Assembly: GCA_964505005.1 (NCBI GenBank)
Contig: CAZDFQ010000004.1
Span: 5,172 to 69,171 of the forward strand
Length of the DNA stretch: 64,000 bases
Origin: an uncultured Candidatus Saccharibacteria bacterium
GTDB lineage: Bacteria > Patescibacteriota > Minisyncoccia > UBA6257 > 2-01-FULL-56-20
Direction: 5' to 3'
In this document: piece by piece, positions 1 through 64,000 of the stretch
Layout of the letters: each line of letters opens with the position of its first letter
How positions within the stretch are numbered: the first letter of the stretch is position 1
Program-made: the position numbers and the translations under genes
Notes under the pieces: model-generated
The model's input: the letters and a program-made list of their open reading frames with translations, nothing else
Told to the model about the DNA's origin: nothing
The model's database searches: none

Positions 1-810
1 CTCGCTTTCAGCGAAGCAGTTGAAGCAACGAAAATCTTGAGCGCGGCCGGCCTGAATCGCGGCGGACTTCTCAGAGAAAGACCTTTCCGGTCGCCGCATC
101 AAACAGCGTCTCTGGTGGCCATTATCGGCGGCGGCCCCCAGCCAAAACCCGGAGAAATAAGCTTGGCCCATCGCGGGGTTCTTTTTCTCGACGAATTGCC
201 GGAATTTCAAAGAAACATCCTCGAGGCCCTGCGCCAACCCTTGGAGGCCGGCGAAGTTCAGGTCGCCAGAGCCAAAAACACTCTTTGCTTTCCGGCCAAA
301 TTCACGCTGGTGGCCGCGATGAATCCCTGCCCCTGCGGATTTTACGGCGATCCGGAAAAAGAATGCCGCTGCTCGGCTTACGAGGTCATCAAGTATCAGA
401 AAAAAATTTCCGGACCCCTGCTTGACCGCATCGACCTCCAGGTCAAAGTGCCGCGCCTCAAAGTGGCTGAACTCAGGCAAAATAAAAATCAGCCAGCGCT
501 TAGTCAAAAGACAAAAGAAAAGGTGGAAGCAGCGAGAAAAATCCAGGAGAATCGTTTCAAAGAGCTCTCCGCCAGCCGGCGGATAAAAACCAATGCGGAA
601 ATGAGTTCTAAAGAAACGGAAAAATTCGCCGAACTCGATTCAACAGCCGAAAAATTTCTGGTAACCTTGGACAAAACTCGTTTGTCGCCCCGCGGCTACT
701 ACCGGTTATTGAAAACCGCCCGGACTATCGCCGATTTGGACGCCCAAAAGAATATCTCTGCCGAGCATTTAGCCGAGGCCTTCAGCTATCGGCTGAAAGA
801 AGAAATCTGA
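1..810 (+). CDS. comM: YifB/ComM family Mg-chelatase-like AAA ATPase, C-terminal part (5' end truncated by window edge)
   Basis: Frame is open from base 1. Translation has 'VLFLDELPEF' and a Cys-rich zinc-binding stretch 'PCPCGFYGDPEKECRC' followed by a helical C-terminal domain, as in YifB/ComM proteins. Confidence 0.75.
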   Translation, partial: LAFSEAVEATKILSAAGLNRGGLLRERPFRSPHQTASLVAIIGGGPQPKPGEISLAHRGVLFLDELPEFQRNILEALRQPLEAGEVQVARAKNTLCFPAKFTLVAAMNPCPCGFYGDPEKECRCSAYEVIKYQKKISGPLLDRIDLQVKVPRLKVAELRQNKNQPALSQKTKEKVEAARKIQENRFKELSASRRIKTNAEMSSKETEKFAELDSTAEKFLVTLDKTRLSPRGYYRLLKTARTIADLDAQKNISAEHLAEAFSYRLKEEI

Positions 811-923
811 GAGAATTACGAATGGCCACGGATGTAGGACTGATTCACGCGAATCACTGATTTTTATTTGTGATTAGCGACTATCCGTTAAGAATCCGCG
901 GCTATCAGTTATCTCCTATCTCG

Positions 924-1676
924 CTATCGGGCGAAGGGGTTGGTCGCGCCTTCAACTTCAAAATGAACATGGCAGCCGGTGGCGTCGCCGGTCCGGCCCA
1001 TTGTTCCGATAACTTCACCCTGTTTAACATATTCGCCCAAAGAAACATTGATTTTATCGAGGTGGGCGTAGCGCGTTTTTGTTCCGTTGGGATGGCTTAA
1101 GATTACATAATAGCCGTAGCCCTCGCTCCAGGAGTCCAAAGAAATGTCGCTAACCAAGCCGCCGGCCGAAGCGACAATCGCGGTGCCGCAGGAATTAGCG
1201 ATGTCAACGGCATTGCGAGGATGTAATTTGCCCCAGTTAAAACCCTGAGTAGGCAGAATGAAGTAGGCAGCCGAATTGAAAGAAGATGAATTCCCGGTTT
1301 TAGGGAGAAGGCCAGCTGGATTACGGGGCGCGTCCGGACCAACGTTCTCTTTCAGGGCCGCGGCTTCCTGAATGATATTCGCTTCAGCCGCTCCGCTGAC
1401 CGAGGCCGAATCAGGAGCACCGCTTATCGGTTTGCTTAAAAATACCGCCTGGGATTCTAAAAGATTAGCTGAAGCCGCCAGAGCTAAGCTATCAGAAGAA
1501 GGCCCGCCTAAAATGCCTTTTTCGGTCTGGCTTTTCGCGGAAATAACGGCTGAGCCGGCAAAAATCAGGCCCATAACTAAAAAAACAGCCATCATCAATG
1601 GCTTACTAAACTTATCCGATTGTTTTAGAATTGTACTAATGCTTGGGAGCATAGCATACTGAGACGGGTCTGCCAA
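924..1676 (-). CDS. M23 family metallopeptidase (peptidoglycan DD-endopeptidase-like) with N-terminal membrane anchor
   Basis: C-terminus 'GYGYYVILSHPNGTKTRYAHL...GTMGRTGDATGCHVHFEV' matches the M23/LytM HxH zinc motif; N-terminal hydrophobic segment. Confidence 0.75.
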   Translation of the reverse strand: MADPSQYAMLPSISTILKQSDKFSKPLMMAVFLVMGLIFAGSAVISAKSQTEKGILGGPSSDSLALAASANLLESQAVFLSKPISGAPDSASVSGAAEANIIQEAAALKENVGPDAPRNPAGLLPKTGNSSSFNSAAYFILPTQGFNWGKLHPRNAVDIANSCGTAIVASAGGLVSDISLDSWSEGYGYYVILSHPNGTKTRYAHLDKINVSLGEYVKQGEVIGTMGRTGDATGCHVHFEVEGATNPFAR

Positions 1677-1719
1677 TAACGGTCAAATTCTCAATTTCCA
1701 ATGTTTAATTTCCAATTAA

Positions 1720-3639
1720 ATGATTGTTAACCTTAATCCCCAACAAAAATTGGCTGTTCAGGCAGCGGATAAACCGCTTTTAATCGTGGCCGGCGCCGGA
1801 ACCGGCAAAACCAGAACCCTGACCAGCCGGCTGCTCTACCTTATAAATAAGGGAGTGCCGCCTCAAAATATCGTGGCCATAACCTTTACCAATAAAGCGG
1901 CCAGGGAAATGGCCGAGAGAATACATAATGCGAAAACTGCGAATACTTTAGGCGAATACCGCGAAAATTTTTCGCATCATTCGCATCCGCTTTCGCATCG
2001 TTCGCATTATGCTTCCCCGTTCATTGGCACTTTCCATTCTTTGGGGGCAAAAATTCTTAGGGCTGAAGCTCGGCGGCTCGGCCGAACGCCTGATTTTGTA
2101 ATATTTGATGACAATGATTCTCTCCGGTTAGTGAAGAAAATAGTCAAGTTGACGGAGGAACAACTAACAGGAGTTGAAGAACAAGGACCGGCACCTTTGG
2201 CGGAAAAAATTTCCAAAATCAAAAACGGCATTGTCGCCCCTAATTCTTTTAAAAATTCTGGCCCGACTTTAAGAGTTTTAAAACGTTATGAAGAAGAACT
2301 TCAACGACAAAATGCTTTTGATTTTGACGACTTGATTGAAAAAGTTGTCGAAATTTTCCAAAAACATCCCGAAGTTCTCAAAAAATACCAAAAGCGCTTT
2401 CATTGTTTTCTGGTCGATGAATATCAGGATTTGAACAACAAACAATATGAACTCGTAAAACTGCTGGTTGGCGATTCGTCTCGTTTGTCGGTGGTCGGCG
2501 ATGACCAGCAGATGATCTACAGTTTCCGAGGTTCGAATTTCAAAATTTTCCTCGATTTTGAAAACGACTGGCCAGAAGCCAATGTTATTTTCCTCGAAGA
2601 AAATTACCGTTCGACCAGCAACATCATCAAAACCGCTTCAACTCTGGTTCAAAATAATGTTTACCAAAAACCCAAGATTCTTTGGACGAAAAACGAAACG
2701 GGCCAGCTGGTGAAAATCATCGAAACAGACGATGAAGGCGCGGAGGCGGAGTGGCTCGCCGGACAAGTTGATAAGTTTATAAGTCACGCTAACGCTCAAG
2801 TTGGTAAGTTGGATAATCAAAACTTAAAAACTCACAAACTTAGAGGCCCAGAGACTATCGCGGTGCTCTACCGGACCAATGCCCAGTCGCGGGCCTTAGA
2901 ACAGGCACTGCTCGAAAGAAACCTTCCTTATCAAATTTTTGGCGGGGTCCGATTCTATGAAAGAAAAGAAATAAAAGACATTGTAGCCAGCCTTCGCTGG
3001 GCGCAGAATCCGCAAGACGAGCTCAGTCGCGAACGCTTGGAAAAGAATTTGTCGAAAAGAAAATTTTTAGAATTTCAGAAATCGTTTACTGCTCGGCAGC
3101 GCCTCCGCCCCTCAGAACTAATTCATTTATTTCTAGAAACCACTGGTTATCTCGAGCTTCTGGAAAGAGATTTTTTCAATTTTGAAGAACGCCGAGAAAA
3201 CATTGGCGAGCTGATGAATTTTGCGGCCGGCTTTGAAGAATTGCCTTTATTCCTCGAACAAATTGCTCTTCTTCAGCCGACGGACGATTTAGCGGCAAAT
3301 GGCAAAGCGCGAAGCGCAAAGCGAAATAGACTATTTGCGCCAAGCGATTCGCGACTTGCCGTCAACCTAATGACTATCCATTTAGCCAAAGGACTGGAGT
3401 TTGATACGGTTTTTGTGGCTGGCTGCAACGAAGGAGTCTTGCCCCACGGCCGTTCGCTTAATAGCCAAGCAGAAATTGAAGAAGAGCGGCGGTTGATGTA
3501 TGTGGCGATGACCAGAGCCAAGAAAAAACTTTTTTTAAGTTTTTATGACTGGCCATCAAGATTTTTAGGCGAGCTACCTCAAGAAACCATCGAGTTCGAA
3601 AGTTTATTGGGCGAAGAGCGATACATAGCTCTGGATTAA
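1720..3639 (+). CDS. uvrD: UvrD/PcrA/Rep family ATP-dependent DNA helicase
   Basis: 'AGAGTGKTRTLTSRLLYLI' Walker A, 'TFTNKAAREM', 'TFHS', 'VDEYQD', 'TIHLAKGLEFDTVFV' and 'YVAMTRAKKKLFL' helicase motifs. Contains an in-frame repeat-derived insertion around 1928-2012. Confidence 0.85.
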   Translation: MIVNLNPQQKLAVQAADKPLLIVAGAGTGKTRTLTSRLLYLINKGVPPQNIVAITFTNKAAREMAERIHNAKTANTLGEYRENFSHHSHPLSHRSHYASPFIGTFHSLGAKILRAEARRLGRTPDFVIFDDNDSLRLVKKIVKLTEEQLTGVEEQGPAPLAEKISKIKNGIVAPNSFKNSGPTLRVLKRYEEELQRQNAFDFDDLIEKVVEIFQKHPEVLKKYQKRFHCFLVDEYQDLNNKQYELVKLLVGDSSRLSVVGDDQQMIYSFRGSNFKIFLDFENDWPEANVIFLEENYRSTSNIIKTASTLVQNNVYQKPKILWTKNETGQLVKIIETDDEGAEAEWLAGQVDKFISHANAQVGKLDNQNLKTHKLRGPETIAVLYRTNAQSRALEQALLERNLPYQIFGGVRFYERKEIKDIVASLRWAQNPQDELSRERLEKNLSKRKFLEFQKSFTARQRLRPSELIHLFLETTGYLELLERDFFNFEERRENIGELMNFAAGFEELPLFLEQIALLQPTDDLAANGKARSAKRNRLFAPSDSRLAVNLMTIHLAKGLEFDTVFVAGCNEGVLPHGRSLNSQAEIEEERRLMYVAMTRAKKKLFLSFYDWPSRFLGELPQETIEFESLLGEERYIALD

Positions 3640-3763
3640 ATCCTAAATTCTAAATCCTAATTTCTAAACAATCTCAAATGACCAAAATCCAAAATTAAAA
3701 AGTTTTAAAAATTTGAAATTAGAATTTTGAAATTATTTAGGATTTAGAGATTAGAGATTTATC
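3640..3763. repeat. Palindromic MITE-like intergenic element, family A ('ctaaatcctaat / tctaaacaatctcaaat' arms)
   Basis: Left arm 'aatcctaaattctaaatcctaatttctaaacaatctcaaatg' and a near-reverse-complement right arm 'atttgaaattagaattttgaaattatttaggatttagagattagagattta'. Sits just upstream of the rsmA start. Confidence 0.6.
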
Positions 3764-3769
3764 AAAACT

Positions 3770-4594
3770 ATGCCCAGGCGGCTCGGCCAACATTTTCTTC
3801 GCAACAAAGCAGTGCTCGAAAAAATTGTTGGGTTGCTCGAACTTAAACCAAAAGATATTCTGATTGAAATCGGCGCCGGACACGGAGAACTGACCGAGCT
3901 TTTAGTTAATCAGCTTTTAGTTTTTAGTAAAATTATTGCCGTAGAAAAAGACGAGGAGCTGGCCGGATTTTTGAAGGAAAAATTTTCTAGGGATAAAAGA
4001 ATTGAAATAATCGAAGGCGACATCCTGAAAATCCTCCCGGGGTTAACTAAAGGCTATAAGCCCCGCCTGCGCCGAGGCTTCGGCGGGCAGGTAAAAGCTA
4101 AAAGATTCAAGGTTGTCGGCAACATTCCTTACTATCTTACTGGACAACTTCTGCGACTCATCGGCGAACTCCCGAACAAACCGGAGCGAATCATTTTTAT
4201 GCTCCAAAAAGAAGTGGCCGAGCGGCTGGTAGCCGAACCGCCGCAAATGAACCGCTTAGCCGCGAGCGTCCAATTCTGGGCAGCGTCCAAAATTATCAGC
4301 TATGTTTCCAAAAATGAATTTAGGCCGCGCCCCAGGGTTGATTCAGCCATAGTTTCCTTCACGCGGCTTAACTTGGACTATAGGCGGATAGATGCGGATA
4401 AATACTATAAAACCGTTCGAATTCTTTTTCAGCAGCCGCGGAAAACCATTTTGAACAATCTTGCCGCCGCTTTTCCAAAAACAACCAAGCGATTAATTCT
4501 TCAAAAACTTTCTGACATCGGAATCAATGCTAATGACCGACCGCAGAACCTATCGATTGGAGACATAATAAAAATCGCTCATATTTGGGGATAA
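3770..4594 (+). CDS. rsmA: 16S rRNA (adenine1518/1519-N6)-dimethyltransferase RsmA/KsgA
   Basis: N-terminus 'RLGQHFLRNKAVLEKIV...IEIGAGHGELTE' is the KsgA signature; about 274 aa. Confidence 0.85.
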   Translation: MPRRLGQHFLRNKAVLEKIVGLLELKPKDILIEIGAGHGELTELLVNQLLVFSKIIAVEKDEELAGFLKEKFSRDKRIEIIEGDILKILPGLTKGYKPRLRRGFGGQVKAKRFKVVGNIPYYLTGQLLRLIGELPNKPERIIFMLQKEVAERLVAEPPQMNRLAASVQFWAASKIISYVSKNEFRPRPRVDSAIVSFTRLNLDYRRIDADKYYKTVRILFQQPRKTILNNLAAAFPKTTKRLILQKLSDIGINANDRPQNLSIGDIIKIAHIWG

Positions 4595-4635
4595 AAGGTT
4601 TTATATTTAAACGCCGATAACATATAATTTAGCTG

Positions 4636-6930
4636 ATGGGGCCCGCTGACATCAAAAAAATAATTACGGGATTTTTGGTGCTTTCGATTGTAACCGGCGT
4701 TTTAACGCTGGCGGTTTTCAACTTCACCGGTTCCCAGCCGGCAGCTTCTCCTAATTTGATAAGTGCGGTTGGCGAAAATTCCCTTTCCGTAGCCAGCAGC
4801 GCGCTTGTCGAGTCGTTGCCGGAAACTAATGTTCAAGCAGGGATGCAAACAAAGAATCCTGCTGCGGTTTCAACAGCTGGTTTGGCAGCGGACAATTCCA
4901 ATCTGACCCAGAATTTCGCCAGGGTTTTCACCCAAGAAGTGCTCGACAATAATCCTGGCGGCCCGCAAACCGACCTCAATGGCCAGCAAACTCTAAATCT
5001 GCCAACCGAAAACTATGCGCAGGAACTAATCCAAAAAGCCCTGGCCACCACGACCATTGAAATTGACGAAGAAATTCCGGCTTCGGCGATAAAGATAAAA
5101 AGTTTTTACGCGCCAGATGACCTCGCCAATTATTTTGAATCCGTTAATAAAATTCTTGCCGATGTCAGTTCAAGTACCGCTTCGCTCAATATCGCCAATC
5201 AGAGTTCCACGCCCGAAATCCTAACGCTCAGCCAGCTGATTTTTGAAAGCGCTTTTCAGAAGCTGAAAGATATTTCCGTACCTCAGCCATTGGCCGAGAT
5301 GCACAAAACGATTCTGAAATTCTTCGGCAATCAGAACAAGGTTCTTGAAATTGCGTCCGGTTATCAAAGCGACCCGTTAAAAGCGGTTCTGGTTTTGCAA
5401 TCAAACAGCCAGCTCGTCGAACGAGACCTGGGGAATTTTCAAAATGAATTTCAAAAAATCAAGCCGGTTTTAGCTTCGGAAAATTACTTAAAAAATAGCC
5501 GCGATGATTTATCGATTCTGCAGAAACTTTTAGGAGTTGAAGTTGCCTATGCTATTCCAGTTACCGAAGTAGGAGCGGCGCTGGCAGCGGCCATTGCGCA
5601 GGTTGCCGACTGGGTTACCTCTCTCGCCAAGGACGCGGCCCAATGGGCCTATGATACGGCGCTCCGCATCGCGGTCAAGCTGCTTATCGACACCTTTCAA
5701 AACCAGGTGGTCAACTGGATTGCCGGCAACGGCGATCCCAAATTCATCACCAACTGGAGCGGGTTTTTGAGCGATGTGGCTAATAAGGCCATTGGCCAAA
5801 GCATTTATCAGGTTGCGCCGTTTCTCTGTTCGGGCATCGGCCCGCTTTTGAGGATAGCGGTCACTCCGGTGCCGGCCATTGATACCTCGGTGCGCTGCAC
5901 ATTGAATCAGGTGGTGAAAAATGTCACTGATTTTTACAACAGCTTCCAGAACGGCGGCTGGGTGGCTTATGGCGCCACGCTCCAACCAGGAAATAATTTT
6001 TTCGGCAACTTAATCCAGCTTAATGACGTCATTACCAGAAAAGCTGCCGAGGCGGTTGGCACGGCCCAGAGCAAAGCCATAGCTGGCCAAGGCTTTAAGG
6101 GCATTACCAAATGCGTCAAATCGCACGAGGAAAGAGGCCAGCCCATTGCCTGGGATGAAACCGGAAGGCCCACTGATTACGGACCGTCGGTAACTGTCTG
6201 CGACCAAGAAATTGAGACCACGCCGGGCGGCGCCGTGGCCAACGCGCTTTTTGGTTCTATGAACTGGCAAGTGGGTGAAATCGTCAACGCTCGAAGATTT
6301 GAAGAATTAGCGGGTGCCATTATCCAGGCCGGCATCAACCGGATGATAAAGGAAGGGCTTAATGCTTTGACCGAAGCGAGGAACCCAAAGCCGGTAAGTT
6401 TCGCTGGGGCCATCCCAGCTGGCGTTCCCAACCCGGGCGATATTTCTTCGGTTAAAGCCAGCATGCAGAGTTTGGTCAGCTCGTATCAGGAAAACGGCAC
6501 TTTCCAAAAATTCCAAGATGTGGCTGACGCGGATAGTCAGTGGTTGGCTTTAATGCCGCAGGTCGTCAATACCCTGAATCAGGTGGCTTCCAGCTGCTCA
6601 TCTTTAGCTTCCAGCGCCAAGCAAAAAATCAGCGACCTTAACTCGCTGAACAGCAATGTGACAACCGAATTCCAAAGCGCCTCGGCCAACACTTACAGTT
6701 CGCTCAAACTGCAGATTGACAATGCCACCAGCACGGAGGCGCTTAACAATATGCTCAACCGGCTCCAGGGCTTGGCTTCGGTAGGCGTGGACGTCCAGGC
6801 GGCCCAGGCCCGGCTGACCAAGCTGAAAAATCTTTCCGCCAATGCCCGGGCCAACCTGCCGGACAACTGCAACGTCCCGCTAATTGATAGCTCGATATAT
6901 TATCAGCCAACCGGCTACGAAAGCCGTTAA
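4636..6930 (+). CDS. Large secreted/membrane-anchored protein of the T4SS-like locus, unknown function
   Basis: N-terminal TM anchor, Q/N/S/A-rich. Shares a Cys-loop motif 'KCVKSHEERGQP...VTVCDQEIETT' with the next gene ('KCVKSRQEYKPG...VTICEQEENEN'). Confidence 0.55.
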   Translation: MGPADIKKIITGFLVLSIVTGVLTLAVFNFTGSQPAASPNLISAVGENSLSVASSALVESLPETNVQAGMQTKNPAAVSTAGLAADNSNLTQNFARVFTQEVLDNNPGGPQTDLNGQQTLNLPTENYAQELIQKALATTTIEIDEEIPASAIKIKSFYAPDDLANYFESVNKILADVSSSTASLNIANQSSTPEILTLSQLIFESAFQKLKDISVPQPLAEMHKTILKFFGNQNKVLEIASGYQSDPLKAVLVLQSNSQLVERDLGNFQNEFQKIKPVLASENYLKNSRDDLSILQKLLGVEVAYAIPVTEVGAALAAAIAQVADWVTSLAKDAAQWAYDTALRIAVKLLIDTFQNQVVNWIAGNGDPKFITNWSGFLSDVANKAIGQSIYQVAPFLCSGIGPLLRIAVTPVPAIDTSVRCTLNQVVKNVTDFYNSFQNGGWVAYGATLQPGNNFFGNLIQLNDVITRKAAEAVGTAQSKAIAGQGFKGITKCVKSHEERGQPIAWDETGRPTDYGPSVTVCDQEIETTPGGAVANALFGSMNWQVGEIVNARRFEELAGAIIQAGINRMIKEGLNALTEARNPKPVSFAGAIPAGVPNPGDISSVKASMQSLVSSYQENGTFQKFQDVADADSQWLALMPQVVNTLNQVASSCSSLASSAKQKISDLNSLNSNVTTEFQSASANTYSSLKLQIDNATSTEALNNMLNRLQGLASVGVDVQAAQARLTKLKNLSANARANLPDNCNVPLIDSSIYYQPTGYESR

Positions 6931-6975
6931 GTCAAATAGCAAAAAGCAAATAGCAAATAACAGAAATAAAGACAA

Positions 6976-9117
6976 ATGAAAAGTCCTCGAGCGACGAAGA
7001 AATTAAATCTATTTAAGACCGGCGGCTTGATTACTGTTTTGATAATTCTGCTTTTGCTGACGCCCAGGGTTCTTGCCGTAACAGGAGTAGAGGACTACAC
7101 TGCCCCTTCGTTGGGAGGCCTGCTTGGTTTCATCGGGGATGTTACTGGCACTGTTGTCGGCTGGGTGGTTTATGTCTTCAACTATATAGTCGCCACGATT
7201 TTCGGCGTTTTCATCGCCATTATCACCTATTTTATAGAAGTAGTTCTTCAATATAATTACAACATTGTAAATTCCCGCCTTGTCACCATCGGCTTTGGAA
7301 TAACTTTAGCCATTGCCAATCTCGGCTTTGTTTTGGCCATCATCATCATCGCCATTGCCACCATTCTTCGCCGTCAAACCTACGGCATTAAAGAAGTGCT
7401 CTGGAAGCTGGTGGCCGCGGCCGTGTTGGTGAATTTCAGTTTGGCGATTGCCGGCACAATTTTGACTTTCTCCAATACTCTGACTTCCTACTTCCTGAAT
7501 AGTTTTAATCCGGCTGGCACTGGAAGTTCTTTCGGGGCTTTTGCCAATGCCATTGCCGGCGCTTTTGCCCCGCAAAAAGTATTCCTGGCCATGGACCAAG
7601 GCGCCACTGTTAAAAAATGCGTCAAATCACGCCAAGAATATAAACCTGGCATGAGTCAGCCGGTAACCATCTGTGAGCAGGAGGAAAACGAAAACGCCGG
7701 TAATCTTATTGACCCCAATAAAATAAAGAACGCGGCTGGCGCCACCAAAACTTTCGGGGGCATTCTAGTCCCCCTGCTTAATCTTTTTTTCCCAACAATT
7801 TTTCTCATTATCGCGGTCATCGCGATGGCCGCTCTCTGGATTATGCTGCTGATTCGCTATGTATTTTTAGGCATACTTTTGATTTTAATGCCTTTGGCCT
7901 GGTTGTTGTGGATTTTCCCCTTAACCAAGGGTCAGTGGCAGAAATGGTGGGATGAGTTCATTAGGTGGACTTTTTTTGCTCCGGTGGTCGTGTTCTTTAT
8001 CTATCTCGCGATTTTGACAGCCGGCGGAATGGCTGGCCAAGGAGTGGTTATTGACGAACAAGGAGCAGCTGCTCAAATCTCTAAAGTAATTGGCACCACC
8101 AGAGGGCTTTCGCCGTCAATAGAAACAATGCTCCAGATGGCAATGCTGACCGCAATGTTGGTGGCCGGCCTGATTATAGCTAACAAAATGGGCATTATGT
8201 TCGCTGGCGCAGCCGTAGGCGCGGCCACCGCGGTCGGCATGGGGTTCGGCGCATGGGTTGGCCGACGGGGCAAACAGCTCGGCGGCGCAACCCTTGATAC
8301 ATTGAGGGCGCGCAAGGCGGCTGAAAGACTTCAGCGGGTAGGAGCTGGAAGAGGCGCTGTTGGGAAGCTACTTACTTTGCCGGTGCGCTATGCCGGCCGG
8401 GGTATAGAAGCTATCGCGGTAGCCACCAGAGAAAGCCTTGTAAAAGACGCGATGAAGCGCTTGGCGGGTAAAACCACTGGCGAGCTCTCTCACAATATGT
8501 CCACATTTACAGCTCCCGAAAGAATGGCGGCTCTCGAGATGCTCCGACAGAGCGGTGATGTATTCGACGCCAGCAAAACGGGCGGAGTTAAAGAGGTATT
8601 CTCTCGGTATGTAGACCAAAATCTTTATAAGCGGTACGGCCAGCAGAACTACTATGACAACCTCACGAAAGGTAAGGGCGCTATGGCAAATCCTGAGGCA
8701 ATCCAAGCCGCTATTATTGGAGACCTGAAAAAACTTGACGACGCATTAAAGGGAATCATTCCCTCTATAACAAAAAGTCATATTGGCGACAACAAAAACC
8801 TTAATGATATTTTCGCCGGTAAAACCGACGAGGAAAAACTTTTGAATAAGTACCAGATTCGCAACCTCCTTACCAGCAATTTTGCTTTGATATCCTCGAT
8901 AATCCCGAAGCTAAACTCGAGCAGTAGAAACAATTTCCAAAAACTAACTTATGAAGCATTGGAAGAGCTTCTAAACGAAAAGAGAATAGAGGGAAAAGAT
9001 TACGACGACCTTAAAAAGGAGTTTGGAGGAATAATGCTGAATAATACCAGGGGCTTAATTGTCGAAGCCGGCGTTCCGCCAACTGCTCCAACGGCGACAC
9101 CAACCGCCGGAACATAA
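6976..9117 (+). CDS. Polytopic membrane protein, VirB6/TrbL-like (T4SS-like inner-membrane component)
   Basis: Signal peptide followed by at least 8 hydrophobic helices and a large soluble C-terminal domain. Sits in a same-strand cluster with VirB3/VirB4/VirB2-like genes. Confidence 0.5.
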   Translation: MKSPRATKKLNLFKTGGLITVLIILLLLTPRVLAVTGVEDYTAPSLGGLLGFIGDVTGTVVGWVVYVFNYIVATIFGVFIAIITYFIEVVLQYNYNIVNSRLVTIGFGITLAIANLGFVLAIIIIAIATILRRQTYGIKEVLWKLVAAAVLVNFSLAIAGTILTFSNTLTSYFLNSFNPAGTGSSFGAFANAIAGAFAPQKVFLAMDQGATVKKCVKSRQEYKPGMSQPVTICEQEENENAGNLIDPNKIKNAAGATKTFGGILVPLLNLFFPTIFLIIAVIAMAALWIMLLIRYVFLGILLILMPLAWLLWIFPLTKGQWQKWWDEFIRWTFFAPVVVFFIYLAILTAGGMAGQGVVIDEQGAAAQISKVIGTTRGLSPSIETMLQMAMLTAMLVAGLIIANKMGIMFAGAAVGAATAVGMGFGAWVGRRGKQLGGATLDTLRARKAAERLQRVGAGRGAVGKLLTLPVRYAGRGIEAIAVATRESLVKDAMKRLAGKTTGELSHNMSTFTAPERMAALEMLRQSGDVFDASKTGGVKEVFSRYVDQNLYKRYGQQNYYDNLTKGKGAMANPEAIQAAIIGDLKKLDDALKGIIPSITKSHIGDNKNLNDIFAGKTDEEKLLNKYQIRNLLTSNFALISSIIPKLNSSSRNNFQKLTYEALEELLNEKRIEGKDYDDLKKEFGGIMLNNTRGLIVEAGVPPTAPTATPTAGT

Positions 9118-9127
9118 CAGCAATAGA

Positions 9128-10279
9128 ATGGCAATAGTAATTACCCAACAACAATTTGATTCGCGCTGGGACACCCTTGCCGAGGTTTTGCGCGAGGCGC
9201 TGGTTTCCAAAGCAAACTCCGACATTATCAGAAAAACTGCGGAGGCCGAGCATCTGCCGGAAGAAAAGGCGTCGATTATTTCAGGGCTGACCGGTTCGGT
9301 GCTTATGGGCTTTCTCCATCCTGAGGATTTAGCCGAAGAAATACAAGATTATCTGAAAATCAACGCCAATATTGCTTCAGCTATCGCCAATGCCATAAAC
9401 ACCCGAATTTTTTCTCCGCTTAGAAATGAGCTGGAAAAAGTTTATGCGCCGGCCTCAGGGGTTGAGCCAATAATCGTTGAGGAAATTAAAAGACCCTTCG
9501 ATATAACTCAGGGCAAGCCGGCAGCGCCTGCTCCAGCCGGAGCGCCTGTTTCGCCAGTATCAATAAAAATAACGCCGGCGCCAGAACCAAAACGAAATGA
9601 GGGAGCCATTCCTGTTCCACCTGCAGTGAGCTTGTCGAATCTGCCGCCCAAAATAATTTCTTCATCAGAAGAAATAGTTGCGCCTTCGACTTCCGCCCCT
9701 AAAATAGAAATTTCCAAGCCAACCGAACCAGCGCCGACAGGTATTCCCCAGCCGCCGGCGAAGAGCGTGGTCGAACCGCCGCCTCTAAAACCAATAGAAG
9801 AAAAAATACCGGTCCCGCCCAGGCCGCCAGCGCCGCCTGCGGTGAGCCAGGCCGAACCGTTTATTCTTCACGAAGAAACAAAATTCGAGCCGGTGAAACC
9901 AATCGCTGGATTCAAGCTGGAAATTCCCCGACCAGAATCAAAAGAAACAAAAATCGGGATGCCGCCCCGGCCAGCCCAGATAGAAATCGGCGGCCTCGAG
10001 ACAAAACCGCCAGCGCCGCCAGCAAGCCTGAAGCCGGATGCTACGCCTCGTTTGGTCCACTATACCGAATACCGGACGCCGCTCGGCCAGCCGCCAACGC
10101 CGGCCAGCGCTCCGGCTGTTGCGCCAGCGGCCAAGGTCGTCGAAATCAAAATGCCGCCGGCGCCGCCAAAACCGCCGGCAGCGAAGTCCTTGGTTGAATC
10201 CGGCCGAACGTCCGGGGCTAAACCGCTTCTGGAAACATTGAAAGAACCGGGGCTGCCGGCCCCGGAAAAACGTGAATAA
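9128..10279 (+). CDS. Hypothetical protein with proline-rich disordered C-terminal half
   Basis: The ORF track start 9059 overlaps the upstream gene. The ATG at 9128 ('MAIVITQQQFDSRW') is the first start after the upstream stop. Long PAPxPP low-complexity tail. Confidence 0.5.
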   Translation: MAIVITQQQFDSRWDTLAEVLREALVSKANSDIIRKTAEAEHLPEEKASIISGLTGSVLMGFLHPEDLAEEIQDYLKINANIASAIANAINTRIFSPLRNELEKVYAPASGVEPIIVEEIKRPFDITQGKPAAPAPAGAPVSPVSIKITPAPEPKRNEGAIPVPPAVSLSNLPPKIISSSEEIVAPSTSAPKIEISKPTEPAPTGIPQPPAKSVVEPPPLKPIEEKIPVPPRPPAPPAVSQAEPFILHEETKFEPVKPIAGFKLEIPRPESKETKIGMPPRPAQIEIGGLETKPPAPPASLKPDATPRLVHYTEYRTPLGQPPTPASAPAVAPAAKVVEIKMPPAPPKPPAAKSLVESGRTSGAKPLLETLKEPGLPAPEKRE

Positions 10280-10733
10280 ATCTCTAATCTCTAAATCCTA
10301 ATCTCTAAACAATCTCAAATGCTAAAAAACCAAAATGATAAACCATACGACTTAGAAAACAGAACTTTCGAATTTGCGCAAGGTGTTGTCAGTTATTTCA
10401 AAATACTTCCTAAAACTATTTCCAATGTAGAAATCGCAAAGCAGGGAATTCGCTCTGCCGCCTCGGTAGGCGCAAACTTTATTGAAGCTAATGAAGCATT
10501 AAGTAGGAAAGATTTTTTGATGAGAGTAAAAATCTGCAGAAAAGAAGTTAAAGAAACGATCTATTGGTTAAAATTATCAGAACCGAATGAGACGCAAAAG
10601 AATAAAACAGGATGAGCTTATCACTGAAGCGACTGAACTTATGAAAATATTCGGTGCAATTATTGAAAAATCGAAAAAATGATTTTGAGATTTGAAATTA
10701 TTTAGAAATTAGAGATTAGAATTTAGAGATTAT
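10280..10733. mobile_element. Family A inverted-repeat pair bracketing a four-helix-bundle gene (MITE-like cassette)
   Basis: Left arm 10280-10318 'taatctctaaatcctaatctctaaacaatctcaaat' runs straight into the ATG. Right arm 10679-10733 'gattttgagatttgaaattatttagaaattagagattagaatttagagatta' is its approximate reverse complement. Confidence 0.5.
10319..10615 (+). CDS. Four-helix-bundle protein (TIGR02436 / '23S rRNA intervening-sequence protein' family), frameshifted near its 3' end
   Basis: 'IRSAASVGANFIEANEALSRKDFLMRVKICRKEVKETIYWLKL' matches the family core. The expected C-terminal helix ('ELITEATELMKIFGAIIEKSKK*') continues in the +1 frame to 10680 after an A-run. Confidence 0.6.
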   Translation: MLKNQNDKPYDLENRTFEFAQGVVSYFKILPKTISNVEIAKQGIRSAASVGANFIEANEALSRKDFLMRVKICRKEVKETIYWLKLSEPNETQKNKTG

Positions 10734-10741
10734 TTTTATTC

Positions 10742-11251
10742 ATGCAGTTCCAAGTCCCCCAATTCATCGATATCGAGGATAAAATCGTCGGGCCGCTGAC
10801 GCTTAAACAATTTCTTTATTTAGCCGCGGCCGCTGGTTTAAGTTTTATGCTTTTTTTCGCCGTCCAAACCTGGCTTTGGTTCATCCTCTCCATTTTTTTG
10901 GTGGGGGCGGGCGTCGGCTTGGCATTCGTGAAAATAAACGGCCGGTCCCTGCTCCGCATTATCTTGTCGGCCATCCATTTTTACTGGCAGCCCCAAACTT
11001 ACGTCTGGCAGCCGGATAATCCCGATTTGCCGAAAACCGAATCAACCCTCCAAAAATTCAGCGAGGGACTGTCGCTCGAAAGTATTATTTCCGGCTTGTC
11101 ACTCCGTAATGTTTGGCAGAATGTCCAAACCGGCAGCAAAACTTTGGTTGGAGAAAGCCAGAGAGGATACCGCCGCGCCAAAGAGCGTTATGAAATAATC
11201 CAGAAAATCACTGGCGAGCGCCGGGCCGCCAGAAGAGTGGACTACCGGTAA
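10742..11251 (+). CDS. VirB3/PrgI-like small membrane protein (T4SS-like locus)
   Basis: N-terminus 'QFQVPQFIDIEDKIVGPLTLKQFLYL' followed by two TM helices, the VirB3-like pattern of Gram-positive T4SS. Sits immediately upstream of VirB4. Confidence 0.45.
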   Translation: MQFQVPQFIDIEDKIVGPLTLKQFLYLAAAAGLSFMLFFAVQTWLWFILSIFLVGAGVGLAFVKINGRSLLRIILSAIHFYWQPQTYVWQPDNPDLPKTESTLQKFSEGLSLESIISGLSLRNVWQNVQTGSKTLVGESQRGYRRAKERYEIIQKITGERRAARRVDYR

Positions 11252-11335
11252 CACATATCACAAAACACAAATCAAAGTGCAAAATGACAATGAAAAATGA
11301 TAAAATGAATTATTGGACATTTTGATTTTTGAGAT

Positions 11336-12034
11336 TTGAATTTTAAATTTATTATTATGCCCAAAGAGTTCGGCAATGCCCAAGATTTGGTGACCCTCGA
11401 AGAAATTCGTCAGGATGCCGTTATTTTAAAAGACGGCAGCTTGCACCAGCTGGTGATGGTTGGCGGTCTGAATTTTTCCCTCAAATCAGAGGCTGAACAG
11501 ACGATGATAACCCAGGCCTATCAGAATTTTCTGAACAGTTTGGATTTCCCTGTTCAAATCGTCATTCATTCAAGGAAAATAAACATTGACGATTATCTTG
11601 GCGTTTTAACGGAGCAGATAGCCAAAGAGCCGTCCGAGCTTCTCCAGGGCCAGATTGCCGAATACAAAGAATTCGTGGCTGGTTTTGTCCGGGAAAACCC
11701 CATAATGGCCAAGGTTTTCTTGGTGGTAGTTTCTTTTTCTCCTATTTTCTTTTCCGCTGGTAAACAGGCAGTTGCCAGCTTTCTTCCTTTTTTAAAAAAG
11801 AAAAGTAAGGAGGAAGAAAAAAAATCGCTCCAAGAAAAGGAGGCGGAACTTCAAAAAAATTTGGAGCAGCTTCGCCAGAGAGTGAACCAGGTAGTCAGCG
11901 GCTTGCAGGCCATCGACCTAGAGGCCACGGTATTGGGCGATGAAGAGTTGGTGGAGCTTTTTTACAATTTTTACAACCCCGGCACCATCGAAAAAGAGAA
12001 AATTGCTGCTGATGACCAGACAAAAAAATCCTAA
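11336..12034 (+). CDS. virB4: VirB4/TrbE-family conjugal-transfer ATPase, N-terminal fragment (gene split by repeat insertion)
   Basis: 'DAVILKDGSLHQLVMVGGLNFSLKSEAEQTMITQAYQNFLNSLDFPVQIVIHSRK' matches the VirB4 N-terminal motif. The stop codon lies inside the family A repeat arm. Confidence 0.55.
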   Translation: MNFKFIIMPKEFGNAQDLVTLEEIRQDAVILKDGSLHQLVMVGGLNFSLKSEAEQTMITQAYQNFLNSLDFPVQIVIHSRKINIDDYLGVLTEQIAKEPSELLQGQIAEYKEFVAGFVRENPIMAKVFLVVVSFSPIFFSAGKQAVASFLPFLKKKSKEEEKKSLQEKEAELQKNLEQLRQRVNQVVSGLQAIDLEATVLGDEELVELFYNFYNPGTIEKEKIAADDQTKKS

Positions 12035-12254
12035 ATCCTAATATCTAAATCCTCCAATTGGCAACGAGGAGAAAGTAAATGAGAATACATTTATTTTCGG
12101 CGAGCCCTGCCTGCCGGCAGGCAGGGAACCGATTGAGGAAGCGAAGCTTCATTAACAACCACAAAATTCAGATCTCAAAAATTTTCATTTTGGTCATTTA
12201 TAACATTTGGGCTTGTTTAGAGATTGGGGTTTAGAAATTAGATATTAACATAAG
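12035..12254. mobile_element. Family A MITE-like element with conserved ~120-bp core, inserted between the two VirB4 fragments
   Basis: Arms 'ctaaatcctaatatctaaatcc' and 'gtttagagattggggtttagaaattagatatta'. The core 'cctccaattggcaacgaggagaaagtaaatga...ttcattaacaa' is shared with the copy at 39833-40030. Confidence 0.55.
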
Positions 12255-13982
12255 ATGGCGGAAACAAATTTTCAAAATCTAAAAAAGGTTATTACGCCGG
12301 CTGGGATTCAGGTGGATTCCAACCATCTTAAGGTCGGCGATAAGTTCGTAAAAACGTTTTTCATTTTTTCTTATCCGCGCTATCTTTCCAGCGGCTGGTT
12401 CGATTCCCTAATTAATCTGCCTAATCTTTTTGACGCCGCCATTTTCATCAACCCCGTGGATACGGCTCTGGCGCTCAAAAATCTCCGAAAAAAGGCGGCC
12501 CAAATAGAATCGCAGATAAGCGACCAGCAGGAAAAAGGCCTGGTGCGCGACCCGATGCTGGAAACCGCTCTCCGCGATGTCGAACTGCTCCGCGACACCC
12601 TCCAGCAGGCCCAAGAGAAACTTTTCAGTGTCGGCGTCTATATAGCGATTTACGCTGATACGTTTGATGATTTGGCGCGACTGGAAAGCCAAATTGTTTC
12701 TTCGATGGAGGCCAAACTTGTTTACATCAAGCCAGCGCTTTTCCAACAGCTGGACGCTTTTTTGTCGGTAATGCCGCTCGGCCAGGATAAAATTTCCGTA
12801 ACCCAACCAATGAATTCAGCGCCGATATCTTCGTTTTTCCCGTTTGTCTCTGAAGATTTGACTTCTGACCGAGGGGTTCTTTACGGCATCAATCGTCATA
12901 ATAATAGTTTGGTGATTTTTGACCGGTTTTCTTTAGAAAATGCCAACCAAGTGGTTTTTGCCAAAGCCGGCGCTGGCAAGAGTTACGCCACCAAATTAGA
13001 GATAATCAGGTCTTTGATGATGGGCGTGGATGTGCTCGTCATTGACCCGGAAAATGAATACAAGCGGCTGGCCGAAAGCTTTGGCGGCAGTTTTTTCAAC
13101 ATTTCACTTTCTTCTCGCGAACACATCAATCCATTCGACATTCCGATTGTGCCGGAAAACGAAACAGCAGCTGATGTCCTGCGGTCGCACATCGTCACCC
13201 TGGCTGGCCTGGTCAAAATGATGCTCGGCAAGGTAACGCCGGAAGAAGACGCGATTCTTGACCGGGCTATCACCGAAACCTACGCCTCGCGAGAGATAAC
13301 GCCTAATGAAGATTTTTCCAAGGCCCAGCCGCCCCTGCTTGAAGATTTGGAAACGGTTTTGAAAAATCTCGAAGGGGGTCGCAGTTTGGCCGAACGGCTT
13401 TATAAATACACCAAAGGGAGTTTTGCCGGATTTGTGAACCAGCCGACCAATGTGGATGTGAATAATCGGCTAATTGTTTTTTCCATCCGCGACCTAGAAG
13501 ACGAGCTTCGACCGGTGGCGATGTACGTGATTCTCGGTTTCATCTGGAATCTGATTCGCTCCAAGATGAAAAAACGGATTATGATTGTTGACGAGGCCTG
13601 GTGGATGATGAAATACGAAGAAAGCGCTTCGTTTTTGTTCGGCTTGGCCAAACGTTGCCGCAAATACTATCTCGGGCTCTCGACTATCACCCAAGACGTG
13701 GAGGATTTTTTGCGTTCGCCTTACGGTCGGCCGATTATCACCAACTCTTCCTTGCAGCTCCTTTTACGGCAAGCACCGGCCACCATTGACTTGGTGGCCA
13801 AGGCTTTTGATTTGACCGAGGCGGAAAAAGATTATCTGCTGACCGCCGAGGTGGGCACCGGGCTTTTCTTTGCGGGCCGCCGGCATGTGGCGATTCAGAT
13901 AATCGCTTCCTACTTCGAAGACCAAATAATCACCACCAGCCCGCAGCAGTTGTTGGAAGAAAGAGCCGGAGAAGTCCGATAA
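12255..13982 (+). CDS. virB4: VirB4/TrbE-family conjugal-transfer ATPase, C-terminal ATPase fragment
   Basis: 'YPRYLSSGWFDSL', 'FLSVMPLG', Walker A 'AKAGAGKSY' and Walker B-like 'IMIVDEAWWMM'. The combined 232+575 aa equals a typical VirB4 length. Confidence 0.65.
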   Translation: MAETNFQNLKKVITPAGIQVDSNHLKVGDKFVKTFFIFSYPRYLSSGWFDSLINLPNLFDAAIFINPVDTALALKNLRKKAAQIESQISDQQEKGLVRDPMLETALRDVELLRDTLQQAQEKLFSVGVYIAIYADTFDDLARLESQIVSSMEAKLVYIKPALFQQLDAFLSVMPLGQDKISVTQPMNSAPISSFFPFVSEDLTSDRGVLYGINRHNNSLVIFDRFSLENANQVVFAKAGAGKSYATKLEIIRSLMMGVDVLVIDPENEYKRLAESFGGSFFNISLSSREHINPFDIPIVPENETAADVLRSHIVTLAGLVKMMLGKVTPEEDAILDRAITETYASREITPNEDFSKAQPPLLEDLETVLKNLEGGRSLAERLYKYTKGSFAGFVNQPTNVDVNNRLIVFSIRDLEDELRPVAMYVILGFIWNLIRSKMKKRIMIVDEAWWMMKYEESASFLFGLAKRCRKYYLGLSTITQDVEDFLRSPYGRPIITNSSLQLLLRQAPATIDLVAKAFDLTEAEKDYLLTAEVGTGLFFAGRRHVAIQIIASYFEDQIITTSPQQLLEERAGEVR

Positions 13983-14044
13983 TGATTTGGATGAATGCTT
14001 TCTAACGCCCTATTCGGATGCTATAATAGTTTTAGAAACTTTAA

Positions 14045-14758
14045 ATGGCTGACGTGGAGAAATTAAGCATTCTGGATCCGCTGGTTATTTTCGCGGCCAT
14101 CGCTGCTTTTATAGGAGATATTTCCTGGCTTATAGCAATTTTTGCTCTGGCCGCGCCTGTTATCGGGCTTCCCCTTGCTCTTTATATTTTGGTCGGGCGT
14201 TATGTGGCCGCAACAATTGTGGGTTTTTCGCTTTGGGCTAAAGCAAAAGGATGGTTAGCTAAAATAGTTTTGATATTGGCTGTGCTTATCCCTTTGCCCT
14301 TGCTTGTTCTTGGTATCATCTTAGTTGTCCTTCTCTCCAATCGCTTTATTAGGTTTTTGGCCGAACAGGCGGTCATTGCCGTTGTCGGCACGGCCACGGC
14401 CGGAGCCGGAGTTGTTGCCGGCGAGGCTGTGGCGGTTGGCGAAGTAGCGGCCGGCGCGGCAGAAATAGCGGCGGCCGGAGGAGAAATTACGGCTGGCGCC
14501 GAGGCGGCCGCCGAAGCCGGAATAACAGCGGAGCGCGCTGTGACTGCCGAAGAAACGGCCACAGCCGAGGCCGGAGTCAGGCCGCCGGAGGCGCCGGAAA
14601 AAGAAATAGCCCCAGAAGCTTTGGGTGAAGAACCAACGCCCTTTGAAAAGCTCCGGGAATTAACCGAAAAAATGCCCGAGGCGCCGGAGAAAAAAGAAAA
14701 AGAGGAAGAGGTTGAAATTGACGATGAAGCCAACGAGGTTAATTTGAAAGAAACATAA
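14045..14758 (+). CDS. Membrane protein with Ala/Glu-rich low-complexity C-terminal tail
   Basis: Four predicted TM helices, then 'AGAGVVAGEAVAVGEVAAGAAEIAAAGGE...' and an acidic tail. Confidence 0.45.
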   Translation: MADVEKLSILDPLVIFAAIAAFIGDISWLIAIFALAAPVIGLPLALYILVGRYVAATIVGFSLWAKAKGWLAKIVLILAVLIPLPLLVLGIILVVLLSNRFIRFLAEQAVIAVVGTATAGAGVVAGEAVAVGEVAAGAAEIAAAGGEITAGAEAAAEAGITAERAVTAEETATAEAGVRPPEAPEKEIAPEALGEEPTPFEKLRELTEKMPEAPEKKEKEEEVEIDDEANEVNLKET

Positions 14759-14836
14759 TGCTAATAATGCGGAATAGCATGCGAATGATGCGGAAGATTT
14801 TCGCGGTATTCGCATAATTAATTCGAGAATTCGCAT
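14750..14836. repeat. Family B palindromic octamer array (mirrored 'ATGCGAAT ... ATTCGCAT' units) in promoter region
   Basis: 'aatgcggaatagcatgcgaatgatgcggaagattttcgcggtattcgcataattaattcgagaattcgcattatg'. Ends with the conserved 'ttcgcattatg' terminal. Confidence 0.55.
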
Positions 14837-14883
14837 TATGCTCAAGGGCAAATGAGTTGGAGTAATGAATTTTAAAAGCAAAG

Positions 14884-15570
14884 ATGAAGATTAAACTATT
14901 GACAAGTCTAATTATCGGTCTGACCGCGATGGTATTTTTTGCCGTCTCTTCAAAGGCCCAAACATCCAAGCCACAGTTTTTAATTACCTGGAAAGCCGAT
15001 TCTTATGCGCCGGCTGATTTCCAAGGGAAAATTTTGCCGACCGCCGGTTCTTTAATCACGACTTCTTTTGAGCTGATTGACCAGGGCAAGCCAGCCGACC
15101 TATCCCAAGAAATGGTTTACTGGTATGTGAACAATGATTTTTTGCGGGGCGGCAACGGACTGCAGAGCATTCGGTTCCAAGCGCCGCAGGCGGCTGGCGG
15201 CGCCATTGATTTAAGAGTTGAAATCCCTAATTACAAGCCGGGCGCTCAACTGAAAACAATCGAGATACCCGTGGCCAGTCCAAAGGCCGTCATCGAGGTG
15301 CCTTTTCCTAACGGAGAATTCTCGGCCTCTCAGCTGGAATTAACTGGCCAGGCATATTTTTTTAATGTTAGAAGTCTATCGCGATTAAACTTTTCCTGGA
15401 ATATAAATGGCCAGACACCAACTGGCGCTGAAAATCCGGCCACCCTAAAAGTAAATATTGGCCAGGATGTGCCGGTCGGTTATCCGGTCAATATAGTCTT
15501 TACTGCTCAAAACCCAGACAGTGTTTTGGAAAAGGCGTCTAAAAATATTTCTTTGGTTTACAAGCCATGA
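14884..15570 (+). CDS. Secreted protein (signal peptide), unknown function, T4SS-like locus
   Basis: N-terminal 'MKIKLLTSLIIGLTAMVFFAVSSKA' signal peptide. ATGA overlap with the next gene. Confidence 0.5.
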   Translation: MKIKLLTSLIIGLTAMVFFAVSSKAQTSKPQFLITWKADSYAPADFQGKILPTAGSLITTSFELIDQGKPADLSQEMVYWYVNNDFLRGGNGLQSIRFQAPQAAGGAIDLRVEIPNYKPGAQLKTIEIPVASPKAVIEVPFPNGEFSASQLELTGQAYFFNVRSLSRLNFSWNINGQTPTGAENPATLKVNIGQDVPVGYPVNIVFTAQNPDSVLEKASKNISLVYKP

Positions 15571-16037
15571 TTAAGAAATTGTTTTTTTCCTTTTTAATTT
15601 CGGCCTTGTTCTGGGGAATATCCAACTTTGCGAGCGCGGTTAGTGTTTCGGTTATTTCCGGCCAGGGCCCATCTGCGGCTCCGGCTTCCAGCCCCGGCGT
15701 CTGGATTGCCGAGTCCTACAAGTATTCCTTGATTCTGGTGGGGCTGCTGGCTTTTGCCGTGATTGTCTGGGCCGGGCTGCGCTATGCGATGGCTGCCGGC
15801 AATCCTTCAACCCAGAGCGATGCCAGAGACCAAATATTGCAGGCGCTTTTAGGGCTACTGCTTCTGTTGGGCGCGACCATTGTGCTTTATACCATTAATC
15901 CCAACATCATCAGCAAGGAAGGAGAATTGCCAGCGTTGCCGACCCTAGAGAGTGTTAGCGGGCAAAAAACCCAGCAGCAAACAGGAGAACAGCCGTATAC
16001 TAATCCTGCTAACCCATATATTACTCCCCGAAAATGA
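15567..16037 (+). CDS. VirB2/TrbC-like pilin candidate
   Basis: Signal peptide 'ISNFASA', then two hydrophobic helices in a ~130-aa mature region. ATGA-coupled within the locus. Confidence 0.45.
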   Translation: MIKKLFFSFLISALFWGISNFASAVSVSVISGQGPSAAPASSPGVWIAESYKYSLILVGLLAFAVIVWAGLRYAMAAGNPSTQSDARDQILQALLGLLLLLGATIVLYTINPNIISKEGELPALPTLESVSGQKTQQQTGEQPYTNPANPYITPRK

Positions 16038-17263
16038 AAAAGTTCCTTGTTACAATTTTTATAATCTTGCTCGTCGCCGGCCTGATTTTCTTGGGCTATT
16101 ATTTCCGTTTCCAAAAAGAGCAACTGGTTTCTTCGCCGACCAACGAGATTGGCGGCTTGCCGGCCAGCCAAGCGCCCGCCAACGCTTCTTCAGCGCCAAC
16201 AGCCGGCGCTAATCAGCAATCACAATTGAATGTTGTCATTAATAATCCGGTTCTCGGCTACTTCGTTGACAGCAATAGCACCTTATTCGTCCAGCCGGAC
16301 GGTCAAATCATAAAATTGGCCGATAATAAAACCGAGGTTTTGAGCGCGAGCGCTATCAACAACATTGCGGCGGCTTCTTTTTCTTTTGACGGCAAAAAAG
16401 TTTTGGCGATAATGAAAGACCAGTCCGGGGAACAGGCGAGTGTTTTTGACACAACGAAAAAAACCTGGCAGCCCCTGCCAGGAAATAGCCAAGCGGCGGT
16501 TTGGTCGCCAACTGATTACCAAATAGCTTATTTTTCTAAAGCTGCTGACTCGAGCTTGCTTTCATTCTGGGATGCTGGCAGCTCAACAGCTAAGCCAAAA
16601 ACCATACTTCGGCTCCGTCAAGAAGATGCGGCACTCAGCTGGCCGGTTCCTGATAAAATTTTTATAAGCGACAAATCATCGGCTGTTTCAAATTCGTCTG
16701 TTTGGGTCTTTGGCGTCAGGGAAAAAACTCTTTCGCCGGTTATTCAAGGCCGGCCTGGCCTAGAAACTATTTGGAGCTCGTCTTCTCCCATGTTCGGCCT
16801 AGTTTTTTCGGCCAACCAGAATGCTCAGGGCGGCCAGTTGGAGTTGGTTAGTGGTTCCGGGGCGCTGCTTAAAAATATTAATTTTTTGACTTTGGCTTCG
16901 AAATGTCTTTTTTATGAAAAAACGGTTGGTCAGGCAACTAGTACCACCGGGGCAACTGCTATTGCGACTACCACCCAACCAAAACCAGCGGCTAAACCAA
17001 GGCCCCAAACAGTCCTGGTTTGCGCTGTGCCACGAGACCGAGCGACTTTAGACATTACTGCTTTACCGGATGATTATGAAATGAAAGCGCTTTTTACGGC
17101 TGATGATTTTTTTGAAATCAACATTGATGAGGCCAGCATAAAAACTATTTTCAATGGCCGGGCTAAGAATTTTGATGCGACTAAGCTTAAAATTTCCGGA
17201 CAGAATCTTTTCTTCATCAGTCGCTTCGACGAGAAGGTTTATTCTTTGCCGCTTATCCCCTAA
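16034..17263 (+). CDS. Secreted/anchored protein, possible beta-propeller fold
   Basis: N-terminal TM helix, Ser/Ala-rich, no recognisable catalytic motifs. Last gene of the same-strand locus. Confidence 0.4.
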   Translation: MKKFLVTIFIILLVAGLIFLGYYFRFQKEQLVSSPTNEIGGLPASQAPANASSAPTAGANQQSQLNVVINNPVLGYFVDSNSTLFVQPDGQIIKLADNKTEVLSASAINNIAAASFSFDGKKVLAIMKDQSGEQASVFDTTKKTWQPLPGNSQAAVWSPTDYQIAYFSKAADSSLLSFWDAGSSTAKPKTILRLRQEDAALSWPVPDKIFISDKSSAVSNSSVWVFGVREKTLSPVIQGRPGLETIWSSSSPMFGLVFSANQNAQGGQLELVSGSGALLKNINFLTLASKCLFYEKTVGQATSTTGATAIATTTQPKPAAKPRPQTVLVCAVPRDRATLDITALPDDYEMKALFTADDFFEINIDEASIKTIFNGRAKNFDATKLKISGQNLFFISRFDEKVYSLPLIP

Positions 17264-17283
17264 GGGCGGCTGTCGTTGGGGGA

Positions 17284-17781
17284 CTATTCTTTTTTTTCTT
17301 GGGGCTGGGAATTTACCGGCTGTTTAGTTTGGCCGCCAGCGGCTTTTTCTTTAATTGGTTTAACCACCACGTAACGATTTTTGCCGGCGCCGACGCTTTC
17401 GGTGGTGACATCGGGGTGAATCGCCAACTCGATATGGATAAGGCGGCGCTCATAAGAATTCATAGCTGGCAAAGAAATTTCTTCTTCGGTGGCCACGGCT
17501 TTTCTGGCCGCGGCCCGGGCCAGTTCAGCAATAAGCCCTTCGCGCTCCCGGCGATAATTATTAATGTCAAAAAATAGCGGGGCTTCGTTTTCTTTTTTGG
17601 CAACCAGCTGGATAAGATGGTTCAAGGACTGAAGAATGGCCGGCAGATTTTCTTTTAAGAGGTGGGGGTGGTTATGGATGAAAATCCTGGCGTGCCGATG
17701 CCCCTCATCGAGTTCAAGGGTGTAGTCATCGAATCCAATCAATTCAATTATTTTTCTTGTAAAGGCTTCCTGGTTCTTCAT
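17284..17781 (-). CDS. jag: Jag/KhpB R3H-domain RNA-binding protein
   Basis: 'NSYERRLIHIELAIHPDVTTESVGAGKNRYVVVKP' is an R3H domain; position downstream of yidC is the conserved arrangement. Confidence 0.8.
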   Translation of the reverse strand: MKNQEAFTRKIIELIGFDDYTLELDEGHRHARIFIHNHPHLLKENLPAILQSLNHLIQLVAKKENEAPLFFDINNYRREREGLIAELARAAARKAVATEEEISLPAMNSYERRLIHIELAIHPDVTTESVGAGKNRYVVVKPIKEKAAGGQTKQPVNSQPQEKKE

Positions 17782-17796
17782 GCCCCGTAGGAAATA
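17775..17796. promoter_or_regulatory. 22-bp perfect inverted-repeat arm covering the jag start codon (partner at 18078-18099)
   Basis: 'tcttcatgccccgtaggaaata' is the exact reverse complement of 18078-18099. In the minus-strand transcript the pair would form a 22-bp stem that loops out 285 nt and buries the jag AUG. Confidence 0.5.
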
Positions 17797-18077
17797 AAAA
17801 TATTTCCGTAGTTATTGATTTAGGCCTTGAAAATAATATCGCAATCTCTGTTTAATGAACCTTTTGCCGACGCCAGTTTTGAAATATTTTTCTCTTTGTT
17901 TGGCGCCTTGTTCGTTGAGGCAGGCCTCATAATATATCAGTTTGAGGGGCCTCCTTGATTTCGTAGAAAACACCTTTCCGCTGGCGTGTTTTAGGAGCCG
18001 CCTTTGAAGATTATCTGTAAATCCCCCATATAACTTTCAGTCCTTCTGGCTTTGCAACAGATACACATAAAACATGC

Positions 18078-18099
18078 TATTTCCTACGGGGCATGAAGA
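18078..18099. promoter_or_regulatory. 22-bp inverted-repeat arm covering the yidC stop codon (partner of 17775-17796)
   Basis: 'tatttcctacggggcatgaaga'. Confidence 0.5.
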
Positions 18100-18797
18100 T
18101 GGGCTAATTGGCGGTTAACAATCTTCTGCTGAAAAATTGAAAAAAGAGAGCTGACGGCCCAGTACAAGCTTACCGCCGCCGGCAATTTCCAGAAAATAAG
18201 AAAGGTGATGATTGGAGCCATAAAAACCATTTGCCGGCCGATTTTTTCAGCCGAGCTCAATTCCCGGCTTTTATCTATTTTAGGCAAAGCTGTCCAGCCT
18301 TGAAGATACTGCAATAAAGCCGCCAGGCTCACCATCACAATACTCGTTTTTTCCAAGTTTATCAAGCCGAAAAGGGAGTAGTTTAAGGAACCAGGCGCTT
18401 TTATGAAAGGATAGAGGTCTTTTAATATTTCCGGCGTCAGGGGATTGAAAAATATTCGGTAGAGCGCAATGAGGACCGGCAATTGAACCAAAAGGAGGAG
18501 GAGCCCGGAAAGGGGATTGATATTGTGTTCCTGATAGAGCGCCATGGTCTTTTTAAGTTGTTCTTCTTTGTTGTCTTTATGCTCTCGCTGGATTTTCTCC
18601 AGTTTGGGTTGAATCTTTTGCATAAGCATCTGATGTTTGGTGCTTTTATGGAAAAGAGGGTAAAGGATGAGTCGAATAAAAATGGTCAAAAAAATTATGG
18701 CTAAACCGAAATTTTCAACGGCAATGGTGTTGTAGAAAAACACCAGAATATTTAAAAGCGGCTGATAAAAAATTAAATAATAGATGGAGCCAAGCAT
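18084..18797 (-). CDS. yidC: Membrane protein insertase YidC (short Oxa1-type form)
   Basis: Five TM helices, ~237 aa, conserved position between rnpA and jag. Confidence 0.8.
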   Translation of the reverse strand: MLGSIYYLIFYQPLLNILVFFYNTIAVENFGLAIIFLTIFIRLILYPLFHKSTKHQMLMQKIQPKLEKIQREHKDNKEEQLKKTMALYQEHNINPLSGLLLLLVQLPVLIALYRIFFNPLTPEILKDLYPFIKAPGSLNYSLFGLINLEKTSIVMVSLAALLQYLQGWTALPKIDKSRELSSAEKIGRQMVFMAPIITFLIFWKLPAAVSLYWAVSSLFSIFQQKIVNRQLAHLHAP

Positions 18798-18802
18798 CTG
18801 AT

Positions 18803-19123
18803 TTAGATGGATTTAATGTTTTCAAAAATTTTTTTAATTTCTTTTTTGATTTCAACCCTAGAAAGCTTGCCGGCCCTTGGAGAAGCAATAATCAAAAAAT
18901 CTCTGCTGGAATTTGGTTGTTGCCGGGCCCGACTAAGAATCAATCGTTTTAAAAAATGGCGCCGGGTGGAACGTTTGTCAACCCGGTTGTTGATGATGAC
19001 TCCGAAGCGATTGTAGCCGAGTTTGTTTTTAAAAACTTTCACCAGGAAATATTCGGCGACAAAACGTTTGATTGGTTTGGCAAAAAAATTTTCCGCTGGC
19101 AGGCGAAATTTTTTGGCAAGCAT
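18803..19123 (-). CDS. rnpA: Ribonuclease P protein component
   Basis: 'KKFRLPAENFFAK...RFGVIINNRVDKRSTRRHFLKR' basic RnpA signature, adjacent to rpmH. Confidence 0.85.
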   Translation of the reverse strand: MLAKKFRLPAENFFAKPIKRFVAEYFLVKVFKNKLGYNRFGVIINNRVDKRSTRRHFLKRLILSRARQQPNSSRDFLIIASPRAGKLSRVEIKKEIKKIFENIKSI

Positions 19124-19154
19124 AATAAAATCCAGTTTAGGTCGAGCTGATTAT

Positions 19155-19289
19155 TCAAGCCGTAAGGCGCCAACGCTTTTTGCGTCTTCGAGCCTTGAGA
19201 ACGCGGCGGCCGCCCGGGGCCCGACTTCTTTTTAGAAAGCCGTGGGTTCGCTGCCTTTTCCGTTTTTTGGGTTGATAAGTAACAGACAT
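19155..19289 (-). CDS. rpmH: 50S ribosomal protein L34
   Basis: Found by manual translation; it is under 60 aa and so absent from the ORF track. Product is '[44 protein letters not shown]'. Confidence 0.9.
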
Positions 19290-19690
19290 TATAATTAGAT
19301 TACCATAGTAATTTTTAGATGCAATCCCAAACTAAAAATCGATAAAAAGTTTTCAACAAATAATCCCCAATTCTCTGTTTTCTTTCTTAAAATTTTCGAT
19401 AGAGTTGGAATCAAACAGCGAATCGTTTTTGATATTTTGTTGGCTAAAGATTGTTTCGGTGGTCGAGGTTTTATTAACTAATAACTATTGCTTTTTGAAA
19501 TTTTTGTCTGTTGCGAGTATATTATGTTTATAAGATTGTTCGTAATCGCCGCGCCCCCGCAGGAAATTAGGAAGTAACGAGAAAATAAATATTTTTGAGA
19601 TAAAGCCACGCTATTTAAATACAAAATCATCTCTAAACATTTTAAGGTCGTTTTAGGTATCAACAGAAAATATTTAATTTCCTCTGGGGC
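19290..19690. promoter_or_regulatory. Candidate chromosomal replication origin (oriC) between rpmH and dnaA
   Basis: rpmH-rnpA-yidC-jag diverging from dnaA-dnaN is the canonical oriC neighbourhood. 400-bp AT-rich non-coding stretch with DnaA-box-like 9-mers (19270-19278 'GTTGATAAG', near 19655 'GTATCAACA'). Confidence 0.55.
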
Positions 19691-21049
19691 ATGGAAAAAA
19701 ATCTTGAGCGCCTCTGGCAATCGGTTCTTAGCGAAATCGAGTCTCAGGTTTCGCGGGCTAATTTTGTTACTTGGCTAAAAAATAGTCGAATAGTTGACGA
19801 GCAGGACGGCGCCCTTTTTGTAATTTTGCCGAACAATTTTGCCAAAGAATGGGTAGAAAATAAATATCAGAAAAACCTTCTTGGTATTTGCCGGCAGTTT
19901 GATGATTCTATTAAAAAATTGGAATTCGTGGTTTCCGCCCAGAAAGCCGAGTTAGTAATTTCCAGAAAAAATCCGGTGGTTGTCGGCTTTGAAAACAAAA
20001 TGAATCTCGAGTTCCAAACCGACCAAGAGACCAGCCTTAATCCTCGTTATACTCTCAACTCTTTTGTTGTCGGTTCGTCGAACGAACTGGCGTTCAGCGC
20101 GGCCAATGCTGTTGTCCAAGGCGTCGGCACCAAATACAATCCGTTTTTTGTTTACGGCGGCGTGGGCCTTGGCAAAACCCATTTAATTCAAGCTATTGGC
20201 AACGAAATCAAGGCTCTTTACCGCGGCAAGGTAAGGCCCAAGTATGTGCCCTCAGAAAGATTCACCAGCGATGTTGTCTGGGCCATCCGGAATAAACGAA
20301 TGGAGGATATAAAAAAGAAATATCGCGACGTCGATGTCCTTATAATTGATGACATTCAATTCATCGGCGGCAAAGAAAAAACCGAAGAAGAATTTTTTCA
20401 TACTTTTAATGCGCTTTATGAAAACAACAAGCAGATTATTATTTCCTCGGACCGGCCGCCGCAGTCAATTCCGACCCTGGAAGAGCGGCTGCGGTCGCGA
20501 TTTGAGGGGGGCTTGATAGCTGATATTGTTTATCCGGAGTATGAAATGAGGGTGGCGATAATTAAAAGCAAGCTCCAAGAGAACAGTCGCGAATTAAAGG
20601 AGGAAATTATTGATTTAATCGCCCGCAAAGTAAAAAAGAATATCCGGGAACTGGAGGGGGTGCTGAATAAAATTCTTTTTTATCATGAAATGAAAGGTGT
20701 TCCGATTACCGAGAAGGCGGCTGAAGAAATAATTGAAAAATCCATTCAAAATTTCAGCCGGCGCGTTAGTGATTCCCAAATTATCAAGTCAGTGGCTGAA
20801 TTTTATAATATTTCGGTTGATGATTTAGTGGGGCAGGCTAGAAAAAAAGAAATTGTCGAGCCGCGCCAAATCGCCATGTATTTACTTCGGGATATGTTGG
20901 ATATGTCTTATCCTTACATCGGGGAAAAACTGGGGAAGGACCACACCACTGCCATTCACGCGGTAAGAAAAATAAACCAGGAAATCAACAGGAATTCTTC
21001 GTTAAACCAGAAGATTATTTCAATCAGAGAATTAATTTACGGCAACTAA
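19691..21049 (+). CDS. dnaA: Chromosomal replication initiator DnaA
   Basis: 'NPFFVYGGVGLGKTHL' Walker A, 'LIIDDIQF', and the C-terminal 'MYLLRDMLDMSYPYIGEKLGKDHTTAIHA' DnaA-box-binding domain. Confidence 0.95.
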   Translation: MEKNLERLWQSVLSEIESQVSRANFVTWLKNSRIVDEQDGALFVILPNNFAKEWVENKYQKNLLGICRQFDDSIKKLEFVVSAQKAELVISRKNPVVVGFENKMNLEFQTDQETSLNPRYTLNSFVVGSSNELAFSAANAVVQGVGTKYNPFFVYGGVGLGKTHLIQAIGNEIKALYRGKVRPKYVPSERFTSDVVWAIRNKRMEDIKKKYRDVDVLIIDDIQFIGGKEKTEEEFFHTFNALYENNKQIIISSDRPPQSIPTLEERLRSRFEGGLIADIVYPEYEMRVAIIKSKLQENSRELKEEIIDLIARKVKKNIRELEGVLNKILFYHEMKGVPITEKAAEEIIEKSIQNFSRRVSDSQIIKSVAEFYNISVDDLVGQARKKEIVEPRQIAMYLLRDMLDMSYPYIGEKLGKDHTTAIHAVRKINQEINRNSSLNQKIISIRELIYGN

Positions 21050-21172
21050 TTAACAGGACATTAAGTTTCCTAATTTTAAAAAAATAGGAATTGCAAGGGT
21101 TGTTAGGCGATTGGCAGAGAAACCGCCTTTTCTTAAAAACAACAACTATAAAATAATTTTATAAATATTATT

Positions 21173-22285
21173 ATGAAGTTGGTTATTATAAAGAATAATT
21201 TGAAAGAGGGAATTTCGGCTGTTAGTCGGGCGGCTGGAGAAAATCTAAATTTGCCCATTCTTAAAAACATTCTTTTAGAAACCGAAAGCGGCAAGCTTAA
21301 ATTGGCCGCCACCAACCTCGAATTAGCCGTCAGCTTTCATGCCTCCGGGAAGATAATCGAAAACGGCAGACTAACCGTCCCTCTTAATGTTTTCTCGGAA
21401 TTAATTAATAATATTTCGAGCGAGCGGCTCAACTTGGAAAGCCGGAAAAACATTCTGGAAATAAAAACCGATAATTATCAAGCTAGCCTTCGCGGCGCAG
21501 CGGCCGACGAATTCCCCTTAATTCCTAAAATAAAAAACACCAAAGAGTGCCTAGAATTTGATTCGGCGGTGCTTAAAGAGGCCTTAGGCCAAGTCATCGT
21601 CGCCTCCCAAATTTCCGAACTAAGACCAGAACTAAACAGTATTTTTTTTAATTTTTCGCTGGACAGCTTGAAAATTGTGGCCACCGACAGCTTTCGTTTG
21701 GCGGAAAAAACCTTGGCGGCTAACCAATTCCAGTCAAATCACCAAGAACCGTTTTCTTTGCTGCTACCCCTCCGCAGCGGCCAAGAACTGTTAAGAGTTT
21801 TTGACAACGAAGGAAAAGTCAAAATCTACCACGACGAAAACCAGATTTTATTCGAAACCGACCGACTCGAATTTTTTTCTCGGCTGTCAGAAGGAACCTT
21901 CCCTGATTATCAAGCCGTGGTCCCACAGAAATTCAATGCCGAGGCAAACATTTCCAAGGAGGAGCTTCTAAGCAGCCTTCGGTTGGCCGGCATATTTAGC
22001 AGCCGAACCAGCGAAGTAAAAGTTAAAATTTTAGAAAACAAAAAGGCCTTAGAAATTTCTTCTTCAGACCAAACAGTCGGCGAAAATAGTTATTTGTTGC
22101 CAGCCAGGCTTCAGGGCAGCGCCAAGGAAATCGGTTTCAATTGGCGCTATTTAGCTGATGGCTTGAAAGCGCTCAAAACCGACGAGGCCTTTCTGGCTCT
22201 CAACGACGATAATAAGCCCTCGCTTATCAAATCACCCAACGACGCTTCTTATTTTTATCTTTTAATGCCGGTTCTGCGGGTTTAA
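21173..22285 (+). CDS. dnaN: DNA polymerase III beta sliding clamp
   Basis: 370 aa immediately downstream of dnaA. 'LKLAATNLELAV' clamp N-terminal pattern and three-domain length. Confidence 0.9.
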   Translation: MKLVIIKNNLKEGISAVSRAAGENLNLPILKNILLETESGKLKLAATNLELAVSFHASGKIIENGRLTVPLNVFSELINNISSERLNLESRKNILEIKTDNYQASLRGAAADEFPLIPKIKNTKECLEFDSAVLKEALGQVIVASQISELRPELNSIFFNFSLDSLKIVATDSFRLAEKTLAANQFQSNHQEPFSLLLPLRSGQELLRVFDNEGKVKIYHDENQILFETDRLEFFSRLSEGTFPDYQAVVPQKFNAEANISKEELLSSLRLAGIFSSRTSEVKVKILENKKALEISSSDQTVGENSYLLPARLQGSAKEIGFNWRYLADGLKALKTDEAFLALNDDNKPSLIKSPNDASYFYLLMPVLRV

Positions 22286-22296
22286 TATTTTGTGGC

Positions 22297-24864
22297 CTAC
22301 TGAGCATACAAGATAATTTCTTGGCGGCTGCTCCGGCCCAAGCCGTCAATCGCCTCTACCTCCAAAAGATTTTGCGGATTTAGGGTTGGCGCAAAACTCC
22401 AGTCAAGCTGGTATGGAGAGCCGAGATTTTCTGAAAAACTGCCGACCAGCCGGCCGTTAAAATAAACATTTATTTGCTTGATGACCGAGGCCGCCGAAAT
22501 TTTGGCGGCCACTCTTAGCGGCGACCCAACAAAAGCCGCGCTAGTCGGCTCAATTATTTGGATTAGCGGCGAAAAAGACGCCGGGGCCGGAGCGCTGGAA
22601 GTTGAATTTAAAATAATCAGATTGGATTGAGAGAAATTCGGCAGATTGTTTTTGGCCCACTCCAAAACACCGAACTCCCAGTTGGAAAATTGAGGATCGT
22701 CAGCTGGATTGCCGGGGGCCGGCCCAAGGGGGTCGGCCTTATCGACGTAATAAAGAATCGAATGGATTTGTTGGTTGGCTAAATAATCGCCATTCAGCAT
22801 GGGCTTTGATTCAGTTACCGGAGACGGTCTATTGAAAACTTCTTTTGGCTGGGTTTTCAGGGCTTCGAGCATAAAATCATGCCAAATCGGGACAGCGGCC
22901 AAAATACTGCCGGCATTTTTTTGCATTGGCGCGTTGTCGTTGTTTCCGGCCCAGACGCCGGCCACAAAAGAAGGCGTATAACCAACAGCCCAGGCGTCGC
23001 GGTAGTCATTACTGGTGCCGGTTTTAAGCGCCACATCATAGTCAGGGAAAACAGTCAGAGGTAAACTATTCTGGAAAAGTCCGGCCCGGGCGTCATTGTC
23101 AGAGAGGACATCGTTTACCAGCCGGACAAACTGACTGCCAGCCGCAATTTCGCTTTGGTCCTGATAGGACTCGAGAATTTGATTATTGCTGTTCCGAACC
23201 TCCAGAATCATGGATTGCTGATGTTTTACCCCTTCTTGCGAGAGAGCCGAATAGGCCTCGACCAAATCAATAAGCTTCACTTCGCCGCCGCCCAGCACCA
23301 GCGAAAGGCCATAGCGGCCGGCCTCATTGAGCGTCGTAATGCCGAATTTGTGAAGCGTATCCAGAGTATTTTTGAGGCCAGCTAGATAAAGAACTTTGAC
23401 CGAGGCCACATTTATTGATTGAGCCAGGGCCTGGCGGAGGGTGACCGGCCCCAGGAATCTCCCGCTGAAATTTTCTGGATGAAAGCAAGCCGGGTTGTCA
23501 TTGGAAAAATCAACTGCGGCCGGACAGAGCGGATTGTTGGGGACAAACTCGGTTGGCGCATCGAACAAGGCCGTGTCCGGCGAATAACCTTTTTCAAAAA
23601 GCGTTAGATAGGCGAACGGCTTGAGCGCCGAGCCTGGCTGACGCAAGCCCTGAACCGCAACATTAAAATTCGGTTCGAATTTGCAATTTTGACCAGGAAC
23701 GCAGCCTTGAGGCAAAGAAGAGCTGGCAAAGTAATCTCTTGAGCCAACTAGGGCCAGAATTTGACCAGTTTTCGGGTCTTCGGCAACTAACGAAGCATTG
23801 TAGCCCTGGTACAATTTCTCGTTTCGTTCGGCGCCGTCTTTAACAGCTTTTTCCGCGGCCCGCTGAAGATTCCAGTCGAGAGTAGTGATAACTTTGAGCC
23901 CGCCTTCCCGGACAGCGGCCTCGCCGTATTTTTGAGTTAATTCGTCAACAACCGTCATTACGAAATGCGGCGCCTTAATCCCAGTCAGGCTGCGCGGAGC
24001 AAAAGAAATTTTTTCCTTTAGAGCGTTGTTAAATTCCTTTTCGGTAATCTTATCCAGACGATACATTCTCCCCAAAATATATTTTTGCCGGCTGAACAAC
24101 TCGTTAGCGTGGCTGCCCCAGGGCGAGTAATAACTCGGGGCCCGCGGCAGGGCCGCGATAACGGCGCTTTCTGCTAGGGTCAAATATTTTACCGGCTTTC
24201 CGAAGTAAAGCTCGCTGGCGGCCTCGACGCCATAGGCGGTTGGGCCATAAGGAATTTCATTAAGATAAAAATAAAGTATTTCGTCTTTGGAGTAGCGCCG
24301 GTTAAGCTGAATCGCCAAAACGAATTCTTTTATTTTTCTCGTTAAAGTTTGTTCAGAAGACAGAAAAGCGTTTTTAGCCAGCTGTTGAGTAATGGTTGAG
24401 CCGCCCTGGAGGATACGGCCATTAAGCGCGTTGACCATTAGGGCTCTCGCAATGGCGAACCAAGAGAAGCCGGATTCAGTGTAAAAATTTTCATCTTCAG
24501 TAACAATGGTGGCGTCTTTAAGCGATTTCGGAATGTCGCTTAAAGGTATAATGGTTCTATTTTCATTAGCATGAATTTCATAAAGCAAGGTTTGGCCAGC
24601 GCGGTCGTAGATTTTGGTGGACTGGCTGATTTTGCGTTCGTTGAGCTCGGCGACCGATGGCAAATCTTTTGCTAGAACCAAGACTAAAAAGACAAAAAAA
24701 ACAAAAAAAGTCGCCAGCAAAGAGGCCGCTAACCAAAAAAGATTTTTCCAGCGGCCTATTTTCCGTCGATTTTTCCCCGCCGAATCAATTAGTTCTTGGC
24801 CGGCCAAAGAGGTGGTCCCTGGTTTTTCCTGTTGGATAGCCTTTTTTACTTTTTTAGACCTCAT
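22297..24864 (-). CDS. Class A penicillin-binding protein (bifunctional glycosyltransferase/transpeptidase, PBP1A family)
   Basis: N-terminal TM, GT51 motifs 'EDENFYTESGFSW...RQGGSTITQQLAKN', transpeptidase 'KTGTS' motif, and a C-terminal extension. Confidence 0.85.
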   Translation of the reverse strand: MRSKKVKKAIQQEKPGTTSLAGQELIDSAGKNRRKIGRWKNLFWLAASLLATFFVFFVFLVLVLAKDLPSVAELNERKISQSTKIYDRAGQTLLYEIHANENRTIIPLSDIPKSLKDATIVTEDENFYTESGFSWFAIARALMVNALNGRILQGGSTITQQLAKNAFLSSEQTLTRKIKEFVLAIQLNRRYSKDEILYFYLNEIPYGPTAYGVEAASELYFGKPVKYLTLAESAVIAALPRAPSYYSPWGSHANELFSRQKYILGRMYRLDKITEKEFNNALKEKISFAPRSLTGIKAPHFVMTVVDELTQKYGEAAVREGGLKVITTLDWNLQRAAEKAVKDGAERNEKLYQGYNASLVAEDPKTGQILALVGSRDYFASSSLPQGCVPGQNCKFEPNFNVAVQGLRQPGSALKPFAYLTLFEKGYSPDTALFDAPTEFVPNNPLCPAAVDFSNDNPACFHPENFSGRFLGPVTLRQALAQSINVASVKVLYLAGLKNTLDTLHKFGITTLNEAGRYGLSLVLGGGEVKLIDLVEAYSALSQEGVKHQQSMILEVRNSNNQILESYQDQSEIAAGSQFVRLVNDVLSDNDARAGLFQNSLPLTVFPDYDVALKTGTSNDYRDAWAVGYTPSFVAGVWAGNNDNAPMQKNAGSILAAVPIWHDFMLEALKTQPKEVFNRPSPVTESKPMLNGDYLANQQIHSILYYVDKADPLGPAPGNPADDPQFSNWEFGVLEWAKNNLPNFSQSNLIILNSTSSAPAPASFSPLIQIIEPTSAAFVGSPLRVAAKISAASVIKQINVYFNGRLVGSFSENLGSPYQLDWSFAPTLNPQNLLEVEAIDGLGRSSRQEIILYAQ

Positions 24865-24973
24865 GATTCCGATTATGAGAACAATACGCTGTTTGGGGGA
24901 CTATTTTCATATTATCGTTGTTTTCTAAATAGTTTGTCAAAAAATTTCTAAATTACTTGTAGAGAGAACAAAC

Positions 24974-25007
24974 AAAAATCGCTTCGACGCTAGTCGAAGC
25001 GATTTTT
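24974..25007 (-). terminator. Rho-independent terminator (perfect 14-bp palindrome)
   Basis: 'aaaaatcgcttcgacgctagtcgaagcgattttt' flanked by T/A runs, downstream of the small acidic ORF on the minus strand. Confidence 0.6.
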
Positions 25008-25060
25008 GAAAAACTGATTATTATAGCCGCCGGAATAGTTCCGCCTGACCGCCGTCGGGT

Positions 25061-25216
25061 TTATTCGTAAGAATCCTCATCGTCTGCTTCCTCCAAATCC
25101 TCTAACTCCTCTTCATCCAAAGATTCTCCGTTCCCAGGCCCTTCATCATCAGCGACATCGTCGCCATCATTGTCTTGAAGCCAAACATCGGAGAGAAGTT
25201 CTAATTCAGCATTCAT
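25061..25216 (-). CDS. Small highly acidic protein (51 aa), hypothetical
   Basis: Manual translation gives 'MNAELELLSDVWLQDNDGDDVADDEGPGNGESLDEEELEDLEEADDEDSYE'. The only support is the terminator that follows it. Confidence 0.3.
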   Translation of the reverse strand: MNAELELLSDVWLQDNDGDDVADDEGPGNGESLDEEELEDLEEADDEDSYE

Positions 25217-25513
25217 TGGATATTAATTCTTTGGTCCAAGCAGATTATTTTAAAAATAATCAGGCTGCCAAAACATAAGAAGGCCTCGACCTTTCCGAAA
25301 TTAAATAATTATTGTTCAATCTTATTGAGGGGAAAGAATTAGTTCTTTGCCAATCGCCGAATTTTTAATTTAAAAAGTATATGATAAAAAGGCCTTTTGT
25401 CAACCCCCACACCAATCGGTGCACAGATGAGGCAGATGCAACATCAGAGCCGCAAGGCGACTCGTCTTCTAATTGTGCCATTCCACTAAATTCTGCCGCG
25501 ATTGGCGTGGGGG

Positions 25514-25993
25514 TCAACCCTGGCCAAGCCCCGATTGCCGAGCAGCCAAAACAGCAATTGCCAAGGCGTCACTAACATCGTCAATCACCTTTAGTTTGGG
25601 CAGTCGCAGCGACAATTTGACCATTTTGGCTACAGCGGCTTTATCCGCCAAACCGTAGCCGGTCAGGCCGGCCTTTATCTCACTCGGAGAGTATTCTTCG
25701 ATTTTGAGGCCGGCTTCCAAGCCAGCCAGAATAATCACGCCGGCGGCTCGGGCCACGGCCATGGCGGTTTTCTGGTTCTGGGCAAAGTAAAGCTTTTCCA
25801 CCGCCATAATTTCCGGCTGATGTTTTCTGAGGAGCGAATCAAGCGTTTTTTTTATTTCCAAAAGATTATTTTTCTTGGCGGTAGATTTTATTTTTAGCAA
25901 TCCGGCCGCCACAAACCTCAGAGTCGCCCGCTCTTTTTTGATTAAACCGTAGCCGACGCGGACGGTGCCAGGGTCAATACCGAGAATTATCAT
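25514..25993 (-). CDS. ruvC: Holliday junction resolvase RuvC
   Basis: 'MIILGIDPGTVRVGYGLI' RuvC N-terminus; ~159 aa. Confidence 0.9.
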   Translation of the reverse strand: MIILGIDPGTVRVGYGLIKKERATLRFVAAGLLKIKSTAKKNNLLEIKKTLDSLLRKHQPEIMAVEKLYFAQNQKTAMAVARAAGVIILAGLEAGLKIEEYSPSEIKAGLTGYGLADKAAVAKMVKLSLRLPKLKVIDDVSDALAIAVLAARQSGLGQG

Positions 25994-25996
25994 AAA

Positions 25997-26136
25997 ATTC
26001 TAAATCCGAAATCCTAATTTCTAAACAAATCCTAAATATCAAAATCCAAAATCCTAATAATCGAGACCCGTTTTTGGAATTTTTAATTTGGGGTTTTGGA
26101 ATTTGTTTAGGATTTAGATATTAGGATTTAGAGATT
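25997..26136. repeat. Family A palindromic MITE-like element between ruvC and yebC
   Basis: 'ctaaatccgaaatcctaatttctaaacaaatcctaaat...tttgtttaggatttagatattaggatttagagatta' with a short central spacer. Confidence 0.55.
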
Positions 26137-26662
26137 AGTTGCTGTTTGCATAGACCCTTTGGATATCATTATGGTCTTCGAGAACTTTTACAAGCGCAGC
26201 CAATTTGCTTTTGTCTTCTTCGTTAAGTTGCTGCGGAAACTTGGCTTGCCAGCCGCCGTCTTTTTGTTGGAAAGCCCAAGCCACGCTTCCAAACTCAGCC
26301 CATTTAGTGTTGTTTTCATTTAAAATTTTTTTAATTTCCGCGATGGTCCGGTTTTTGTTGTCAGTAGTCGCCTCGATTAAGAGCTGGCTGCCGGCTGGCC
26401 CGATGGCTCCTAATAAAAGTTCTTCAATAGCCGCGCCGGCCTCGTTCGCCCGCTTGATAGCGCGCTCGATATTTTCGTTCGGCACCTTGGCCTCTCTGGC
26501 TTTTTGAACAGCGGTTCGGAGCCGCGGGTTAAACTCCGGATTAGGGTCGGTTCTGGCCGCAATGCTGATGGCTGCCAATAGTTTGGAAAATATCTGGCCG
26601 CGCTTCTGATCAGCAATTCCTTTTTTATGTTTTATGCCACTCCAGTGGGAATGTCCGGACAT
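26135..26662 (-). CDS. YebC/PmpR family DNA-binding regulator (short form)
   Basis: 'MSGHSHWSGIKHKKGIADQKRGQIFSKL' is the YebC family N-terminus. Confidence 0.8.
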   Translation of the reverse strand: MSGHSHWSGIKHKKGIADQKRGQIFSKLLAAISIAARTDPNPEFNPRLRTAVQKAREAKVPNENIERAIKRANEAGAAIEELLLGAIGPAGSQLLIEATTDNKNRTIAEIKKILNENNTKWAEFGSVAWAFQQKDGGWQAKFPQQLNEEDKSKLAALVKVLEDHNDIQRVYANSN

Positions 26663-26711
26663 GGTTTTATATCATCAGTTTATAGTTATAAGGTATTAGT
26701 TTCAAGATTGT

Positions 26712-26765
26712 AAAAAAGAACACCCCTGGCCAGCGCACGCATTGCACGCACTGCTAGCCAGGGGT
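26712..26765 (-). terminator. Hairpin terminator downstream of the high-GC lipoprotein gene
   Basis: Stem 'cccctggc ... gccagggg' preceded by an A-run on the plus strand, giving a T-run after the hairpin on the minus strand. Confidence 0.45.
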
Positions 26766-26780
26766 CGAGCGAAGGGAGGG

Positions 26781-27668
26781 TCAGCGCCGGATGTCCCACG
26801 GGCCAAGGAGGAACGGATAGGCGAGGACGCCCTCCTCGGGAACCGTGAACATAAACGCCGCCTGACCGGCGAGCCCGCCCCGCGGATCGGTGAAGCGGGC
26901 ATTGAGAATTCCGGTCTGGCTTGGCCCTAGCAGAACCCGGGGATTCCAATAGGTAAAGCCGCAAGGCGGTAGCACCCTTTCATCACCAACCTTGTTGCCG
27001 ACCGTGATGCTGGCCGTAACCGTGAACAGCGAAACGTTCACGACCGGCACCGCGGCCGTACCGTTATACGACTCCCGCGGCCTTTCTTTGATAGTCGTGG
27101 CAAGCTGGGTTGCTGGCGGCGGGTATACAACACCCAAACCACTTTGGACATACCGGCCGTCCAACCCGCGGATTTCGCCTACCGTAATGGGCCAGGTGTC
27201 CGTTACCGCATAGCCAACCGGGAACTGAAAGACCCGGGCCGCGGCGCCGACGCACTGGGTCATCCCAGGGTCGGTGTAGAAGATCTCGACTGCCGGAATT
27301 TGTGCCCACAATGGCTCAAAAGATCTCCAAGTGATGAGTCGGTCCCCGGGGTCCAGCTCAGCCATTGGCTCGCCATAGATGTAGATACGGCCGTAGAACG
27401 GCGTACTACCGTTATCCACCGACAACGTTTGGCTTCCGGCTGGGATAATCCCTGCCTGCCGCAAAGCCGGCAGGTCGCCCCTCGGCAACCCGCTGACCAC
27501 CAGGCTAGCGGTCCGGCGAACCGATTGCTGGAGTTCGGCACAGCCGGAGAGGGCCACAACGAGCATGGCGACAGCTATTACTGCCGCTACTACCCACATG
27601 ATTCTCAGCCACCACTGCAAAGCGGCGGCCGAGAAAGCCGCGAGGCGCTCGACATCCACTCTTCTCAT
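26781..27668 (-). CDS. Lipoprotein (signal peptide plus lipobox 'LSGC'), unknown function; high-GC horizontally acquired islet
   Basis: N-terminus 'MRRVDVERLAAFSAAALQWWLRIMWVVAAVIAVAMLVVALSGC'. Local GC is ~60% or more, with GC3-rich codons, against ~45% in neighbouring genes. Confidence 0.6.
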   Translation of the reverse strand: MRRVDVERLAAFSAAALQWWLRIMWVVAAVIAVAMLVVALSGCAELQQSVRRTASLVVSGLPRGDLPALRQAGIIPAGSQTLSVDNGSTPFYGRIYIYGEPMAELDPGDRLITWRSFEPLWAQIPAVEIFYTDPGMTQCVGAAARVFQFPVGYAVTDTWPITVGEIRGLDGRYVQSGLGVVYPPPATQLATTIKERPRESYNGTAAVPVVNVSLFTVTASITVGNKVGDERVLPPCGFTYWNPRVLLGPSQTGILNARFTDPRGGLAGQAAFMFTVPEEGVLAYPFLLGPWDIRR

Positions 27669-27795
27669 TTTTCACTTCCTTTCTTTGCTCTCTGCCTCGC
27701 AGGCAGAGAAAAAAGTTGATTGCAACCGCCAAGTTTCTGCCTAAATTATATATTATAAATACCATTTCGTCAAATTTTCGGACGGCCCCTAAAAC

Positions 27796-27838
27796 TCATT
27801 CGCAACATTCGCATAAAAATTCGTATCATTCGCATTAT
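27796..27838. repeat. Family B octamer array upstream of pilB
   Basis: 'cattcgcaacattcgcataaaaattcgtatcattcgcattatg'. Confidence 0.5.
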
Positions 27839-27886
27839 GTTTATATTTATTGCCAATCCTTTTTTTCTGCTCTAAACTTTTAGGTA

Positions 27887-29563
27887 ATGCCCGAACTCAA
27901 GCCCACGGGGCTTCAAAAAAAATTGAGCGAGATGCGCCGCGAAGCCGAGGAACGCGAGGCCCAACGTCGGGCCAAAAAATTCGGCTATCCTTACATTGAC
28001 CTTAGGAAAATTCCTGTGGGCGTTGAGGCCCTGAGATTAATTCCGGAAGCCGAAGCCAAAGAAGCCGAAGCCGCTGCCGTGGAAGCGAGAAGAAGCGAGG
28101 TAGCCGTGGCGACAACCGACCCTGAATCAACGGCTTTCAAAAGCATTATCAAAAAACTTGAAGCCAGCCATTTGACGCTAAAAATTTTCATTGCTTCTAA
28201 AAGCGCCATCGAAAAGGCCTGGGAACTTTATAAATTCATCCCTCAGGAGCGGGAAGAAATCACCGGCAAAGTGGAAATCGAAAAAAAGAATTTCGAGGCG
28301 CTGATGGCGCGGCTGACGAGCTTCCAGTTGGTTCAGAACGAATTCAAGAATTTCGATTTCAAAAAAATTACCACCACCAGGGTTCTCGAAACTATTTTAG
28401 CCGGCAGCTTGGCCATCGCCGCTTCGGACATTCATTTCGAAGCCGAAGAAAGAAAAACCCGAATCCGTTTCCGGGTGGATGGCGTTTTGCACGACATCTT
28501 CGGCGACCTGCCGCTCGATATTTACGACCACCTAATTTCGCGCATCAAGCTTCTTTCCGGCTTGAAAATCAATATCCGCGACGAAGCCCAGGACGGCCGA
28601 TTCACCATTGCCTTGGCGAGCAAGGAAGTAGAAGTTCGGGTTTCGATAATCCCCTCCGAGTTCGGCGAAACGATTGTGATGCGGCTGCTGGACCCCAATG
28701 CCATCAAGGTGGATTTGTCCGGCTTGGGACTGAGGCCGGACGACCTGGAGCTCGTCCAGCGGCAACTCAAAAAACCCAACGGTCTGCTTTTGAACACCGG
28801 CCCAACCGGTTCGGGAAAGACCACTACGCTCTATGCTTTTCTCCGGCAGGTGGCTGGCCCGGAAATCAAAATCATCACCATTGAAGACCCGATTGAATAC
28901 CGGCTTGGGGGGATTGAACAGACCCAGGTTGACCCCAAAGCCGGTTATACTTTTGCGAGTGGCCTGCGCTCAATTTTGCGCCAGGACCCGGACGTGATTC
29001 TGGTCGGCGAAATCCGCGACCGCGACACCGCGGACATTGCGCTTCAAGCCGCCCTGACCGGCCACCTGGTTTTTTCCACTCTCCATACCAACGACGCCAT
29101 CGGCGCGGTGCCGCGGCTGATTGACTTAGGCGTCACCGCGGCGAGCATCGGCCCGGCCGTCAACCTGATTATTGCCCAACGGTTGGTAAGAAAGCTTTGC
29201 GTTTATTGCCGAAAAAAAGTCGAACCAGCCGCAGAATTGAAAAACAAAATAAAAAATTTTCTGGGAAAGCTGCCAGCAAAAATCGACCAGCGGCCATACC
29301 AAGGCCCAACCATCTACAAGTCCGTTGGCTGTGACAAATGTGTTGGCTTCGGCTACAAGGGCCGAATCGGGATTTTCGAGTTTTTTGAGACCGGGCCGGA
29401 ATTCGAGGAAGCGATTTTAAAAGAAGCTTCCGAAGTGGTTTTGGGTAAACTCGCCGAAGAGCAGGGGATGGTAACGATGCAGCAGGACGGCCTGCTCAAG
29501 GTTTTGGCCGGCGTTACCAGTTTTGACGAGCTGGAGAAAATTACCGGAAGCATTGCTTGGTAA
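27887..29563 (+). CDS. pilB: GspE/PilB-family secretion/type IV pilus assembly ATPase
   Basis: 'LLNTGPTGSGKTTTLYAFL' Walker A, 'ILVGEIRD', and tetracysteine 'CVYCRKK...CDKCVGFGYKGRIGIFE'. Confidence 0.85.
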   Translation: MPELKPTGLQKKLSEMRREAEEREAQRRAKKFGYPYIDLRKIPVGVEALRLIPEAEAKEAEAAAVEARRSEVAVATTDPESTAFKSIIKKLEASHLTLKIFIASKSAIEKAWELYKFIPQEREEITGKVEIEKKNFEALMARLTSFQLVQNEFKNFDFKKITTTRVLETILAGSLAIAASDIHFEAEERKTRIRFRVDGVLHDIFGDLPLDIYDHLISRIKLLSGLKINIRDEAQDGRFTIALASKEVEVRVSIIPSEFGETIVMRLLDPNAIKVDLSGLGLRPDDLELVQRQLKKPNGLLLNTGPTGSGKTTTLYAFLRQVAGPEIKIITIEDPIEYRLGGIEQTQVDPKAGYTFASGLRSILRQDPDVILVGEIRDRDTADIALQAALTGHLVFSTLHTNDAIGAVPRLIDLGVTAASIGPAVNLIIAQRLVRKLCVYCRKKVEPAAELKNKIKNFLGKLPAKIDQRPYQGPTIYKSVGCDKCVGFGYKGRIGIFEFFETGPEFEEAILKEASEVVLGKLAEEQGMVTMQQDGLLKVLAGVTSFDELEKITGSIAW

Positions 29564-29675
29564 GCCCCGCACCTTTTCCAGAAATGATTCTGCTTTTGCC
29601 TAAATTTAAGGGCGGAATCGCCTACCGGCTCTGAATGGCGTTTAAAAACCATTCCTTCTGGAAAAGGTGCGGGGT
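29564..29675 (+). other. Long-range perfect 20-21-bp RNA stem enclosing ~72 nt with internal hairpins (candidate structured RNA / processing element)
   Basis: 'gccccgcaccttttccagaa' at 29564-29583 pairs with 'ttctggaaaaggtgcggggt' at 29656-29675. Inner hairpins 'gauucugc/gcggaauc' and 'gaaugg/ccauuc'. Confidence 0.35.
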
Positions 29676-29684
29676 AAGTACCTT

Positions 29685-29737
29685 GCCCCGTAGGAAGTGG
29701 CGAGAAAATATAAAGATATTTTTATTTCCTATGGGGC
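29685..29737 (+). other. Second hairpin with the 'gccccgtaggaa / ttcctatggggc' arms, the same motif as the yidC-jag inverted repeat
   Basis: 12-bp stem with one mismatch and a ~29-nt AT-rich loop. Confidence 0.35.
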
Positions 29738-30017
29738 TTGAAAAAAACAAAAATCGCCTCGAATCTGGGGGCTGCTACTCTGTCGCTAAAACAGAGAACC
29801 AGAAAACTCTTTTTAATAAATTTAAAAGAGGTTAGAATTGCTTTCGAGGATAGGCCTCGCTAGAGCCAAGCCGTCCTTAAAAACTAAAAGCCATTCCTGC
29901 CCCCAGGTTCGAGGCGGCCGAGCACATAAAATATATGTGCTTGGCAAACATATGTTATCATAAAAAATTTATCCTGTCAAGTCCTTAGAAGGGGCCGAAA
30001 CAAGAGGTTTTAAAAAA

Positions 30018-31052
30018 ATGAGACCGAGCAATCGTTTCAATTTGACCAACGATGACCTGACCATTGAACAGGCGCTTCGGCCGACTCAGTGGGAGGAATA
30101 TTTTGGCCAGGAGAAAATAAAGAAGAATTTAAGAATCATTATCGAGGCCAGCCGGAAAAGAAACGAAGCCATGGACCATCTGTTGCTTTGCGGTCAAGCC
30201 GGTCTAGGCAAGACCACCCTGGCTTATCTAGTGGCCAAAGAATTGGGCGCGGCCGTGAAAACCACTTCTGGCCCGGCCCTTGAAAAGCTCGGAGACATGG
30301 CCGCGGTACTGACCAATCTTGAGCCCGGGGAAATACTTTTCATTGACGAAGCCCACCGTATCAATCGGCTGATTGAAGAAGTGCTTTACCCGGCAATGGA
30401 AACGAGGAAATTGCACTTGGTGGTTGGCAAGGGGCCGGCTAGCCGGAGCATCAGCTTGGATTTGCCGCCGTTCACTTTAATTGCCGCGACCACCCGCGAG
30501 AATCTTTTATCTCAGCCGCTGCGCTCGAGATTCGGCGCTATTTTCCGGCTTGATTATTATAACCTCGAAGACATTAAGGCGATTCTAAGGCGTTCAGCGG
30601 AAATTTTGGGAGTTAAATTAGCGGACAAAGCTATTGAAATTTTGGCTCAGGCCTCGCGAGCCACGCCCCGGGTGGCTAATCGGCTTTTGAAGCGCGCTCG
30701 CGACTATGCCGAGGTCCATTCCTACACTAAAATCGGCGAGGGGGTAAACTCAAAAAATTACATTGACGATAAAACCGCCCGAAAGGCCTTGGATCTTTTG
30801 GATATTGATGAAAGAGGATTAGAGCCCCAAGACCGCCGACTTTTGGAAGTCATTATCAATAAGTTTGCTGGTGGGCCAGTTGGCTTAGGCACCTTAGCTG
30901 CCGCGCTTAACGAAGATCGCGGGGTTATCGAGGACATTTACGAACCATATCTGATGACCCTTGGATTTTTGAAGCGGACCGCGGCTGGCCGCGTGGCTTT
31001 ACCAGCGGCTTATGAACATATAGGGCTTAAGCGACCCGGCGAAATGCTGTAG
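30018..31052 (+). CDS. ruvB: Holliday junction branch-migration helicase RuvB
   Basis: 'LLLCGQAGLGKTTLAYLVAKELG' Walker A, 'LFIDEAHR', and C-terminal winged helix. Confidence 0.95.
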   Translation: MRPSNRFNLTNDDLTIEQALRPTQWEEYFGQEKIKKNLRIIIEASRKRNEAMDHLLLCGQAGLGKTTLAYLVAKELGAAVKTTSGPALEKLGDMAAVLTNLEPGEILFIDEAHRINRLIEEVLYPAMETRKLHLVVGKGPASRSISLDLPPFTLIAATTRENLLSQPLRSRFGAIFRLDYYNLEDIKAILRRSAEILGVKLADKAIEILAQASRATPRVANRLLKRARDYAEVHSYTKIGEGVNSKNYIDDKTARKALDLLDIDERGLEPQDRRLLEVIINKFAGGPVGLGTLAAALNEDRGVIEDIYEPYLMTLGFLKRTAAGRVALPAAYEHIGLKRPGEML

Positions 31053-31114
31053 GTTATTAGTTTGGTTGGAGGTGCCAGTCCGGCGGCCAGACCTAAACCC
31101 AAATACCAATCCAA

Positions 31115-31690
31115 ATGATCTACATCAATGAATGGCTGCCGAATCCGGCCGGGGACGACGCCCAAAACGAATGGGTGGAGATTTTTAACAGCGGCCCGGA
31201 AAATGTTTCGCTTAGGGGCTGGATTCTTAAAACCAAAAGCGGCAAAGAATTTATTTTGAATAATTATTCGCTTAAAACCAGGGCCTATCTGGTGTTAGGG
31301 AGGCCGCAGACCAAGCTGGTTTTGAAAAATACCGACGAGAAGCTCTCTCTTTATGATGCTTCAGGCAAATTGGTTGACGAATCCGGTTTTTCCGGTAGCG
31401 CGCCCGAAGGCAAAAGCTTCCAAAAGATTTCTTCGGCCAGCGCAGAAAGCAGTCGATTCGTCTTCGGAGAACCGAGTCCCGGTCAGCCGAATAAAATCAG
31501 CGGAACCGCTGATTATCTAATAAACAATATTTATCCTTTTAATCAGCCGCTAAACTCTCCATTAAGTTATTTCGATGTTATGATGTTAGCAATCGGCAGC
31601 GGTCTTGTTTTAGCGGCTTCCACAACCTTTCTTTTCGAAAGAAGTGGATTTTTAACCAATCTATTTTTTGGTGAAGATGCGCCACGTTAA
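31115..31690 (+). CDS. Lamin-tail-domain (LTD) protein with C-terminal TM anchor
   Basis: 'INEWLPNPAGDDAQNEWVEIFNSGPENVSLRGW' LTD signature. Confidence 0.6.
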   Translation: MIYINEWLPNPAGDDAQNEWVEIFNSGPENVSLRGWILKTKSGKEFILNNYSLKTRAYLVLGRPQTKLVLKNTDEKLSLYDASGKLVDESGFSGSAPEGKSFQKISSASAESSRFVFGEPSPGQPNKISGTADYLINNIYPFNQPLNSPLSYFDVMMLAIGSGLVLAASTTFLFERSGFLTNLFFGEDAPR

Positions 31691-32174
31691 GAAATTTCGC
31701 ACCCATTCCTCGGCTGAAACTAAAAAATTAGGTGAAGAGTTGGCGCGAAAAATTGCGAAAGATGGAGCGCAAAAAAACGCGAAAGATGCGGTCGTCATCG
31801 GCCTGGCTGGCGAACTCGGCAGCGGCAAAACCACTTTTATCCAAGGATTTTTCCGGGGTCTCGGCGTTCGCAAAAAAATCGCCAGCCCAACCTTTGTCTT
31901 GATTAAAAGCTACAAGCTAAAAACTATAAGCTATAAGCTGGCGCATCATATTGACGCTTATCGTCTTAAAAAGCCAGGCGAGCTCCTTGCCTTGGGCTTT
32001 AAAGAAATTATTAAAAACCCGGAGAACATTGTTTTAATCGAGTGGGCGGATAGAATGAAGAAATTGCTTCCCGAATCAGCGGCTAAGCTGCGTTTTAGAC
32101 ACGGCCGAACAGAAAATGAAAGGACCATAAAAATTAAACAATGTAAACAATGCCGGGAAATTTTACAACTATAG
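31668..32174 (+). CDS. tsaE: tRNA threonylcarbamoyladenosine biosynthesis protein TsaE (C-terminus extended into an IS-end remnant)
   Basis: 'GLAGELGSGKTTFIQGF' P-loop. The last ~15 codons read through the 27-bp IS terminal repeat copy at 32141-32167. Confidence 0.75.
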   Translation: MVKMRHVKKFRTHSSAETKKLGEELARKIAKDGAQKNAKDAVVIGLAGELGSGKTTFIQGFFRGLGVRKKIASPTFVLIKSYKLKTISYKLAHHIDAYRLKKPGELLALGFKEIIKNPENIVLIEWADRMKKLLPESAAKLRFRHGRTENERTIKIKQCKQCREILQL

Positions 32175-33542
32175 CACGCTTTCCTCGAACGGCGCCGGCA
32201 CCACGGCCTCGACCGCATACTCGTCCCTGATTTTTTGGGCCAAAACCTCGCTGGCCCCTTTCTCTCCCTGGACCACGAAAACTTTTTTTAAGGAAAGCCG
32301 CATCGGCTTAAGCCAATCCAAAAGCTGCTGCTGGTCAGCGTGCGCCGAATAAGCGCTTATCTCTTTGACCCGGCATTTCACTGGAACCTCCTCGCCGAAG
32401 ATTCTGACGCTTTTCGCGCCTTCAAGAATTCTCCGGCCGAGCGAGCCGCTGGCCTGGTAACCGACGAAAAGAATTGTGCTTTTCGGGTCCGGCAGATAAC
32501 GTCGTTCATGATGAAGAATCCGGCCGCCGTGAGACATTCCCGAGCCGGCGATGATTATTTTCGGAGCCGGCGCCTCGTTTATCTCTTTTGACTGCTCGGT
32601 GGTCAGCGTCAGCCGCAAACCGGGGAAATTTAAAATGTCCCCGTCTTTATCCTCTTTCTCTGCCCTTAAAACATCTTTATTGAAATAATTCTCGTATTTT
32701 TCATAAATAGCGGTCAGTTTAATCGCCAAGGGGCTGTCAATGAACACCGGCGCCCGCGGCACCCGGCCTTCTTCAAAAAGCTGATGCAAATGATAAAGCA
32801 GGTCCTGGGTCCGTTCCATGGCAAAAGCCGGAATCAAAAGAACGCCGCCGGCCCGGACCGCGTCTTCAATGGCGTCTTCCAGCATTTCCCTCCGCTTTTC
32901 CACTGGTTCGTGAAGCCGGTCGCCGTAAGTTGATTCAATCAGACAATAATCCGCCCGAGAAATTTTTTCCGTTGGCTGGATAAGCGGTGCCGGCGAATTG
33001 CCCAGGTCGCCGGAGAAAACAATTGTCTTGTTTTCCGCCTGGATTTTTATTATGGTTGAACCCAAAATGTGGCCAGCATCGAAAAATTCGACTCGGAAGC
33101 CGCCTACTTCAACCGGCTGATGGTAATCAACGGTTTTCCAGTTGTCCATCAGCTGCTTGATATCATCGGTTGCGTAAAGCCGCGGCCGGCCTTCCTGTTC
33201 AGCTTCTTTTTCCAAAATATGCTCCGAGTCAAGAAGCATCAGTTCGGCAAAATCTCTGGTGGCTGGCGTGGAATAAACATTGCTCTTGAAGCCGTCTTTC
33301 AAAAGTTTGGGCAACCGGCCGATGTGGTCAATGTGGGCATGAGTTATAAAGACCGCCTCTATCTCGGCTGGATTGTAAGGGAACGGCTCGAAATTCTTTT
33401 TCTCGGCAAAATGGCTGCCCTGCATCAACCCGCAGTCGATGAGTATACGAGTCGACCCTGAGCCCGTCGAAGGGCCACTTATCTCCAATAAATAGTTCGA
33501 CCCGGTAACCGTTCCCACGCCGCCGTAAAAGATTAAACGCAT
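32169..33542 (-). CDS. MBL-fold/beta-CASP ribonuclease (RNase J-like)
   Basis: 'HAHIDHIGRLP' metallo-beta-lactamase motif plus a beta-CASP region; 457 aa. Confidence 0.7.
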   Translation of the reverse strand: MRLIFYGGVGTVTGSNYLLEISGPSTGSGSTRILIDCGLMQGSHFAEKKNFEPFPYNPAEIEAVFITHAHIDHIGRLPKLLKDGFKSNVYSTPATRDFAELMLLDSEHILEKEAEQEGRPRLYATDDIKQLMDNWKTVDYHQPVEVGGFRVEFFDAGHILGSTIIKIQAENKTIVFSGDLGNSPAPLIQPTEKISRADYCLIESTYGDRLHEPVEKRREMLEDAIEDAVRAGGVLLIPAFAMERTQDLLYHLHQLFEEGRVPRAPVFIDSPLAIKLTAIYEKYENYFNKDVLRAEKEDKDGDILNFPGLRLTLTTEQSKEINEAPAPKIIIAGSGMSHGGRILHHERRYLPDPKSTILFVGYQASGSLGRRILEGAKSVRIFGEEVPVKCRVKEISAYSAHADQQQLLDWLKPMRLSLKKVFVVQGEKGASEVLAQKIRDEYAVEAVVPAPFEESVL

Positions 33543-33555
33543 AGAATAATTATAG

Positions 33556-33626
33556 CATCCGAATAGCGCTCGCTCGCGCTGCGCACTCGCGAAATCCGAA
33601 TGCGCCCATCCGAATTATCAGAAATT
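33556..33626. repeat. Family B-like 'ATCCGAAT' repeat array
   Basis: 'catccgaatagcgctcgctcgcgctgcgcactcgcgaaatccgaatgcgcccatccgaatt'. Confidence 0.4.
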
Positions 33627-33741
33627 ATACCCTTCAGAAATCTTTTCCCAAACTCTTTACAAAACAAAAATAATGTAGTATTGAAAAACCAGTTCTTGCA
33701 GTCCAAGAAGATAAGAGACGGCTGAAAAGGAGGGGAATCCA

Positions 33742-34029
33742 ATGTCCATAAAAACGCTCGTCCTCCAAGTCGAGGCAACGCTTCAGCGGGACTACCCCCG
33801 GCTGGAGAAGGTTCTTGAGTGGGTCGTACTCGCTGTTATCGTCGTCGGGGCCTTCTTCGCGGGGATGGATTACAACACGCCAGGCGCTCGGCAGAAAGCG
33901 GATATCCAGGAGTGGCTCCTGACGCGGGAACTGAAAAAGTGCGTCCAGGAGCTGATTGAAGAGCGACAACGCCAAGGGGTGTACCCACCCCTTCGGCCGC
34001 CGCGGGGGAATCGGACTATCCTGCTCTAA
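33742..34029 (+). CDS. Small single-TM protein (95 aa) in a high-GC insert with its own SD and terminator
   Basis: SD 'aaaggagggg' 5 nt upstream of the ATG and a terminator hairpin at 34044-34080. Flanked by direct repeats 'gcYgaaaRggagggg'. Confidence 0.5.
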   Translation: MSIKTLVLQVEATLQRDYPRLEKVLEWVVLAVIVVGAFFAGMDYNTPGARQKADIQEWLLTRELKKCVQELIEERQRQGVYPPLRPPRGNRTILL

Positions 34030-34043
34030 AGAGAGCAGCCGAA

Positions 34044-34080
34044 AGGAGGGGTGCCGTTAAGGGCCCCTCCTTTGTCATTT
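34044..34080 (+). terminator. Rho-independent terminator
   Basis: 'aggaggggtgccgttaagggcccctcct' followed by 'ttgtcattt'. Confidence 0.55.
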
Positions 34081-35373
34081 ATCTTTATCTTTTAAAATCC
34101 CCTCTACTATTCCTTTTTCATTCCATGGTATTTTCTTGTTGGCTTCAATTGCCATCCAGACCTCGCCGCCTTTGCCAGTCAAAATAACCACCTCGCCGGC
34201 TTGCGCCAAAGACAGGGCTCTCTTAATCGCTTCATGTCGGTCAATAATTTTTAGGATTTTGGATTTTGGATTTTGGATTTGCGAGCAACCGGAAGCAATA
34301 TCGTTAATTATGTTTTCCGGCTGCTCGTCATAAGGGTCTTCGTTGGTCAGCACAACAACATCGCAGTACTGGGCCGCGATTCTGCCCATCGCGGCTCGTT
34401 TCCATTTGTCCCGGCCGCCGCCCTGGGCTCCCAAAAGACAAATCATCCTCTTCGGCTTAAAAAGTTTTTTGGCTGTTTGATAAACCGCTTCCAAACTTTT
34501 CGGCTCATGGGCGTAATCAATGATGACCTTGAAGCCGCGGTTCTCGATTATTTCCTGCCGGCCCGGAACCGGCCGCGGATTTTGCAGCGCCGCTTTTATT
34601 TTCTCAAGCGGAACATTTTGGGAAATCCCTACTACGGCCGCGGCCGCCGCGTTATAAACATTGAATTCGCCGATTAAGGGCATCTCGAATTTTTCGCCGT
34701 TAAGCTCGAACGAACTGCCGTAAGCAAAAAGTTTGATATTGGAAATTTTAAAAACATTGGCGGGTGGCGATTTGCGATTTGCGATTTGCGCCGTGTATCC
34801 GTATTTATTCTTGACTTTTGGCGCCAAAAAATAGCCGACATTTTCATCGTCAAGATTATAAATGCCGATGCCATCTTTTCTCCGGCTGACTTGCTCGAAT
34901 AACTCGACTTTGGCAGCCCGATAATTTTCAAAACCAGCGTGCCGCTCGATGTGTTCCGGCGACAAATTAGTGAAAACCGCGACTTTATAATCAATGAATC
35001 GGTGTCGATACTGCAAAATACCCTCGGAAGAGGTTTCAATGACCGCATACTGACAGCCACTTTTAATCATCTGGCTGAGCAATTTTTGAAGCCGGAACCG
35101 GCCGAGCATTGTCTGCTTGGTATCGTTGACCCATTCTTTGTCGCCAATCCGGAAATTGACGGTGGTCGAAAGACCGACTTTGAATCCGGCTCTGGTCAAA
35201 ATATCAGCAATCAGATTGCAAGTCGTGGTTTTGCCCTTGGTGCCGGTTACGCCGATGACAATCATCTTCTGGGACGGAAAGCCGTAAAAAACCGCAGCCA
35301 AAAAAGCCAAAGCAAAATGATAGGGCTTCATCAAAAACTGGAATTGCCGGAAAAAATTTAGAATGGGATTCAT
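34075..35373 (-). CDS. Mur ligase family protein (MurE-like)
   Basis: 'VIGVTGTKGKTTT' Mur ligase P-loop. Carries two in-frame heptanucleotide triplet repeats, (CCAAAAT)x3 near 34255-34285 and (CGCAAAT)x3 near 34768-34792, read on the gene strand. Confidence 0.7.
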   Translation of the reverse strand: MNPILNFFRQFQFLMKPYHFALAFLAAVFYGFPSQKMIVIGVTGTKGKTTTCNLIADILTRAGFKVGLSTTVNFRIGDKEWVNDTKQTMLGRFRLQKLLSQMIKSGCQYAVIETSSEGILQYRHRFIDYKVAVFTNLSPEHIERHAGFENYRAAKVELFEQVSRRKDGIGIYNLDDENVGYFLAPKVKNKYGYTAQIANRKSPPANVFKISNIKLFAYGSSFELNGEKFEMPLIGEFNVYNAAAAAVVGISQNVPLEKIKAALQNPRPVPGRQEIIENRGFKVIIDYAHEPKSLEAVYQTAKKLFKPKRMICLLGAQGGGRDKWKRAAMGRIAAQYCDVVVLTNEDPYDEQPENIINDIASGCSQIQNPKSKILKIIDRHEAIKRALSLAQAGEVVILTGKGGEVWMAIEANKKIPWNEKGIVEGILKDKDK

Positions 35374-36153
35374 CTAATTTAATTTTTTGACCCACTCGTT
35401 AATTATCTTTTTCAATTCCGCCAAATGAGCCGGCTCTCTAAAAGTATGCGGCGCTCCTTTAATTACATGCAATTCTTTAGGGCCGGGCAATTTATCATAT
35501 AAAATCTTCTGATGTTCAGGAGGCGTAGACATATCATTTTCTCCGACTATCAACAAAATTGGCATTGTTAATTTATCTACCTTCGATAATAAATCGTACT
35601 TTAATTCATCATTAATATATTGGTGCCATTTCAGTCGTTTTATAACGCCCGGCTTCGAACGACTCTCGCTTATCCTCCATCCAGTGTTCTCCCACTCCTT
35701 AAGATTTTCCGGCTCATAGCGCTTGTAGAACTCTACCATCAATCGGCCAGAGACAACCGTAGAAATAGGAGCTACTGCTTTCACCTTCTCGGGATGGTTT
35801 TCTGAAAACAACGCTACGCAGATTGCGCCCGAGCTGTGTCCTGCCAACACAAACGGTTCCTGATACCATTCTTGCGTCCCGGCCCATTGAATCACATCTT
35901 CCAAATCCTCGTAATAATTAGTAGTCGTTGCGTCTTCGTAATTCCCATCGCTTTCACCAATTGTATTCGTAGTGTCAAACCTGACAACGCTGTAACCATT
36001 CTCTTTAAAAGCCTCGGCTATAATTTCAAGCTGCGGTTGTTCCTTAAAGCCTCCTAAGCCGTGCATAACAAAAGCCAGTCCTTTTTGCGGCTTGGCTTTT
36101 TCTACTATGACTGCGATTTTCTGGCTTTTTCTATTTTTAATAAACTCTTTCAT
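35374..36153 (-). CDS. Alpha/beta hydrolase
   Basis: 'GHSSGA' nucleophile elbow, with a His near the C-terminus. Confidence 0.7.
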   Translation of the reverse strand: MKEFIKNRKSQKIAVIVEKAKPQKGLAFVMHGLGGFKEQPQLEIIAEAFKENGYSVVRFDTTNTIGESDGNYEDATTTNYYEDLEDVIQWAGTQEWYQEPFVLAGHSSGAICVALFSENHPEKVKAVAPISTVVSGRLMVEFYKRYEPENLKEWENTGWRISESRSKPGVIKRLKWHQYINDELKYDLLSKVDKLTMPILLIVGENDMSTPPEHQKILYDKLPGPKELHVIKGAPHTFREPAHLAELKKIINEWVKKLN

Positions 36154-36752
36154 CTTCTCGCGCTTAAAATTTTTAAGGCGGCTTTCAGCCGCTCCTCCAA
36201 AGAAACGATTTTCTCGCCAACTTTTTCCAAAGCGGCTTTGGCCTGGTCCTTGCGGTAGCCGAGGCCGACCAGAGCTTCGACGATGTCCGCGTCGGATTCC
36301 ATTTTCCTAACTGCCTCCTCCGACTTTTCGGCTTTGACCTTGCTTTTTAACTCCACGATGATTCGCTCGGCGGTTTTCCGGCCAATGCCCGAAGCCCGGG
36401 TCAAAAGGTCGGGTCGGCCTTCTTTGATGGCCGCGGCCAAATCCTTCAATTCAGCCACCCCCAAAATCGCCAGCGCCGACTTGGGGCCGATACCGGCTAC
36501 CGAATTCAACATTTCAAAAAAGACCAGCTCTTCTTCGCTCAAGAACCCGTAGAGCTCAAAGGCGTTCTCGCGGCCGTAAAGATAAGAAAAGAATTTGACC
36601 TCCACGCCGAGCGGTGGCAAACTATGAAGCGTTCTTTCGGAAACGAAAATTTTGAAGCCAATGCCGCTTGTTTCCACGACCGCGAAATTATCAGTTTTTT
36701 GAGCGAGTTTCCCAGCAATGGTATAAAGCATATAAGTATTATAAATTATCAA
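36150..36752 (-). CDS. ruvA: Holliday junction DNA helicase RuvA
   Basis: ~200 aa, HhH motifs 'LNSVAGIGPKSA' and 'LTRASGIGRKTAERI'. Confidence 0.9.
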   Translation of the reverse strand: MIIYNTYMLYTIAGKLAQKTDNFAVVETSGIGFKIFVSERTLHSLPPLGVEVKFFSYLYGRENAFELYGFLSEEELVFFEMLNSVAGIGPKSALAILGVAELKDLAAAIKEGRPDLLTRASGIGRKTAERIIVELKSKVKAEKSEEAVRKMESDADIVEALVGLGYRKDQAKAALEKVGEKIVSLEERLKAALKILSARR

Positions 36753-36834
36753 TTTTCAATGCTCAATTTTCAATGAACCGAAAATTGAAAAACGGAATCA
36801 TTGATAATTGGAAATTGATAATCGATAATTTCCC
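36753..36834. repeat. Family C palindromic intergenic element ('tcaattttcaat / attgaaaa' units) in the ruvA/uvrB divergent region
   Basis: 'atcaattttcaatgctcaattttcaatgaaccgaaaattgaaaaacggaatcattgataattggaaattgataatcgataatt'. Confidence 0.5.
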
Positions 36835-38709
36835 ATGTTTAAATTATCATCCAATTTCCAGCCGCAGGGCGACCAGCCCGCGGCCATCGAAAAACTGATT
36901 GAAGGTCTTGGAAACGGCTTGGAGCACCAGGTCCTTTTGGGCGTTACCGGCAGCGGCAAAACCTTCACTGTGGCCAAGGTCATCGAGCGGGTTGGTTTGC
37001 CGACATTAGTCATTTCCCCGAATAAAATTTTGGCGGCTCAGCTTTACCAGGAATTCAGAAGTTTTTTCCCGGAAAACGCCGTTCACTATTTTGTTTCTTA
37101 TTATGACTACTACCAACCCGAGGCCTATCTGCCAGCCACCGACACCTACATCGCCAAAGATGCGCGCATCAACCGCGACATCGACCGCCTGCGCCACGCC
37201 GCTCTCCAAGCCGTACTTGAACGCCGCGATGTCGTCATTGTGGCTTCGGTTTCCTGCATCTACGGCCTCGGCGACCCGGCGGAATATCAGCGGGCCAGCT
37301 TGGAGCTGAAAATTGGCCAAAAAATAAGTCCGGCTGATGTCAGCCGGCACCTCAACTTCCTGCAGTACGAACGAACCAGCCGCGAACCTGGCCAAGCCGG
37401 CCAGTTCCGAACAGAGAAACCTGCCCGCCGCGCTTCGCTCGGCGCAGGCGGGAATTCGATTTTTATTTACTTAATCACTGGCGAAAAAGTTATTCTTGAT
37501 TTCCATCCGCCAACTGGCGGACGCCGGCTCGCCTCAATTTTTAATCTCTCGCGTAACAAAGAGATGCGGAAATTGCGGATCTTCCCGGCTAAATTTTGGG
37601 TCACTCCCCGCGACCGCTTGCGCCTGGCGCTTTTGAACATCGAGCGAGAACTGACTGAACGCCTTGAAGACCTGCAGCAAGCCAACAAATTCAAAGAAGC
37701 CGAGCGCCTGGAAAAACGGGTGGCTTTTGACCTTGAGCGCTTGAAAAAAGACGGCTACATGAATGGAATTGAAAATTATTCGCGGCATTTGAGCTTCCGC
37801 GAGCCCGGCGAACCGCCGATGACCATTCTTGATTATTTTCCCAAGCCGTTTCTTCTTTTCGTCGATGAATCGCACATCGCCGTGCCCCAGCTGAACGGAA
37901 TGTACCAAGGCGACCGCCGGCGCAAACAAACCCTTGTCAATTACGGCTTCCGGCTGCCCTCGGCCCTGGACAATCGGCCGTTGCGGTTCGAGGAATTCAA
38001 GAAAAAAATCAGCCAGACGATTTACGTCTCGGCCACGCCCGGTGACTATGAACTCAAGAATGCCAATGAAGTCGGCCAAGTCGTGGAACAAATCATCAGG
38101 CCAACCGGCGTTCTTGACCCGGAAATAATCATCCGACCAGCCCAGACCCAGATAAAAAGCTTGCTCGTAGAAATCAAAAAGCGGGCCCAGAAAAACGAAC
38201 GGGTGCTGGCCCTGACCCTGACCAAGCGCCAGTCCGAAGACCTGACCGAATTTCTTTTGAGCCGCGGCCTCAAAGCCCAATACATTCATTCGGAAATAAA
38301 AACGCTTGAGAGGCCGAAAATTCTTCATCAGCTGCGGAGCGGGGAAGTCGATGTGCTGGTCGGCATCAATCTTTTGCGTGAGGGCCTGGATTTGCCGGAA
38401 GTGAGTTTAATCGCCATCTTGAATGCGGACGCCGAAGGATTTTTGCGAAATCACCGGAGCATCATCCAGATGGCTGGCCGGGCCGCCCGCTCCACCAACG
38501 GCCAGGTGATTCTTTACGCGGACCAGATTACCGATTCCATTAAAAAAGCCGTGGCGGAAACCAACCGCCGCCGGAAAATCCAAATGGCTTTCAACAAAAA
38601 ATACCGGCTGGAACCGAAAACCATCAAAAAACCGCTGACTGTTTCCAGCTTGCTCGAAATCGCCGGCCTCCAAAACGCGATTGAAACAGAAGAGGACTTG
38701 CTCAAGTAA
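36835..38709 (+). CDS. uvrB: Excinuclease ABC subunit B (short form lacking the C-terminal UvrC-interaction tail)
   Basis: 'VLLGVTGSGKTFT', 'GIENYSRHLS.REPGEPP' and 'VGINLLREGLDLPEVSL' are UvrB hallmarks. Confidence 0.9.
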   Translation: MFKLSSNFQPQGDQPAAIEKLIEGLGNGLEHQVLLGVTGSGKTFTVAKVIERVGLPTLVISPNKILAAQLYQEFRSFFPENAVHYFVSYYDYYQPEAYLPATDTYIAKDARINRDIDRLRHAALQAVLERRDVVIVASVSCIYGLGDPAEYQRASLELKIGQKISPADVSRHLNFLQYERTSREPGQAGQFRTEKPARRASLGAGGNSIFIYLITGEKVILDFHPPTGGRRLASIFNLSRNKEMRKLRIFPAKFWVTPRDRLRLALLNIERELTERLEDLQQANKFKEAERLEKRVAFDLERLKKDGYMNGIENYSRHLSFREPGEPPMTILDYFPKPFLLFVDESHIAVPQLNGMYQGDRRRKQTLVNYGFRLPSALDNRPLRFEEFKKKISQTIYVSATPGDYELKNANEVGQVVEQIIRPTGVLDPEIIIRPAQTQIKSLLVEIKKRAQKNERVLALTLTKRQSEDLTEFLLSRGLKAQYIHSEIKTLERPKILHQLRSGEVDVLVGINLLREGLDLPEVSLIAILNADAEGFLRNHRSIIQMAGRAARSTNGQVILYADQITDSIKKAVAETNRRRKIQMAFNKKYRLEPKTIKKPLTVSSLLEIAGLQNAIETEEDLLK

Positions 38710-38735
38710 GAAAAAAAATATAAGCTTTTATAACT

Positions 38736-38999
38736 ATGCCTATTACAAAATCGGCCAAAAAAGCCCTTCGGCAATCGAGCCGCCGGCAGCTCCAAAATTT
38801 AAGGCGCAAAGAAACGTTCAAAAAAGAAATTAAGGACTACAAACGCCTGTTAGTTGACCAGAAAATCGACGAGGCCAAACAAAAACTGATTTTGGTCTAT
38901 AAAGCGCTTGATAAAGCGGCCAAAACCAACGCCATTAAAAAGAACAAGGCTGGCCGGCTGAAGTCACGTTTAGCCCGATTACTAGAAGCTAAAAGCTAA
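38736..38999 (+). CDS. rpsT: 30S ribosomal protein S20
   Basis: 'MPITKSAKKALRQSSRRQLQNLRRKE' basic S20 N-terminus; 87 aa. Confidence 0.85.
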   Translation: MPITKSAKKALRQSSRRQLQNLRRKETFKKEIKDYKRLLVDQKIDEAKQKLILVYKALDKAAKTNAIKKNKAGRLKSRLARLLEAKS

Positions 39000-39829
39000 C
39001 CGCTCAAAGCTAAATCCAAAATAACCTCCTCGTAGTCGAGCTTACCTGATTTTACTAAAACATCGTAAGTCGCCAGCTGGCTTAATTTTTCCGGCCACTG
39101 ATAAACGAGCATATTAAAAACTTTGGGCATCGGTTCGTTGAGCGAAAAAATCCGTTCCAAGGAATTCAGCCGTTCGCCCAATTGATAATCCCTTAAGTCC
39201 CTTAGAAATTCCCGAAGGTCAGGCGTTATTTCCAAGCCCAGTTTTTCCAGTTCGTCCTTGCTGATGACCCCGCGCTTTAAAGAACTGATTTTCTGAAGCT
39301 CGGTAATCAGGCGCCAGGTATCGCCCTGGTAAACATCAGCCAAAAATTTCAGAGCTGGGCTGTTTAATTTAATTCCGTATTCTTGCGCTTTCTCCGCGAT
39401 AAACCTACTCCATTCCTCTTCTCCTAAATAATCGAATTTATGAACCTCAATATTAGCCGATTTCCTTCTAAGGAAACTCAGACCTTCGCCAGCGGCGTTT
39501 TTTTCAGACATTAAAATTGTCAAAGCCCCGCTGGCCATCGGCTTCGCCTCAGGCGAATGGCGGGCAGGCGGTTGTTTGGCTGCCCATTTCAATTCTTCGG
39601 CCAAAGCTTTCTCCGAAAATTCGAAGACGTTTTTCAAAACCGCTAATTTTCCGGATTCAAACATTGATTGATTCCTTATAAAATCCCGGAGGCGGGAAAA
39701 TTCTTCTTTTTTCTCCAAATCAAAAAAATCAACCGCTGAGCTCGACTGCTCTTTTCTGAACCCAGATATAATATTTCTTTTTTCTTTTTCCCGCCGGTAA
39801 TCATCCGGGCCGTAAAGAAAGATAATCAT
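38996..39829 (-). CDS. holA: DNA polymerase III delta subunit (HolA-like)
   Basis: 'MIIFLYGPDDYRREKE' is the delta-subunit N-terminal pattern; ~277 aa. Confidence 0.55.
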   Translation of the reverse strand: MIIFLYGPDDYRREKEKRNIISGFRKEQSSSAVDFFDLEKKEEFSRLRDFIRNQSMFESGKLAVLKNVFEFSEKALAEELKWAAKQPPARHSPEAKPMASGALTILMSEKNAAGEGLSFLRRKSANIEVHKFDYLGEEEWSRFIAEKAQEYGIKLNSPALKFLADVYQGDTWRLITELQKISSLKRGVISKDELEKLGLEITPDLREFLRDLRDYQLGERLNSLERIFSLNEPMPKVFNMLVYQWPEKLSQLATYDVLVKSGKLDYEEVILDLALSG

Positions 39830-39832
39830 AGT

Positions 39833-40030
39833 ATGATTGAATCTCTAATTCCTAATCTCTAAATCCTCCAATTGGCAGCGAGGAGAAAGCAAATGAATTA
39901 GACATTTATTTTCGACGAGCGAACCAATTGATGAAATGAAGTTTCATTAACAAATCCAAAACTCAAATTTCAAAACGATTTAGAATTTTGGGTTTTGATA
40001 TTTGAGATTGTTTAGAGATTAGGGTTTAGA
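39833..40030. mobile_element. Family A MITE-like element with the conserved core (second copy of the virB4-splitting element)
   Basis: 'aatcctccaattggcagcgaggagaaagcaaatgaattagacatttattttcgacgagcg...gaagtttcattaacaaatcc' is co-linear with 12058-12170. Confidence 0.55.
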
Positions 40031-40032
40031 AA

Positions 40033-41715
40033 TTAGGATTTTTTATTAGCGGCTGTTTTAATGAATTCTCTGAACAGCGGGTGGGGATGAAGCGGTCGGG
40101 ACTTGAATTCTGGATGGAATTGAGTGCCGACGAAAAACGGATGGATGCTTCGGGGCAATTCCATAATTTCCATCAAACGCCGGTCCGGCGAAACTCCGGA
40201 AAAGATAAGGCCTTTTTTTTCTAGTTTTTCGATGTAGCGCGGATTGACTTCGTAGCGATGCCGATGCCGCTCGGAAATCGTCAGATAAGTCCTATTAGTC
40301 TTATAAGTGTTATAGGCAATCGTGTCTTTTTTTAAAACCGCCGGATAAGCACCCAGCCGCATGGTGGCGCCGTAATTCTTTTCAGCCAGCAACTTTTTCT
40401 GCTCAAGCATAACATCAATCACCGGCTCAGGGGTTCTTGGATTAATCTCCGTGGTGTGGGCCTTTTTAAGGCCCAAAACATTTCTGGAGAACTCGACAAC
40501 GGCGAGCTGCATTCCGTAACACAAACCAAGATAAGGGATTTTCTTTTCCCGGCAATAACGGATGGCCACAATTTTACCTTCTACGCCCCGGCCGCCAAAG
40601 CCTCCCGGAACGATTACGCCGTTGTATTTAGAAAGTTCTTTGATGCTCGCCGGATTCTTTTCAAACTGGCCGGAATTGAGCCAAATAATCTGCGGTCTGA
40701 CTTTGAGTTCGCCGCCGGCGTGCTTGATGGCTTCAATGACGGAGATGTAAGAATCCTCAAGAATAAAATCGCCGGTGCCGAAGTACTTGCCCACGATGCC
40801 GATTTTCACCGCTTTTTTGGAACGATTCATATCCAAAACCATTCTTCGCCATTCGCTCATATCCCGCCGCCTGGGTTTCAAATTGAGATTGCCGAGCAGG
40901 CGCTCACTCATCGCATCTTTTTCAAAATTGAGCGGCACTTCGTAGATATTCGAGACATTCGGCGCGGAAATGACATTGCCGTTGGCAATGCTGCACATAA
41001 ACTCGATTTTTTCTTTGCGCTTGCGGTCGAGCGGCACGCTGGCCCGGCCCAATATCATTTCCGGATGCAAACCAACCGCATTCAAGCTGCGCACCGCGTG
41101 TTGGGTGGGCTTGGTTTTGAGCTCAGTGCCGCCCGCGCCCAAAGCCGGCAGAAAGCTCACCAGCACCAGCATTACATCCGTCGGCTGTTTTATCTTGAGC
41201 ATCCGGATGGCTTCTAAAAAAAGAATGTTTTCGTATTCGCCGACCGTGCCGCCGATTTCCACGATAACAATGTCCGCCCGGCTTTTTCTGGCCGCGGTCT
41301 CAATCCGGCTGATAACTTCCAGGGGAATACGCGGGACCACTTCCACTTGCTTGCCGTCGTATTCGAGATTCCTTTCTTTCTGAATAACTGATAGATAAAC
41401 GCTGCCAGTGGTCATATAATTGGCCCTGGTCAGGTCGCGGTTCAAAAACCGCTCATAATTGCCCATGTCCTGGTCACATTCGGTGCCGTCATCAAGAACG
41501 AAAACCTCGCCGTGCTCGGTCGGACTCATAGTACCGGCGTCAACATTGACATAGGGATCAATTTTGACAGCCGTAACCTCAAACCCTCGCGATTGAAGTA
41601 TCTTGCCAATCGAAGAAGCGGCCACGCCCTTGCCGACGCCGGACATCACGCCGCCGACCACGAAGATATATTTTAGATTCTTTGTTTTAGGCATTGGTTT
41701 TGGCCTGCCCGCCAT
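40033..41715 (-). CDS. pyrG: CTP synthase
   Basis: 'VVGGVMSGVGKGVAASS' N-terminus and a C-terminal glutamine amidotransferase domain 'GLCYGMQ'. Confidence 0.95.
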   Translation of the reverse strand: MAGRPKPMPKTKNLKYIFVVGGVMSGVGKGVAASSIGKILQSRGFEVTAVKIDPYVNVDAGTMSPTEHGEVFVLDDGTECDQDMGNYERFLNRDLTRANYMTTGSVYLSVIQKERNLEYDGKQVEVVPRIPLEVISRIETAARKSRADIVIVEIGGTVGEYENILFLEAIRMLKIKQPTDVMLVLVSFLPALGAGGTELKTKPTQHAVRSLNAVGLHPEMILGRASVPLDRKRKEKIEFMCSIANGNVISAPNVSNIYEVPLNFEKDAMSERLLGNLNLKPRRRDMSEWRRMVLDMNRSKKAVKIGIVGKYFGTGDFILEDSYISVIEAIKHAGGELKVRPQIIWLNSGQFEKNPASIKELSKYNGVIVPGGFGGRGVEGKIVAIRYCREKKIPYLGLCYGMQLAVVEFSRNVLGLKKAHTTEINPRTPEPVIDVMLEQKKLLAEKNYGATMRLGAYPAVLKKDTIAYNTYKTNRTYLTISERHRHRYEVNPRYIEKLEKKGLIFSGVSPDRRLMEIMELPRSIHPFFVGTQFHPEFKSRPLHPHPLFREFIKTAANKKS

Positions 41716-41756
41716 TGCCTTTCAGCAAGGCTGGGCAACTATTAAGGGCGCCTGAT

Positions 41757-42158
41757 TCAACTTCTGAATCTGTGCCGACTTTTATTAACAGGCGCTGGCA
41801 GACGGGCGCGGCTGCGGCGCTTCAGTTCATAATAATCGACGGCCTTCACGAGTTTAACCGGATATTTTTTAGTATTAAGCCGGATTTTTTCCTCAACGGT
41901 TTTCGAAACATCGATTTCTTCTGCCGAAGCAAATTCCAAACAGTAGACAATCACATCCGCTAATTCATACTCCATCTCCTTTTTATTCTTGCCTCTGTTT
42001 TTGAAAAAATCATCCCATTGAAAATGTTCCAAAAGTTCAGCGGCTTCAATCGCAATAGAGATGGCGAGGTCGCGCGACTTAGGATTCCAGCCGCGTTCCC
42101 GCTGGAATTTTTTAAGTTTATTTTTTAGCTGTTGAATGGTTGTTGTTTTATCGCTCAT
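41757..42158 (-). CDS. MazG-like nucleotide pyrophosphohydrolase
   Basis: 'RDLAISIAIEAAELLEHFQW...EMEYELADVIVY' matches the MazG EExxE pattern. The C-terminal ~20 aa read through a hairpin. Confidence 0.65.
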   Translation of the reverse strand: MSDKTTTIQQLKNKLKKFQRERGWNPKSRDLAISIAIEAAELLEHFQWDDFFKNRGKNKKEMEYELADVIVYCLEFASAEEIDVSKTVEEKIRLNTKKYPVKLVKAVDYYELKRRSRARLPAPVNKSRHRFRS

Positions 42159-42175
42159 GGTTTTTATCCCTTGAT

Positions 42176-42595
42176 TTAACCTAGCATAGCTAAAATAATC
42201 GCTCCAGCAACAATAAAAATAATTCCTAAAATTTTTGCGGCTGTTACGCTATCTCCGAGTAAAAACCCTATAGCAACTGCTATTGCTATACTTCCCCCGA
42301 TTATTATCGGCCCACCAATGCTTACCGGAACACCTCCTGAATACGCTTTTAATGCCAAGAAATCTATAAAGAAAGCCATTATGCCTGCAAGCACAACAAA
42401 AATTACGCCTTTTATGTCAACGATAAATTGTATATTTTTGTTTTTAATAAAGAAAATTATGCCAACAATGACAGCGGCCAGAGAAACAATAATCGCCCCT
42501 AAAACCTGACTAATGTAAGGTGAAGCAAGTTTATGAAAGACAGTCCACAAACCCAAAACTAATGCGGCTAGGATTGCAAAGATGTAGGGGTTCAT
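42176..42595 (-). CDS. Small four-TM membrane protein
   Basis: 139 aa, hydrophobic throughout. Confidence 0.45.
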   Translation of the reverse strand: MNPYIFAILAALVLGLWTVFHKLASPYISQVLGAIIVSLAAVIVGIIFFIKNKNIQFIVDIKGVIFVVLAGIMAFFIDFLALKAYSGGVPVSIGGPIIIGGSIAIAVAIGFLLGDSVTAAKILGIIFIVAGAIILAMLG

Positions 42596-42605
42596 TATAT
42601 TTGTC

Positions 42606-43475
42606 TTATTTCTGGCATTTCGGGCAAAAATGAGCGGTCCGGCCGCCGATTTTCAGCCGACTGATTTTCGTGCCGCAGCGCCGGCAGGGCTGGCCAGCAC
42701 GCTGGTACACCAAGCGGCTGTTGGTGTAATTGCCGGGTCGGCCAGCCGGGTCCCGATAATCACTGGTGGAAGTGCCGCGCAAACGCACGGCTTTTTTCAA
42801 AATGAAATTCATAGCCAGAAAAAGATTTTTCAACTCCCTCTCGCTCAACTTTTCCGCCGGTTTAGCCGGATGAATTTTAGCCCGCCAAAGAATCTCATCC
42901 GAATAAATGTTGCCTATGCCGGCAATCACTTCCTGATCCATCAAAATCGGCTTGATTTTCCGCTTTTCGGCTTTGATTAAACTTTTGAATTTTTCAAAAT
43001 TCAATTCCGGAGACAGCGGCTCTGGGCCGAGGCTCTGAAGGTCCGCGGAGTTCTCGATTTCTTTCTTCGGCCCGAAAAGGATTTTCGCAAATTTCCGCAA
43101 ATCCGACAAGCCGAGCATCCGGCCGTCATCAAGTTTAAACATCAAGTGGAGATAGTCGTTCACTTTTTCCTGAAGCGGCCCCTTGCTAACGCTTTCCCAT
43201 TTCCCCTGTCTCATTTGCCATTTACCAATCAGGAGGTGGCCGGTCATTTTCTGGTGGATTAAAAGCAGCTGCTGTTGGTCAAGCTCGAAGAGAATGTTTT
43301 TGGCACGGCGGCTAATTTTCTCGATGCGGCGGCCGATAATCCTCTTTTTGAATTCTTCGGGTTTCGGCTTTTTAATCAGCTTCGGCCAGTCGAACCAGAC
43401 ATCGGTAATCCGCCGGCCGATGATTTTTTTCTTGAGAGTATTGACGGTGGTTTCGACTTCGGGGAGTTCAGGCAT
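42606..43475 (-). CDS. mutM: Formamidopyrimidine-DNA glycosylase
   Basis: 'MPELPEVETTV' N-terminal Pro/Glu catalytic dyad and a C-terminal zinc finger 'CRRCGTKI...CPKCQ'. Confidence 0.9.
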   Translation of the reverse strand: MPELPEVETTVNTLKKKIIGRRITDVWFDWPKLIKKPKPEEFKKRIIGRRIEKISRRAKNILFELDQQQLLLIHQKMTGHLLIGKWQMRQGKWESVSKGPLQEKVNDYLHLMFKLDDGRMLGLSDLRKFAKILFGPKKEIENSADLQSLGPEPLSPELNFEKFKSLIKAEKRKIKPILMDQEVIAGIGNIYSDEILWRAKIHPAKPAEKLSERELKNLFLAMNFILKKAVRLRGTSTSDYRDPAGRPGNYTNSRLVYQRAGQPCRRCGTKISRLKIGGRTAHFCPKCQK

Positions 43476-43479
43476 AATA

Positions 43480-43612
43480 ATATAAAAAATCCTAAATCCT
43501 AATCCCTAAATCCAAATGTTCTAAATTTAAAATGGGTTTAGAATTTTGGGTTTCGGTTATTTGTCCGCCACCCGGCGGATTGTTTAGAAATTAGGATTTA
43601 GAAATTAGAGAT
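43480..43612. repeat. Family A palindromic MITE-like element between mutM and the histidine kinase
   Basis: 'cctaaatcctaatccctaaatccaaat...ttgtttagaaattaggatttagaaattagagattta' with a 'ccgccacccggcgg' central palindrome. Confidence 0.55.
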
Positions 43613-44947
43613 TTATTCCATTATTGGTATTTCTCGTTGCGGCACCAGATTTTTGTCTGTCGGCAGAGTGAAATGGAAAACGCTGCCGCGATTTAGTTCT
43701 GACTCGGCTCCTATTTCCCCTCCATGAGTTCGGACTATGTTTCTGGCGATGTAAAGTCCGAGGCCGGTTCCCTCGGTCTGAAACTTTAGCGCATTGTCGG
43801 CCCGGAAGAATTTGCTGAAAAGTTTCTGCAGGTCTTCGGCCGGAACGCCGATGCCGGTGTCTTTCACGCTTACTTTCAAAAATGGCTTGTCGGGAATTTG
43901 TTCGGCCTTGACGATAACTTCGCCGTTTTTCACATTATAACGGATGGCATTATCCAAAAGATTGACGAGTACCAGGGAAAGTTTCCGGGTATCGGCAAAA
44001 ACCAACGGCAACTGCCCGGTTGGCGCATCGAAATAAAGCCGCACGCCGGCTTGATGCGCTTGAGGCGAAACTTGTTCAAGAATTTTATTCAAAAATTCTA
44101 CAAGATTAATTGGCTCGAAATTGTAGCCGAATTTACCTTCTTCAATTTTCGCCACGTCTAAAATATCCTCCACGGTTTTTACTAAAAGCTGGCTGGCCTC
44201 GAGCGCTTTCTTCGCAATCTCTCGATTATTATCACTTAGGTTTCTATCTGCCGCCAGGGCTTCGAGGGCCCAGGTGATGTTGGTCAGCGGTGTTTTGAGT
44301 TGGTGTGAAGCCACGGTTATAAATTCACTTTTTTCTTTTAAAAGAACGACTTCCCGGGTACGGTCGCGGATGATTTTCATGAATTTTTCCGGCTGACCTC
44401 CGGCAACTGCCGGACTGCCGAGCCTTGAGGTAATAATGCGGAATTCCAAAGCCGGCTCTTGGAAAGAGACATCGACAACCTGGGGCCACTCGCCGCTGGC
44501 CGACCGCGGGACCATTACCGGAGCCAGGGAAGGAAAAAGAGTTTGGACCAGAAGCTGGAGCTTAGGGTTCTCGGCATCCTGCGGCGAAATAGCTTTGCCT
44601 TCAACGCTGCCGGCGCCTATCCCAAAGAGTTTTTCAGCCGCTGGATTAAAAGAAATTATCCGGAAATCCTGGTCGTAAATAATCAGGGCGTCAGCCAGGC
44701 TGTCGATAAATTTCTTAAATTCCTGGTTTTTTCCGGCTGGCTCGCGGCTGGGCCGGCGGCCGCCGGCCCAGCTCAAGAAAAAGAAAATTACTATTCCTGA
44801 AATAAAGATGGCGTTCAGCCAACCCCATAAACCCGGCAGTCCCAACAGGCCAATCAGCAAAAGAACAATACCAAAAGTCAAAACCAGAAAAAGGTAGATA
44901 TAAGCCCGCCAGTCAGCGGTTTCAAAAAATCTTTTGAAAGCATTCAT
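43613..44947 (-). CDS. Sensor histidine kinase (PAS, HisKA, HATPase_c); no adjacent response regulator
   Basis: Two TM helices, H-box 'ASHQLKTPLTNI', and G-boxes 'DTGIGVP' and 'GTGLGL'. Confidence 0.85.
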   Translation of the reverse strand: MNAFKRFFETADWRAYIYLFLVLTFGIVLLLIGLLGLPGLWGWLNAIFISGIVIFFFLSWAGGRRPSREPAGKNQEFKKFIDSLADALIIYDQDFRIISFNPAAEKLFGIGAGSVEGKAISPQDAENPKLQLLVQTLFPSLAPVMVPRSASGEWPQVVDVSFQEPALEFRIITSRLGSPAVAGGQPEKFMKIIRDRTREVVLLKEKSEFITVASHQLKTPLTNITWALEALAADRNLSDNNREIAKKALEASQLLVKTVEDILDVAKIEEGKFGYNFEPINLVEFLNKILEQVSPQAHQAGVRLYFDAPTGQLPLVFADTRKLSLVLVNLLDNAIRYNVKNGEVIVKAEQIPDKPFLKVSVKDTGIGVPAEDLQKLFSKFFRADNALKFQTEGTGLGLYIARNIVRTHGGEIGAESELNRGSVFHFTLPTDKNLVPQREIPIME

Positions 44948-44991
44948 TTTGAGGAATTATATCATAAAATCCGGCGCTTCTCGGTAAGCAG

Positions 44992-45999
44992 TCAGGAAAA
45001 TATTTTGCCTTGGCCAGCTGGCTCTTTCGGCTCGGTCGCCTGAATGTTGTCCAGTCTTTTGAGAATCATTTTGAAGCCGGCTTTTTGGAAATATTCTCTA
45101 AGTTCATCCCGATTATTTTTTATTCTAAGCTCGTCTATTTCGCCGACTCCCAGGTCGAGATTTCTTTCGAGCGTCACCAATTTTTTGGAAAGCATTGCTT
45201 GTCCCTCATTTTCCTGAAGTTTTTCTCTGATTTTTCCCGGTGTTTCAGCCAGATTCTCGTAAATTTTTTCGAGATTGCCGAATTTTTTCAGAAGCTCAGT
45301 GGCGGTTTTTGGTCCAATGCCTTTTACGCCTCTAATGTTGTCCGAGACGTCGCCGATTAAGGCCTTGTAGTCAATCAGCTGTGACGGTTTTAGGCCATAG
45401 CGTTCTTCAACCGCTTTTTCGTCGTACAAGGTTGTTTCGCTGATTCCTTTTCGGAAGGTCCGGACAACTATTTTTTCGTCTTTTATCAGCTGGAGGGTGT
45501 CCAAATCGCCGGTCAAAATCACAATCTGTAAATCATTTTTTCCGTCCGAGGCGGATTCCTGCTCGTCCCTGCCTTGCCGGCAGGCGGGCGACAGGCGGGC
45601 GCCCTTGGCGGAAAATCTTTCCGCCAGGGTCGCCACCAAATCATCGGCCTCGAAGCCGATTTTCTCAAACACTCGGATGCCGAATTTTTCAAAAAGCGCC
45701 TGGGCTTCAATGATTTGCGAAATAAGGTCATCGGGCGTCGGCGGCCGCTGGGCTTTGTATTTTGGATATTCTACTTCACGAAAAGTCGGCTCTGGTCGGT
45801 CAAAGGAAGCCGCGGCGTACTCCGGTTTCTCTTCTTTAGTTATTTTCAAGAGAATATTGGCTAAACCTAAAATTGCCTGAATCGGTCGGCCATCCGGCGC
45901 CGTCAATCTCGGCAGAGCGTGAAAGCAGCGGTGAATTAGGGAATTGGCGTCAATAAGAAGAAGGGTTTTCATGAGAATAAATTTAAATGCAAGATGCAA
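44992..45999 (-). CDS. 5'-3' exonuclease (FEN / PolI N-terminal-domain type)
   Basis: 'LLLIDANSLIHRCFHA' and 'GFEADDLVATLA' match 5'-3' exonuclease motifs. A repeat-derived insertion 'SPACRQGRDEQESASDG' is present. Confidence 0.8.
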   Translation of the reverse strand: MHLAFKFILMKTLLLIDANSLIHRCFHALPRLTAPDGRPIQAILGLANILLKITKEEKPEYAAASFDRPEPTFREVEYPKYKAQRPPTPDDLISQIIEAQALFEKFGIRVFEKIGFEADDLVATLAERFSAKGARLSPACRQGRDEQESASDGKNDLQIVILTGDLDTLQLIKDEKIVVRTFRKGISETTLYDEKAVEERYGLKPSQLIDYKALIGDVSDNIRGVKGIGPKTATELLKKFGNLEKIYENLAETPGKIREKLQENEGQAMLSKKLVTLERNLDLGVGEIDELRIKNNRDELREYFQKAGFKMILKRLDNIQATEPKEPAGQGKIFS

Positions 46000-46115
46000 A
46001 AAATCTCAGCCCGAGGCGGATTCCTGCTCGTCCAGCAGACGCCTTTGGCAGAAAAATGACAATTCAAAATTTCTAAAGCATTTTTGATTTTACATTATTA
46101 TTTTACATTTTGATA

Positions 46116-46800
46116 TGTAAAATTTCCCGGCATTGTTTACATCGTTCGACTGGTGCAAAACAACGTTATGACAATCCATAAAAGGGCCTGCCCGCCACCT
46201 GTTCAGCATCAGGAAATCTCTCAAGTATTATAGGATTATAGGGAAAACAAGAGAATCTGCGGCTTGGGCCACGAGTCCAGCGCTTCTCGGCGGACGTCTA
46301 CCGCGCGCTCGAACCAGACAGAGACAAGGATTTCCCGTTCCCCAAAAGCACTAACAAGCAAGAATTCTGAGCAGCTATTTGTGGCTATTGATGATTTCTC
46401 GAGCGAGTTCTCCGCCGCCATTCTGCCGGACAAAGCGCAGTATTCCGCCACCAGATTCTTGGAACAGGCTGTCAAATGCCCCTATACCATTGAGGTGTGG
46501 TATACTGACAATAGCCGCGAGTTTGTCGGTAATCCCAAACCTCACGTCTTTATGAGGCTTCCCGCGATAAAAAAATTGAGCAATGCTTCACAAAGGCGAG
46601 GACTCCGAGGACCCGACGGCAAGGCGAAGAGGGCGATACAGCTGATTAGGGAAATGTGACACGAGAAAACAAGGCTTAAGAGCAGTGCATACAGGAGACA
46701 GAAGTTTATCAGGTTCGTGAACTGCTGCAACGCCGTGAAACCACCCAAGAGCATTGGAAACCTGACGCCGACGGGGAAGCTAATCAGCTATTTTTATCCC
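46116..46800 (+). mobile_element. Decayed IS481/IS3-superfamily insertion-sequence remnant (left terminal repeat plus truncated transposase)
   Basis: Terminal 'tgtaaaatttcccggcattgtttacat' with subterminal 'ttttacat' repeats. The internal transposase fragment has the rve-type 'FVAIDDFS' and 'VWYTDNSREF' motifs. Confidence 0.55.
46264..46659 (+). pseudogene. Transposase (DDE/rve integrase core) fragment, N- and C-terminally truncated
   Basis: Has 'FVAIDDFS' and 'TDNSREF' but lacks the upstream HTH and 'W..D.T' region. Confidence 0.55.
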
Positions 46801-46874
46801 CAAGATATAAACAAGGCGACGGTTTCTTACAGATAAGTAAGTTAATCAGAATAATAGATTTAGGATTTAAGAAT

Positions 46875-47477
46875 ATGTCCAAAAAGAATAACCAGCACAA
46901 TCACCAGCCGGAAATCTACCAGCTGAAGTATAAGATTTGCATTTCTGGTGCTGCTGATACCACCCACTGTGGTCCGGATATTATGAAGCGGGTGGAAGAA
47001 TTGGGACGTTTGGTTGCTCAACATAATTTCGTTTTAGTAACCGGCGCCACCACCGGCGCGCCGTTCTGGGCGGCCAAAGGCGCCAAAGAAGCCGGCGGGT
47101 TTGTCATCGGCGTCTCCCCGGCCTATTCCAAGCTCCAGCATGTCAAAACCTATCATCTGCCGCTCGATTACCACGATTTGATAATTTACACGGGCTTCGG
47201 CTATTCGGGCCGCAATCTTCTTCTGACGCGCGCCTCTGACGCTGTTATAACGGTCTGCGGCCGAATCGGCACCCTGAACGAGTTCACCGATGCTTTTGAA
47301 GATGAAAAACCCCAAGGCGTTTTGACCGGCAGCGGCGGCACCACCGATATGCTCGAGGAGATTCTTGAGCGGGCGCACCGCGGCCGCGGCAAAGTGGTTT
47401 TCGAAAGCGACCCTTCGAAGCTTCTCGACAGAGTCGTCGAGCTGATTATGGCCGAGGAAAAAGAGCTTAATAACTAA
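46875..47477 (+). CDS. TIGR00725/LOG-like Rossmann-fold protein
   Basis: 'KICISGAADTTHC...VLVTGATTG...VICGRIGTLNEF' resembles the SLOG/LOG family. Confidence 0.5.
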   Translation: MSKKNNQHNHQPEIYQLKYKICISGAADTTHCGPDIMKRVEELGRLVAQHNFVLVTGATTGAPFWAAKGAKEAGGFVIGVSPAYSKLQHVKTYHLPLDYHDLIIYTGFGYSGRNLLLTRASDAVITVCGRIGTLNEFTDAFEDEKPQGVLTGSGGTTDMLEEILERAHRGRGKVVFESDPSKLLDRVVELIMAEEKELNN

Positions 47478-47593
47478 TAATTCATTCGGATGGGCGCATT
47501 TGCCCGCCTGCCAGCGCCTTCGGCGCAAGCCGGTGGCGGGCAGGTAGCGCGCTATTCGGATGCCAAAGGTCGGGACCGGAAACCATATTATTT

Positions 47594-47860
47594 ATGCCTA
47601 ATAGTCAAAAACCAAAACCCATCGGCGCGGTTACTCATTATTACGGGAAAATCGGGGTGGCCATCGTGAAGTTCAATCAGGAATTCAAGCGCGGGGGCCG
47701 GGTACGTTTCCTCGGCGCCACCACCGACTTCGAAGAAGCCGTTGATTCGATGGAGTACGACCACCAGCCGATTGAAACAGCCAAAAAAGGGCAAGAGGTC
47801 GGCATCAAGGTGAACCAGAAAGTCAGAGAGGGGGACGAGGTGCACGAAGCATCCACCTAA
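47594..47860 (+). CDS. Hypothetical small protein (88 aa)
   Basis: ORF only; no strong signals. Confidence 0.3.
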   Translation: MPNSQKPKPIGAVTHYYGKIGVAIVKFNQEFKRGGRVRFLGATTDFEEAVDSMEYDHQPIETAKKGQEVGIKVNQKVREGDEVHEAST

Positions 47861-48091
47861 CTCATTTTTCAAACCCGCTTCAAACCCTTGAAAGTTACAG
47901 TCGTTTTGCTTCGGGAAAATTGCGCGGTTCCCGTCGCGTCCGCTCCGACCGCTATTTTCCCTTGCAAAAATCCTTAATTTTTGGTCTTTCCGCTAAGGTT
48001 TTTCAAAATGAGTTAGGCGGAGCAACGAAATTCGGCGCGACGGTTTCCTCGTGGCAAACTTACGCCCGCAAGATGAGACGCTTTTATTTTT

Positions 48092-49285
48092 ATGAAGGAG
48101 GATTGGAAATTTTTTTGGGGTAGCGCTGGTTTATTGGCGGCCACGACCATCGGCGCCGGAATCTTTTCCCTGCCTTATGTTTTTAACAAAGCCGGCTGGC
48201 TGACCGGCGTTTTTTATTTGGCGGTTTTAAGTGGAATTCTGATTTATGTTCATTATCTATACTGGCGAGCCTTGACTGAATTGAAAGAGAAAAATCGCTT
48301 GCTTGGTTTGATAAAAAATTATTTAGGAGAAAAATTTTTTTATTTCGGCTTGGCAACGGTTGTCGGAGGCCTAACTTTGACATTGGTCGTTTATCTTGTT
48401 TTGAGCAGTCAGTTTTTGAAACTGATTTTCCCGACGATTTCTTTGAAAGAAGGAATTCTGGTTTTTTGGCTGTTGGCGTCCTTGCCGCTTGCCTGGCGAT
48501 TGCCTTGGCTGGTGTTTTTTGAATTTAGCGGCACTCTTTTAATGGCCGGAATCATTGTTTTGGTCCTGATAAATGGCTGGGGGAAGGGGATTGGGTCAGC
48601 TGGCGTTCCAGCTTTTAATTTCGATAATATTTTTCTGCCTTTCGGAGCGGTGCTTTTTTCTTTGGCTGGCTGGACCGCCATCGAGCCGATTTTTGACTGG
48701 AAAAAGAAATTGGAAGATGGCTATCGACCGCCTAATCCGAATATCCAAATGCATCTGAATGTTCCGAATAGATTTAAGAAGGAGGCAGTAGAGTCGAAAA
48801 TCGGTTTATCCGGCTTGGCGGCTGGCACTTTAATTCCGGCTTTTCTTTATCTTGTCTTTGTGCTCGGAATTTTGGGCTCAGCCGGGGAAATAACACCAGA
48901 TACTCTTTCTGGACTGACTAATTGGCAATTTTGGAAATTGGCAAGTTTAGGGTGGTTGGGGCTTTTGGCAATTTTGACTTCTTATGTGCCGATTGCCTTG
49001 GAAATTAAAAACTCTTTGACAAAAGATTTGGGATGGAATGCCGGCTGGAGCACTCTGGCGGTTGTATTTTCACCTCTCGTTTTGGTGGTATTAGGATTGC
49101 GTAGTTTTTTCTCGGTCGTCAGCTTGGCCGGCGGCATTTTCCTCGGACTTCAATATCTCCTTATCATCTTGGTGGCTAAAAAAATTTTGTCGCTGGACCG
49201 CTTTCAAAAAATCTTTCTTAATGTCTTAGCCGCTGTCTTTATTTTAGCCGCTGTTTACGAGGCCTATCATTTTCTGATAAGATAA
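48092..49285 (+). CDS. Amino-acid permease-like polytopic transporter
   Basis: About 11 predicted TM helices; 397 aa. Confidence 0.55.
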   Translation: MKEDWKFFWGSAGLLAATTIGAGIFSLPYVFNKAGWLTGVFYLAVLSGILIYVHYLYWRALTELKEKNRLLGLIKNYLGEKFFYFGLATVVGGLTLTLVVYLVLSSQFLKLIFPTISLKEGILVFWLLASLPLAWRLPWLVFFEFSGTLLMAGIIVLVLINGWGKGIGSAGVPAFNFDNIFLPFGAVLFSLAGWTAIEPIFDWKKKLEDGYRPPNPNIQMHLNVPNRFKKEAVESKIGLSGLAAGTLIPAFLYLVFVLGILGSAGEITPDTLSGLTNWQFWKLASLGWLGLLAILTSYVPIALEIKNSLTKDLGWNAGWSTLAVVFSPLVLVVLGLRSFFSVVSLAGGIFLGLQYLLIILVAKKILSLDRFQKIFLNVLAAVFILAAVYEAYHFLIR

Positions 49286-49293
49286 ATCTTGCC

Positions 49294-49370
49294 GTCCCCG
49301 TGGTGTAACTGGATAAGACGTCGGCCTCCGAAGCCGAAGATTGGCCGTTCAAGTCGGCCCGGGGACACCA
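49294..49370 (+). tRNA. tRNA-Arg (anticodon CCG), CCA encoded
   Basis: Acceptor 'GTCCCCG/CGGGGAC', anticodon arm 'TCGGC-CTCCGAA-GCCGA' (U33, CCG, A37), T-arm 'GGCCG-TTCAAGT-CGGCC', A20 and discriminator A, 3' 'ACCA'. Confidence 0.8.
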
Positions 49371-49412
49371 AAAGTTCACTTCCCGCGACTTGGCCAACTT
49401 TTATTATTTTCT

Positions 49413-49868
49413 ATGGATTGCGTTTTCTGTAAAATTGTAAAAGGAGAAGTACCCGCCCATAAAATCTGGGAAGACGAAAAACATCTTGCGTTTCTCTCTA
49501 TCTTTCCAAACACTGAAGGGGTTTCCGTCGTAATTACAAAGGAACATTTTCCGTCATATGTTTTTGATTTACCGGAAGAAGTTTTAATCGGTTTAGTTAA
49601 GGCCGCGAAACAGACGGCAAAATTGCTTGACGCGAGATTGGAAGATGTCGGCCGCACGGGTATGATTTTTGAGGGGTTTGGCGTTGATCACGCCCATGTA
49701 AAGCTTTTCCCGATGCACGGCACGAAAATGTCAGAATGGAAACCGATTAAATCGAATGTTGATAAATATTTTGAGAAATACGAAGGGTATATTTCTTCTC
49801 ATGATTACAAACGTGCTGATGATGAAAAGTTAGCTGAACTTGCTAAAAAATTACGAAATCAGGAATAA
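49413..49868 (+). CDS. HIT-family nucleotide hydrolase
   Basis: 'FCKIVKGEVPAHKIWEDEKHLAFLSIFP' and the histidine triad 'DHAHVKLFP'. Start trimmed to 49413 so it does not overlap the tRNA. Confidence 0.75.
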   Translation: MDCVFCKIVKGEVPAHKIWEDEKHLAFLSIFPNTEGVSVVITKEHFPSYVFDLPEEVLIGLVKAAKQTAKLLDARLEDVGRTGMIFEGFGVDHAHVKLFPMHGTKMSEWKPIKSNVDKYFEKYEGYISSHDYKRADDEKLAELAKKLRNQE

Positions 49869-49974
49869 ACATAAACAAAAGTAATAGGGACAATATCCTA
49901 TGCTGAATATGGAAGGCCTGACTGTATAACAGCAGTCAGGCCTTGATATATTTTTTACGGCAGGTGTTCAGATG

Positions 49975-50616
49975 TTATTTCTCTCCTACAAACACCCAGT
50001 GTGCAGAGAGGTAGGGAGTTCCCACATCAATCAGGCCGCCGTGCTTCAAGTGGTAAACCTCAATAGCCTTGAAGCATTGCATGAGTGAGCGGGTCTCCTC
50101 TTCGTCCACGAAGTGATGGGGTACGCCAGCTTCAATCCCCTCGTTGGGGACGAAGGTGTGTGGTTCTATCTCTTCGCCTCTCCGGTATTCAGAGCTTTCA
50201 CGGGAGATGAATGTGCACATGACAATTCCTCCCGGGGACAACGTGCGGCGCATCTCCGCGATGCAAGCACAGATGCCGCTCACAGTGTTGTGAGTAATGA
50301 CTCCTCGACAGATGCACGCATCGAAGAAGTCATCCGGATAAGGAATCACTGTCATGTCGCTCATTACGAGTTCGGCTTGAAGACCCTCTTGTTCAAGCCA
50401 ATTTCTCGTAACTTGTTCGCCTCTCTTGGAGATGTCGGTCCCGTACATCATAAATCCCAGTTTTGCGAGGTAGACGATGTGACGTCCAGCCCCGAATCCG
50501 AGATCGAGCACCCGCTTGGCTCCGCGAAATCGGAGAATTGACACGACTTTCACGACTTCTTCTGCGGGATCTTTCAGGCAGAATTTCGCGTCTTTGTAAA
50601 GATCGTCCCAGTTCAT
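49975..50616 (-). CDS. Class I SAM-dependent methyltransferase (first gene, by coordinate, of the GC-rich island)
   Basis: 'VLDLGFGAGRHIVYLAKLG' SAM-binding motif I. Start chosen at 50616 with SD 'gggagg'; the longer ORF would overlap the upstream aaRS gene. Confidence 0.65.
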   Translation of the reverse strand: MNWDDLYKDAKFCLKDPAEEVVKVVSILRFRGAKRVLDLGFGAGRHIVYLAKLGFMMYGTDISKRGEQVTRNWLEQEGLQAELVMSDMTVIPYPDDFFDACICRGVITHNTVSGICACIAEMRRTLSPGGIVMCTFISRESSEYRRGEEIEPHTFVPNEGIEAGVPHHFVDEEETRSLMQCFKAIEVYHLKHGGLIDVGTPYLSAHWVFVGEK

Positions 50617-50698
50617 GTTAGCCGACCTCCCATGAGATGGAGCGGATGACCGGGAAGCACTCCGCCTCCCGGTCATCCTATTATTCCTTACTCGCAAG

Positions 50699-52006
50699 TC
50701 ACGGCGTGAGCCGATTGACTCCTCGATAGAGGTATGTCACCTCGCGCACGGATTTGGCACCCAGCATCACCATGAGCATGCGGGTGAGGCCGAAGCCGTA
50801 GCCGCCGTGAGGCGGGCAGCCGAAACGGAAGCAGTCCAGATAGTACTGGATAGGCTCAAGCGAGAGCCCTTTCTCCCTGGCCTGCGCCACAAGAACGTCG
50901 TAGCGATGTTCACGCTGCGCCCCCGTCGTCACCTCAAGTCCTTTCCAGAGAAGGTCGAAGCTTTTGGTGAGGTGGGGCTTGCCTTCCGGACGCATGTGGT
51001 AGAACGGCCGCACCACCAATGGGTACTCGGTGACGAAGACGAACTCGTGTCCGGTCTTCTCTTGGAAGTGCCGGCACAGAAGCCGCTCGCCTTCGGGGTC
51101 GAGGTCGCCCTTTTCGCCCCGCTCGACGCGATGTTCCATCTGCTCGAGGATTTCGTACGCCTCGGCCATGGTTACCCGCGGGAACGGAAGCTCGGGGACT
51201 ACGATCTCTGTGCCGAACGTTGCCTTGATCTCCCCGCCGTACTCGGCTTTCACCGCTTGAAGTACGTGGCGGAGCCAGCGTTCCTCAAGTTGCATGACGT
51301 CCTCGTGGGAATCAATCCATGAGATTTCAACGTCAACACTGGTGAATTCCGTGTCGTGGCGGGAAGTGAAGGACGGATTGGCCCGGAAGACCGGCCCGAT
51401 CTCGAAGACGCGATCGAAGCCCGCCGCCATCGCCATTTGCTTGTAGAATTGCGGCGATTGGGCAAGGTACGCCTTGCGGTCGAAGTACTTCACTTCGAAA
51501 AGCTCCGCACCCGATTCGCTCGCGCTGCCCATGAACTTCGGAGAATGGATCTCAATAAATTCCTCCGCTGTCCAGAACGAACGCATGGCGTGTTCAGCCG
51601 CCGTCTGGATTTTGAAGATGAGCAGGTTCTGCGGGTTGCGCAGATCCAGAAATCTCCAGTCCAGACGTGTTTCGAGACCGGTGTTTTCGTCGAGAGGCAG
51701 AGGTGTGTCCGCCTTGCTCACGACCGCAACCGACTCAGCGACGATCTCTAGTCCGCCCAGCTTCACCACCGGATTGAGGATAACTCTGCCGGTGATTTCC
51801 ACTGCGCTTTCCGGCGTGAGGCCGGCGATGGCTGCGGTGAGTTCAGCGTTGATCGACTTCTCGTGCACTACCTGCGCGCTGCCGGTGTGGTCACGGACGA
51901 TGAGAAACTGCATCTTCTTTTGGTCGCGCAGCCTCTCAACCCATCCGCAGATCCGAACGGCCTCGCCGTTCTTGGTTCCGAGTTGCTTGATCAGTATTCG
52001 TTGCAT
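50699..52006 (-). CDS. aspS: Aspartyl-tRNA synthetase, archaeal/eukaryotic-type (class IIb, ~435 aa)
   Basis: Co-linear with archaeal AspRS: 'DTPLPLDENTGLETRLDWRFLDLR', 'QSPQFYKQ', 'GPVFRA', 'GGYGFGLTRML', ending '...NRLTP'. The conserved 'FPRD' is replaced by 'YRGV'. Confidence 0.7.
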   Translation of the reverse strand: MQRILIKQLGTKNGEAVRICGWVERLRDQKKMQFLIVRDHTGSAQVVHEKSINAELTAAIAGLTPESAVEITGRVILNPVVKLGGLEIVAESVAVVSKADTPLPLDENTGLETRLDWRFLDLRNPQNLLIFKIQTAAEHAMRSFWTAEEFIEIHSPKFMGSASESGAELFEVKYFDRKAYLAQSPQFYKQMAMAAGFDRVFEIGPVFRANPSFTSRHDTEFTSVDVEISWIDSHEDVMQLEERWLRHVLQAVKAEYGGEIKATFGTEIVVPELPFPRVTMAEAYEILEQMEHRVERGEKGDLDPEGERLLCRHFQEKTGHEFVFVTEYPLVVRPFYHMRPEGKPHLTKSFDLLWKGLEVTTGAQREHRYDVLVAQAREKGLSLEPIQYYLDCFRFGCPPHGGYGFGLTRMLMVMLGAKSVREVTYLYRGVNRLTP

Positions 52007-52064
52007 GACTGTTTTCTCCTTTCAGTGTGCCTTGCCGATATTGGCTTAGCGTATGTGGTGGTGT

Positions 52065-53387
52065 TCATGGATTAATCCTCCTCCCGAACGCTCGGTGGAA
52101 AGGGATCGTGTCCCGCACATGCGGAATCTGCAGGAGCCAACGGATGAACCGTTCCAGCCCCAGACCGAAACCTCCGTGCGGCACACAGCCGTACTGACGA
52201 AGCTCCCGCAACCATTCGTAGCGGGCGTCGCCGGCTTTGCCTTTTTCTGCCAGACGCTCATCGAGCATCGGTAGTGTACTGATTTTCTCGGCAATACCGA
52301 GAAGCTCGCCATAACCCCGGCTTGCGATTAAATCCGCCGTCTTGGTGCGACGTGTATCCGACGGATCAATTACATACGGGAAGGGCTCGATGGAACGCGG
52401 GATGCCGACAACCCAGAATGGGATGTCGCCGAATCGCTGGCTTAGCCTAGCTTCTTCATCAGAACCCAAGCTTTTGCCGAATTCGATGTCAAAGCCCTGC
52501 GCTTTGAGCCACTCCACGGCCTCCGTGTAGTCAATACGCGGAAACGGCGTTTTCAGACCGTCGCCGCACATTTCAGTGCCGATGACGTCAGCGAGCTCGC
52601 GTCCTTCACGGATGCTTTGCTCGTTCACGTCCCGAATGAACCGCTCGACCACGGAGACCATGTCTTCCAGATCCACAAAAGCCAGCTCAGCCTTGATATG
52701 CCAGTACTCCATGAGATGTCTCTTGGAGCGGCTTTCCTCGGCACGAAAACTGGGGCCGATGTTGTAGATCTTTTCGAAAGCGTGCACCGCGGCTTCGAGG
52801 TAGAACCCGACGCACTGCGTGAGATACACGTTTTGGCCGTGAACCTTGAGCGCAATCGGTGTTCGGTCGTCGTAGAGCGGTGTCGGCGTGAGCACGGGAG
52901 CGTGAACCTCGGTGAATCCATTTTCGTGGAACCACTGATGTACGGCTCGTGTGAGGATGTGGCGAAACCTCAGGATGGCGGCAATTTTCTCGTTGCGGAG
53001 ATAAAAGTACCGCTTGTCCAGAAGTTGCTCTTGCATCCTCGGATCCTGAATATCAATGTTCGCCCGCGGGTACGGGGAGACATTGATCTCGCTCGTGCCG
53101 ACGATTTCGATTTCCCGCACACGAAGCTCTCTTGGCGGATTAGGCCGTCCGGTTTCTGCAATGATTCCGGTAGCCTTGACCGCCGTTTCTTGGCTCATGC
53201 GACGTGCGAGTTCGAAAGCGGCTTTGTTGCCATCTTCGATCACGCACTGCACCGTGCCGGTGGAATCAGCGATGTCCAGAAAGACAACGCGGCTGTGGCC
53301 GCGGCGGGTTTTCACCCATCCGTAGAATTCGACCCTGCTACTGTTTGGAATGTGTTTGAGCAAGTCAACTGCATATACCCTTTTCAT
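52065..53387 (-). CDS. asnS: Asparaginyl-tRNA synthetase (class IIb)
   Basis: 'IGPSFRAEESRSKRHLMEYWHIKAELAF' motif 2 and 'RYEWLRELRQYGCVPHGGFGLGLERFIRWLLQIPHVRDTIPFHR' are co-linear with the E. coli AsnS C-terminus. The 'FPR' motif is altered to 'FHR'. Confidence 0.75.
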   Translation of the reverse strand: MKRVYAVDLLKHIPNSSRVEFYGWVKTRRGHSRVVFLDIADSTGTVQCVIEDGNKAAFELARRMSQETAVKATGIIAETGRPNPPRELRVREIEIVGTSEINVSPYPRANIDIQDPRMQEQLLDKRYFYLRNEKIAAILRFRHILTRAVHQWFHENGFTEVHAPVLTPTPLYDDRTPIALKVHGQNVYLTQCVGFYLEAAVHAFEKIYNIGPSFRAEESRSKRHLMEYWHIKAELAFVDLEDMVSVVERFIRDVNEQSIREGRELADVIGTEMCGDGLKTPFPRIDYTEAVEWLKAQGFDIEFGKSLGSDEEARLSQRFGDIPFWVVGIPRSIEPFPYVIDPSDTRRTKTADLIASRGYGELLGIAEKISTLPMLDERLAEKGKAGDARYEWLRELRQYGCVPHGGFGLGLERFIRWLLQIPHVRDTIPFHRAFGRRINP

Positions 53388-53854
53388 TTTTTCTTTCCTC
53401 CTTGTCGTATCCTTTGGAACGCGGCAGAGAATGTTGCGGGTGAGTTCGGTATAACGCCAGTGTAATATTTGTATACGCTATTCCAGTAACGATCTTGTAA
53501 CGCATCGTTTAAATACACACTGTTTTCTCTATTTAGTTGTTAAAGAACTCTCAATAACCTCCCGGAGTAATTCCAGAGAGGAATATAAATTTTGACATTT
53601 ATGGATAGTTTTGTAAAGAAGTAATATAAGGGTAATCTAAGCCAATTGGTACAGCTCTACTATCATGGAAAGTATGTACCAATTCAACCAAATACCATCA
53701 GAAGCAAAGGTCGAGAAATACTTCCGGCGGATTCTGTTCGGGAAGAATATGTTTTGTCCTCTGTTTTAATTCGGAAAATATCACGATAGAATTGACTCTG
53801 TCTGTAATTAGTTTTCATTTCGGCCGAGAAAATATCTCGAAAAGAAAAAGGATT

Positions 53855-53905
53855 TAAATAACAAAACAAAAAGGCGGAGAGGCCTTCTTGGTGTATCTCT
53901 CCGCC
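53855..53905 (-). terminator. Rho-independent terminator of the RiPP-like operon
   Basis: 'ggcggagag-gccttcttggtgtat-ctctccgcc', followed on the minus strand by 'tttttgttttgtt'. Confidence 0.6.
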
Positions 53906-53925
53906 CTTTGCTGGCTGAGGGTATC

Positions 53926-54972
53926 TTACCGTCTTCTGATGCTTAGTTGCCTCATTATTCTCGCTTCGCGACAGGTTCGGGTTGCAGGCGTCCGCATATC
54001 TCCAGCCTCAATATGATTGAGACCTAGACATGGTCGGCAGTATTTCAGCAGCTCGCAACTGCCGCACTTCAGGCCTTGGAGCGTTACCGAGCGCATATCA
54101 AGGAGTTGTGGCGAGTTCTCCCAGATATCCGCAAAAGGACGTTCTGTTACATTCCCGCATCGAAGGGGCATTTGGACGCAGGGGTACACGTCCCCGTACG
54201 GGGAAATGTAGCAGGACATGTGCCCGGCGCCGCAGGGGATAGTGTTGAATGAACCGGTGTATGCTTCCTCGCGTTCCATTTCCGTGCCTGTTTCCTCTTT
54301 ATTGAAATTGAAGAGAGGATCAGAGAGGAGGTGGGGGAGGTACTCGTCATCCACACAGAACTGAAGCGGCCGGTCGCTGCCGTCGCTTTTGGGTGCGAGG
54401 CGATAGTCCGTCTGGAATCGCGCTCCAATTTCTTTCGCGAAGGCGTGGATCTCGCGCCAATCCTCTTTGTTTTGTTCCATGATGACGGAGGATATTTTCA
54501 CTCGCGCTTTGCGCTCTCGGAGCATTTTCGCCGCCCGGATGGATTTCTGGAGCGAACCCAGGCCCCGGGTGATTGCATCGTGAAGTTTGGGATCCAAGCT
54601 GTAGATGCTAATGGCAACAAGCTCCGGATACAAGGCGGCGATGCGGTCTGCGCTTCCTTCGGTGAGCAGCGTGCCGTTGGTCAGGAGTCGGAGAGCGAAG
54701 TTCAGTTCGCGCGCGTACTCCGCTATCTCGAACAAGTCTTTGCGCGCCATAATCTCGCCCCCGCTAAGGGTGAGATAAAGCGTTCCGACTGCGGCTAACT
54801 GCTCTAGTGTTCGCTTTGCTTGAGTAGTAGCGAGCTCCGGTCGGGCCTGCGCCGTAATGTAGCAGTGAACGCAGTCCAAATTGCAACGGTAGGTGAGGTC
54901 GAAGTGGGCTACCAGAGGAATTTTGCTCCTCAGCGCTTTCTCGCGCAGGGTCTCGAAAAGGTTAAGGTTCAT
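53926..54972 (-). CDS. Radical SAM/SPASM-domain peptide-modifying enzyme (PqqE/MftC-like maturase)
   Basis: 'FDLTYRCNLDCVHCY' CX3CX2C cluster and a C-terminal SPASM 'CGAGHMSCYISPYGDVYPC...CGSCELLKYCRPCLG'. Start is an ATGA overlap with the upstream PqqD-like gene. Confidence 0.8.
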   Translation of the reverse strand: MNLNLFETLREKALRSKIPLVAHFDLTYRCNLDCVHCYITAQARPELATTQAKRTLEQLAAVGTLYLTLSGGEIMARKDLFEIAEYARELNFALRLLTNGTLLTEGSADRIAALYPELVAISIYSLDPKLHDAITRGLGSLQKSIRAAKMLRERKARVKISSVIMEQNKEDWREIHAFAKEIGARFQTDYRLAPKSDGSDRPLQFCVDDEYLPHLLSDPLFNFNKEETGTEMEREEAYTGSFNTIPCGAGHMSCYISPYGDVYPCVQMPLRCGNVTERPFADIWENSPQLLDMRSVTLQGLKCGSCELLKYCRPCLGLNHIEAGDMRTPATRTCREARIMRQLSIRRR

Positions 54973-55277
54973 TCCGGAGCTCCTTTCATGAGCAGCAGAT
55001 TCTTCTCTGTCATCTGGTTGATGAACTCGACGCAATCCCTTTCCAGTTCCTCTCGGCCGACATCAAATTCGGCCAGCAGCGCGTCAGTGATTTCCCGCAT
55101 GCTTTTCGTGCCATCAATCATCTCCCAGATGCGGGTGGCAACCGGGTTCAGGAGATGGAAAGCGGCCTCCCGCAAATCCACCGCCACTGCTTGACCGGCG
55201 ATTACCCGCCAAGCGATAATTTCTCTATTCTTCGTCGGAATGCCATCCGAGACGTCTACTGCTCGTTCGTCCCTCAT
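54969..55277 (-). CDS. PqqD-family RiPP recognition element (RRE) protein
   Basis: 'AFHLLNPVATRIWEMIDGTKSMREITDALLAEFDVGREELERDCVEFINQMTEKNLL' matches the PqqD family. SD 'ggagacagcataATG'. Confidence 0.75.
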   Translation of the reverse strand: MRDERAVDVSDGIPTKNREIIAWRVIAGQAVAVDLREAAFHLLNPVATRIWEMIDGTKSMREITDALLAEFDVGREELERDCVEFINQMTEKNLLLMKGAPE

Positions 55278-55362
55278 TATGCTGTCTCCTCTGCTGGTTG
55301 TTTTAGGTTTTTTCAGGTTTCTATGTCTAATCTATCAAAATTAAACCTCGACATCAATTTAT

Positions 55363-56217
55363 TTATTTCTTCCCACTTACGGCGTAGGAAGTATAAATGT
55401 CTCCGAAGCGCGGGAGGAAGTTCTTCCGACTTAATTCCGGGCTACTGAAAAATGTTTGATAATTGATATTGCGGAATTTAAGCCGCCTAAGATAGCCGAC
55501 TATTATATTACTAGCAGCAAATTCAATCTTATATTTCTGGGCTAATTTTAGGCTAGTGGAATTTTTTTCATAGACCAGGCCGCTCAAAACCAATCGGCCG
55601 CTTCTTTTTAAAACTCTTTGAGATTCTTTAACCCCCGCGTGGATATTCGGTTCGTCAAGGCCATGCCAAGAACTTACGCTGTCAATTGATTGGTCGGCAA
55701 ACGGCATGCATCTAGCATCAGCGCAGATAATGCTGACTTTAGAATATTTACCGAGCCGCTGTAATAAGATTTTAAGCCCGACGGCGCTGGCATAATCAAT
55801 TTCCAAAGCAATGACTTTACCACGACTTTTGTCGAGTATGTTTCTCAAAAATCTGCCGGTTCCGCTGGCCCAATCCAGATGAATCCCGCTTTCTGAAAGA
55901 ATAAGCTGGCGGGTCATCCACTTTATTTCCTTCTTTAGATAAGCAAGCTCTCGCGGGTTGAAGTTTTTAAGCCATTTGTTTTTTAATTCCTGTTTTGTGA
56001 TAAAGTTTAAAATTTTGCGGAGGCGCGCCTTATTCTTGTCTTTACAACTGAGGGAACGAAAGCAAGCAATGTCATCGATAACCGCGAATTTAGCGGCACA
56101 ACCTTGGCAAATCAGGATGCCTTGTTTAATTCTTGTCTCCGAAGATTCGTCTTCTTCCAAATGCAACGGCGATTTACACTTAGGACATGTGAGAATGGAA
56201 AGCAGGTCGCGGTTCAT
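55363..56217 (-). CDS. Methyltransferase with N-terminal Trm112-like zinc ribbon fused to a class I SAM MTase domain
   Basis: 'LSILTCPKCKSPLHL...LICQGCAAKFAV' zinc ribbon, then 'LDWASGTGRF' SAM motif I. Confidence 0.7.
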   Translation of the reverse strand: MNRDLLSILTCPKCKSPLHLEEDESSETRIKQGILICQGCAAKFAVIDDIACFRSLSCKDKNKARLRKILNFITKQELKNKWLKNFNPRELAYLKKEIKWMTRQLILSESGIHLDWASGTGRFLRNILDKSRGKVIALEIDYASAVGLKILLQRLGKYSKVSIICADARCMPFADQSIDSVSSWHGLDEPNIHAGVKESQRVLKRSGRLVLSGLVYEKNSTSLKLAQKYKIEFAASNIIVGYLRRLKFRNINYQTFFSSPELSRKNFLPRFGDIYTSYAVSGKK

Positions 56218-56243
56218 AATCGAAAAATTTATAGGTATGATTG

Positions 56244-56289
56244 TTATGCCGTACTAAAATAGAGAGAACGCCCAGAGCACCGACGACTC
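56244..56289 (-). terminator. Intra-operon attenuator/leaky-terminator hairpin between the candidate precursor and the modification genes
   Basis: Minus-strand 'agaacgctcagagtcgtcggtgctctgggcgttct' followed by 'ctctatttt'. Confidence 0.4.
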
Positions 56290-56312
56290 TGAGCGTTCTT
56301 TGCGCGACAACC

Positions 56313-56459
56313 CTATCCCTTCTTCGGAGAGAAGGGCTGGCCGCAGAACTTGACACTGGTCGTGGGACAGTCCCCCATCCGTTCCTGAGGCTCTGCCCCC
56401 GAGACCGTCCGTGGCGGCTCGTACTGCTTCTTGGTTGCCGCGGCTTCGCCTTTCTTCAT
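56313..56459 (-). CDS. Candidate RiPP precursor peptide (48 aa)
   Basis: Manual translation gives 'MKKGEAAATKKQYEPPRTVSGAEPQERMGDCPTTSVKFCGQPFSPKKG'. Consensus SD 'GGAGGTG' lies 6 nt upstream of the ATG. It is the first gene of the operon, followed by the attenuator hairpin; under 60 aa so absent from the ORF track. Confidence 0.45.
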   Translation of the reverse strand: MKKGEAAATKKQYEPPRTVSGAEPQERMGDCPTTSVKFCGQPFSPKKG

Positions 56460-56527
56460 GGCCTTCACCTCCTTCCTGCCAAGTTTCTATTTTTAGGATA
56501 TTATTATAATTCAAAATGTCAATTATG

Positions 56528-56551
56528 TTGCCAAGGGGATTCGCCTGGCAA
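56528..56551. promoter_or_regulatory. Operator-like palindrome 'TTGCCA-N12-TGGCAA' next to a TTGACA -35 element upstream of the precursor gene
   Basis: 'ttgccaaggggattcgcctggcaa'. A TTGACA hexamer (minus strand) sits at 56517-56522. Confidence 0.4.
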
Positions 56552-56593
56552 TCTGGCTTTTAAATTTGAAAATACCGCATTAGAATTGTTTCT

Positions 56594-56875
56594 ATGCCCG
56601 GTAGTACAACTTCGAACAGATATTATGTCGTCTATACGCTGGAAAGCAGAAAAGACGGGAAAAGATACATCGGCTTGACCACTAATCTCCAAAAGAGAAT
56701 CAAGGAACATAATATGGGAAAATCCTTTTCAACCAGCCCTCGCCGGCCATTCAAGCTCATTTACGCCGAACTCTGCCTTAATTCCGAAGACGCCAAAAAA
56801 AGAGAGCGTTATCTGAAAACCACCGGAGGTCGCCGGTTTTTAGCTAAACGGCTTCGAGCTTATTATTCCCAATAA
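56594..56875 (+). CDS. GIY-YIG nuclease family protein (YhbQ/UPF0213-like, 93 aa)
   Basis: 'YYVVYTLESRKDGKRYIGLTTNLQKRIKEHN' is the GIY-YIG motif. Confidence 0.7.
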   Translation: MPGSTTSNRYYVVYTLESRKDGKRYIGLTTNLQKRIKEHNMGKSFSTSPRRPFKLIYAELCLNSEDAKKRERYLKTTGGRRFLAKRLRAYYSQ

Positions 56876-56932
56876 TTCGAAGCCCAGTAGCACAACTTCG
56901 TTGTCCTACTGGGCGAAGTTGTCCTACCGGGT
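56596..56932. mobile_element. Small palindromic cassette carrying the GIY-YIG gene
   Basis: Left repeat 'cccggtagtacaacttcg' at 56597-56614 overlaps the start codon. The right end has a direct copy 'cccagtagcacaacttcg' and an inverted copy 'cgaagttgtcctaccggg' abutting the next ATG. Confidence 0.5.
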
Positions 56933-58255
56933 ATGCGGTTCATTGCCGATTTACAAATTCATTCCAAATACAGCCGGGCCACCTCCAAAGAAATGGTTTT
57001 GGAAGAAATCGACCGCTGGGCCGGCAACAAAGAGATTTTGGTGATGGGCACCGGCGATTTTACCCATCCGGCCTGGTTTGAAGAAATCAAACAAAAGCTT
57101 GAGCCAGCTGAACCCGGCCTTTTCAAATTAAAAAAAGAATTCAAGTGGCCGACATTGCGCGGCGACTTGTCGGAAACACGTTTCCTTTTGGAAGTGGAAA
57201 TCTCCGGAATTTATTCGCGCCCCTCGGCGCGGCTCGGGGCAAACAAGACCTATCGGATTCACAATCTGATTTTTGCGCCGGACTTAGAAACCGCGGAAAA
57301 AATCAACACTCAGCTCGGCTGGATAGGGAATTTGAAATCTGACGGTCGGCCGATTCTGGGGTTGGACTCCGAAGAACTAGCCAAAATCGTTTTTAATACC
57401 AATCCTCAGGCGGTGATTGTCCCGGCCCACGCCTTCACCCCATGGTTCAGCTTGTTTGGTTCGATGTCTGGTTTTGATTCAATTACAGAATGTTTTGGCG
57501 AATATACAAAATATATCTTTGCTATTGAGACCGGGCTGTCCGCGGATCCTTCGATGTGCTGGCGAATGTCTCAACTTGATAATATTTCCTTAATATCCAA
57601 TTCCGATTCGCACTCGCTTCAGCGCATTGGCCGCGAAGCCAATATCTTTGACACTGAGCTTTCCTATGAGGGGATAATTGACGCAATCAGGTCTCGCGAC
57701 CCTAAAAAATTTTTAGCCACCATTGAATTTTTTCCCGAAGAAGGCAAATACCATTTGGATGGCCACCGACTCTGCGGCGTGGTCTTCGAGCCGGGCGAGA
57801 CGAAAAAACATAACGGCATCTGTCCCAAGTGTGGCCGGAAGCTGACCATCGGAGTTCTGAACCGAGTGGAAGAATTGGCTGACCGGCCGCCAGTCAAAGT
57901 AGAGATAAGCGGCTATCTTCATAAATACGAAAACCGTGTGCCATTTTATAATCTGGTGGCTCTTGACGAGGTGATTGCCCAAGCTTACGGACTCGGCGTG
58001 GCTTCGCGAAAAGTCAAGTCCGAGTACGAAAACCTGATTAAAAAATTCGGCGGCGAATTCAAAGTTCTAATGGAAACAAATGTTGAGGAATTGCGGGCTG
58101 GCGGCGCGCCGGAAGAAATCATCAAGAGTATTGTCGCGGTGCGCGAGGGCGAGGTGAAATTCGAGCCGCCGGGCTTTGACGGCGAATACGGCAAAATTTC
58201 CATTTTCAGCGAAAACGAAAGAAAAGAAATCGAGCCGCAGAAATCGTTGTTTTAA
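56933..58255 (+). CDS. Endonuclease Q (PHP-domain deaminated-base endonuclease, TIGR00375 family)
   Basis: N-terminus 'IADLQIHSKYSRATSKEM...VMGTGDFTHPAWFEE', 'PAHAFTPWFSLFGS', and 'KYHLDGHRLCG...ICPKCGRKLTIGVLNRVEELAD' are co-linear with archaeal EndoQ, including its zinc finger. Confidence 0.8.
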   Translation: MRFIADLQIHSKYSRATSKEMVLEEIDRWAGNKEILVMGTGDFTHPAWFEEIKQKLEPAEPGLFKLKKEFKWPTLRGDLSETRFLLEVEISGIYSRPSARLGANKTYRIHNLIFAPDLETAEKINTQLGWIGNLKSDGRPILGLDSEELAKIVFNTNPQAVIVPAHAFTPWFSLFGSMSGFDSITECFGEYTKYIFAIETGLSADPSMCWRMSQLDNISLISNSDSHSLQRIGREANIFDTELSYEGIIDAIRSRDPKKFLATIEFFPEEGKYHLDGHRLCGVVFEPGETKKHNGICPKCGRKLTIGVLNRVEELADRPPVKVEISGYLHKYENRVPFYNLVALDEVIAQAYGLGVASRKVKSEYENLIKKFGGEFKVLMETNVEELRAGGAPEEIIKSIVAVREGEVKFEPPGFDGEYGKISIFSENERKEIEPQKSLF

Positions 58256-58265
58256 GCATAATACT

Positions 58266-58333
58266 AATGCCGCGAATTTTTAGACGAATGATACGAATTA
58301 ATTTTATTCGTAGCATTCGAATGCCATTTGTAG
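58266..58333. repeat. Family B-type mirrored 'CGAAT / ATTCG' array
   Basis: 'aatgccgcgaatttttagacgaatgatacgaattaattttattcgtagcattcgaatgccatt'. Confidence 0.5.
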
Positions 58334-58357
58334 ATTTGTATTATATAATATTTCCAA

Positions 58358-58705
58358 ATGAGCTTTTCTTTGATTTATCTCGCGAACCGGTTTTTCTATC
58401 GGCTGGGCGATTTTTTCCATCATTGGTACGCCGACGGCTCTAAAATTTTTTTCAATTACTTTTTGAATTTTTTGGAGCGGCTGGACAGAAAATTTGCCAT
58501 TCGGATTACGCTCCGTTATTTTTTCCAGCCGCTTTATCGCGATTACACCGTAGTCGGCCGGATTCTCGGCGTGATTTTCCGAAGCGGGAGAATTCTAATT
58601 GGCGGCGCGGTTTATGTTTCAGCATCGGTTGTCTTTCTTTTAGTTTATTTTTTATGGCTGGCGATACCGCCGCTTATATTTCTTTATGTCATCGGAGCAA
58701 AATAA
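58358..58705 (+). CDS. Small membrane protein (115 aa)
   Basis: Two C-terminal TM helices; overlaps the next gene by 20 nt. Confidence 0.4.
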   Translation: MSFSLIYLANRFFYRLGDFFHHWYADGSKIFFNYFLNFLERLDRKFAIRITLRYFFQPLYRDYTVVGRILGVIFRSGRILIGGAVYVSASVVFLLVYFLWLAIPPLIFLYVIGAK

Positions 58706-61226
58706 AATTGGACAACAGGAATCGGCCAGCCGCTTTTTCTTCGACGAGCCGCGCCTGAAAATGACTATCCCTGGCCGGCTGTTGGTGAGGATTTCCAGTT
58801 ATATCACCTATCTTGTTTTACTGGCCGCTGCTTTTACTTTTGTTTTTTCGGATATTATTTCGTTGAAAGCCCTGGGAATTTTTCTTCTCCTTTTTCTCGG
58901 TGACCGGGCGCTCCACTTGAAGGAGGCCGACAGACCGTTCGGGGAGCTGCCGAAAACCGGCCGGGTTAATCTGGCTGAATATCTTTCGCCAGCCGCCTAT
59001 GCAATTTTGGAAAGAGCTTTTGACAAAGCCCGTTTGACCAGGAAAAAATTTTTTTTGGAAATAATCCGCGAGCTTTTGAGCCTGCCGGAAATCATTGACG
59101 GCCTTCGCCGGCTGGACATCAAGCCAGAAGAATTCAGGCAAAAAACCGAGGAACTTTTGGAAAGCAGCCAAGACACCAGTTTAGTTTCTGACAAAGCGAA
59201 GCTTTTTCAGAATGTCGAGGCCTTAGTGCTTCAAGCGGCGGAACGGAGCTTAACAAACAATCACCGCTTCATCGAACGAGTTGATTTATTTTCCGGATTG
59301 TTTTCAGTGGCCGATGAAAATGTCAATCGTCTTTTCAATGTCTTTTCCGTCGAGCCCGCTGATTTGGAACTGGCTTTGCTCTTGAGCTCCCTTAAAAAGA
59401 GCTGGCGATTTCGCTTGCCCAGGGCCCTGGGCGGCTTCACTTTTGAGGTCCAGCGAAAAGTCCGGCACCGGATTATGAACCGAGCCTGGACCAGCCGACC
59501 AACGCCGACTCTGGATAAATTCAGCACTGACCTGACTGATTTGGCCAGAGCCGGTAAAGTCGGTTTTCTCATCGGCCACGAAAAAGAGTACCAGCGGCTC
59601 GTGGACACGTTGGCCCGGCCGCTTAATCCCAATGTTCTACTGGTTGGCGAAGAAGGAATCGGCAAAGAAACGATTATTTCTCATCTAGCTGCCAGAATCA
59701 TAAAAGACGAAGTGCCGGCAGCGATTTTCGATAAACGTTTGGTGAGCTTGGAAATAAACAATTTGGTGGCCGGCGCGGCGCCCGAAGAACTTCAGGAGCG
59801 TCTGAAGCGGATTGTTGACGATATATTTATGGCTGACAACATCATCTTATGCATTCCGGACATCCACAATCTGGTGAAAACCTCCGGCGCTTATTATCTT
59901 TCCGCGGCTGACGCTTTGATGCCGGTGATAAAAAACAACACTTTTCCGGTCATCGGCATTACCTATCCCAAAGAATTCAAAGAATTTATTGAAAACCGAA
60001 GCGATTTTACCAGCCTTTTCGAAATCATCCGGGTCGAAGAAATCAGCGAAGCCGAGGCCCAAAAGGTTCTTATTTACGAGAGTTTGCTCTTGGAAAGAAA
60101 AACCGGCGTTCGCATCAGTTTCGCGGCCATCAAAAAAGCGGTGTTTCTGGCCAAAAAATATTTTTCCGGCAAACCACTGCCCTCCAGCGCTGAAGAACTT
60201 TTGAAAGACGCTTTGGTGGCGGCCGAGCGGAAACAGGAAGCCGAACTTAAACCAGACGAAGTGGTGGTTGCGGCTGAGGAAAAAATCAATGTTCCAATTC
60301 ACGAGACCGGCGCCAGCGAGGCCGAAAAACTTCTTCGCCTTGAGGAGATAATCCATCAGCGGCTGATTGACCAGGAAGAATCTGTTCAAGCGGTCAGCGC
60401 CGCGCTCCGCGAATACCGGAGCGGTTTAACGCGGCCCGGCGGACCGATTGCCTCTTTTCTTTTTGTGGGGCCGACCGGCGTCGGCAAAACCGAATTAGCT
60501 AAAATTCTCGCCAAAATCCAATTCGGCGAAAACGCTATGGTTCGTTTCGACATGACCGAATACCAGAGCAAAGAAAGTTTTTACCGGTTCATCGGTTCGC
60601 CGGACGGCCGAATCAGCGGCGCTCTGACCGAAGCCGCGCTTCAAAAGCCCTACTGCCTGATTCTCCTTGATGAATTCGAGAAGGCCTTTCCGGATATTTT
60701 GAATCTTTTTCTTCAGGTTTTCGACGACGGCCGGCTGACCGACAATCTCGGCCGGACCGTAGATTTTCAGAACACCATCATCATCGCCACCTCCAACGCC
60801 CACTCGGACATCATCAATGAGGCGCTGGCCAAAGGCGAGAAGATGACGGACATCACCGAATATCTTAAGCGGAAATTGGTTGATGTTTTCAAACCCGAAC
60901 TTCTTAATCGGTTTTCCAAAGTCGTGGTTTTCAAAGACCTTTCGCCTGAAGACGTGGGGAAAATCGCAGTTTTGAATCTTAATGACTTGGCCGGAATTTT
61001 GAGCGAGCAGGGAATCAAGCTGGAGTTCGACGAGTCGGCGGTGAAACAAATCGCCAAGCTGGGTTATGAACCGGCTTTTGGCGCCCGGCCCCTGCGCCGA
61101 GCCATCGAGGAGAATTTAAGAGCTCTTTTGGCTGAAGAGATACTCTCCAAAAAAGTAAGCCGCGGTTCAAAGGTTAAAGCGGTTTTTCAGGAGGGAAAGT
61201 TTCAATTTGTTAATGTCAAGGAGTGA
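58686..61226 (+). CDS. ClpC/ClpB-like AAA+ chaperone with N-terminal membrane anchor and degenerate first nucleotide-binding domain
   Basis: Two TM helices, then a Clp_N repeat. D1 has 'GEEGIGKE' and 'IILCIPDIH' in place of GxPGVGKT and DExx. D2 is intact: 'LFVGPTGVGKTELAK', 'LILLDEFEKA', 'GARPLRR'. Confidence 0.75.
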   Translation: MSSEQNKIGQQESASRFFFDEPRLKMTIPGRLLVRISSYITYLVLLAAAFTFVFSDIISLKALGIFLLLFLGDRALHLKEADRPFGELPKTGRVNLAEYLSPAAYAILERAFDKARLTRKKFFLEIIRELLSLPEIIDGLRRLDIKPEEFRQKTEELLESSQDTSLVSDKAKLFQNVEALVLQAAERSLTNNHRFIERVDLFSGLFSVADENVNRLFNVFSVEPADLELALLLSSLKKSWRFRLPRALGGFTFEVQRKVRHRIMNRAWTSRPTPTLDKFSTDLTDLARAGKVGFLIGHEKEYQRLVDTLARPLNPNVLLVGEEGIGKETIISHLAARIIKDEVPAAIFDKRLVSLEINNLVAGAAPEELQERLKRIVDDIFMADNIILCIPDIHNLVKTSGAYYLSAADALMPVIKNNTFPVIGITYPKEFKEFIENRSDFTSLFEIIRVEEISEAEAQKVLIYESLLLERKTGVRISFAAIKKAVFLAKKYFSGKPLPSSAEELLKDALVAAERKQEAELKPDEVVVAAEEKINVPIHETGASEAEKLLRLEEIIHQRLIDQEESVQAVSAALREYRSGLTRPGGPIASFLFVGPTGVGKTELAKILAKIQFGENAMVRFDMTEYQSKESFYRFIGSPDGRISGALTEAALQKPYCLILLDEFEKAFPDILNLFLQVFDDGRLTDNLGRTVDFQNTIIIATSNAHSDIINEALAKGEKMTDITEYLKRKLVDVFKPELLNRFSKVVVFKDLSPEDVGKIAVLNLNDLAGILSEQGIKLEFDESAVKQIAKLGYEPAFGARPLRRAIEENLRALLAEEILSKKVSRGSKVKAVFQEGKFQFVNVKE

Positions 61227-61240
61227 ACAAGGCAGCCGCC

Positions 61241-61333
61241 TAATCCGAATTTCCGAATACATCCTAATTATACGAATAAATTCATTCGGGGCATTCGGAT
61301 ATTATTCGGATTCATTCGGATTATGTGGTCTAC
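61241..61333. repeat. Family B-type mirrored 'CCGAAT / ATTCGG' array upstream of polX
   Basis: 'taatccgaatttccgaatacatcctaattatacgaataaattcattcggggcattcggatattattcggattcattcggattatg'. Confidence 0.55.
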
Positions 61334-61349
61334 TATAATAAGAATATAA

Positions 61350-63107
61350 ATGTTGCTTTCCAATTCCGAAATCGCAAAAGTTCTTTATGAAATCGGCGAG
61401 TATCTGGCGATGCAGGATGTTCCGTTCAAGCCTCGGGCTTATGAAAAAGCTGCCTTGGCCATTGAGGGGTTAGAAGAAGAAGCTGGAAATATCTACCAGA
61501 AAGGCGGCTTAAAGGCCTTGGAACAAATTCCGGGCGTCGGGGCTTCCATTGCCGAAAAAGTTGAAGAACTTCTGAAAACCGGCCGGCTCAAATATTACGA
61601 GACGCTCAAAAAAAAGGCGCCGGTCAATCTTTCGGAATTGAGTGCGGTGGAAAGCTTAGGCCCCAAGTCAATAAAAAAACTTTATCAAAAACTCGGCGTC
61701 AAGAATCTGAAAGATTTGGAACGGGCCGCCAGACAGAAAAAGATAAGGAATTTAGAAGGGTTTGGCGAAAAATCCGAAGAGAAAATTCTGACCAGCATTG
61801 AATTTTTGAAAAAGACCAAGGGCCGGTTTTTATTGGGGACGGTTCTGCCGTTTGCCAGAATGCTGGAGGAGCGCCTGAATAATTTGCCGGAAGTCGAAAA
61901 AGCCATTGTGGCCGGCTCGGTGCGTCGCCGAAAAGAGACCATTGGCGACATTGATATTCTGGTTACGGTCAAAAAGAGTAAGGCGGCTTCAAACAAGGCC
62001 AGCGCTAAGATTATGGATTATTTCGTGACTATGCCCGAAGTCGGCCGGGTGCTGGCCAAAGGGGAAACCAAGTCAGCGGTAACTTTTTCCTGGGGCTTGG
62101 ACGCTGACTTGCGGGTGGTGCCCGAAGAGTCCTATGGCGCAGCCCTCAATTATTTCACTGGCTCCAAAGACCACAATGTGGCTTTGCGTCAGCTGGCCAT
62201 AAAGCACGGCTGGAAACTGAATGAATACGGGTTGTTTAGGCGAATCGCAAAGCGCGAGGCGCAAATCGCCGGCGAGACCGAAGAGGGTTTATATAAAGCG
62301 CTTGGAATGGATTATATCGAACCGGAAATGCGCGAGAACACCGGAGAAATTGAATTAGCTCAGAAGTATAAGCTTCCCAAGCTTATCGGCTACCACGACC
62401 TGCAGGGCGATTTGCAGACCCAGACTGACTGGACTGACGGCTCTGATTCCATCGAGGATGTGGCTAAAGCTGCCTGGAAAGCCGGCTTGAAATATATCGC
62501 CATCACCGACCATACCAAGCGGCTGGCAATGACCCGCGGTCTGGATGAGAAAAAAATCATCAGGCAGATGGCGGAAATCGACCGGGTCAACAAAAAACTC
62601 GGCGGCAAAATAAAAATCTTAAAAGGCACGGAATGCGATATTTTAAAAGACGGCACCCTTGATTTGCCGGACAAAATTTTGGCCAAACTCGAAGTGGTGG
62701 GCGTGTCAGTCCATTCTTTGTTCAATTTGAGCCGCCGCGACCAGACCGAACGGCTGAAACGGGCGATGGCCAATCCGCACGCGGACATTCTTTTCCATCC
62801 AACCGGCCGCTTAATTCACAAGCGCGAGGCCTATGATGTTGATATGGAGGAAATTATTTCTTTTGCCAAAAAAACCGGCACGATTCTCGAAATCAACGCC
62901 GAGCCGGACCGGCTGGACTTGAAAGATGAATACATCAGGAAAGCCGTGGAAGCCGGCGTCAAAATGAGCATTGACTCCGACAGCCACAGCGCGCTTCAAT
63001 TCGCCTTTCTCGAATTCGGCCTCAGCCAAGCAAGAAGAGGTTGGGCAACCCGTGGAGATATTATCAATGCTTGGCCTTTGGAGAAAATGAAAAGTTTTCT
63101 TAAATAA
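61350..63107 (+). CDS. polX: DNA polymerase X family protein with C-terminal PHP domain
   Basis: N-terminal HhH 'LEQIPGVGASIAEKV', Pol-beta core 'GSVRRRKETIGDIDILV', and C-terminal PHP 'LQTQTDWTDGS...ITDH'. Confidence 0.85.
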   Translation: MLLSNSEIAKVLYEIGEYLAMQDVPFKPRAYEKAALAIEGLEEEAGNIYQKGGLKALEQIPGVGASIAEKVEELLKTGRLKYYETLKKKAPVNLSELSAVESLGPKSIKKLYQKLGVKNLKDLERAARQKKIRNLEGFGEKSEEKILTSIEFLKKTKGRFLLGTVLPFARMLEERLNNLPEVEKAIVAGSVRRRKETIGDIDILVTVKKSKAASNKASAKIMDYFVTMPEVGRVLAKGETKSAVTFSWGLDADLRVVPEESYGAALNYFTGSKDHNVALRQLAIKHGWKLNEYGLFRRIAKREAQIAGETEEGLYKALGMDYIEPEMRENTGEIELAQKYKLPKLIGYHDLQGDLQTQTDWTDGSDSIEDVAKAAWKAGLKYIAITDHTKRLAMTRGLDEKKIIRQMAEIDRVNKKLGGKIKILKGTECDILKDGTLDLPDKILAKLEVVGVSVHSLFNLSRRDQTERLKRAMANPHADILFHPTGRLIHKREAYDVDMEEIISFAKKTGTILEINAEPDRLDLKDEYIRKAVEAGVKMSIDSDSHSALQFAFLEFGLSQARRGWATRGDIINAWPLEKMKSFLK

Positions 63108-63141
63108 TTTTACGGTATCAAAAATTGGAACTTAATCAAAA

Positions 63142-63181
63142 GACCCCGGCATCGCCTTCGGCGAGCCGGGGTCTTTTTTTC
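63142..63181 (+). terminator. Rho-independent terminator after polX
   Basis: 'gaccccggcatcgccttcggcgagccggggtc' followed by 'ttttttt'. Confidence 0.7.
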
Positions 63182-63576
63182 TACTGGAGTGGGTGGGCAC
63201 TGAGGAATCTAGAGATGCGGTTGATGTTTTCCTCGAGATTGTCCGCCTCATGGATGGAGCGTTCTCTTTCTTCCCGGGCTACTCCCAGCCATTCCGTTGC
63301 GAATTTTTTGACGAGCGCACTATCCCTCGGGACAATACCGACTTTGTCTCGCGGAGCGTCCACGGGGCAGTGGAGTTCGCCAATCTGGCGGTTGTGCCAG
63401 GCAAAGTAAGCGCTGATATACTCGATGTGTTCTTGATAGCTCTTCATGACCTTCACAGAGAGCCCGCCGATACCGCTGTACCCTTCCAAGTACATGGCGG
63501 TTTGGATACAGGAAGCGAAAAATTCGGGTTGCTTCCATATCCTAGGGCACCTTTCTAGTATCACCGTAATCGCCAT
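63181..63576 (-). CDS. Hypothetical protein (131 aa) with strong SD
   Basis: SD 'gggaggtg' upstream of the ATG at 63576. No recognisable motif. Confidence 0.45.
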   Translation of the reverse strand: MAITVILERCPRIWKQPEFFASCIQTAMYLEGYSGIGGLSVKVMKSYQEHIEYISAYFAWHNRQIGELHCPVDAPRDKVGIVPRDSALVKKFATEWLGVAREERERSIHEADNLEENINRISRFLSAHPLQ

Positions 63577-63710
63577 GGCACACCTCCCTGCTTGCTCATC
63601 CTTCGATTCTACTCAGGACTGCAAGCTCAGGATGACAAAGAACAACTGACGGCACCATTACCGTCACCCGGACCATAATACAATTATTGCAACCCTGTCA
63701 AATACAAATC

Positions 63711-63748
63711 TTAATTAAGTGTTATGACGCGTCATAACATTTAATTAA
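63711..63748. promoter_or_regulatory. 38-bp near-perfect palindrome (candidate operator) in a divergent promoter region
   Basis: 'ttaattaagtgttatgacgcgtcataacatttaattaa' has one mismatch and a perfect 18-bp core 'gttatgacgcgtcataac'. Confidence 0.5.
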
Positions 63749-63823
63749 AAGCATAAGTTCAATTTTTCAAATACGAATTTTGGTTAAAATTCATTAAAAT
63801 GTTAAAATTTTTGAATGAGTGAC

Positions 63824-64000
63824 GAAAAAACCAAGCGGGAAATCTCCGCCGGCTTCATCGTTTACCGGCGCACTTCTGAAGGCCTGAAATTTTTGCTTCT
63901 TTATCACGGCCGTAATTATTGGAATTTTCCCAAAGGCAAAATTGAGCTCTCGCCCGCCAAAATTTTGCCCGCCAGAACTTCGGCGGAAGCGGGTAGGACC
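63824..64000 (+). CDS. Nudix hydrolase (3' end truncated by window edge)
   Basis: 'AGFIVYRR...LLLYHGRNYWNFPKGKIE' is the start of a Nudix fold. Confidence 0.65.

Follow-up and report, generated by a model that had tools for sequence, protein, structure and literature searches.

Family B, a dispersed palindromic octamer-array repeat of Patescibacteria with an in-frame copy in uvrD

Family B is a dispersed palindromic repeat family of Patescibacteria (CPR bacteria). Its octamer arrays are genuine and match nothing described in the libraries searched. In the two genome pairs compared, the arms of these arrays appear to be conserved far above the neutral level and under purifying selection. The best explanation that can be offered at present, about as apt to be right as wrong, is a dispersed repeat resembling RPE and Correia elements, whose arms are selected, putative double-stranded-DNA protein-binding arrays at gene boundaries.

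Anatomy and loci

The arm has the form ATTCGNAT-N-ATTCGNAT-N3-4-ATTCGNAT-N-ATTCGNAT (~42 bp, four octamers), with octamer starts spaced 9, 12 and 9 bases apart, and it terminates in TAT(G/A) or CGC(T). (With the cores spaced 9/12/9, each pair of units spans 21 bp, two turns of the helix.) Within the arm the TTCG core is invariant, the 1-nt and 3-4-nt spacers are variable, and an asymmetry, TATCAT versus TAGAAT, is conserved. A mirrored array of ~85-90 bp consists of two arms in inverted orientation, 0-25 bp apart, with terminal inverted repeats (ATAAT...ATTAT or GCGAT...ATCGC) that covary between the arms.

The window, that is, the entire 64,000-nucleotide stretch of DNA under analysis, belongs to a Liptonbacteria-like CPR contig. 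It contains seven arms with four TTCG cores at 9/12/9 spacing, and 20 shuffles contain none. Arms were sought by spacing-aware and profile searches, an ungapped palindrome scan and counts of TTCG clusters being too strict. A profile made from independent metagenome copies alone finds arms at E < 0.01 in five window loci (1971-2009, 14756-14792, 27797-27837, 58272-58327 and 61243-61323). The sequence TTCGSATTATG occurs five times in the window against an expectation of 0.11; the bare heptamer TTCGCAT is not enriched there (11 found, 16 expected), so the signal resides in the array and not in the word. The features concerned are the following.

1720..3639, plus strand: host gene uvrD/pcrA, 639 aa (PDB phmmer match to PcrA, E = 2.7e-109)
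1924..2011, no strand assigned: mirrored element, in frame in uvrD codons 69-98
3301..3360, no strand assigned: second in-frame palindrome in uvrD, of GCGAAG/GCGAAA ... TTCGCG units in another layout (DNA fold z = -4.03)
14012..14027, plus strand: single octamer fused to an extended -10 (ATTCGGATGCTATAAT) upstream of ORF 14045; no array (E = 4.5)
14754..14840, no strand assigned: mirrored element between ORF 14045..14758 and ORF 14884..15570 (DNA fold z = -2.38)
27797..27839, plus strand: one-armed array, the best profile match of the window (E = 4e-11)
33594..33618, minus strand: partial array of two to three ATTCGGAT units (profile E = 0.02)
47481..47565, plus strand: G+C-rich hairpin flanked by two direct ATTCGGATG octamers; no family-B array (E > 1)
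48735..48770, minus strand: degenerate single arm, in frame in the amino-acid permease ORF 48092..49285 (profile E = 0.03)
58257..58346, no strand assigned: mirrored element with degenerate right end (DNA fold z = -3.90)
61240..61325, no strand assigned: mirrored element of ATCCGAAT / ATTCGGAT units (DNA fold z = -5.03)

Five of these are clear family-B loci (four mirrored, one one-armed) and two more are degenerate remnants. The preliminary description had placed arrays in at least eight promoter regions, which is too many. Its sites near 14750, 58266 and 61241 are indeed mirrored; the one at 27796 is single-armed and hence not mirrored; the one at 33556 comes down to the partial array at 33594-33618; and those at 13988 (14012-14021) and 47481/47554 are single ATTCGGATG octamers (E > 1) and not arrays. 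Its picture of short palindromic elements, dispersed and strongly intergenic, is borne out: with 87% of the window coding, four of the five clear loci lie between genes (P = 0.0012).

Fit to the neighbouring genes is close. The CATAAT terminus of the 14754..14840 element contains the TAA stop (14756-14758) of the ORF before it. In the divergent spacer that precedes pilB (27887..29563), the one-armed array at 27797..27839 stops 10 nt short of a promoter-like TTGCCA-17-TAAACT. At 58257..58346 the element begins 1 nt past the end of ORF 56933..58255, and the TATAAT-N8-ATG of ORF 58358 comes next. That at 61240..61325 separates clpB (58686..61226) from polX (61350..63107), with a TATAAT at 61334-61339. 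As to the remnants, the partial array lies upstream of a beta-CASP/RNase J-like gene (32169..33542), which has a further unit in ATTCGGATGCTATAAT, 6 nt before its ATG, and the degenerate arm in the permease ORF encodes PNPNIQMHLNVPN.

The uvrD copy and conservation of the arms

The uvrD copy (1924-2011) is an 88-nt quasi-palindrome, CATAATGCGAA...TTCGCATTATG, centred on GCGAAAATTTTTCGC, with four CGAA units in its left arm (~1928-1966) and four TTCG units in its right arm (1969-2009). Its predicted fold is a nested hairpin (RNA, -35.1 kcal/mol, z = -5.65; DNA, -23.4 kcal/mol, z = -4.48). As originally proposed, the array is in frame: the ORF is continuous and reads ...IHNAKTANTLGEYRENFSHHSHPLSHRSHYASP... 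between TFTNKAAREM (motif Ia) and TFHS, in the loop between motifs Ia and Ib. The further proposal of a lineage-specific insertion tolerated in a loop agrees with the comparison of orthologues and with structure prediction. The segment is missing from the PcrA, UvrD, UvrD1 and Rep structures and from 13 of 30 CPR orthologues (about half). The AlphaFold2 model of UvrD (mean pLDDT 76.5) leaves residues 77-97 as unstructured coil (pLDDT < 50) between helix 58-76 and strand 101-104. The model has two more low-confidence loops, residues 366-376 and residues 528-544, and the second in-frame palindrome (3301..3360) lies in the latter. A third candidate palindrome in frame in uvrD (2762-2850) is unsupported (z = -0.28). 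Two of the features that would place the 1924-2011 copy among RPE-like in-frame palindromic elements, in-frame insertion and location in a non-structured region, are found.

Four other sequenced relatives (designated L001, L122, L123 and L124) have a family-B array in the same UvrD loop, the arrays of the last three consisting of four CGAAT units followed by three to four ATTCG units. The uvrD-loop array of L121 has lost all of its CG cores; this in-frame copy has decayed, and the constraint is therefore not universal.

Conservation above the neutral level has been assessed in two genome pairs, window/L001 and L121/L122. L001 has the closest orthologue of the window's uvrD, and the element is 91% identical between the two. 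Four-fold sites are identical at 10 of 10 positions inside the element, compared with 61 of 159 (38%) outside (Fisher P = 1e-4), and octamer/stem bases are more conserved than spacer bases (57 of 58 versus 23 of 30; P = 0.002), with seven of the eight differences located in internal loops of the hairpin. Conservation of this copy at the level of nucleotides thus appears to exceed protein-level constraint. In the comM-uvrD spacer of L121 and L122, the arms are identical at 84 of 87 positions, compared with 65% at four-fold sites (P = 1e-12); the centre of that element has diverged and carries an indel. Judging by these comparisons, the uvrD copy is probably an old in-frame insertion, not a recent landing, and its octamers appear to be kept under nucleotide-level constraint. 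Recent short-segment exchange or gene conversion could also be the source of the conservation.

Distribution, possible mobility and resemblance to known repeats

Family B is not private to the genome of the window. The exact arm pattern (28 specified bases) occurs in at least 120 metagenome contigs, and arrays are found in MAGs labelled Portnoy-, Nealson-, Sungii-, Wildermuth-, Moran- and Liptonbacteria, Paceibacterota and 'Saccharibacteria'. Octamer sequence and 9/12/9 spacing are unchanged across MAGs labelled as many different Patescibacteria lineages. (A looser contig pattern, TTCGNATN{2,3}TTCGSATTATG, gives 119 matches, mostly chance hits in unrelated phyla; ~25 Patescibacteria loci are real.) The arm has no match in 2.9 million viral contigs, and a phage origin is rejected on this ground.

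Among the matches listed, 58 of 95 unique copies are one-armed and about 5 of 95 lie within long ORFs; the median distance from the right end to an ATG is 9 nt (34 of the listed copies), and most of a further 24 have a convergent stop about 2-13 nt from that end. Copies lie near boundaries of uvrB, rplT, tsf and rsmA, for example. One-armed copies in co-directional spacers show no preference for orientation (6 versus 7). Because the spacers of CPR genomes are very short, anything inserted into them would fit tightly against start and stop codons, and position by itself is no proof of function. Several further unit families (A and others) share the layout of family B, and orthologous spacers of different genomes hold different array families.

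The element had been called mobile. What stands of this is the dispersed, multi-copy family; mobility itself may be surmised, but neither a target-site duplication nor a transposase nor a clean empty site has come to light. The flanks of the four mirrored window copies have no direct repeat (the TA in CA-TA-ATG...CAT-TA-TG is indistinguishable from the terminal repeat). Transposase domains in the window are limited to a sub-threshold rve fragment at 46264-46656, and no IS200-like RAYT / Y1 transposase is encoded among the window ORFs. Comparison of orthologous sites yields other array families in spacers and some UvrD orthologues that do not have the insert, but no clean empty site.

RPEs are found between genes and in frame in unrelated housekeeping genes, to which they add a surface peptide compatible with function (Ogata et al. 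2000, 2002, summarised in PMC10969869). Compared by description, family B is similar in that both are short palindromic repeats of reduced genomes, with several families and with intergenic as well as in-frame copies. In contrast with RPEs, which are ~100-150 bp long and confined to one genus, family-B elements are ~85-90 bp long, with four phased octamers per arm, often single-armed, and common to MAGs labelled as many Patescibacteria lineages; the conservation that they show here is at the level of nucleotides, not of the peptide.

The Correia elements (NEMIS) of Neisseria have functional ends: they can provide promoters, form hairpins when co-transcribed and are bound by the host protein IHF. 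They too are ~100-bp intergenic MITEs bounded by inverted repeats and located near gene starts and ends. They have TA target duplications and ~26-bp terminal repeats that do not have internal octamer periodicity; family B differs in that no target duplication or IHF-like site has been found and in that one-armed and tandem forms are common. REP/BIME sequences are likewise extragenic palindromes at 3' gene ends in mosaic inverted arrangements, and they are bound by host proteins, but a REP is a single 20-40-nt hairpin with a conserved 5' GTAG head, whereas the family-B arm is an array of direct octamers.

In tigRNAs, box C (CNA) and box D (YG) border two variable spacers of 8-10 nt, and the units cluster at a tas (Nop-domain) gene (PMC12045711; bioRxiv 10.64898/2026.09.09.750476). 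TIGR-Tas and family B both occur in Patescibacteria, have short palindromic units that may lie in frame within disordered parts of a coding sequence, and share 9-nt periodic features. In family B, unlike tigRNAs, the octamers are conserved, only the 1- and 3-4-nt spacers vary, and there is one CGA-N9-CG interval per strand. Pfam scans of the 55 main window ORFs and of the IVP ORF at 10319-10615 find no Nop-domain protein. A TIGR/tigRNA identity is rejected on these grounds: the 9/12/9 period is wrong, there are no box C/D-flanked spacers and the window has no Tas gene.

A purely selfish RPE- or MITE-like palindromic element of no host function, persisting wherever it is harmless, its conservation reflecting recent spread, gene conversion between copies or short-segment exchange between co-occurring lineages, is a reading that we think unlikely. 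It would account for a dispersed multi-copy family with defined inverted termini, for in-frame copies in disordered loops such as RPEs also form (PMC10969869), for the occupation of orthologous spacers by different families, for the decayed copy of L121 and for placement independent of orientation. It does not sit well with the orthologous copies, which keep their copy-specific spacers and units next to flanks saturated at four-fold sites (38% identical). No wider tract of elevated identity surrounds the uvrD copy (window versus L001), and the arms of L121 and L122 are 97% identical yet their centre has diverged, which whole-element recent transfer would not produce. The identity of octamers and 9/12/9 spacing in MAGs labelled as many lineages also speaks against it, as does the failure to find a transposase, target duplication or viral carrier in the window ORFs, the flanks and the viral contigs, respectively.

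Proposed functions of the arm

On the reading preferred here, that of protein-binding arrays on DNA, the unit of selection would be the ~42-bp arm of four octamers, and we infer that arms on duplex DNA are phased sites for a conserved, sequence-specific candidate protein. An arm is the same duplex site either way round and is therefore usable in either orientation. Arms occur at boundaries, directly after stops and at a distance of about 0-30 nt from start codons. There they could mark transcription units or insulate them; for genes whose leaders are short or absent, they could alternatively supply a promoter or modulate one. Copies would spread or turn over in the manner of RPE or Correia elements, and their survival would be limited to intergenic spacers and permissive disordered loops of proteins. 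Since there are several unit families of the same layout, several binding specificities would be needed, or else a non-protein cause such as DNA shape.

It is also conceivable, at rather low probability, that the arm is itself a core promoter. The octamer junctions (TATCAT, TAGAAT, CATAAT, GATAAT) would be -10 hexamers for RNA polymerase sigma-70, and the last of them, followed 7-8 nt later by a conserved purine (A in ...TATG, G in ...CGCT), would generate leaderless or very short-leader mRNAs. The invariant AT.AT of each junction does correspond to TATAAT at four of six positions, including A2 and T6, and at several loci nadD-, HIT-, tsf- and rsmA-like genes (identified by their N-terminal sequences) start at the ATG of ATTATG. 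The uvrB gene of L193 begins 9 nt past an arm, leaving no room for another promoter, and L162 has arrays upstream of TATAAT-N6-ATG. Shine-Dalgarno motifs precede 7 of 54 window genes, and in ~9 the ATG is preceded at 5-11 nt by a strong -10 hexamer. The window arrays, however, lie upstream of separate TATAAT or promoter-like sites and do not replace them. In three array regions scanned, no array contains a canonical -35/-10 promoter (hexamers 16-18 nt apart), the -10-like junction hexamers having no -35 partner; the promoter-like sites in the scan adjoin the arrays. A core promoter also leaves unexplained why there should be four units at a fixed 9/12/9 spacing with an invariant TTCG core, why arms after stops point away from gene starts, and why sequence is conserved inside uvrD. 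A directional promoter is rejected on the 6-versus-7 split in orientation of one-armed copies.

Action as an RNA hairpin is less probable still. Once transcribed, a mirrored element would fold into a long stem with interruptions. Such a stem might act as a terminator, stabilise the mRNA upstream of it, or be cleaved, by RNase III for instance, so that the mRNA downstream is set free with its 5' end at the AUG or close to it. Folding is strong in mirrored copies (the uvrD element has z = -5.65 as RNA, and the remaining ones have -2.4 to -5.0 as DNA). The conserved octamers make up the stems, seven of the eight window-L001 differences are in internal loops, the termini covary as ATAAT/ATTAT or GCGAT/ATCGC, and the 3' base of the stem often abuts the ATG. 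Against this, more than half of the copies among the matches listed are one-armed and unable to form the hairpin, and their occurrence in both orientations would yield two different RNA sequences. In mirrored copies, N and spacer positions are mostly, and systematically, unpaired; RNAalifold finds no consensus helix for family-B copies; covariation between arms is confined to the two terminus types, the variable positions not covarying; and the TATCAT versus TAGAAT asymmetry is conserved. Selected pairing of N positions is rejected, complementarity (58 of 144, versus 47.6 +/- 5.5 in shuffles) being explicable by lineage preference. Three array regions scanned have no intrinsic terminator (G+C-rich stem and T-run), and Rfam 15 at gathering threshold has no family-B match, the window yielding tRNA-Arg only. 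Conservation of sequence across lineages is, moreover, unexpected of a purely structural element.

The preliminary description raised the possibility of a shared regulator-binding array. Operator arrays of one specific regulator with a shared regulon now seem very unlikely. Operator and centromere arrays are bound by ribbon-helix-helix proteins (omega, ParR, ParG), and four direct repeats accommodate tandem response-regulator dimers, as at the four-repeat sites of OmpR/PhoP-type regulators. The likeness would lie in repeated short units, direct and inverted, helix-phased, by promoters or gene starts. Such arrays serve one operon or regulon, whereas family B is dispersed at unrelated genes, after stops and inside ORFs. 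The genes downstream are unrelated (pilB, polX and the clpB operon; elsewhere uvrB, tsf, rsmA, nadD and rplT), and the neighbours, which also include a T4SS-like ORF, gatC and thyA, have no common theme. Many arms follow stop codons, canonical promoter-like sites adjoin the arrays, and one-armed copies have no preferred orientation. The unrelatedness of the flanking genes disposes of an SOS/LexA-type or any other single regulon. A cluster of DnaA boxes (9-mers near TTATNCACA) is dismissed as well: no arm lies in 19124-19690 or 21050-21172 (dnaA and dnaN are at 19691..22285), and the position aligned with the conserved C of CACA is a variable N in family B.

A more ambitious version of the protein-binding reading can be put forward tentatively. 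The arm may be the site of a candidate Patescibacteria-wide DNA-binding factor that punctuates transcription units in compact, Shine-Dalgarno-poor genomes, as insulator, roadblock terminator and promoter-proximal element in one, with arms kept under nucleotide-level selection even in the coding sequence of a helicase.

Mostly uncultivated, the CPR/Patescibacteria account for a large part of bacterial diversity; their gene-expression signals are largely uncharted. In the library searched by full text, no paper has the arm sequences and none combines Patescibacteria with 'leaderless' and 'promoter'. A 42-bp cis-element of fixed geometry provides bait for the candidate binding protein and a marker of transcription-unit boundaries in MAGs. 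'Protein-coding palindromes', known until now chiefly from Rickettsia, would also exist in another group with reduced genomes, unrelated to the first, and the evidence presented here suggests that the DNA rather than the peptide is the conserved part of the coding palindrome. Through the variable loops that they introduce into conserved proteins (of three loops of this kind in UvrD, at least two are palindrome-derived), arrays also affect CPR protein alignments, phylogenies and structure predictions.

Family-B arms and their loci in the window

The preliminary description read family B as dispersed palindromes with a tolerated in-frame copy in uvrD, and that part of its interpretation stands. 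It missed three points: that the unit is a 42-bp arm of four octamers; that MAGs carrying the labels of many Patescibacteria lineages share this arm in conserved form; and that it is apparently under nucleotide-level purifying selection, even within uvrD. The arm is ATTCGNAT-N-ATTCGNAT-N3-4-ATTCGNAT-N-ATTCGNAT, and ends in TAT(G/A) or CGC(T). Among 95 unique metagenome copies in the matches listed, N is variable (mostly T/C/G), about two thirds have C as the single-base spacer, and 79 have a middle spacer of 4 nt. Unit spacings of 9 + 12 = 21 bp mean that unit pairs recur every two helical turns. Mirrored elements comprise two inverted arms with 0-25 nt between them (the centre). The arms are not exact mirrors (junction TATCAT vs TAGAAT in the best-conserved subfamily), and two terminus types, ATAAT...ATTAT and GCGAT...ATCGC, covary between them.

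An nhmmer profile built from independent metagenome copies only detects five clear window loci (E < 0.01) and two weak remnants.

Family-B loci in the window
1924-2011: mirrored, in uvrD, E < 0.01; reads CATAATGCGAAAACTGCGAATACTTTAGGCGAATACCGCGAAAATTTTTCGCATCATTCGCATCCGCTTTCGCATCGTTCGCATTATG; its left half has four CGAA cores, its right half four TTCG cores
14754-14840: mirrored, E < 0.01
27797-27839: one arm only, E < 0.01
58257-58346: mirrored, right end degenerate, E < 0.01
61240-61325: mirrored, E < 0.01
33594-33618: weak remnant, E = 0.02
48735-48770: weak remnant within a permease ORF, E = 0.03

With 87% of the window coding, four of the five clear loci fall between genes (P = 0.0012). 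TTCGSATTATG occurs 5 times (0.11 expected), and four TTCG cores at 9/12/9 spacing occur 7 times (0 in 20 shuffles). The arrays are real, but the earlier count of at least eight in promoter regions is too high: those placed near 13988 and 47481 are single octamers, one joined to an extended -10 (ATTCGGATGCTATAAT), the others a pair on either side of a G+C-rich hairpin.

The uvrD copy and conservation of the arms

The window belongs to a Patescibacteria (CPR) contig. The best named relatives of the UvrD/PcrA protein (1720..3639) are in 'Candidatus Liptonbacteria' and Paceibacterota MAGs, the closest being 63% identical. The gene order comM, M23 peptidase, uvrD, rsmA, then T4SS-like genes is common to the window and five compared contigs (L001, L121, L122, L123 and L124). 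Translation bears out both the reading frame of the uvrD array and the peptide originally quoted for it. Alignment with PcrA (1PJR) places the insert in the loop from motif Ia to the TFHS strand, which is about 12 residues long in PcrA vs about 33 in the window UvrD, and short in 13 of 30 CPR orthologues. Residues 77-97 are coil with pLDDT < 50 (AF2), as are two further variable loops, 366-376 and 528-544. The latter is encoded by a second significant in-frame palindrome (3301-3360; DNA fold z = -4.03), at which point orthologues carry very different inserts; at 366-376 the palindrome is not significant by fold (z = -0.28). In an alignment of UvrD orthologues (A1; window residues 68-99 and 352-377 considered), ATGAAT/ATTCAT units, the CpG-mutated form of family B, encode the peptide pair IMNNEL...HNSQFII. 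Many orthologues have this pair in loop 2, and P0007 and P0010 have it in loop 1, which places the same array family at two sites of one protein.

Between the window and L001, UvrD proteins are 63-66% identical and four-fold sites 38% identical, near saturation. The uvrD element is 91% identical, with 10/10 four-fold sites matching, 7/8 differences in spacers and no purely synonymous change; this comparison shows no wider high-identity tract around it. CGAAT x4 / ATTCG x3-4 arrays occupy the same loop in L122, L123 and L124, and the L121 copy has decayed, since its every CG core is now TG or CA. In the comM-uvrD spacer, L121 and L122 (65% identical at four-fold sites) share a family-B element in which 84/87 arm bases are kept (P = 1e-12) and the centre has diverged, with an indel. 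On these comparisons, the conserved part of family B is the arms, and neither the peptide nor the centre.

Distribution, placement and turnover

Among the matches of a loose pattern in the genome collection, true family-B arrays occur only in Patescibacteria-labelled MAGs (Portnoy-, Nealson-, Sungii-, Wildermuth-, Moran- and Liptonbacteria, Paceibacterota, some Saccharibacteria), with one exception, a 2.4-kb contig from a Bacteroidia bin. The exact 28-specified-base arm pattern matches at least 120 metagenome contigs, so chance matches are negligible; none was found in 2.9 million viral contigs. The 95 unique copies among the matches listed are mirrored (25), partly mirrored (12) or one-armed (58), and tandem arms also exist (contig L243, where whole arms recur past thyA as a 48-nt repeat). 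Our literature search found no description of family-B sequences. Composite direct arrays occur in hot-spring contigs: [ATCTCTAYTT]n is followed by [ATTCGYATN]5, ahead of the TATAAT-N6-ATG of a gene that is tatD-like by N-terminal reading. In a hot-spring CPR contig (L162), a tatD-like ORF (N-terminal reading) runs into a CAAAACT-unit array, units that also form a mirrored intergenic array (sites 13600-13700 and 7130-7260). CPR genes thus seem commonly to carry arrays of other families in frame.

In 34 copies the distance between the right end of the arm and the start codon of an ORF of at least 70 aa is -2 to 44 nt (median 9); in most of 24 others, a convergent gene's stop is about 2-13 nt away. 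Several genes (nadD-, HIT-, tsf- and rsmA-like by N-terminal reading) use the ATG of ...ATTATG as their start codon, uvrB of contig L193 starts 9 nt past an arm, and a CATAAT terminus provides the TAA stop of window ORF 14045..14758. Such snug placement at gene ends is not by itself evidence of function, because spacers are very short in these genomes. One-armed copies in co-directional spacers point toward the downstream start (6) or away from it (7); the element is thus not directional.

At orthologous spacers, the unit family of the mirrored array differs between genomes. Between uvrD and rsmA, the window carries family A, L001 carries family B and L121-L124 carry others. The family A and B units (ATTAGGAT and ATTCGGAT) are one base apart, and hybrid arms exist (25999-26132). 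Different families per spacer, the decayed L121 copy and copies inside ORFs all fit an RPE/Correia-like life history. Mobility is only inferred, since no target duplication, transposase or clean empty site was found for family B, and a purely selfish element is judged unlikely.

Mirrored arrays of family A, AAATCCTAAATCTCTAAA ... TTTAGAGATTTAGGATTT, take up many of the window's intergenic spacers, their right arms finishing 0-15 nt ahead of ATG at no fewer than seven genes. The window's gene content includes rnpA, yidC, dnaA, dnaN, ruvABC, uvrB, fpg, polX, clpB and pilB; oriC probably lies within the rnpA-dnaA or dnaA-dnaN non-coding regions, neither of which holds a family-B arm.

Other features of the window
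3637-3769, 25994-26134, 43476-43612, also 12035-12254 and 39830-40032: family A mirrored arrays
10280-10741: family A arms around a 98-aa ORF (10319-10615) matching PF05635, the 23S rRNA-intervening-sequence protein (E = 8e-13); resembles a small element carrying cargo, with array arms as its borders (in L122 a PF05635 gene is annotated at the syntenic position, between PrgI and TraC-like genes)
11715-11838: long imperfect palindrome within ORF 11336..12034, 125 nt with a T-rich and an A-rich arm
19124-19690: rnpA-dnaA non-coding region, 567 nt
21050-21172: dnaA-dnaN non-coding region
24973-25008 and 63711-63748: near-perfect palindromes, 36-38 nt (CAAAAATCGCTTCGAC...; TTAATTAAGTGTTATGACGCGTCATAAC...)
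36753-36834: ruvA-uvrB divergent spacer, mirrored array of different units (TTTTCAATG... / ...ATTGATAAT x3), final GATAAT 5 nt ahead of the uvrB ATG
38737-38990: small unlisted ORF within the 286 nt that follow uvrB, putatively ribosomal protein S20 by sequence reading (MPITKSAKKALRQS...)
46264-46659: ORF matching the integrase core domain (rve) below threshold (25.9 bits, cut-off 32.6); probably an insertion sequence remnant
63138-63177: classic G+C-rich hairpin then T-run between convergent genes, the only obvious intrinsic terminator seen

Recognition of the arms

Simple scans found no two-hexamer promoter or terminator within the arrays; some are closely followed by a promoter-like site or TATAAT box (27850-27878, 58341, 61334). 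The octamer junctions NATNAT (TATCAT, TAGAAT, CATAAT, GATAAT) are -10-like and the last lies 7-8 nt ahead of a conserved purine, so that they might serve as a -10-only promoter for short-leader mRNAs (Shine-Dalgarno-like motifs precede only 7 of 54 window genes). This reading is doubtful, however, as it leaves unexplained the fixed four-unit geometry and the arms placed after stop codons.

Taken singly, mirrored copies fold well. The uvrD element forms a nested hairpin with 6-11-bp stems and 3x3 and 8x7 internal loops between (-35.1 kcal/mol, z = -5.65 as RNA; z = -4.48 as DNA). Across 29 mirrored copies, pairing is mostly absent from the variable N and spacer columns (13/79, 21/71 and 35/58 are unpaired in 25-28 copies), and RNAalifold predicts no consensus pairs. 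Compensatory change is seen only at the two terminus types and one coupled column; lineage preference can explain the excess of N-position complementarity (58/144 vs 47.6 +/- 5.5 in shuffles). An RNA hairpin formed by the mirrored element is an unlikely alternative. The pairing results and the many one-armed copies, which occur in both orientations, speak for each arm being recognized in double-stranded form rather than for a selected stem of RNA or cruciform DNA.

The likeliest mechanism, to which we give about an even chance, is that a conserved putative protein would bind duplex DNA in phased manner at gene boundaries.

What the first reader, a model, noticed from the sequence alone, without database searches (positions are those of the whole stretch)
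4636..17263. Twelve-gene, same-strand type IV secretion-like / conjugation-like locus with paralogous Cys-loop proteins
The locus contains a VirB6/TrbL-like polytopic protein, a VirB3/PrgI-like two-TM protein, a VirB4 ATPase in two pieces, and a VirB2/TrbC-like pilin candidate. It also has several secreted proteins linked by ATGA overlaps. The first two large proteins share a conserved loop, 'KCVKS-x(20-30)-V[TI][VI]C[DE]QE'. That suggests duplication of an extracellular disulfide-bonded domain. No relaxase, coupling protein (VirD4) or VirB11 is present in the window. Composition is host-like. The locus therefore looks like a dedicated secretion or uptake machine rather than an integrated conjugative element.
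Basis: partly seen in the sequence, partly recalled or inferred. Interest (0 to 1): 0.55.

Follow-up and report, generated by a model that had tools for sequence, protein, structure and literature searches.

The report
Origin-proximal type IV secretion locus of Patescibacteria
This is the chromosomal type IV secretion system already described for Patescibacteria (CPR bacteria), which lacks a relaxase; it is an ordinary member of that kind, with three unreported details: a possible VirB5-like subunit, a cysteine hairpin shared by two subunits, and two hairpin cassettes inside the operon.

Summary
Window 4636-17263 (+) encodes a Patescibacteria-type T4SS. It has VirB4 (CD1110-type, above the curated cutoff) and a separately encoded VirB4 N-terminal piece (TrsD-like). 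It also has PrgI/VirB3, an extended VirB6/TrbL-like polytopic protein and a VirB2-like pilin. Five further accessory genes are conserved. Gene order, including the flanks ksgA and jag-yidC-rnpA-dnaA-dnaN, is kept in 80 Paceibacteria genomes. No relaxase, coupling protein or VirB11 lies in the window. Exactly this system was published in 2023-2025, so it is a new member of a known kind.

Corrections:
- ORF1 and ORF2 are not paralogues. They share only a roughly 25-36 aa Cys hairpin. It is invariant in the large ORF1 family but is an insertion unique to this genome's ORF2, and the resemblance is statistically marginal.
- One of the "twelve genes" is an unrelated four-helix-bundle (23S-rRNA-IVS-type) gene inside an inverted-repeat cassette. 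Another is a spurious 51-aa ORF in a second cassette.

New lead: the ORF1 family (about 5,400 cluster representatives) carries, internally, the N-terminal motif of VirB5/TrbJ. It weakly matches DUF4141, a protein encoded next to traJ in Bacteroides conjugative transposons. The test was inconclusive.

The parts
4636..6930 (+). ORF1, 764 aa. It has an N-terminal membrane anchor and a large Cys-containing, presumably extracellular, body. Four Cys are invariant in the family (C398, C421, C493, C522). It is a candidate VirB5-like stalk/tip or adhesin subunit; function is otherwise unknown.
   Evidence: Hydropathy. No Pfam, NCBIfam or PDB match. 24 close homologues. The family has 5394 cluster representatives at E<=1e-3. 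Invariant Cys. Always encoded just upstream of the VirB6-like gene. Weak recurrent DUF4141 hits and a VirB5-type motif at aa ~296-341. The AF2 model is poor, pLDDT 58.9.
6103..6210 (+). Cys hairpin of ORF1 (aa 490-525, C493...C522), conserved throughout the ORF1 family.
   Evidence: Modelled as a beta-hairpin.
6976..9117 (+). ORF2, 713 aa. An 'extended' VirB6/TrbL-like polytopic membrane protein with a ~300-aa helical-repeat (ARM/HEAT-like) C-terminal domain.
   Evidence: 579 homologues. Family member P0116 passes the Pfam TrbL cutoff (27.2 against 25.9, aa 110-329). AF2 pLDDT 76.8. Foldseek hits TrwI/VirB6 of R388 with prob 0.93-0.97, TMt 0.43-0.47, but E 0.45-1.0. Hydropathy.
7597..7710 (+). 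Lineage-specific ~30-aa insertion in a loop of ORF2. It carries the hairpin C215...C233 that resembles the ORF1 hairpin.
   Evidence: Absent from 39 aligned and 119 listed homologues. BLASTP E=0.019. 3/1000 shuffles reach the score. The 14-nt run AAATGCGTCAAATC occurs at 6109 and 7615. No such sharing in 33 other genomes.
9128..10279 (+). ORF3, 383 aa. It has a conserved ~105-aa helical N-terminal domain followed by a long proline-rich, disordered-looking region with no TM segment. It is a conserved accessory protein of unknown role.
   Evidence: Syntenic in 35/80 loci.
10279..10732 (+). Inverted-repeat cassette inserted between ORF3 and prgI. It carries a four-helix-bundle (23S rRNA IVS protein family) gene at 10319-10615, whose C-terminus is frameshifted (the remainder reads on to ~10681). 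It is not a T4SS part.
   Evidence: PF05635 8e-13 and TIGR02436 2e-16. 49-nt arms 78% complementary, 24-nt arms 96%. Fold z=-3.1. Flank pairing z=-11. Present in only 5/80 related loci, at two different slots.
10742..11251 (+). ORF5, 169 aa. PrgI/VirB3-like two-TM protein.
   Evidence: PF12666, 38.4 bits, above cutoff. Found in 74/80 loci.
11336..12034 (+). ORF6, 232 aa. TrsD-like protein, the separately encoded N-terminal domain of VirB4.
   Evidence: NF041427 1.2e-10, NF045975 1.4e-11, TIGR00929 4.6e-5. Found in 78/80 loci. Separate from VirB4 in 76/78 and fused in L025 and L048.
12035..12254 (+). 220-nt spacer holding a second inverted-repeat element with no gene. It contains the palindrome CCTGCCTGCCGGCAGGCAGG and is a paralogue of the element at 39838-40040.
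   Evidence: Fold z=-4.98. 83% identical to the 39.9-kb copy. The median TrsD-VirB4 gap in relatives is ~61 nt.
12255..13982 (+). ORF7, 575 aa. VirB4 ATPase core (MPF_FATA / CD1110 type). Walker A (AKAGAGKS) and Walker B (IMIVDEAW) are readable in the sequence.
   Evidence: NF045971 2.7e-114, 383 bits against a cutoff of 325. PF19044 7e-25. Sequence. 59-78% identical in 80 Paceibacteria genomes.
14045..14758 (+). ORF8, 237 aa. About four TM helices followed by an Ala/Glu-rich acidic tail. A conserved positional accessory protein.
   Evidence: Positional homologues in 32 loci, with a conserved ...NHPK... motif. No relation to the VirB6-like family.
14884..15570 (+). ORF9, 228 aa. Exported protein with two Ig-like domains.
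   Evidence: Signal-like N-terminus. Family members hit BiPBP_C (5/30, 3.9e-7) and PKD (3/30). Found in 35/80 loci.
15567..16037 (+). ORF10, 156 aa. VirB2-like T4SS pilin: signal peptide plus two hydrophobic helices.
   Evidence: PF18895, 30.2 bits against a cutoff of 26.6. NF045849 1e-3. Hydropathy. ATGA overlaps on both sides.
16034..17263 (+). ORF11, 409 aa. Membrane-anchored TolB-like beta-propeller.
   Evidence: The family profile hits TolB chains in the PDB at 1.2e-13. PD40 and DPPIV_N hits in members. N-terminal TM. Found in 29/80 loci.

Best explanation
This is the chromosomal, origin-proximal type IV secretion system characteristic of Patescibacteria, here a Paceibacteria/Parcubacteria genome. 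It derives from the monoderm MPF_FATA conjugation machinery but has no relaxase or coupling protein beside it.

Proposed working:
- The VirB4 ATPase (ORF7), together with its separately encoded N-terminal domain (TrsD-like ORF6), docks on the membrane through PrgI/VirB3 (ORF5) and the extended VirB6-like channel protein (ORF2).
- This motor extracts and polymerises the VirB2-like pilin (ORF10) into a pilus or stalk.
- The extracellular or anchored accessory proteins build or decorate the part that crosses the wall and touches the host cell. These are ORF1 (disulfide-stabilised), ORF9 (Ig-like) and ORF11 (TolB-like propeller).
- The machine serves the epibiotic lifestyle, meaning exchange of proteins or other molecules with a host bacterium, not plasmid transfer.

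Shown here: the identities of VirB4, TrsD, PrgI and the pilin; the synteny; the absence of conjugation genes in the window. Inferred: the VirB6 role of ORF2 (transitive homology plus fold), the roles of the accessory proteins, and the biological function (taken from the Saccharibacteria Tn-seq literature).
For: Profile hits above curated cutoffs for VirB4, PrgI and the pilin, and a TrsD hit at 1e-10. ORF2: the family reaches Pfam TrbL, and its model's best specific matches are TrwI/VirB6 of R388. Gene order uvrD-ksgA-ORF1-ORF2-ORF3-prgI-trsD-virB4-ORF8-ORF9-pilin-ORF11-jag-yidC-dnaA is kept in 80 Paceibacteria species genomes. The TrsD/VirB4 split is ancestral. Host-like GC. No relaxase, T4CP, VirB11 or integrase among the other window ORFs.

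Published descriptions match point by point. The VirB4 clade nests in MPF_FATA, with TrsD, PrgI and VirB2 pilins near virB4, no relaxase, and proximity to dnaA, dnaN, ksgA and rnpA (PMC12102498). The T4SS genes are essential in Southlakia epibionticum, and no recognizable coupling or relaxase protein was found for that T4SS (PMC10633639; PMC12857230).
Against: ORF2 itself hits no curated profile, and the Foldseek E-values to VirB6 are not significant (0.45-1.0). No VirB8-like or VirB1-like gene was recognised inside the block; an M23 peptidase lies 3 kb upstream on the other strand. Only 64 kb of the genome is visible, so a T4CP or relaxase elsewhere cannot be excluded. VirD4-like genes are common elsewhere in Patescibacteria genomes (PMC12102498). 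Function is extrapolated from Saccharibacteria, a different class. No pilus has been seen in any of these organisms.
Confidence: 0.9

Rival explanations
1. The machine is a DNA-uptake (competence) T4SS, like ComB of Helicobacter or the archaeal Ced system. It would import host DNA and nucleotides rather than secrete.
For: Like ComB and Ced, it has no relaxase or coupling protein nearby. VirB4 gives weak hits to CedB and CedD (3e-10, 5e-4). In class ABY1 the T4SS loci lie next to comF, recG and radA (PMC12102498). CPR bacteria cannot make nucleotides.
Against: In S. epibionticum competence depends on T4P and ComEC. Deleting comEC abolishes transformation but not viability, whereas the T4SS is essential (PMC12857230). 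The CedB/CedD scores are far below cutoff (39 against 700 bits). No competence genes lie next to this locus.
Confidence: 0.12
2. The block is a decayed integrated conjugative element whose relaxase, T4CP and integrase were lost. The split VirB4 and the frameshifted four-helix-bundle gene would be signs of decay.
For: VirB4 is in two ORFs. One gene in the block is frameshifted. Repeat elements sit in two spacers.
Against: The split is conserved in 76/78 related genomes, with both halves at 36-78% identity. The whole block and its housekeeping flanks are syntenic across 80 species. GC is host-like. The Walker motifs are intact. No integrase or att-type tRNA flank was seen; the only tRNA is at 49.3 kb. 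The frameshifted gene belongs to an inserted cassette, not to the T4SS.
Confidence: 0.03
3. The shared Cys hairpin of ORF1 and ORF2 is a chance resemblance between two independently evolved disulfide loops, not a copy.
For: BLASTP gives E=0.019 only. 20/500 codon shuffles give an exact DNA run at least as long. Other ORF2 homologues evolved unrelated Cys pairs in the same loop. An equally good chance hit (E=0.002) appears between ORF1 and ORF2 of another genome in unrelated regions.
Against: Only 3/1000 shuffles of the insertion match ORF1 as well, and the match falls exactly on ORF1's invariant hairpin. Both segments are modelled as beta-hairpins with the Cys in equivalent places. The ORF2 segment is an insertion unique to this genome.
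Confidence: 0.5

Closest known systems
Patescibacteria-clade T4SS (Quinonero-Coronel et al. 2025, PMC12102498), and the essential T4SS cluster SEML1_0006-0019 of Southlakia epibionticum (Wang et al. 2023, PMC10633639)
   Same: It has an MPF_FATA-type VirB4, a separate TrsD-like gene, PrgI/VirB3, an extended VirB6-like protein with a helical-repeat C-terminal domain, and a VirB2-like pilin in the cluster. No relaxase or T4CP lies nearby. It is chromosomal and sits next to dnaA, dnaN, ksgA and rnpA.
   Different: It has a single pilin gene rather than an array of six. There is one VirB6-like gene rather than two, and no lysozyme or peptidase genes directly downstream of virB4. Its accessory set is Paceibacteria-specific (ORF1, ORF3, ORF8, ORF9, ORF11). 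Two inverted-repeat cassettes are inserted in the operon.
Gram-positive conjugation systems of the MPF_FATA class: pGO1 Trs (TrsC/TrsD/TrsE) and pCF10 Prg/Pcf (PrgH/PrgI/PrgJ)
   Same: The gene order is VirB6-like, VirB3-like, (TrsD), VirB4. It has a monoderm architecture without VirB7/9/10. TrsD is a separate N-terminal VirB4-like protein, as in pGO1 (PMC12102498).
   Different: Those systems are plasmid-borne, have a relaxase, a T4CP and PrgB-type adhesins, and lack a VirB2 pilin. This locus is chromosomal, lacks a relaxase and has a pilin.
R388 Trw / VirB-type T4SS stalk (a TrwJ/VirB5 pentamer on a TrwI/VirB6 pentamer; PDB 7O3V, 8RT9)
   Same: The ORF2 model's best specific structural matches are TrwI chains. 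ORF1 lies immediately upstream of the VirB6-like gene, as virB5 does. The ORF1 family carries the VirB5-type motif A-x-A...[IV]PV.D...LAK at a fixed internal position.
   Different: ORF1 is about 3.4 times as long as R388 TrwJ/VirB5 (764 vs 226 aa) and carries a 300-aa N-terminal anchored domain and two conserved disulfides. It shows no significant profile or fold match to VirB5. There is no outer-membrane complex.
23S rRNA intervening-sequence (IVS) elements encoding PF05635 four-helix-bundle proteins (also reported in CPR rRNA insertions, bioRxiv 10.1101/2024.02.27.582315)
   Same: The gene at 10319-10615 is a PF05635/TIGR02436 member enclosed by long inverted repeats that can form a stem, as in rRNA IVSs.
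   Different: It sits in a spacer of a protein-coding operon, not in an rRNA gene. Gene-less relatives of the hairpin occupy several other intergenic spacers of the window.

Membership tests
Patescibacteria-clade T4SS (MPF_FATA-derived) | VirB4 ATPase of the MPF_FATA/CD1110 type | tested here: met
   NF045971 scores 383.1 bits against a cutoff of 325, E 2.7e-114. PF19044 7e-25.
Patescibacteria-clade T4SS (MPF_FATA-derived) | VirB4 falls in the monophyletic Patescibacteria clade | tested here: inconclusive
   No tree was built. The 80 best relatives among GTDB species genomes (59-78% identity) are all CPR/Paceibacteria MAGs, which is consistent with clade membership.
Patescibacteria-clade T4SS (MPF_FATA-derived) | Separate TrsD-like gene next to virB4 | tested here: met
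   NF041427 1.2e-10, though at 41.5 bits it is below the family cutoff of 200. It is adjacent and separate in 76/78 related loci.
Patescibacteria-clade T4SS (MPF_FATA-derived) | PrgI/VirB3 homologue near virB4 | tested here: met
   PF12666 scores 38.4 bits against a cutoff of 27.
Patescibacteria-clade T4SS (MPF_FATA-derived) | VirB2-like pilin near virB4 | tested here: met
   PF18895 scores 30.2 bits against a cutoff of 26.6. Signal peptide plus two hydrophobic helices.
Patescibacteria-clade T4SS (MPF_FATA-derived) | No relaxase or T4CP beside the cluster; chromosomal context near dnaA, dnaN, ksgA and rnpA | tested here: met
   Pfam scans of the other window ORFs. The flanking genes were identified. 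The rest of the genome is not visible.
Patescibacteria-clade T4SS (MPF_FATA-derived) | Required for epibiotic growth; secretes or exchanges substrates | not testable with these tools
   Known only from Tn-seq in Southlakia epibionticum (PMC10633639).
VirB6/TrbL (PF04610) | Match to the TrbL/VirB6 profile | tested here: inconclusive
   ORF2 itself has no hit. Family member P0116 (33% identical over 93%) scores 27.2 bits against a cutoff of 25.9, and P0087 scores E 0.0099. The precomputed label PF19590 appears on about 25 homologues. hhalign against TrwI aligns the conserved P/W motif region, but E is 0.071.
VirB6/TrbL (PF04610) | Polytopic (at least 5 TM) fold like solved VirB6 | tested here: inconclusive
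VirB5/TrbJ (candidate for ORF1) | Profile or fold match to VirB5/TrbJ | tested here: not met
   No Pfam, NCBIfam or PDB sequence hit. hhalign against TrwJ gives E 0.13-0.5. Against nine VirB5 sequences it gives E 0.01 with prob 4%. Foldseek of the low-confidence model finds no VirB5.
VirB5/TrbJ (candidate for ORF1) | N-terminal motif A-x-A / [IV]PV.D...LAK followed by a long helix; gene adjacent to virB6 | tested here: inconclusive
   The motif regex hits 5/9 VirB5, 29/169 ORF1-family members, 0/120 ORF2-family members and 4/1122 background ORFs. In the ORF1 family it sits at a fixed position. The window's ORF1 has the variant AYAIPVTEVG followed by helix 309-362. DUF4141 hits occur at the same spot in 8 of 93 members scanned. 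The gene is adjacent to the VirB6-like gene in all loci that have it. The motif is internal, not N-terminal.
Integrative conjugative element | Relaxase, coupling protein, integrase/att sites, patchy distribution | tested here: not met
   None were found in the window. The locus is syntenic in 80 species.
23S rRNA IVS four-helix-bundle protein (PF05635) | Profile match; ORF enclosed by a stem of inverted repeats; located in an rRNA gene | tested here: inconclusive
   Profile: met (48.9 bits against a cutoff of 33.8). Stem: met. rRNA location: not met, because it lies between ORF3 and prgI.

The most novel reading that the evidence does not exclude
ORF1 represents the missing VirB5-like stalk/tip subunit of the Patescibacteria T4SS. 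It would be a large, disulfide-stabilised family (about 5,400 cluster representatives) in which a VirB5/TraI(DUF4141)-type module, still carrying a fossil A-x-A/IPV.D N-terminus, is fused behind a membrane-anchored N-terminal domain. It would sit on the VirB6-like ORF2. In this genome ORF2 would have copied ORF1's invariant Cys hairpin into its own loop, giving the two stalk proteins a common contact surface.
Probability: 0.25. Interest if true: 0.55.

Novelty: new member of a known kind. Interest (0 to 1): 0.33.

Why it matters
The T4SS of Patescibacteria is one of the few molecular handles on how these ultrasmall epibionts exploit their hosts. It is essential in the one species tested, and nobody knows what it transports or how it crosses the envelope. 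This locus adds nothing new at the level of 'there is a T4SS'.

It does give a clean, fully syntenic Paceibacteria example with a defined ten-gene conserved set. It also points to a very large uncharacterised family (ORF1) that is always paired with the VirB6-like gene. If that family is a VirB5 analogue, then VirB2-like, VirB5-like and VirB6-like components would all be present in this monoderm system. That would make the idea of a conjugative-type pilus in monoderms directly testable.

Tried and rejected
- ORF1 structure: the AF2 model from 22 sequences is poor (pLDDT 58.9). Foldseek against the PDB gave only generic helical bundles, and the profile against PDB sequences gave nothing.
- ORF2 against PDB sequences, both as a single sequence and as a profile: nothing.
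- ORF8 compared with the VirB6-like family by hhalign: unrelated.
- ORF9 profile against the PDB: nothing significant.
- Rfam on the whole window found only one tRNA. No known RNA family covers the spacer elements.
- The core of the spacer element was not found in the 81 loci fetched up to that point, by exact-pattern search.
- The sigma-70 promoter scan was not above chance.
- The raw duplex energy of the four-helix-bundle gene flanks was uninformative, because GC-rich controls pair more strongly. I replaced it with shuffle z-scores.
- Rejected: 'VirB4 is a pseudogene split by frameshift'. The split is conserved.
- Rejected: 'the four-helix-bundle gene is the Avd of a DGR'. No reverse transcriptase was seen among the window ORFs scanned.

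Full report
OBSERVATION

Window 4636-17263 holds an uninterrupted run of + strand ORFs.
- ORF5 (10742-11251) is a PrgI/VirB3-family protein (PF12666, 38.4 bits, cutoff 27).
- ORF7 (12255-13982) is a VirB4 ATPase of the Gram-positive CD1110 type (NF045971, 383 bits, cutoff 325; TraG P-loop 7e-25).
- ORF6 (11336-12034) matches the N-terminal region of VirB4 proteins and the TrsD family (1e-11 and 1e-10).
- ORF10 (15567-16037) is a T4SS pilin (PF18895, 30.2 bits, cutoff 26.6).

ORF6 and ORF7 together tile a full-length VirB4 profile. ORF9/ORF10 and ORF10/ORF11 overlap by ATGA. GC content (0.45-0.50) is the same as in the rest of the window. The flanks are housekeeping genes. Upstream lie a Mg-chelatase-like (ComM-type) ATPase gene, an M23 peptidase, uvrD/pcrA and ksgA. 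Downstream lie jag (R3H), yidC, rnpA, dnaA and dnaN. Scans of the other window ORFs of about 250 aa or more found no relaxase, coupling protein, VirB11 or integrase. The only T2SSE-family ATPase (27887-29563) has an MshEN N-domain and is a PilB-type pilus ATPase.

WHAT IT IS

A 2025 study (PMC12102498) describes exactly this arrangement as the T4SS of Patescibacteria:
- a monophyletic VirB4 clade nested in MPF_FATA;
- TrsD as the most abundant accessory component next to virB4;
- PrgI/VirB3, divergent VirB6 and VirB2-like pilins;
- almost no relaxases;
- in Paceibacteria and Microgenomatia, a position next to dnaA, dnaN, ksgA, rnpA and rpmH.

Tn-seq in Southlakia epibionticum found the T4SS genes essential (PMC10633639). 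A late-2025 review calls these systems the newest members of the T4SS superfamily (PMC12857230).

I fetched 80 related loci from GTDB species genomes using VirB4 (59-78% identity, all CPR/Paceibacteria MAGs). The order uvrD-ksgA-ORF1-ORF2-ORF3-prgI-trsD-virB4-ORF8-ORF9-pilin-ORF11-jag-yidC-dnaA is conserved. The tblastn hit counts per 80 loci are: TrsD 78, PrgI 74, ORF2 47, pilin 41, ORF1 40, ORF3 35, ORF9 35, ORF11 29. Many contigs are truncated, and the distant proteins fall below the threshold. ORF8 has positional homologues in 32 loci. The locus is therefore a fixed chromosomal operon, not an integrated element.

THE SPLIT VirB4

TrsD and VirB4 are separate ORFs in 76 of 78 loci and fused in frame in two, L025 and L048. 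The split is ancestral and functional, and the two fusions confirm that the halves belong together. What is unusual here is the 220-nt spacer between them, against a median of about 61 nt in relatives. See 'side observation' below.

ORF2 AS VirB6

ORF2 itself matches no curated model. It has 579 homologues. One of them (P0116, 33% identical over 93% of ORF2) passes the Pfam TrbL/VirB6 cutoff over aa 110-329, and another scores E 0.0099. An AF2 model from 40 sequences has pLDDT 76.8, with the membrane helices above 85. Its best specific PDB matches are four TrwI/VirB6 chains of the R388 T4SS (prob 0.93-0.97, TMt 0.43-0.47), but the E-values are not significant. The C-terminal ~300 residues resemble ARM/HEAT repeats, as reported for the two large VirB6-like proteins of S. 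epibionticum. I accept 'extended VirB6-like' as probable, on transitive homology, fold and position.

ACCESSORY PROTEINS

- ORF11's family profile hits TolB beta-propellers at 1.2e-13 (PD40 repeats). It has an N-terminal anchor.
- Members of ORF9's family hit Ig-like BiPBP_C and PKD domains.
- ORF8 has about four TM helices plus an acidic Ala/Glu tail.
- ORF3 has a conserved 105-aa domain plus a proline-rich region.
- None of the four has an assigned T4SS role. No VirB8-like or VirB1-like gene was recognised in the block.

THE Cys LOOP

In ORF1 the hairpin C493...C522 is a family signature. C398, C421, C493 and C522 are invariant in 22 close and in 62 diverse members.

In ORF2 the segment carrying C215...C233 is a ~30-aa insertion absent from 39 aligned homologues. 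The motif occurs in none of the other 119 listed homologues. The partners of the closest ORF1 relatives also lack it. Some ORF2 homologues have unrelated Cys pairs in the same loop, which suggests the loop is extracytoplasmic.

The resemblance to ORF1 is modest:
- BLASTP E=0.019.
- 3 of 1000 shuffles of the insertion do as well.
- The longest DNA identity between the two genes is the 14-mer AAATGCGTCAAATC at the loop, and 20 of 500 codon shuffles match that length.
- No other of 33 genomes shows ORF1/ORF2 sharing, and one shows an equally 'significant' chance hit elsewhere.

The motif is therefore real and the two proteins are not paralogues. A local copy from ORF1 into ORF2 is about as likely as coincidence.

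A LEAD ON ORF1

The ORF1 family is large: 5,394 50%-identity cluster representatives at E<=1e-3, and 949 at E<=1e-30. The only recurrent T4SS-related Pfam hit is DUF4141. It appears in 5/62 members, 2/22 members and in P0253, with a best E of 7e-5. DUF4141 is a protein encoded beside traJ in Bacteroides conjugative transposons (PMC10434189). The hit maps to ORF1 aa ~296-341.

There the family reads A-[HY]-A, then 0-8 residues, then [IV][PV]V.D[PA]..LAK, followed by a long helix. This is the pattern at the mature N-terminus of VirB5 proteins that I fetched from plasmids: R388 TrwJ (...MAQGIPVFDG...) and eight others. A regex for the pattern hits 5/9 VirB5, 29/169 ORF1-family members, 0/120 ORF2-family members and 4/1122 background ORFs. 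In the ORF1 family it sits at a fixed position, 44 aa before the conserved W.QGGGKP.FIT motif. Some family members end in PKD, Ig or discoidin domains, as surface proteins do. ORF1 lies upstream of the VirB6-like gene, as virB5 does.

Against this, hhalign aligns the motif only at P=0.01 with probability 4%. TrwJ alone gives nothing. The poor ORF1 model finds no VirB5 fold. The regex was also written after I had seen the motif. I rate the VirB5-like reading at about 0.25-0.3. The papers I read report no VirB5-like component in the Patescibacteria clade.

SIDE OBSERVATION: HAIRPIN CASSETTES

ORF4 (10319-10615) is not a T4SS gene. It is a four-helix-bundle protein of the 23S-rRNA-IVS family (PF05635 8e-13; TIGR02436 2e-16), with a frameshifted C-terminus. 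It is flanked by A/T-rich inverted repeats: 49-nt arms at 78% complementarity and 24-nt arms at 96%.

The arm motif TAATCTCTAAA occurs 23 times in the window against 1.5 expected. The copies come as + then - pairs in intergenic spacers at 3.7, 10.3/10.7, 12.0/12.2, 26.0/26.1, 39.9/40.0 and 43.5/43.6 kb. The TrsD|VirB4 spacer element is 83% identical to the one at 39.9 kb. Both T4SS-locus elements fold into one long closing stem (z=-5.0 and -3.1).

In related genomes the four-helix-bundle gene occurs in only 5 of 80 loci, at two different slots of the operon. Each copy is enclosed by inverted repeats of different sequence; pairing z-scores range from -2.0 to -11 across the six cases, window included. 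This is the architecture of rRNA intervening sequences, here sitting in mRNA spacers. Whether the cassettes are mobile, and whether RNase III cuts the T4SS transcript at them, is untested.

VERDICT

This is a correct and careful first-stage call on a system that is already published, so it is a new member of a known kind. The conjugative-element alternative is excluded by synteny. A DNA-uptake role cannot be excluded, but the Saccharibacteria genetics argue against it. Interest is modest. It rests on the ORF1/VirB5 lead, the hairpin shared with ORF2, and the IVS-like cassettes.

Noticed in passing
window 3640-3765, 10279-10732, 12035-12254, 25995-26140, 39838-40040, 43490-43612: A family of intergenic inverted-repeat elements built from A/T-rich units. 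TAATCTCTAAA with at most one mismatch occurs 23 times against 1.5 expected. Each element has + arms followed by - arms that can close a long hairpin. The copies at 12.0 kb and 39.9 kb are 83% identical over ~200 nt. No Rfam family matches them.
   Followed up: partly
window 10319-10681; L008:5095-5457, L020:7875-8228, L026:8399-8764, L029:7866-8237, L034:5321-5692: A four-helix-bundle (23S rRNA IVS protein, PF05635) gene sits inside such a hairpin in a spacer of the T4SS operon. In relatives it is sporadic (5/80 loci) and occupies two different slots. It is always enclosed by inverted repeats whose sequence differs between genomes. The window's copy is frameshifted near its C-terminus. It looks like an rRNA-IVS-type cassette living in mRNA spacers.
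   Followed up: partly
L025 and L048 (TrsD-VirB4 region): In 2 of 78 related loci the TrsD-like and VirB4 reading frames are fused into a single ORF. This is a natural 'Rosetta stone' for the otherwise split VirB4.
   Followed up: partly
window 924-1676 (-): A secreted M23 peptidase lies 3 kb upstream of the locus on the opposite strand. M23 domains occur in VirB1-like proteins of Patescibacteria according to PMC12102498, so it might serve as the wall hydrolase. Its synteny was not examined.
   Followed up: no
window 27887-29563 (+): A PilB/GspE-type ATPase (T2SSE 5.6e-120 plus an MshEN domain), i.e. a type IV pilus motor, lies 10 kb from the T4SS locus.
   Followed up: no
window 50699-52006 (-) and 52065-53387 (-): Two adjacent class II aminoacyl-tRNA synthetase genes of the Asp/Asn/Lys type, each with tRNA-synt_2 plus an OB anticodon domain. 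They are tandem paralogues or an AspRS/AsnRS pair.
   Followed up: no
ORF2 homologues P0027, P0033, P0037, P0063, P0068, P0118: A subset of shorter VirB6-like homologues end in two CxxC pairs (for example C520, C523, C540, C543). This suggests a zinc-ribbon C-terminus in place of the helical-repeat domain.
   Followed up: no
window 56690-56880 (+): By eye, the sequence encodes a short protein (...KLIYAELCLNSEDAKKRERYLKTTGGRRFLAKRL...) that resembles the small GIY-YIG nuclease-like proteins common in CPR genomes. This was not tested with profiles.
   Followed up: no

Follow-up and report, generated by a model that had tools for sequence, protein, structure and literature searches.

The inverted repeat between yidC and jag as the probable ends of a 309-bp mobile mini-element with a single-domain GIY-YIG nuclease gene

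In the stretch of patescibacterial DNA analysed here (64,000 nucleotides, referred to as the window), the neighbouring minus-strand genes yidC (18084..18797) and jag (17284..17781) are separated by a spacer bracketed by a long inverted repeat, and the question arises why such a structure straddles the borders of two protein-coding genes. The gene assignments given in an earlier note on this DNA held up: the encoded proteins match the Pfam families 60KD_IMP (E=1e-45) and R3H (E=2e-17), respectively, and homologues of Jag are named 'spoIIIJ-associated protein / Jag' in JGI. The repeat is likewise as described, with two arms of 22 nt each at 17775-17796 (TCTTCATGCCCCGTAGGAAATA) and 18078-18099 that are 100% complementary, but the distance between them is 281 nt and not 285 nt as previously given. 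In agreement with the earlier description, the proximal arm covers the jag start codon (ATG, 17779-17781, minus strand) and the distal arm covers the yidC stop codon (TAG, 18084-18086). By chance, only ~2e-6 perfect 22-nt inverted repeats within 500 nt are expected per 64 kb (3.2e7 position pairs x 4^-22). The evidence presented here makes it probable that the arms of the repeat are the termini of a mobile mini-element of 309 bp, W1, which encodes only a single-domain GIY-YIG nuclease of ~87 aa.

Insertion at the jag start codon

The earlier suspicion that the spacer is inserted was corroborated by four related Candidatus Liptonbacteria genomes (L003, L088, L089 and L090), all of which are without the insert. 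In these genomes yidC overlaps jag by 38-53 nt and nothing lies between the two genes. Relatives with the same spacer and non-complementary arms had been named as evidence that would speak against a role of the repeat; the spacer is wholly absent from the relatives. When W1 and one copy of CATG are taken out, the YidC tail ...HLHEEPGSLYKKNN* is regained, matching L090 and L003, and the restored tail ends ...KKNN* / ...KENN* at the position seen in L090. In the window, the insertion gives YidC the ending ...AP* in place of its natural C-terminal tail. The start of jag reads ATGAAGAA(C/T) in all five relatives (5/5). As shown by this sequence comparison, W1 landed within the stretch where yidC and jag naturally overlap, precisely on the jag start codon. 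CATG was duplicated, and jag therefore keeps an ATG. Note that the nearest empty sites share only ~80% protein identity with the W1 locus; none closer was present in the collections searched.

The same position has been struck in another genome. L091 carries a gene-less element of a different arm subfamily at the jag ATG, where TGAA/ATGAA is duplicated. In L090, a near relative of L091, the site is empty and TGAA/ATGAA is present in single copy. Judged from the L090/L091 junction, which was read by eye and with a repeat search, L091 is an independent second hit at the jag ATG.

W1 itself, found by an inverted-repeat scan with flanking direct repeat, occupies 17783..18091 on the minus strand and has CCCC...GGGG termini. 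The 22-nt repeat turned out to be composite, consisting of a 14-bp terminal inverted repeat (CCCCGTAGGAAATA), the palindromic 4-bp flanking CATG and 4 bp of host sequence. In gene orientation, the 5' terminal inverted repeat (18078..18091, CCCCGTAGGAAATA on the minus strand) is the source of the new yidC stop codon TAG and provides a Shine-Dalgarno-like motif, AGGA, 7 nt before the nuclease ATG; its arm is also present in relatives. The 3' terminal inverted repeat (17783..17796) reads TATTTCCTACGGGG on the minus strand. The left copy of the flanking CATG lies at 18092..18095, and the right copy at 17779..17782 holds the native jag start codon (ATG 17781..17779, minus strand). It is followed by the host bases AAGA (17775..17778, minus strand), which belong to jag codons 2-3, ATGAAGA being native jag sequence. 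These four bases complement TCTT at 18096-18099, presumably native yidC sequence, by chance, and in this way the repeat grows from 18 to 22 nt.

The insert had been regarded as non-coding. It contains an 87-codon reading frame plus stop on the minus strand (17812..18075) that matches Pfam PF01541, the GIY-YIG family, with E=1.1e-14 when G is placed at an internal stop, and no other Pfam domain. This internal stop, an in-frame TGA at codon 13 (18037..18039, minus strand), is the single lesion by which the W1 nuclease gene is inactivated. Most aligned homologues have Gly at this position (consensus KDGKLY), and a minority has N, S, K, M or C. A sequencing error was ruled out because two independent assemblies carry the identical TGA. 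An alternative code with TGA read as Gly (code 25) was rejected as well: 13 of the 47 long ORFs in the window end in TGA, and the long genes are intact under code 11. The protein has 1308 homologues at E<=1e-5, with lengths of 78-120 aa among the 120 matches listed, and Y5, Y16, R26 and E62 are invariant in the 30 homologues aligned. Among solved structures, 1zg2 and 1ywl (UPF0213 proteins) come closest, with SLX1 matching weakly. A search of NCBIfam assigned no family, TIGR01453 (group I intron endonuclease) scored 24 bits against a cut-off of 56, and no plasmid homologues were found at E<=1e-8. W1-sized elements of 304-310 bp are present in L008, L011, L012, L092, L097, L100 and L102. A leader-peptide stop before the nuclease ATG (MPRRK*) was discarded as a general feature, as it is found in W1, L011, L012 and L097 but is absent from L008, L092, L100 and L102.

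Related elements in the window and in other genomes

The core GCCCNGTAG occurs six times in the window against 1.0 expected, a number reached in 0/100 shuffles. Five elements in the window combine CCC..GGG-ended inverted repeats with identical 4-bp flanks (5/5), compared with 0.05 expected and at most one in 40 shuffles. Two of them, W1 and W2, contain a GIY-YIG gene and three are gene-less. W2 (56597..56931, plus strand) is 335 bp long, has the arms CCCGGTAGTACAACTTCG / CGAAGTTGTCCTACCGGG and is flanked by TATG at 56593-56596 and 56932-56935. Its GIY-YIG ORF of 93 aa (56594..56875, plus strand) is intact, and no record was found when the protein was looked up by exact sequence. Since the ATG of the left TATG is the only in-frame start, the 5' arm is translated (MPGSTTSNR...), and the same design of the nuclease start is found in L027 and P0053. 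At the other end, the ATG of the right TATG starts the host gene (56933..58255, plus strand), which encodes 440 aa with a weak PHP_C match.

Among the gene-less elements, one of 51 bp (29686..29736) has W1-type arms (CCCCGTAGGAA / TTCCTATGGGG), CTTG flanks at 29682-29685 and 29737-29740, and has 'ATATTTTTA' in common with the W1 3' end; it corresponds to a second hairpin at 29685-29737 that had been claimed before and indeed exists. No obvious start codon was seen at its right flank; this flank was not counted as a start-codon site because only a 41-aa ORF is present there. The other two measure 110 bp each. The element at 29565..29674 has 19-nt perfect arms (CCCCGCACCTTTTCCAGAA) and TAAG flanks, the left of which holds the stop codon of a T2SSE ATPase gene. 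The element at 25404..25513 has the arms CCCCCACACCAATCG and TCAA flanks, the right of which holds the ruvC stop codon (minus strand). Homology between the two 110-bp elements was considered and rejected, as they have no more in common than their length, their termini and a GC-rich patch in the centre.

The family was then surveyed at ~95 loci from other metagenomes. The core inverted repeat was recovered in 56 of 82 family loci, and conservation extends no further than 5 nt beyond the core on either side. The arms co-vary, with 0.75 for a locus's own arms versus 0.52 across loci. Elements of the window type have identical 4-bp flanks in 11 of 14 cases, mostly TATG, and a 3-bp match in one (1/14). 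Eleven of the 14 lie directly before a host ORF in the same orientation (at least 125 aa), with the right-hand ATG serving as its native start codon. The host genes are unrelated and comprise jag, PHP-like, sigma-70-like, His-phosphatase, NUDIX and glycosyltransferase-4 genes. One more host gene product, with the N-terminus MTRKKIGLALGGG..., appears patatin-like by eye only. In L092, the host protein has 341 aa, with nearly all listed homologues in the range of 340-343 aa; in L103 and L104, the host gene starts at the same ATG and no element is present. On this basis it is confirmed that the L092 element abuts the native start codon of its host gene, the relatives of which are only ~65% identical. 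Presence and absence can thus be compared at three loci, i.e., W1 against L003/L088/L089/L090, L091 against L090 and L092 against L103/L104. Two generic hallmarks of transposable elements, presence/absence with a precise empty site and terminal inverted repeats with a short direct duplication, are found here. The bulk of the family has TTYAC...GTRAA termini, and no flanking direct repeats were found in this group. The 4-bp flank could be a required core common to element and target, as in site-specific or microhomology-mediated insertion, and not a classical staggered-cut duplication, because it is mostly TATG and nearly always YATG.

Origin of the repeat and comparison with known systems

In the earlier note, the repeat was seen mainly as an mRNA device: a 22-bp duplex that sequesters the jag initiation codon with the spacer as its loop and is cut by RNase III, perhaps releasing a processed RNA of ~285 nt. 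Folding of the transcript predicts the closing stem over the jag AUG in the MFE structure (-100.2 kcal/mol) as well as in the centroid, so the duplex should form, provided that yidC and jag are co-transcribed. No promoter-like site was found within the W1 insert and both arms therefore probably reside on one transcript, with the yidC stop in the left arm and the jag AUG in the right one. However, the z-score of the fold is only -2.2 for the whole segment, a scan against Rfam returned nothing at the yidC-jag locus (only a tRNA at 49294 was detected), the supposed loop is a protein-coding gene, and the ancestral state is one without any spacer. Arms of the same kind bracket the same nuclease gene beside unrelated host genes in many organisms; they are therefore an attribute of the element, not of jag, and did not evolve to regulate jag. 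A primary role as an mRNA device is accordingly very unlikely. The insert is a protein-coding mobile element rather than a non-coding or 'processed' RNA, and the mRNA duplex over the jag AUG, plausible as a duplex, arises incidentally from the element's termini.

Of the systems known, the Ssn family, exemplified by SsnA and NTS of Neisseria meningitidis, comes closest (Chenal et al., Nat Commun 2025, PMC11893778). Ssn proteins are ssDNA nucleases that consist of a single GIY-YIG domain and are encoded between hairpin repeats of their own; they bind the repeat exclusively in single-stranded form and cleave a few nucleotides upstream of it (PMC11893778). The NTS-ssnA-NTS layout was likened to an insertion sequence by its authors, who hypothesised mobility and speculated that it represents a domesticated insertion sequence (PMC11893778). 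The likeness rests on the single domain, on size (94 aa in Nm SsnA, 87-93 aa here), on catalytic spacing (Y6/Y17/E64 versus Y5/Y16/E62) and on repeat layout, with an own inverted-repeat motif on both sides of the gene and extra copies elsewhere in the genome. On the other hand, each side of an Ssn gene carries a complete local hairpin of 20-50 nt, whereas most loci here have a half-site on each side and the gene in the 'loop'; Ssn systems are described mainly in Pseudomonadati and the present elements reside in Patescibacteria. The published pattern of the Ssn-related motifs (SRM), HGTCWYN(0-2)YYVSBRHN(0-5)WNVSBRGN(0-2)RNCYNB, has no match in the 64-kb window and one in 265 kb of 82 family loci; SRM 5' half-sites at the arms numbered 0 with the strict and 2/56 with the relaxed pattern. 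A likeness noticed by eye between TTCAC·CCCGTGA and GTCAT·TCCCGCG failed statistically.

Alternatively, W1 might be a resident, non-mobile system of the Ssn/NTS type with a host function, e.g., restricting incoming single-stranded DNA, the arms being recognition sites around its own gene. The experimentally supported role of Nm SsnA and NTS (PMC11893778) as well as the shared protein size and catalytic spacing would fit this explanation. It is nevertheless very unlikely in view of the near-absence of the SRM pattern, the fact that the W1 copy is a pseudogene, and the movement indicated by gene-less derivatives, by 4-bp flanking duplications, by the jag ATG having been hit twice independently and by presence/absence between related genomes at three loci. 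Mobility and a host function of the nuclease system can, of course, coexist.

Other small mobile elements resemble W1 in part. Members of the IS200/IS605 and REP/RAYT groups are also very small, have hairpin-forming ends, scattered gene-less copies and short sequence-specific insertion sites, and their ends are recognised as single-stranded DNA, a property that the elements described here would share by analogy. They depend, however, on a Y1 HUH transposase (TnpA) that acts via covalent intermediates and leaves no target duplication. No Y1 HUH transposase (TnpA/RAYT) is present between the W1 arms, where the GIY-YIG domain is the only ORF; unlike in IS200/IS605, a GIY-YIG nuclease is the sole protein and a 4-bp flanking repeat is present. 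GIY-YIG homing endonucleases (I-TevI, SegA-G) are similar in that a selfish nuclease gene sits between or before host genes and spreads, presumably via host repair. These enzymes have a separate DNA-binding domain and ~200-250 aa in total, compared with 87-93 aa and the catalytic domain only in our case, and they come without terminal inverted repeats, flanking duplications or gene-less derivatives. Finally, the 51- and 110-bp gene-less copies are reminiscent of MITEs in that they end in inverted repeats, lie between short duplications and have a strong potential to form hairpins (z = -7.7). Known bacterial MITEs derive from DDE-transposase insertion sequences, while the copies found here share termini with a GIY-YIG-encoding element.

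The inverted-repeat units could also be cassettes or MITEs that play no active part and depend on an unrelated transposase or recombinase from elsewhere in the genome, with the GIY-YIG gene as cargo. Gene-less copies with the same termini and flanks are in line with this possibility, and GIY-YIG enzymes are not known to catalyse strand transfer. We consider it very unlikely all the same. Arms and nuclease sequence co-vary by subfamily over more than 50 loci from different organisms, which argues for a specific relationship between protein and ends, as in Ssn/SRM, and no transposase was seen adjoining any of the ~95 loci, the flanks of which are partly annotated.

Possible mode of movement and significance

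How could a mobile element of this size move? By analogy with the Ssn nucleases, the GIY-YIG nuclease would recognise the paired arms in single-stranded DNA and cut both strands within the flanking sequence. A GIY-YIG nuclease is not known to join DNA; the movement would be completed by replication or repair in the host, with the 4-bp duplication left behind. Precise excision would leave …GCCCATCTTCATGAAGAACCAGG…, and a circle or tandem junction would read …CCTACGGGG-YATG-CCCCGTAGG…. Landing right after a host ATG would supply the promoter-less nuclease gene with the host promoter and ribosome-binding site, and the 4-bp duplication would regenerate the ATG of the host gene at the far end. Ribosomes finishing yidC inside the left arm may open the mRNA stem over the jag AUG.

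Tentatively, we propose that these are the smallest autonomous bacterial mobile elements yet seen (~305-340 bp with one 87-aa GIY-YIG nuclease), acting as 'start-codon traps' that use host expression signals and duplicate the host ATG. Their paired termini might have two roles, one as the ssDNA recognition hairpin of the nuclease and the other as a stem in the mRNA through which the host gene can tolerate the insertion. If this holds true, Ssn-type nucleases would for the first time be shown to be, or to stem from, enzymes of a transposon class. If the nuclease drives movement, the elements would constitute a new, extremely compact kind of mobile element, would account for many of the small genes that are annotated as "GIY-YIG nuclease family protein" in candidate-phyla genomes and would offer natural enzyme/site pairs for ssDNA tools. 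It was not until 2025 that single-domain GIY-YIG nucleases with their own flanking repeats were described, namely as nucleases acting on ssDNA. While mobility was merely hypothesised for Ssn loci, the loci analysed here provide direct comparative evidence for movement in the form of empty sites, flanking duplications, gene-less derivatives, start-codon placement and two independent hits at one site. The very precise placement on host start codons is unexpected, and it occurs in genome-reduced Patescibacteria, in which mobile DNA is thought to be scarce. For annotation, it follows that such spacers should not be taken for regulatory RNAs.

The intact copy W2 would fit the proposed mode of expression, as its nuclease would also use the host start codon. 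Just inside its 3' arm, W2 carries an extra arm-like hairpin (GCCCAGTAGCACAAC ttc GTTGTCCTACTGGGC) at 56882..56914.

A dead nuclease element at the start of jag

On the minus strand, rpmH, rnpA, yidC (18797..18084), an insert and jag (17781..17284) follow each other in this order, while dnaA is divergent from these genes at 19691. The two 22-nt arms reported in an earlier note are present at either end of the insert, at the positions given in that note, and perfectly complementary, with the yidC stop codon TAG (18086..18084) in one and the jag ATG (17781..17779) in the other. The spacing between them is 281 nt, not 285 nt. By simple arithmetic, about 2e-6 such 22-nt repeats are expected by chance in the window, and the core GCCCNGTAG is present in six copies vs 1.0 expected. 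The same note considered the insert non-coding. This does not hold, as 18075..17812 on the minus strand is a reading frame for a GIY-YIG nuclease with a single in-frame TGA (MFYVYLLQSQKD*KLYGGFTDNLQRRLLKHASGKVFSTKSRRPLKLIYYEACLNEQGAKQREKYFKTGVGKRFIKQRLRYYFQGLNQ*). When a G is put at the stop, the Pfam GIY-YIG catalytic domain is recognized with E=1.1e-14. The protein has 1308 homologues at E<=1e-5; among the 120 matches listed, sizes range from 78 to 120 aa, and those that are named stem mainly from Patescibacteria/Parcubacteria metagenomes. The TGA occupies a position that is Gly in most homologues (consensus KDGKLY). Recoding as a sense codon was rejected because TGA is an ordinary stop, terminating 13 of 47 long ORFs in the window, and a sequencing error was rejected because two independent assemblies have the identical base. 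Judged by sequence, both points identify the copy as a pseudogene that was inactivated recently.

The suggestion that the spacer between yidC and jag is inserted was confirmed by related loci. In L003 (Candidatus Liptonbacteria, YidC 73% identical) and in L088, L089 and L090, the insert is missing, yidC and jag overlap by 38-53 nt, and neither the nuclease gene nor the arms are present at this site. All these empty-site relatives share the jag start ATGAAGAA(C/T), so that the proximal-arm bases ATGAAGA are native to jag. In-silico removal of 17783-18091 along with one CATG yields ...GCCCATCTTCATGAAGAACCAGG... and a YidC tail (...NRQLAHLHEEPGSLYKKNN) that ends at the same position as in L090 (...NKQLKSNEESGSIRKENN) and resembles that of L003 (...NRQLKSNEEPGNSRKKNN...). 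The insertion has truncated YidC, whose stop is supplied by the arm, and has left the jag ATG intact. The 22-nt repeat is composed of a 14-bp terminal inverted repeat (CCCCGTAGGAAATA), the palindromic flanking 4-bp duplication CATG and the 4 bp TCTT/AAGA, which are probably host sequence complementary by coincidence; no relative closer than about 80% was found for confirming TCTT/AAGA as such. Locus L091, a near relative of the empty-site L090, carries a gene-less element (1081-1202) exactly at the jag ATG. Its arms (ATCCCATTAGAGACA / TGTCTCTAACGGGAT) belong to a different subfamily, TGAA/ATGAA occurs on both sides but as a single copy in L090, and yidC again terminates at a TAG within the left arm. 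This element is a second, independent hit at the jag start in another Liptonbacteria lineage. The earlier note thus picked out a genuine feature but misinterpreted it. A very small mobile element of the GIY-YIG (Ssn-like) kind has inserted at the jag start codon, and this copy of it is dead, which explains the single yidC-jag locus. What makes the case interesting is the class of element together with its apparent mobility and start-codon placement, all barely described so far.

Related elements and their placement

Scanning the window for inverted repeats that open with CCC, close with GGG and have identical 4-bp flanks yielded five elements vs 0.05 expected (at most one in 40 shuffles). Besides the jag copy (W1, 17783-18091, flank CATG), these are W2 (56597-56931, flank TATG) with an intact GIY-YIG gene and three gene-less elements: one with W1-type arms (29686-29736, flank CTTG) and two of 110 bp, whose flanks include the stop codons of the adjoining genes, i.e., those for a T2SSE ATPase (29565-29674, TAAG) and ruvC (25404-25513, TCAA). 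As the latter two sit exactly at stop codons, gene-boundary placement is not confined to start codons. The W2 nuclease ORF (56594-56875) is 56% identical to the W1 copy and is bracketed as TATG|CCCGGTAGTACAACTTCG ... CGAAGTTGTCCTACCGGG|TATG; the right-hand ATG opens a 440-aa host gene. In W2 and in loci L027 and P0053, the ATG of the left duplicated flank is the only start codon of the nuclease ORF, and the 5' arm is therefore translated, as MPGSTTSNR.... W1-type arms carry an AGGA motif 7-9 nt ahead of the nuclease's own ATG. Note that the W2 3' arm is directly preceded by a hairpin of two W2-type arm copies (56882-56914; 15-bp stem, 3-nt loop), resulting in three consecutive arm copies.

An inverted repeat spans the gene in most of 80 metagenome loci encoding relatives. 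The core CCNGT...ACNGG was found in 56 of 82 loci, enclosing 265-430 bp, and conservation stops sharply 5 nt beyond it on both sides (consensus TTYAC·CCCGT...ACGGG·GTRAA). Arm similarity is 0.75 within one element vs 0.52 between loci. The bracket is an attribute of the GIY-YIG gene family and not of jag. Distant members (L014-L087, most of the family) have inverted, not direct, termini TTYAC...GTRAA; no flanking duplication was detectable in them, and their mode of insertion may differ from that of the window's subfamilies.

Placement was resolvable for 14 elements of these subfamilies (W1, W2, L008, L009, L011, L012, L013, L027, L067, L078, L092, L097, L100 and L102). Flanks are identical over 4 bp in 11, in most cases as TATG and otherwise as CATG or ATGA; a further element matches over 3 bp. 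Eleven of the 14 have an ATG at +1 or +2 that is followed by a same-strand ORF of 125-440 aa. For four of these, fetched independently via the closest protein homologues, 27-30 nt separate the nuclease stop from the called host gene, as is the case for jag. The host genes are unrelated to each other. The L092 host protein has 341 aa, and nearly all homologues among the matches listed have 340-343 aa; L103 and L104 lack the element and share this start codon, and the L104 upstream flank is similar to that on the left side of the element in L092. Sequence comparison establishes the right-hand ATG at L092 as the native start. Across the whole family, a same-strand ORF starts no more than 12 nt from the 3' end in 17 of 50 cases vs 4.6% of random positions, a contrast that would be less extreme with an intergenic-only control. 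The sole window-type element described as not at a start codon, in L009 (about 2430-2480), closely follows a sequence (...GGTTCGATTCCGCTCACCCGCTCCA) that resembles the 3'-terminal part of a tRNA gene.

Insertion mode, RNA folding and relation to Ssn

The flanking repeats can be read as a classical staggered-cut duplication. Since the majority of flanks are YATG and since ATGCC (Met-Pro), resembling the left element end ATGCCCC, opens 4 of 11 host genes (in L011, L097, L100 and L102), insertion at a shared core site or by microhomology has to be taken seriously as an alternative. Microhomology, or else a target preference that extends past the ATG, may account for these ATGCC starts. In L012 (about 2779-2815), an element end directly adjoins another arm (...CCTACGGGG TATG CCCCGTAGG...), and L010, L013, L036 and L041 are similar. 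Such junctions have the appearance of a circle junction or of an insertion, in tandem or nested, at the YATG|CC boundary of the element itself; tandem arms that share one TATG are compatible with either insertion reading. We infer that the nuclease would recognize the paired arms in single-stranded DNA and cut the flank on each strand, with host functions finishing the movement, and that a position behind a host ATG would provide expression for a nuclease gene lacking its own promoter.

In line with the earlier proposal, RNA folding predicts that the jag AUG is covered by a stem, provided that yidC and jag are co-transcribed; the MFE and centroid structures agree on this stem, the fold of the whole segment has a z-score of -2.2, and no promoter-like site was found inside the insert. 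This stem is a by-product of the element termini and not their reason for being. Translation of yidC ends within the left arm, so that ribosomes terminating there could conceivably open the stem and keep the coupling of the ancestral overlap. Just within the 3' arm of W1-type elements (window 17797-17830; also L008, L011, L012, L092, L097, L100 and L102) there is a conserved local hairpin (cGGAAAATAyttTATTTCC), and the inner half of this arm thus has two possible pairing partners, a local one and the remote 5' arm.

The Ssn family was the only related description found in a literature search. Ssn proteins are single-domain GIY-YIG enzymes; SsnA of Neisseria meningitidis has 94 aa and the catalytic residues Y6/Y17/E64. 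The hairpin repeat that they recognize (NTS/SRM) is bound solely in single-stranded form, and cleavage takes place a few nucleotides upstream of it. The genes for these proteins are flanked by such repeats, and NTS-ssnA-NTS was likened to an insertion sequence, its mobility not being demonstrated there (PMC11893778). Protein size, bracketing by own repeats and catalytic spacing (Y5/Y16/E62 here) are alike. However, the elements described here carry one half-site per side, reside in another host phylum and come with evidence for movement and start-codon placement, and the published SRM pattern has no match in the window and one in 265 kb of family loci. Given these likenesses and differences, we describe the element as a new, Ssn-like variant and not as a proven Ssn member.

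Other repeats in the window

Distinct from these elements is a family of repeats with a period of 7 nt (TAATCTCTAAATCCTAA), which gives 17 matches with up to three mismatches vs 0.19 expected. It occurs at 3644-3753, 10285-10732, 12039-12247, 26107-26137, 39839-40035 and 43500-43614, mostly as inverted pairs 70-400 nt apart. The window also contains a GC-rich perfect 26-nt palindrome (GCTGGGCCGGCGGCCGCCGGCCCAGC, 44747-44772), an AT-rich imperfect inverted repeat of 30 nt (36738-36829) and a 38-nt near-palindrome (63711-63748).
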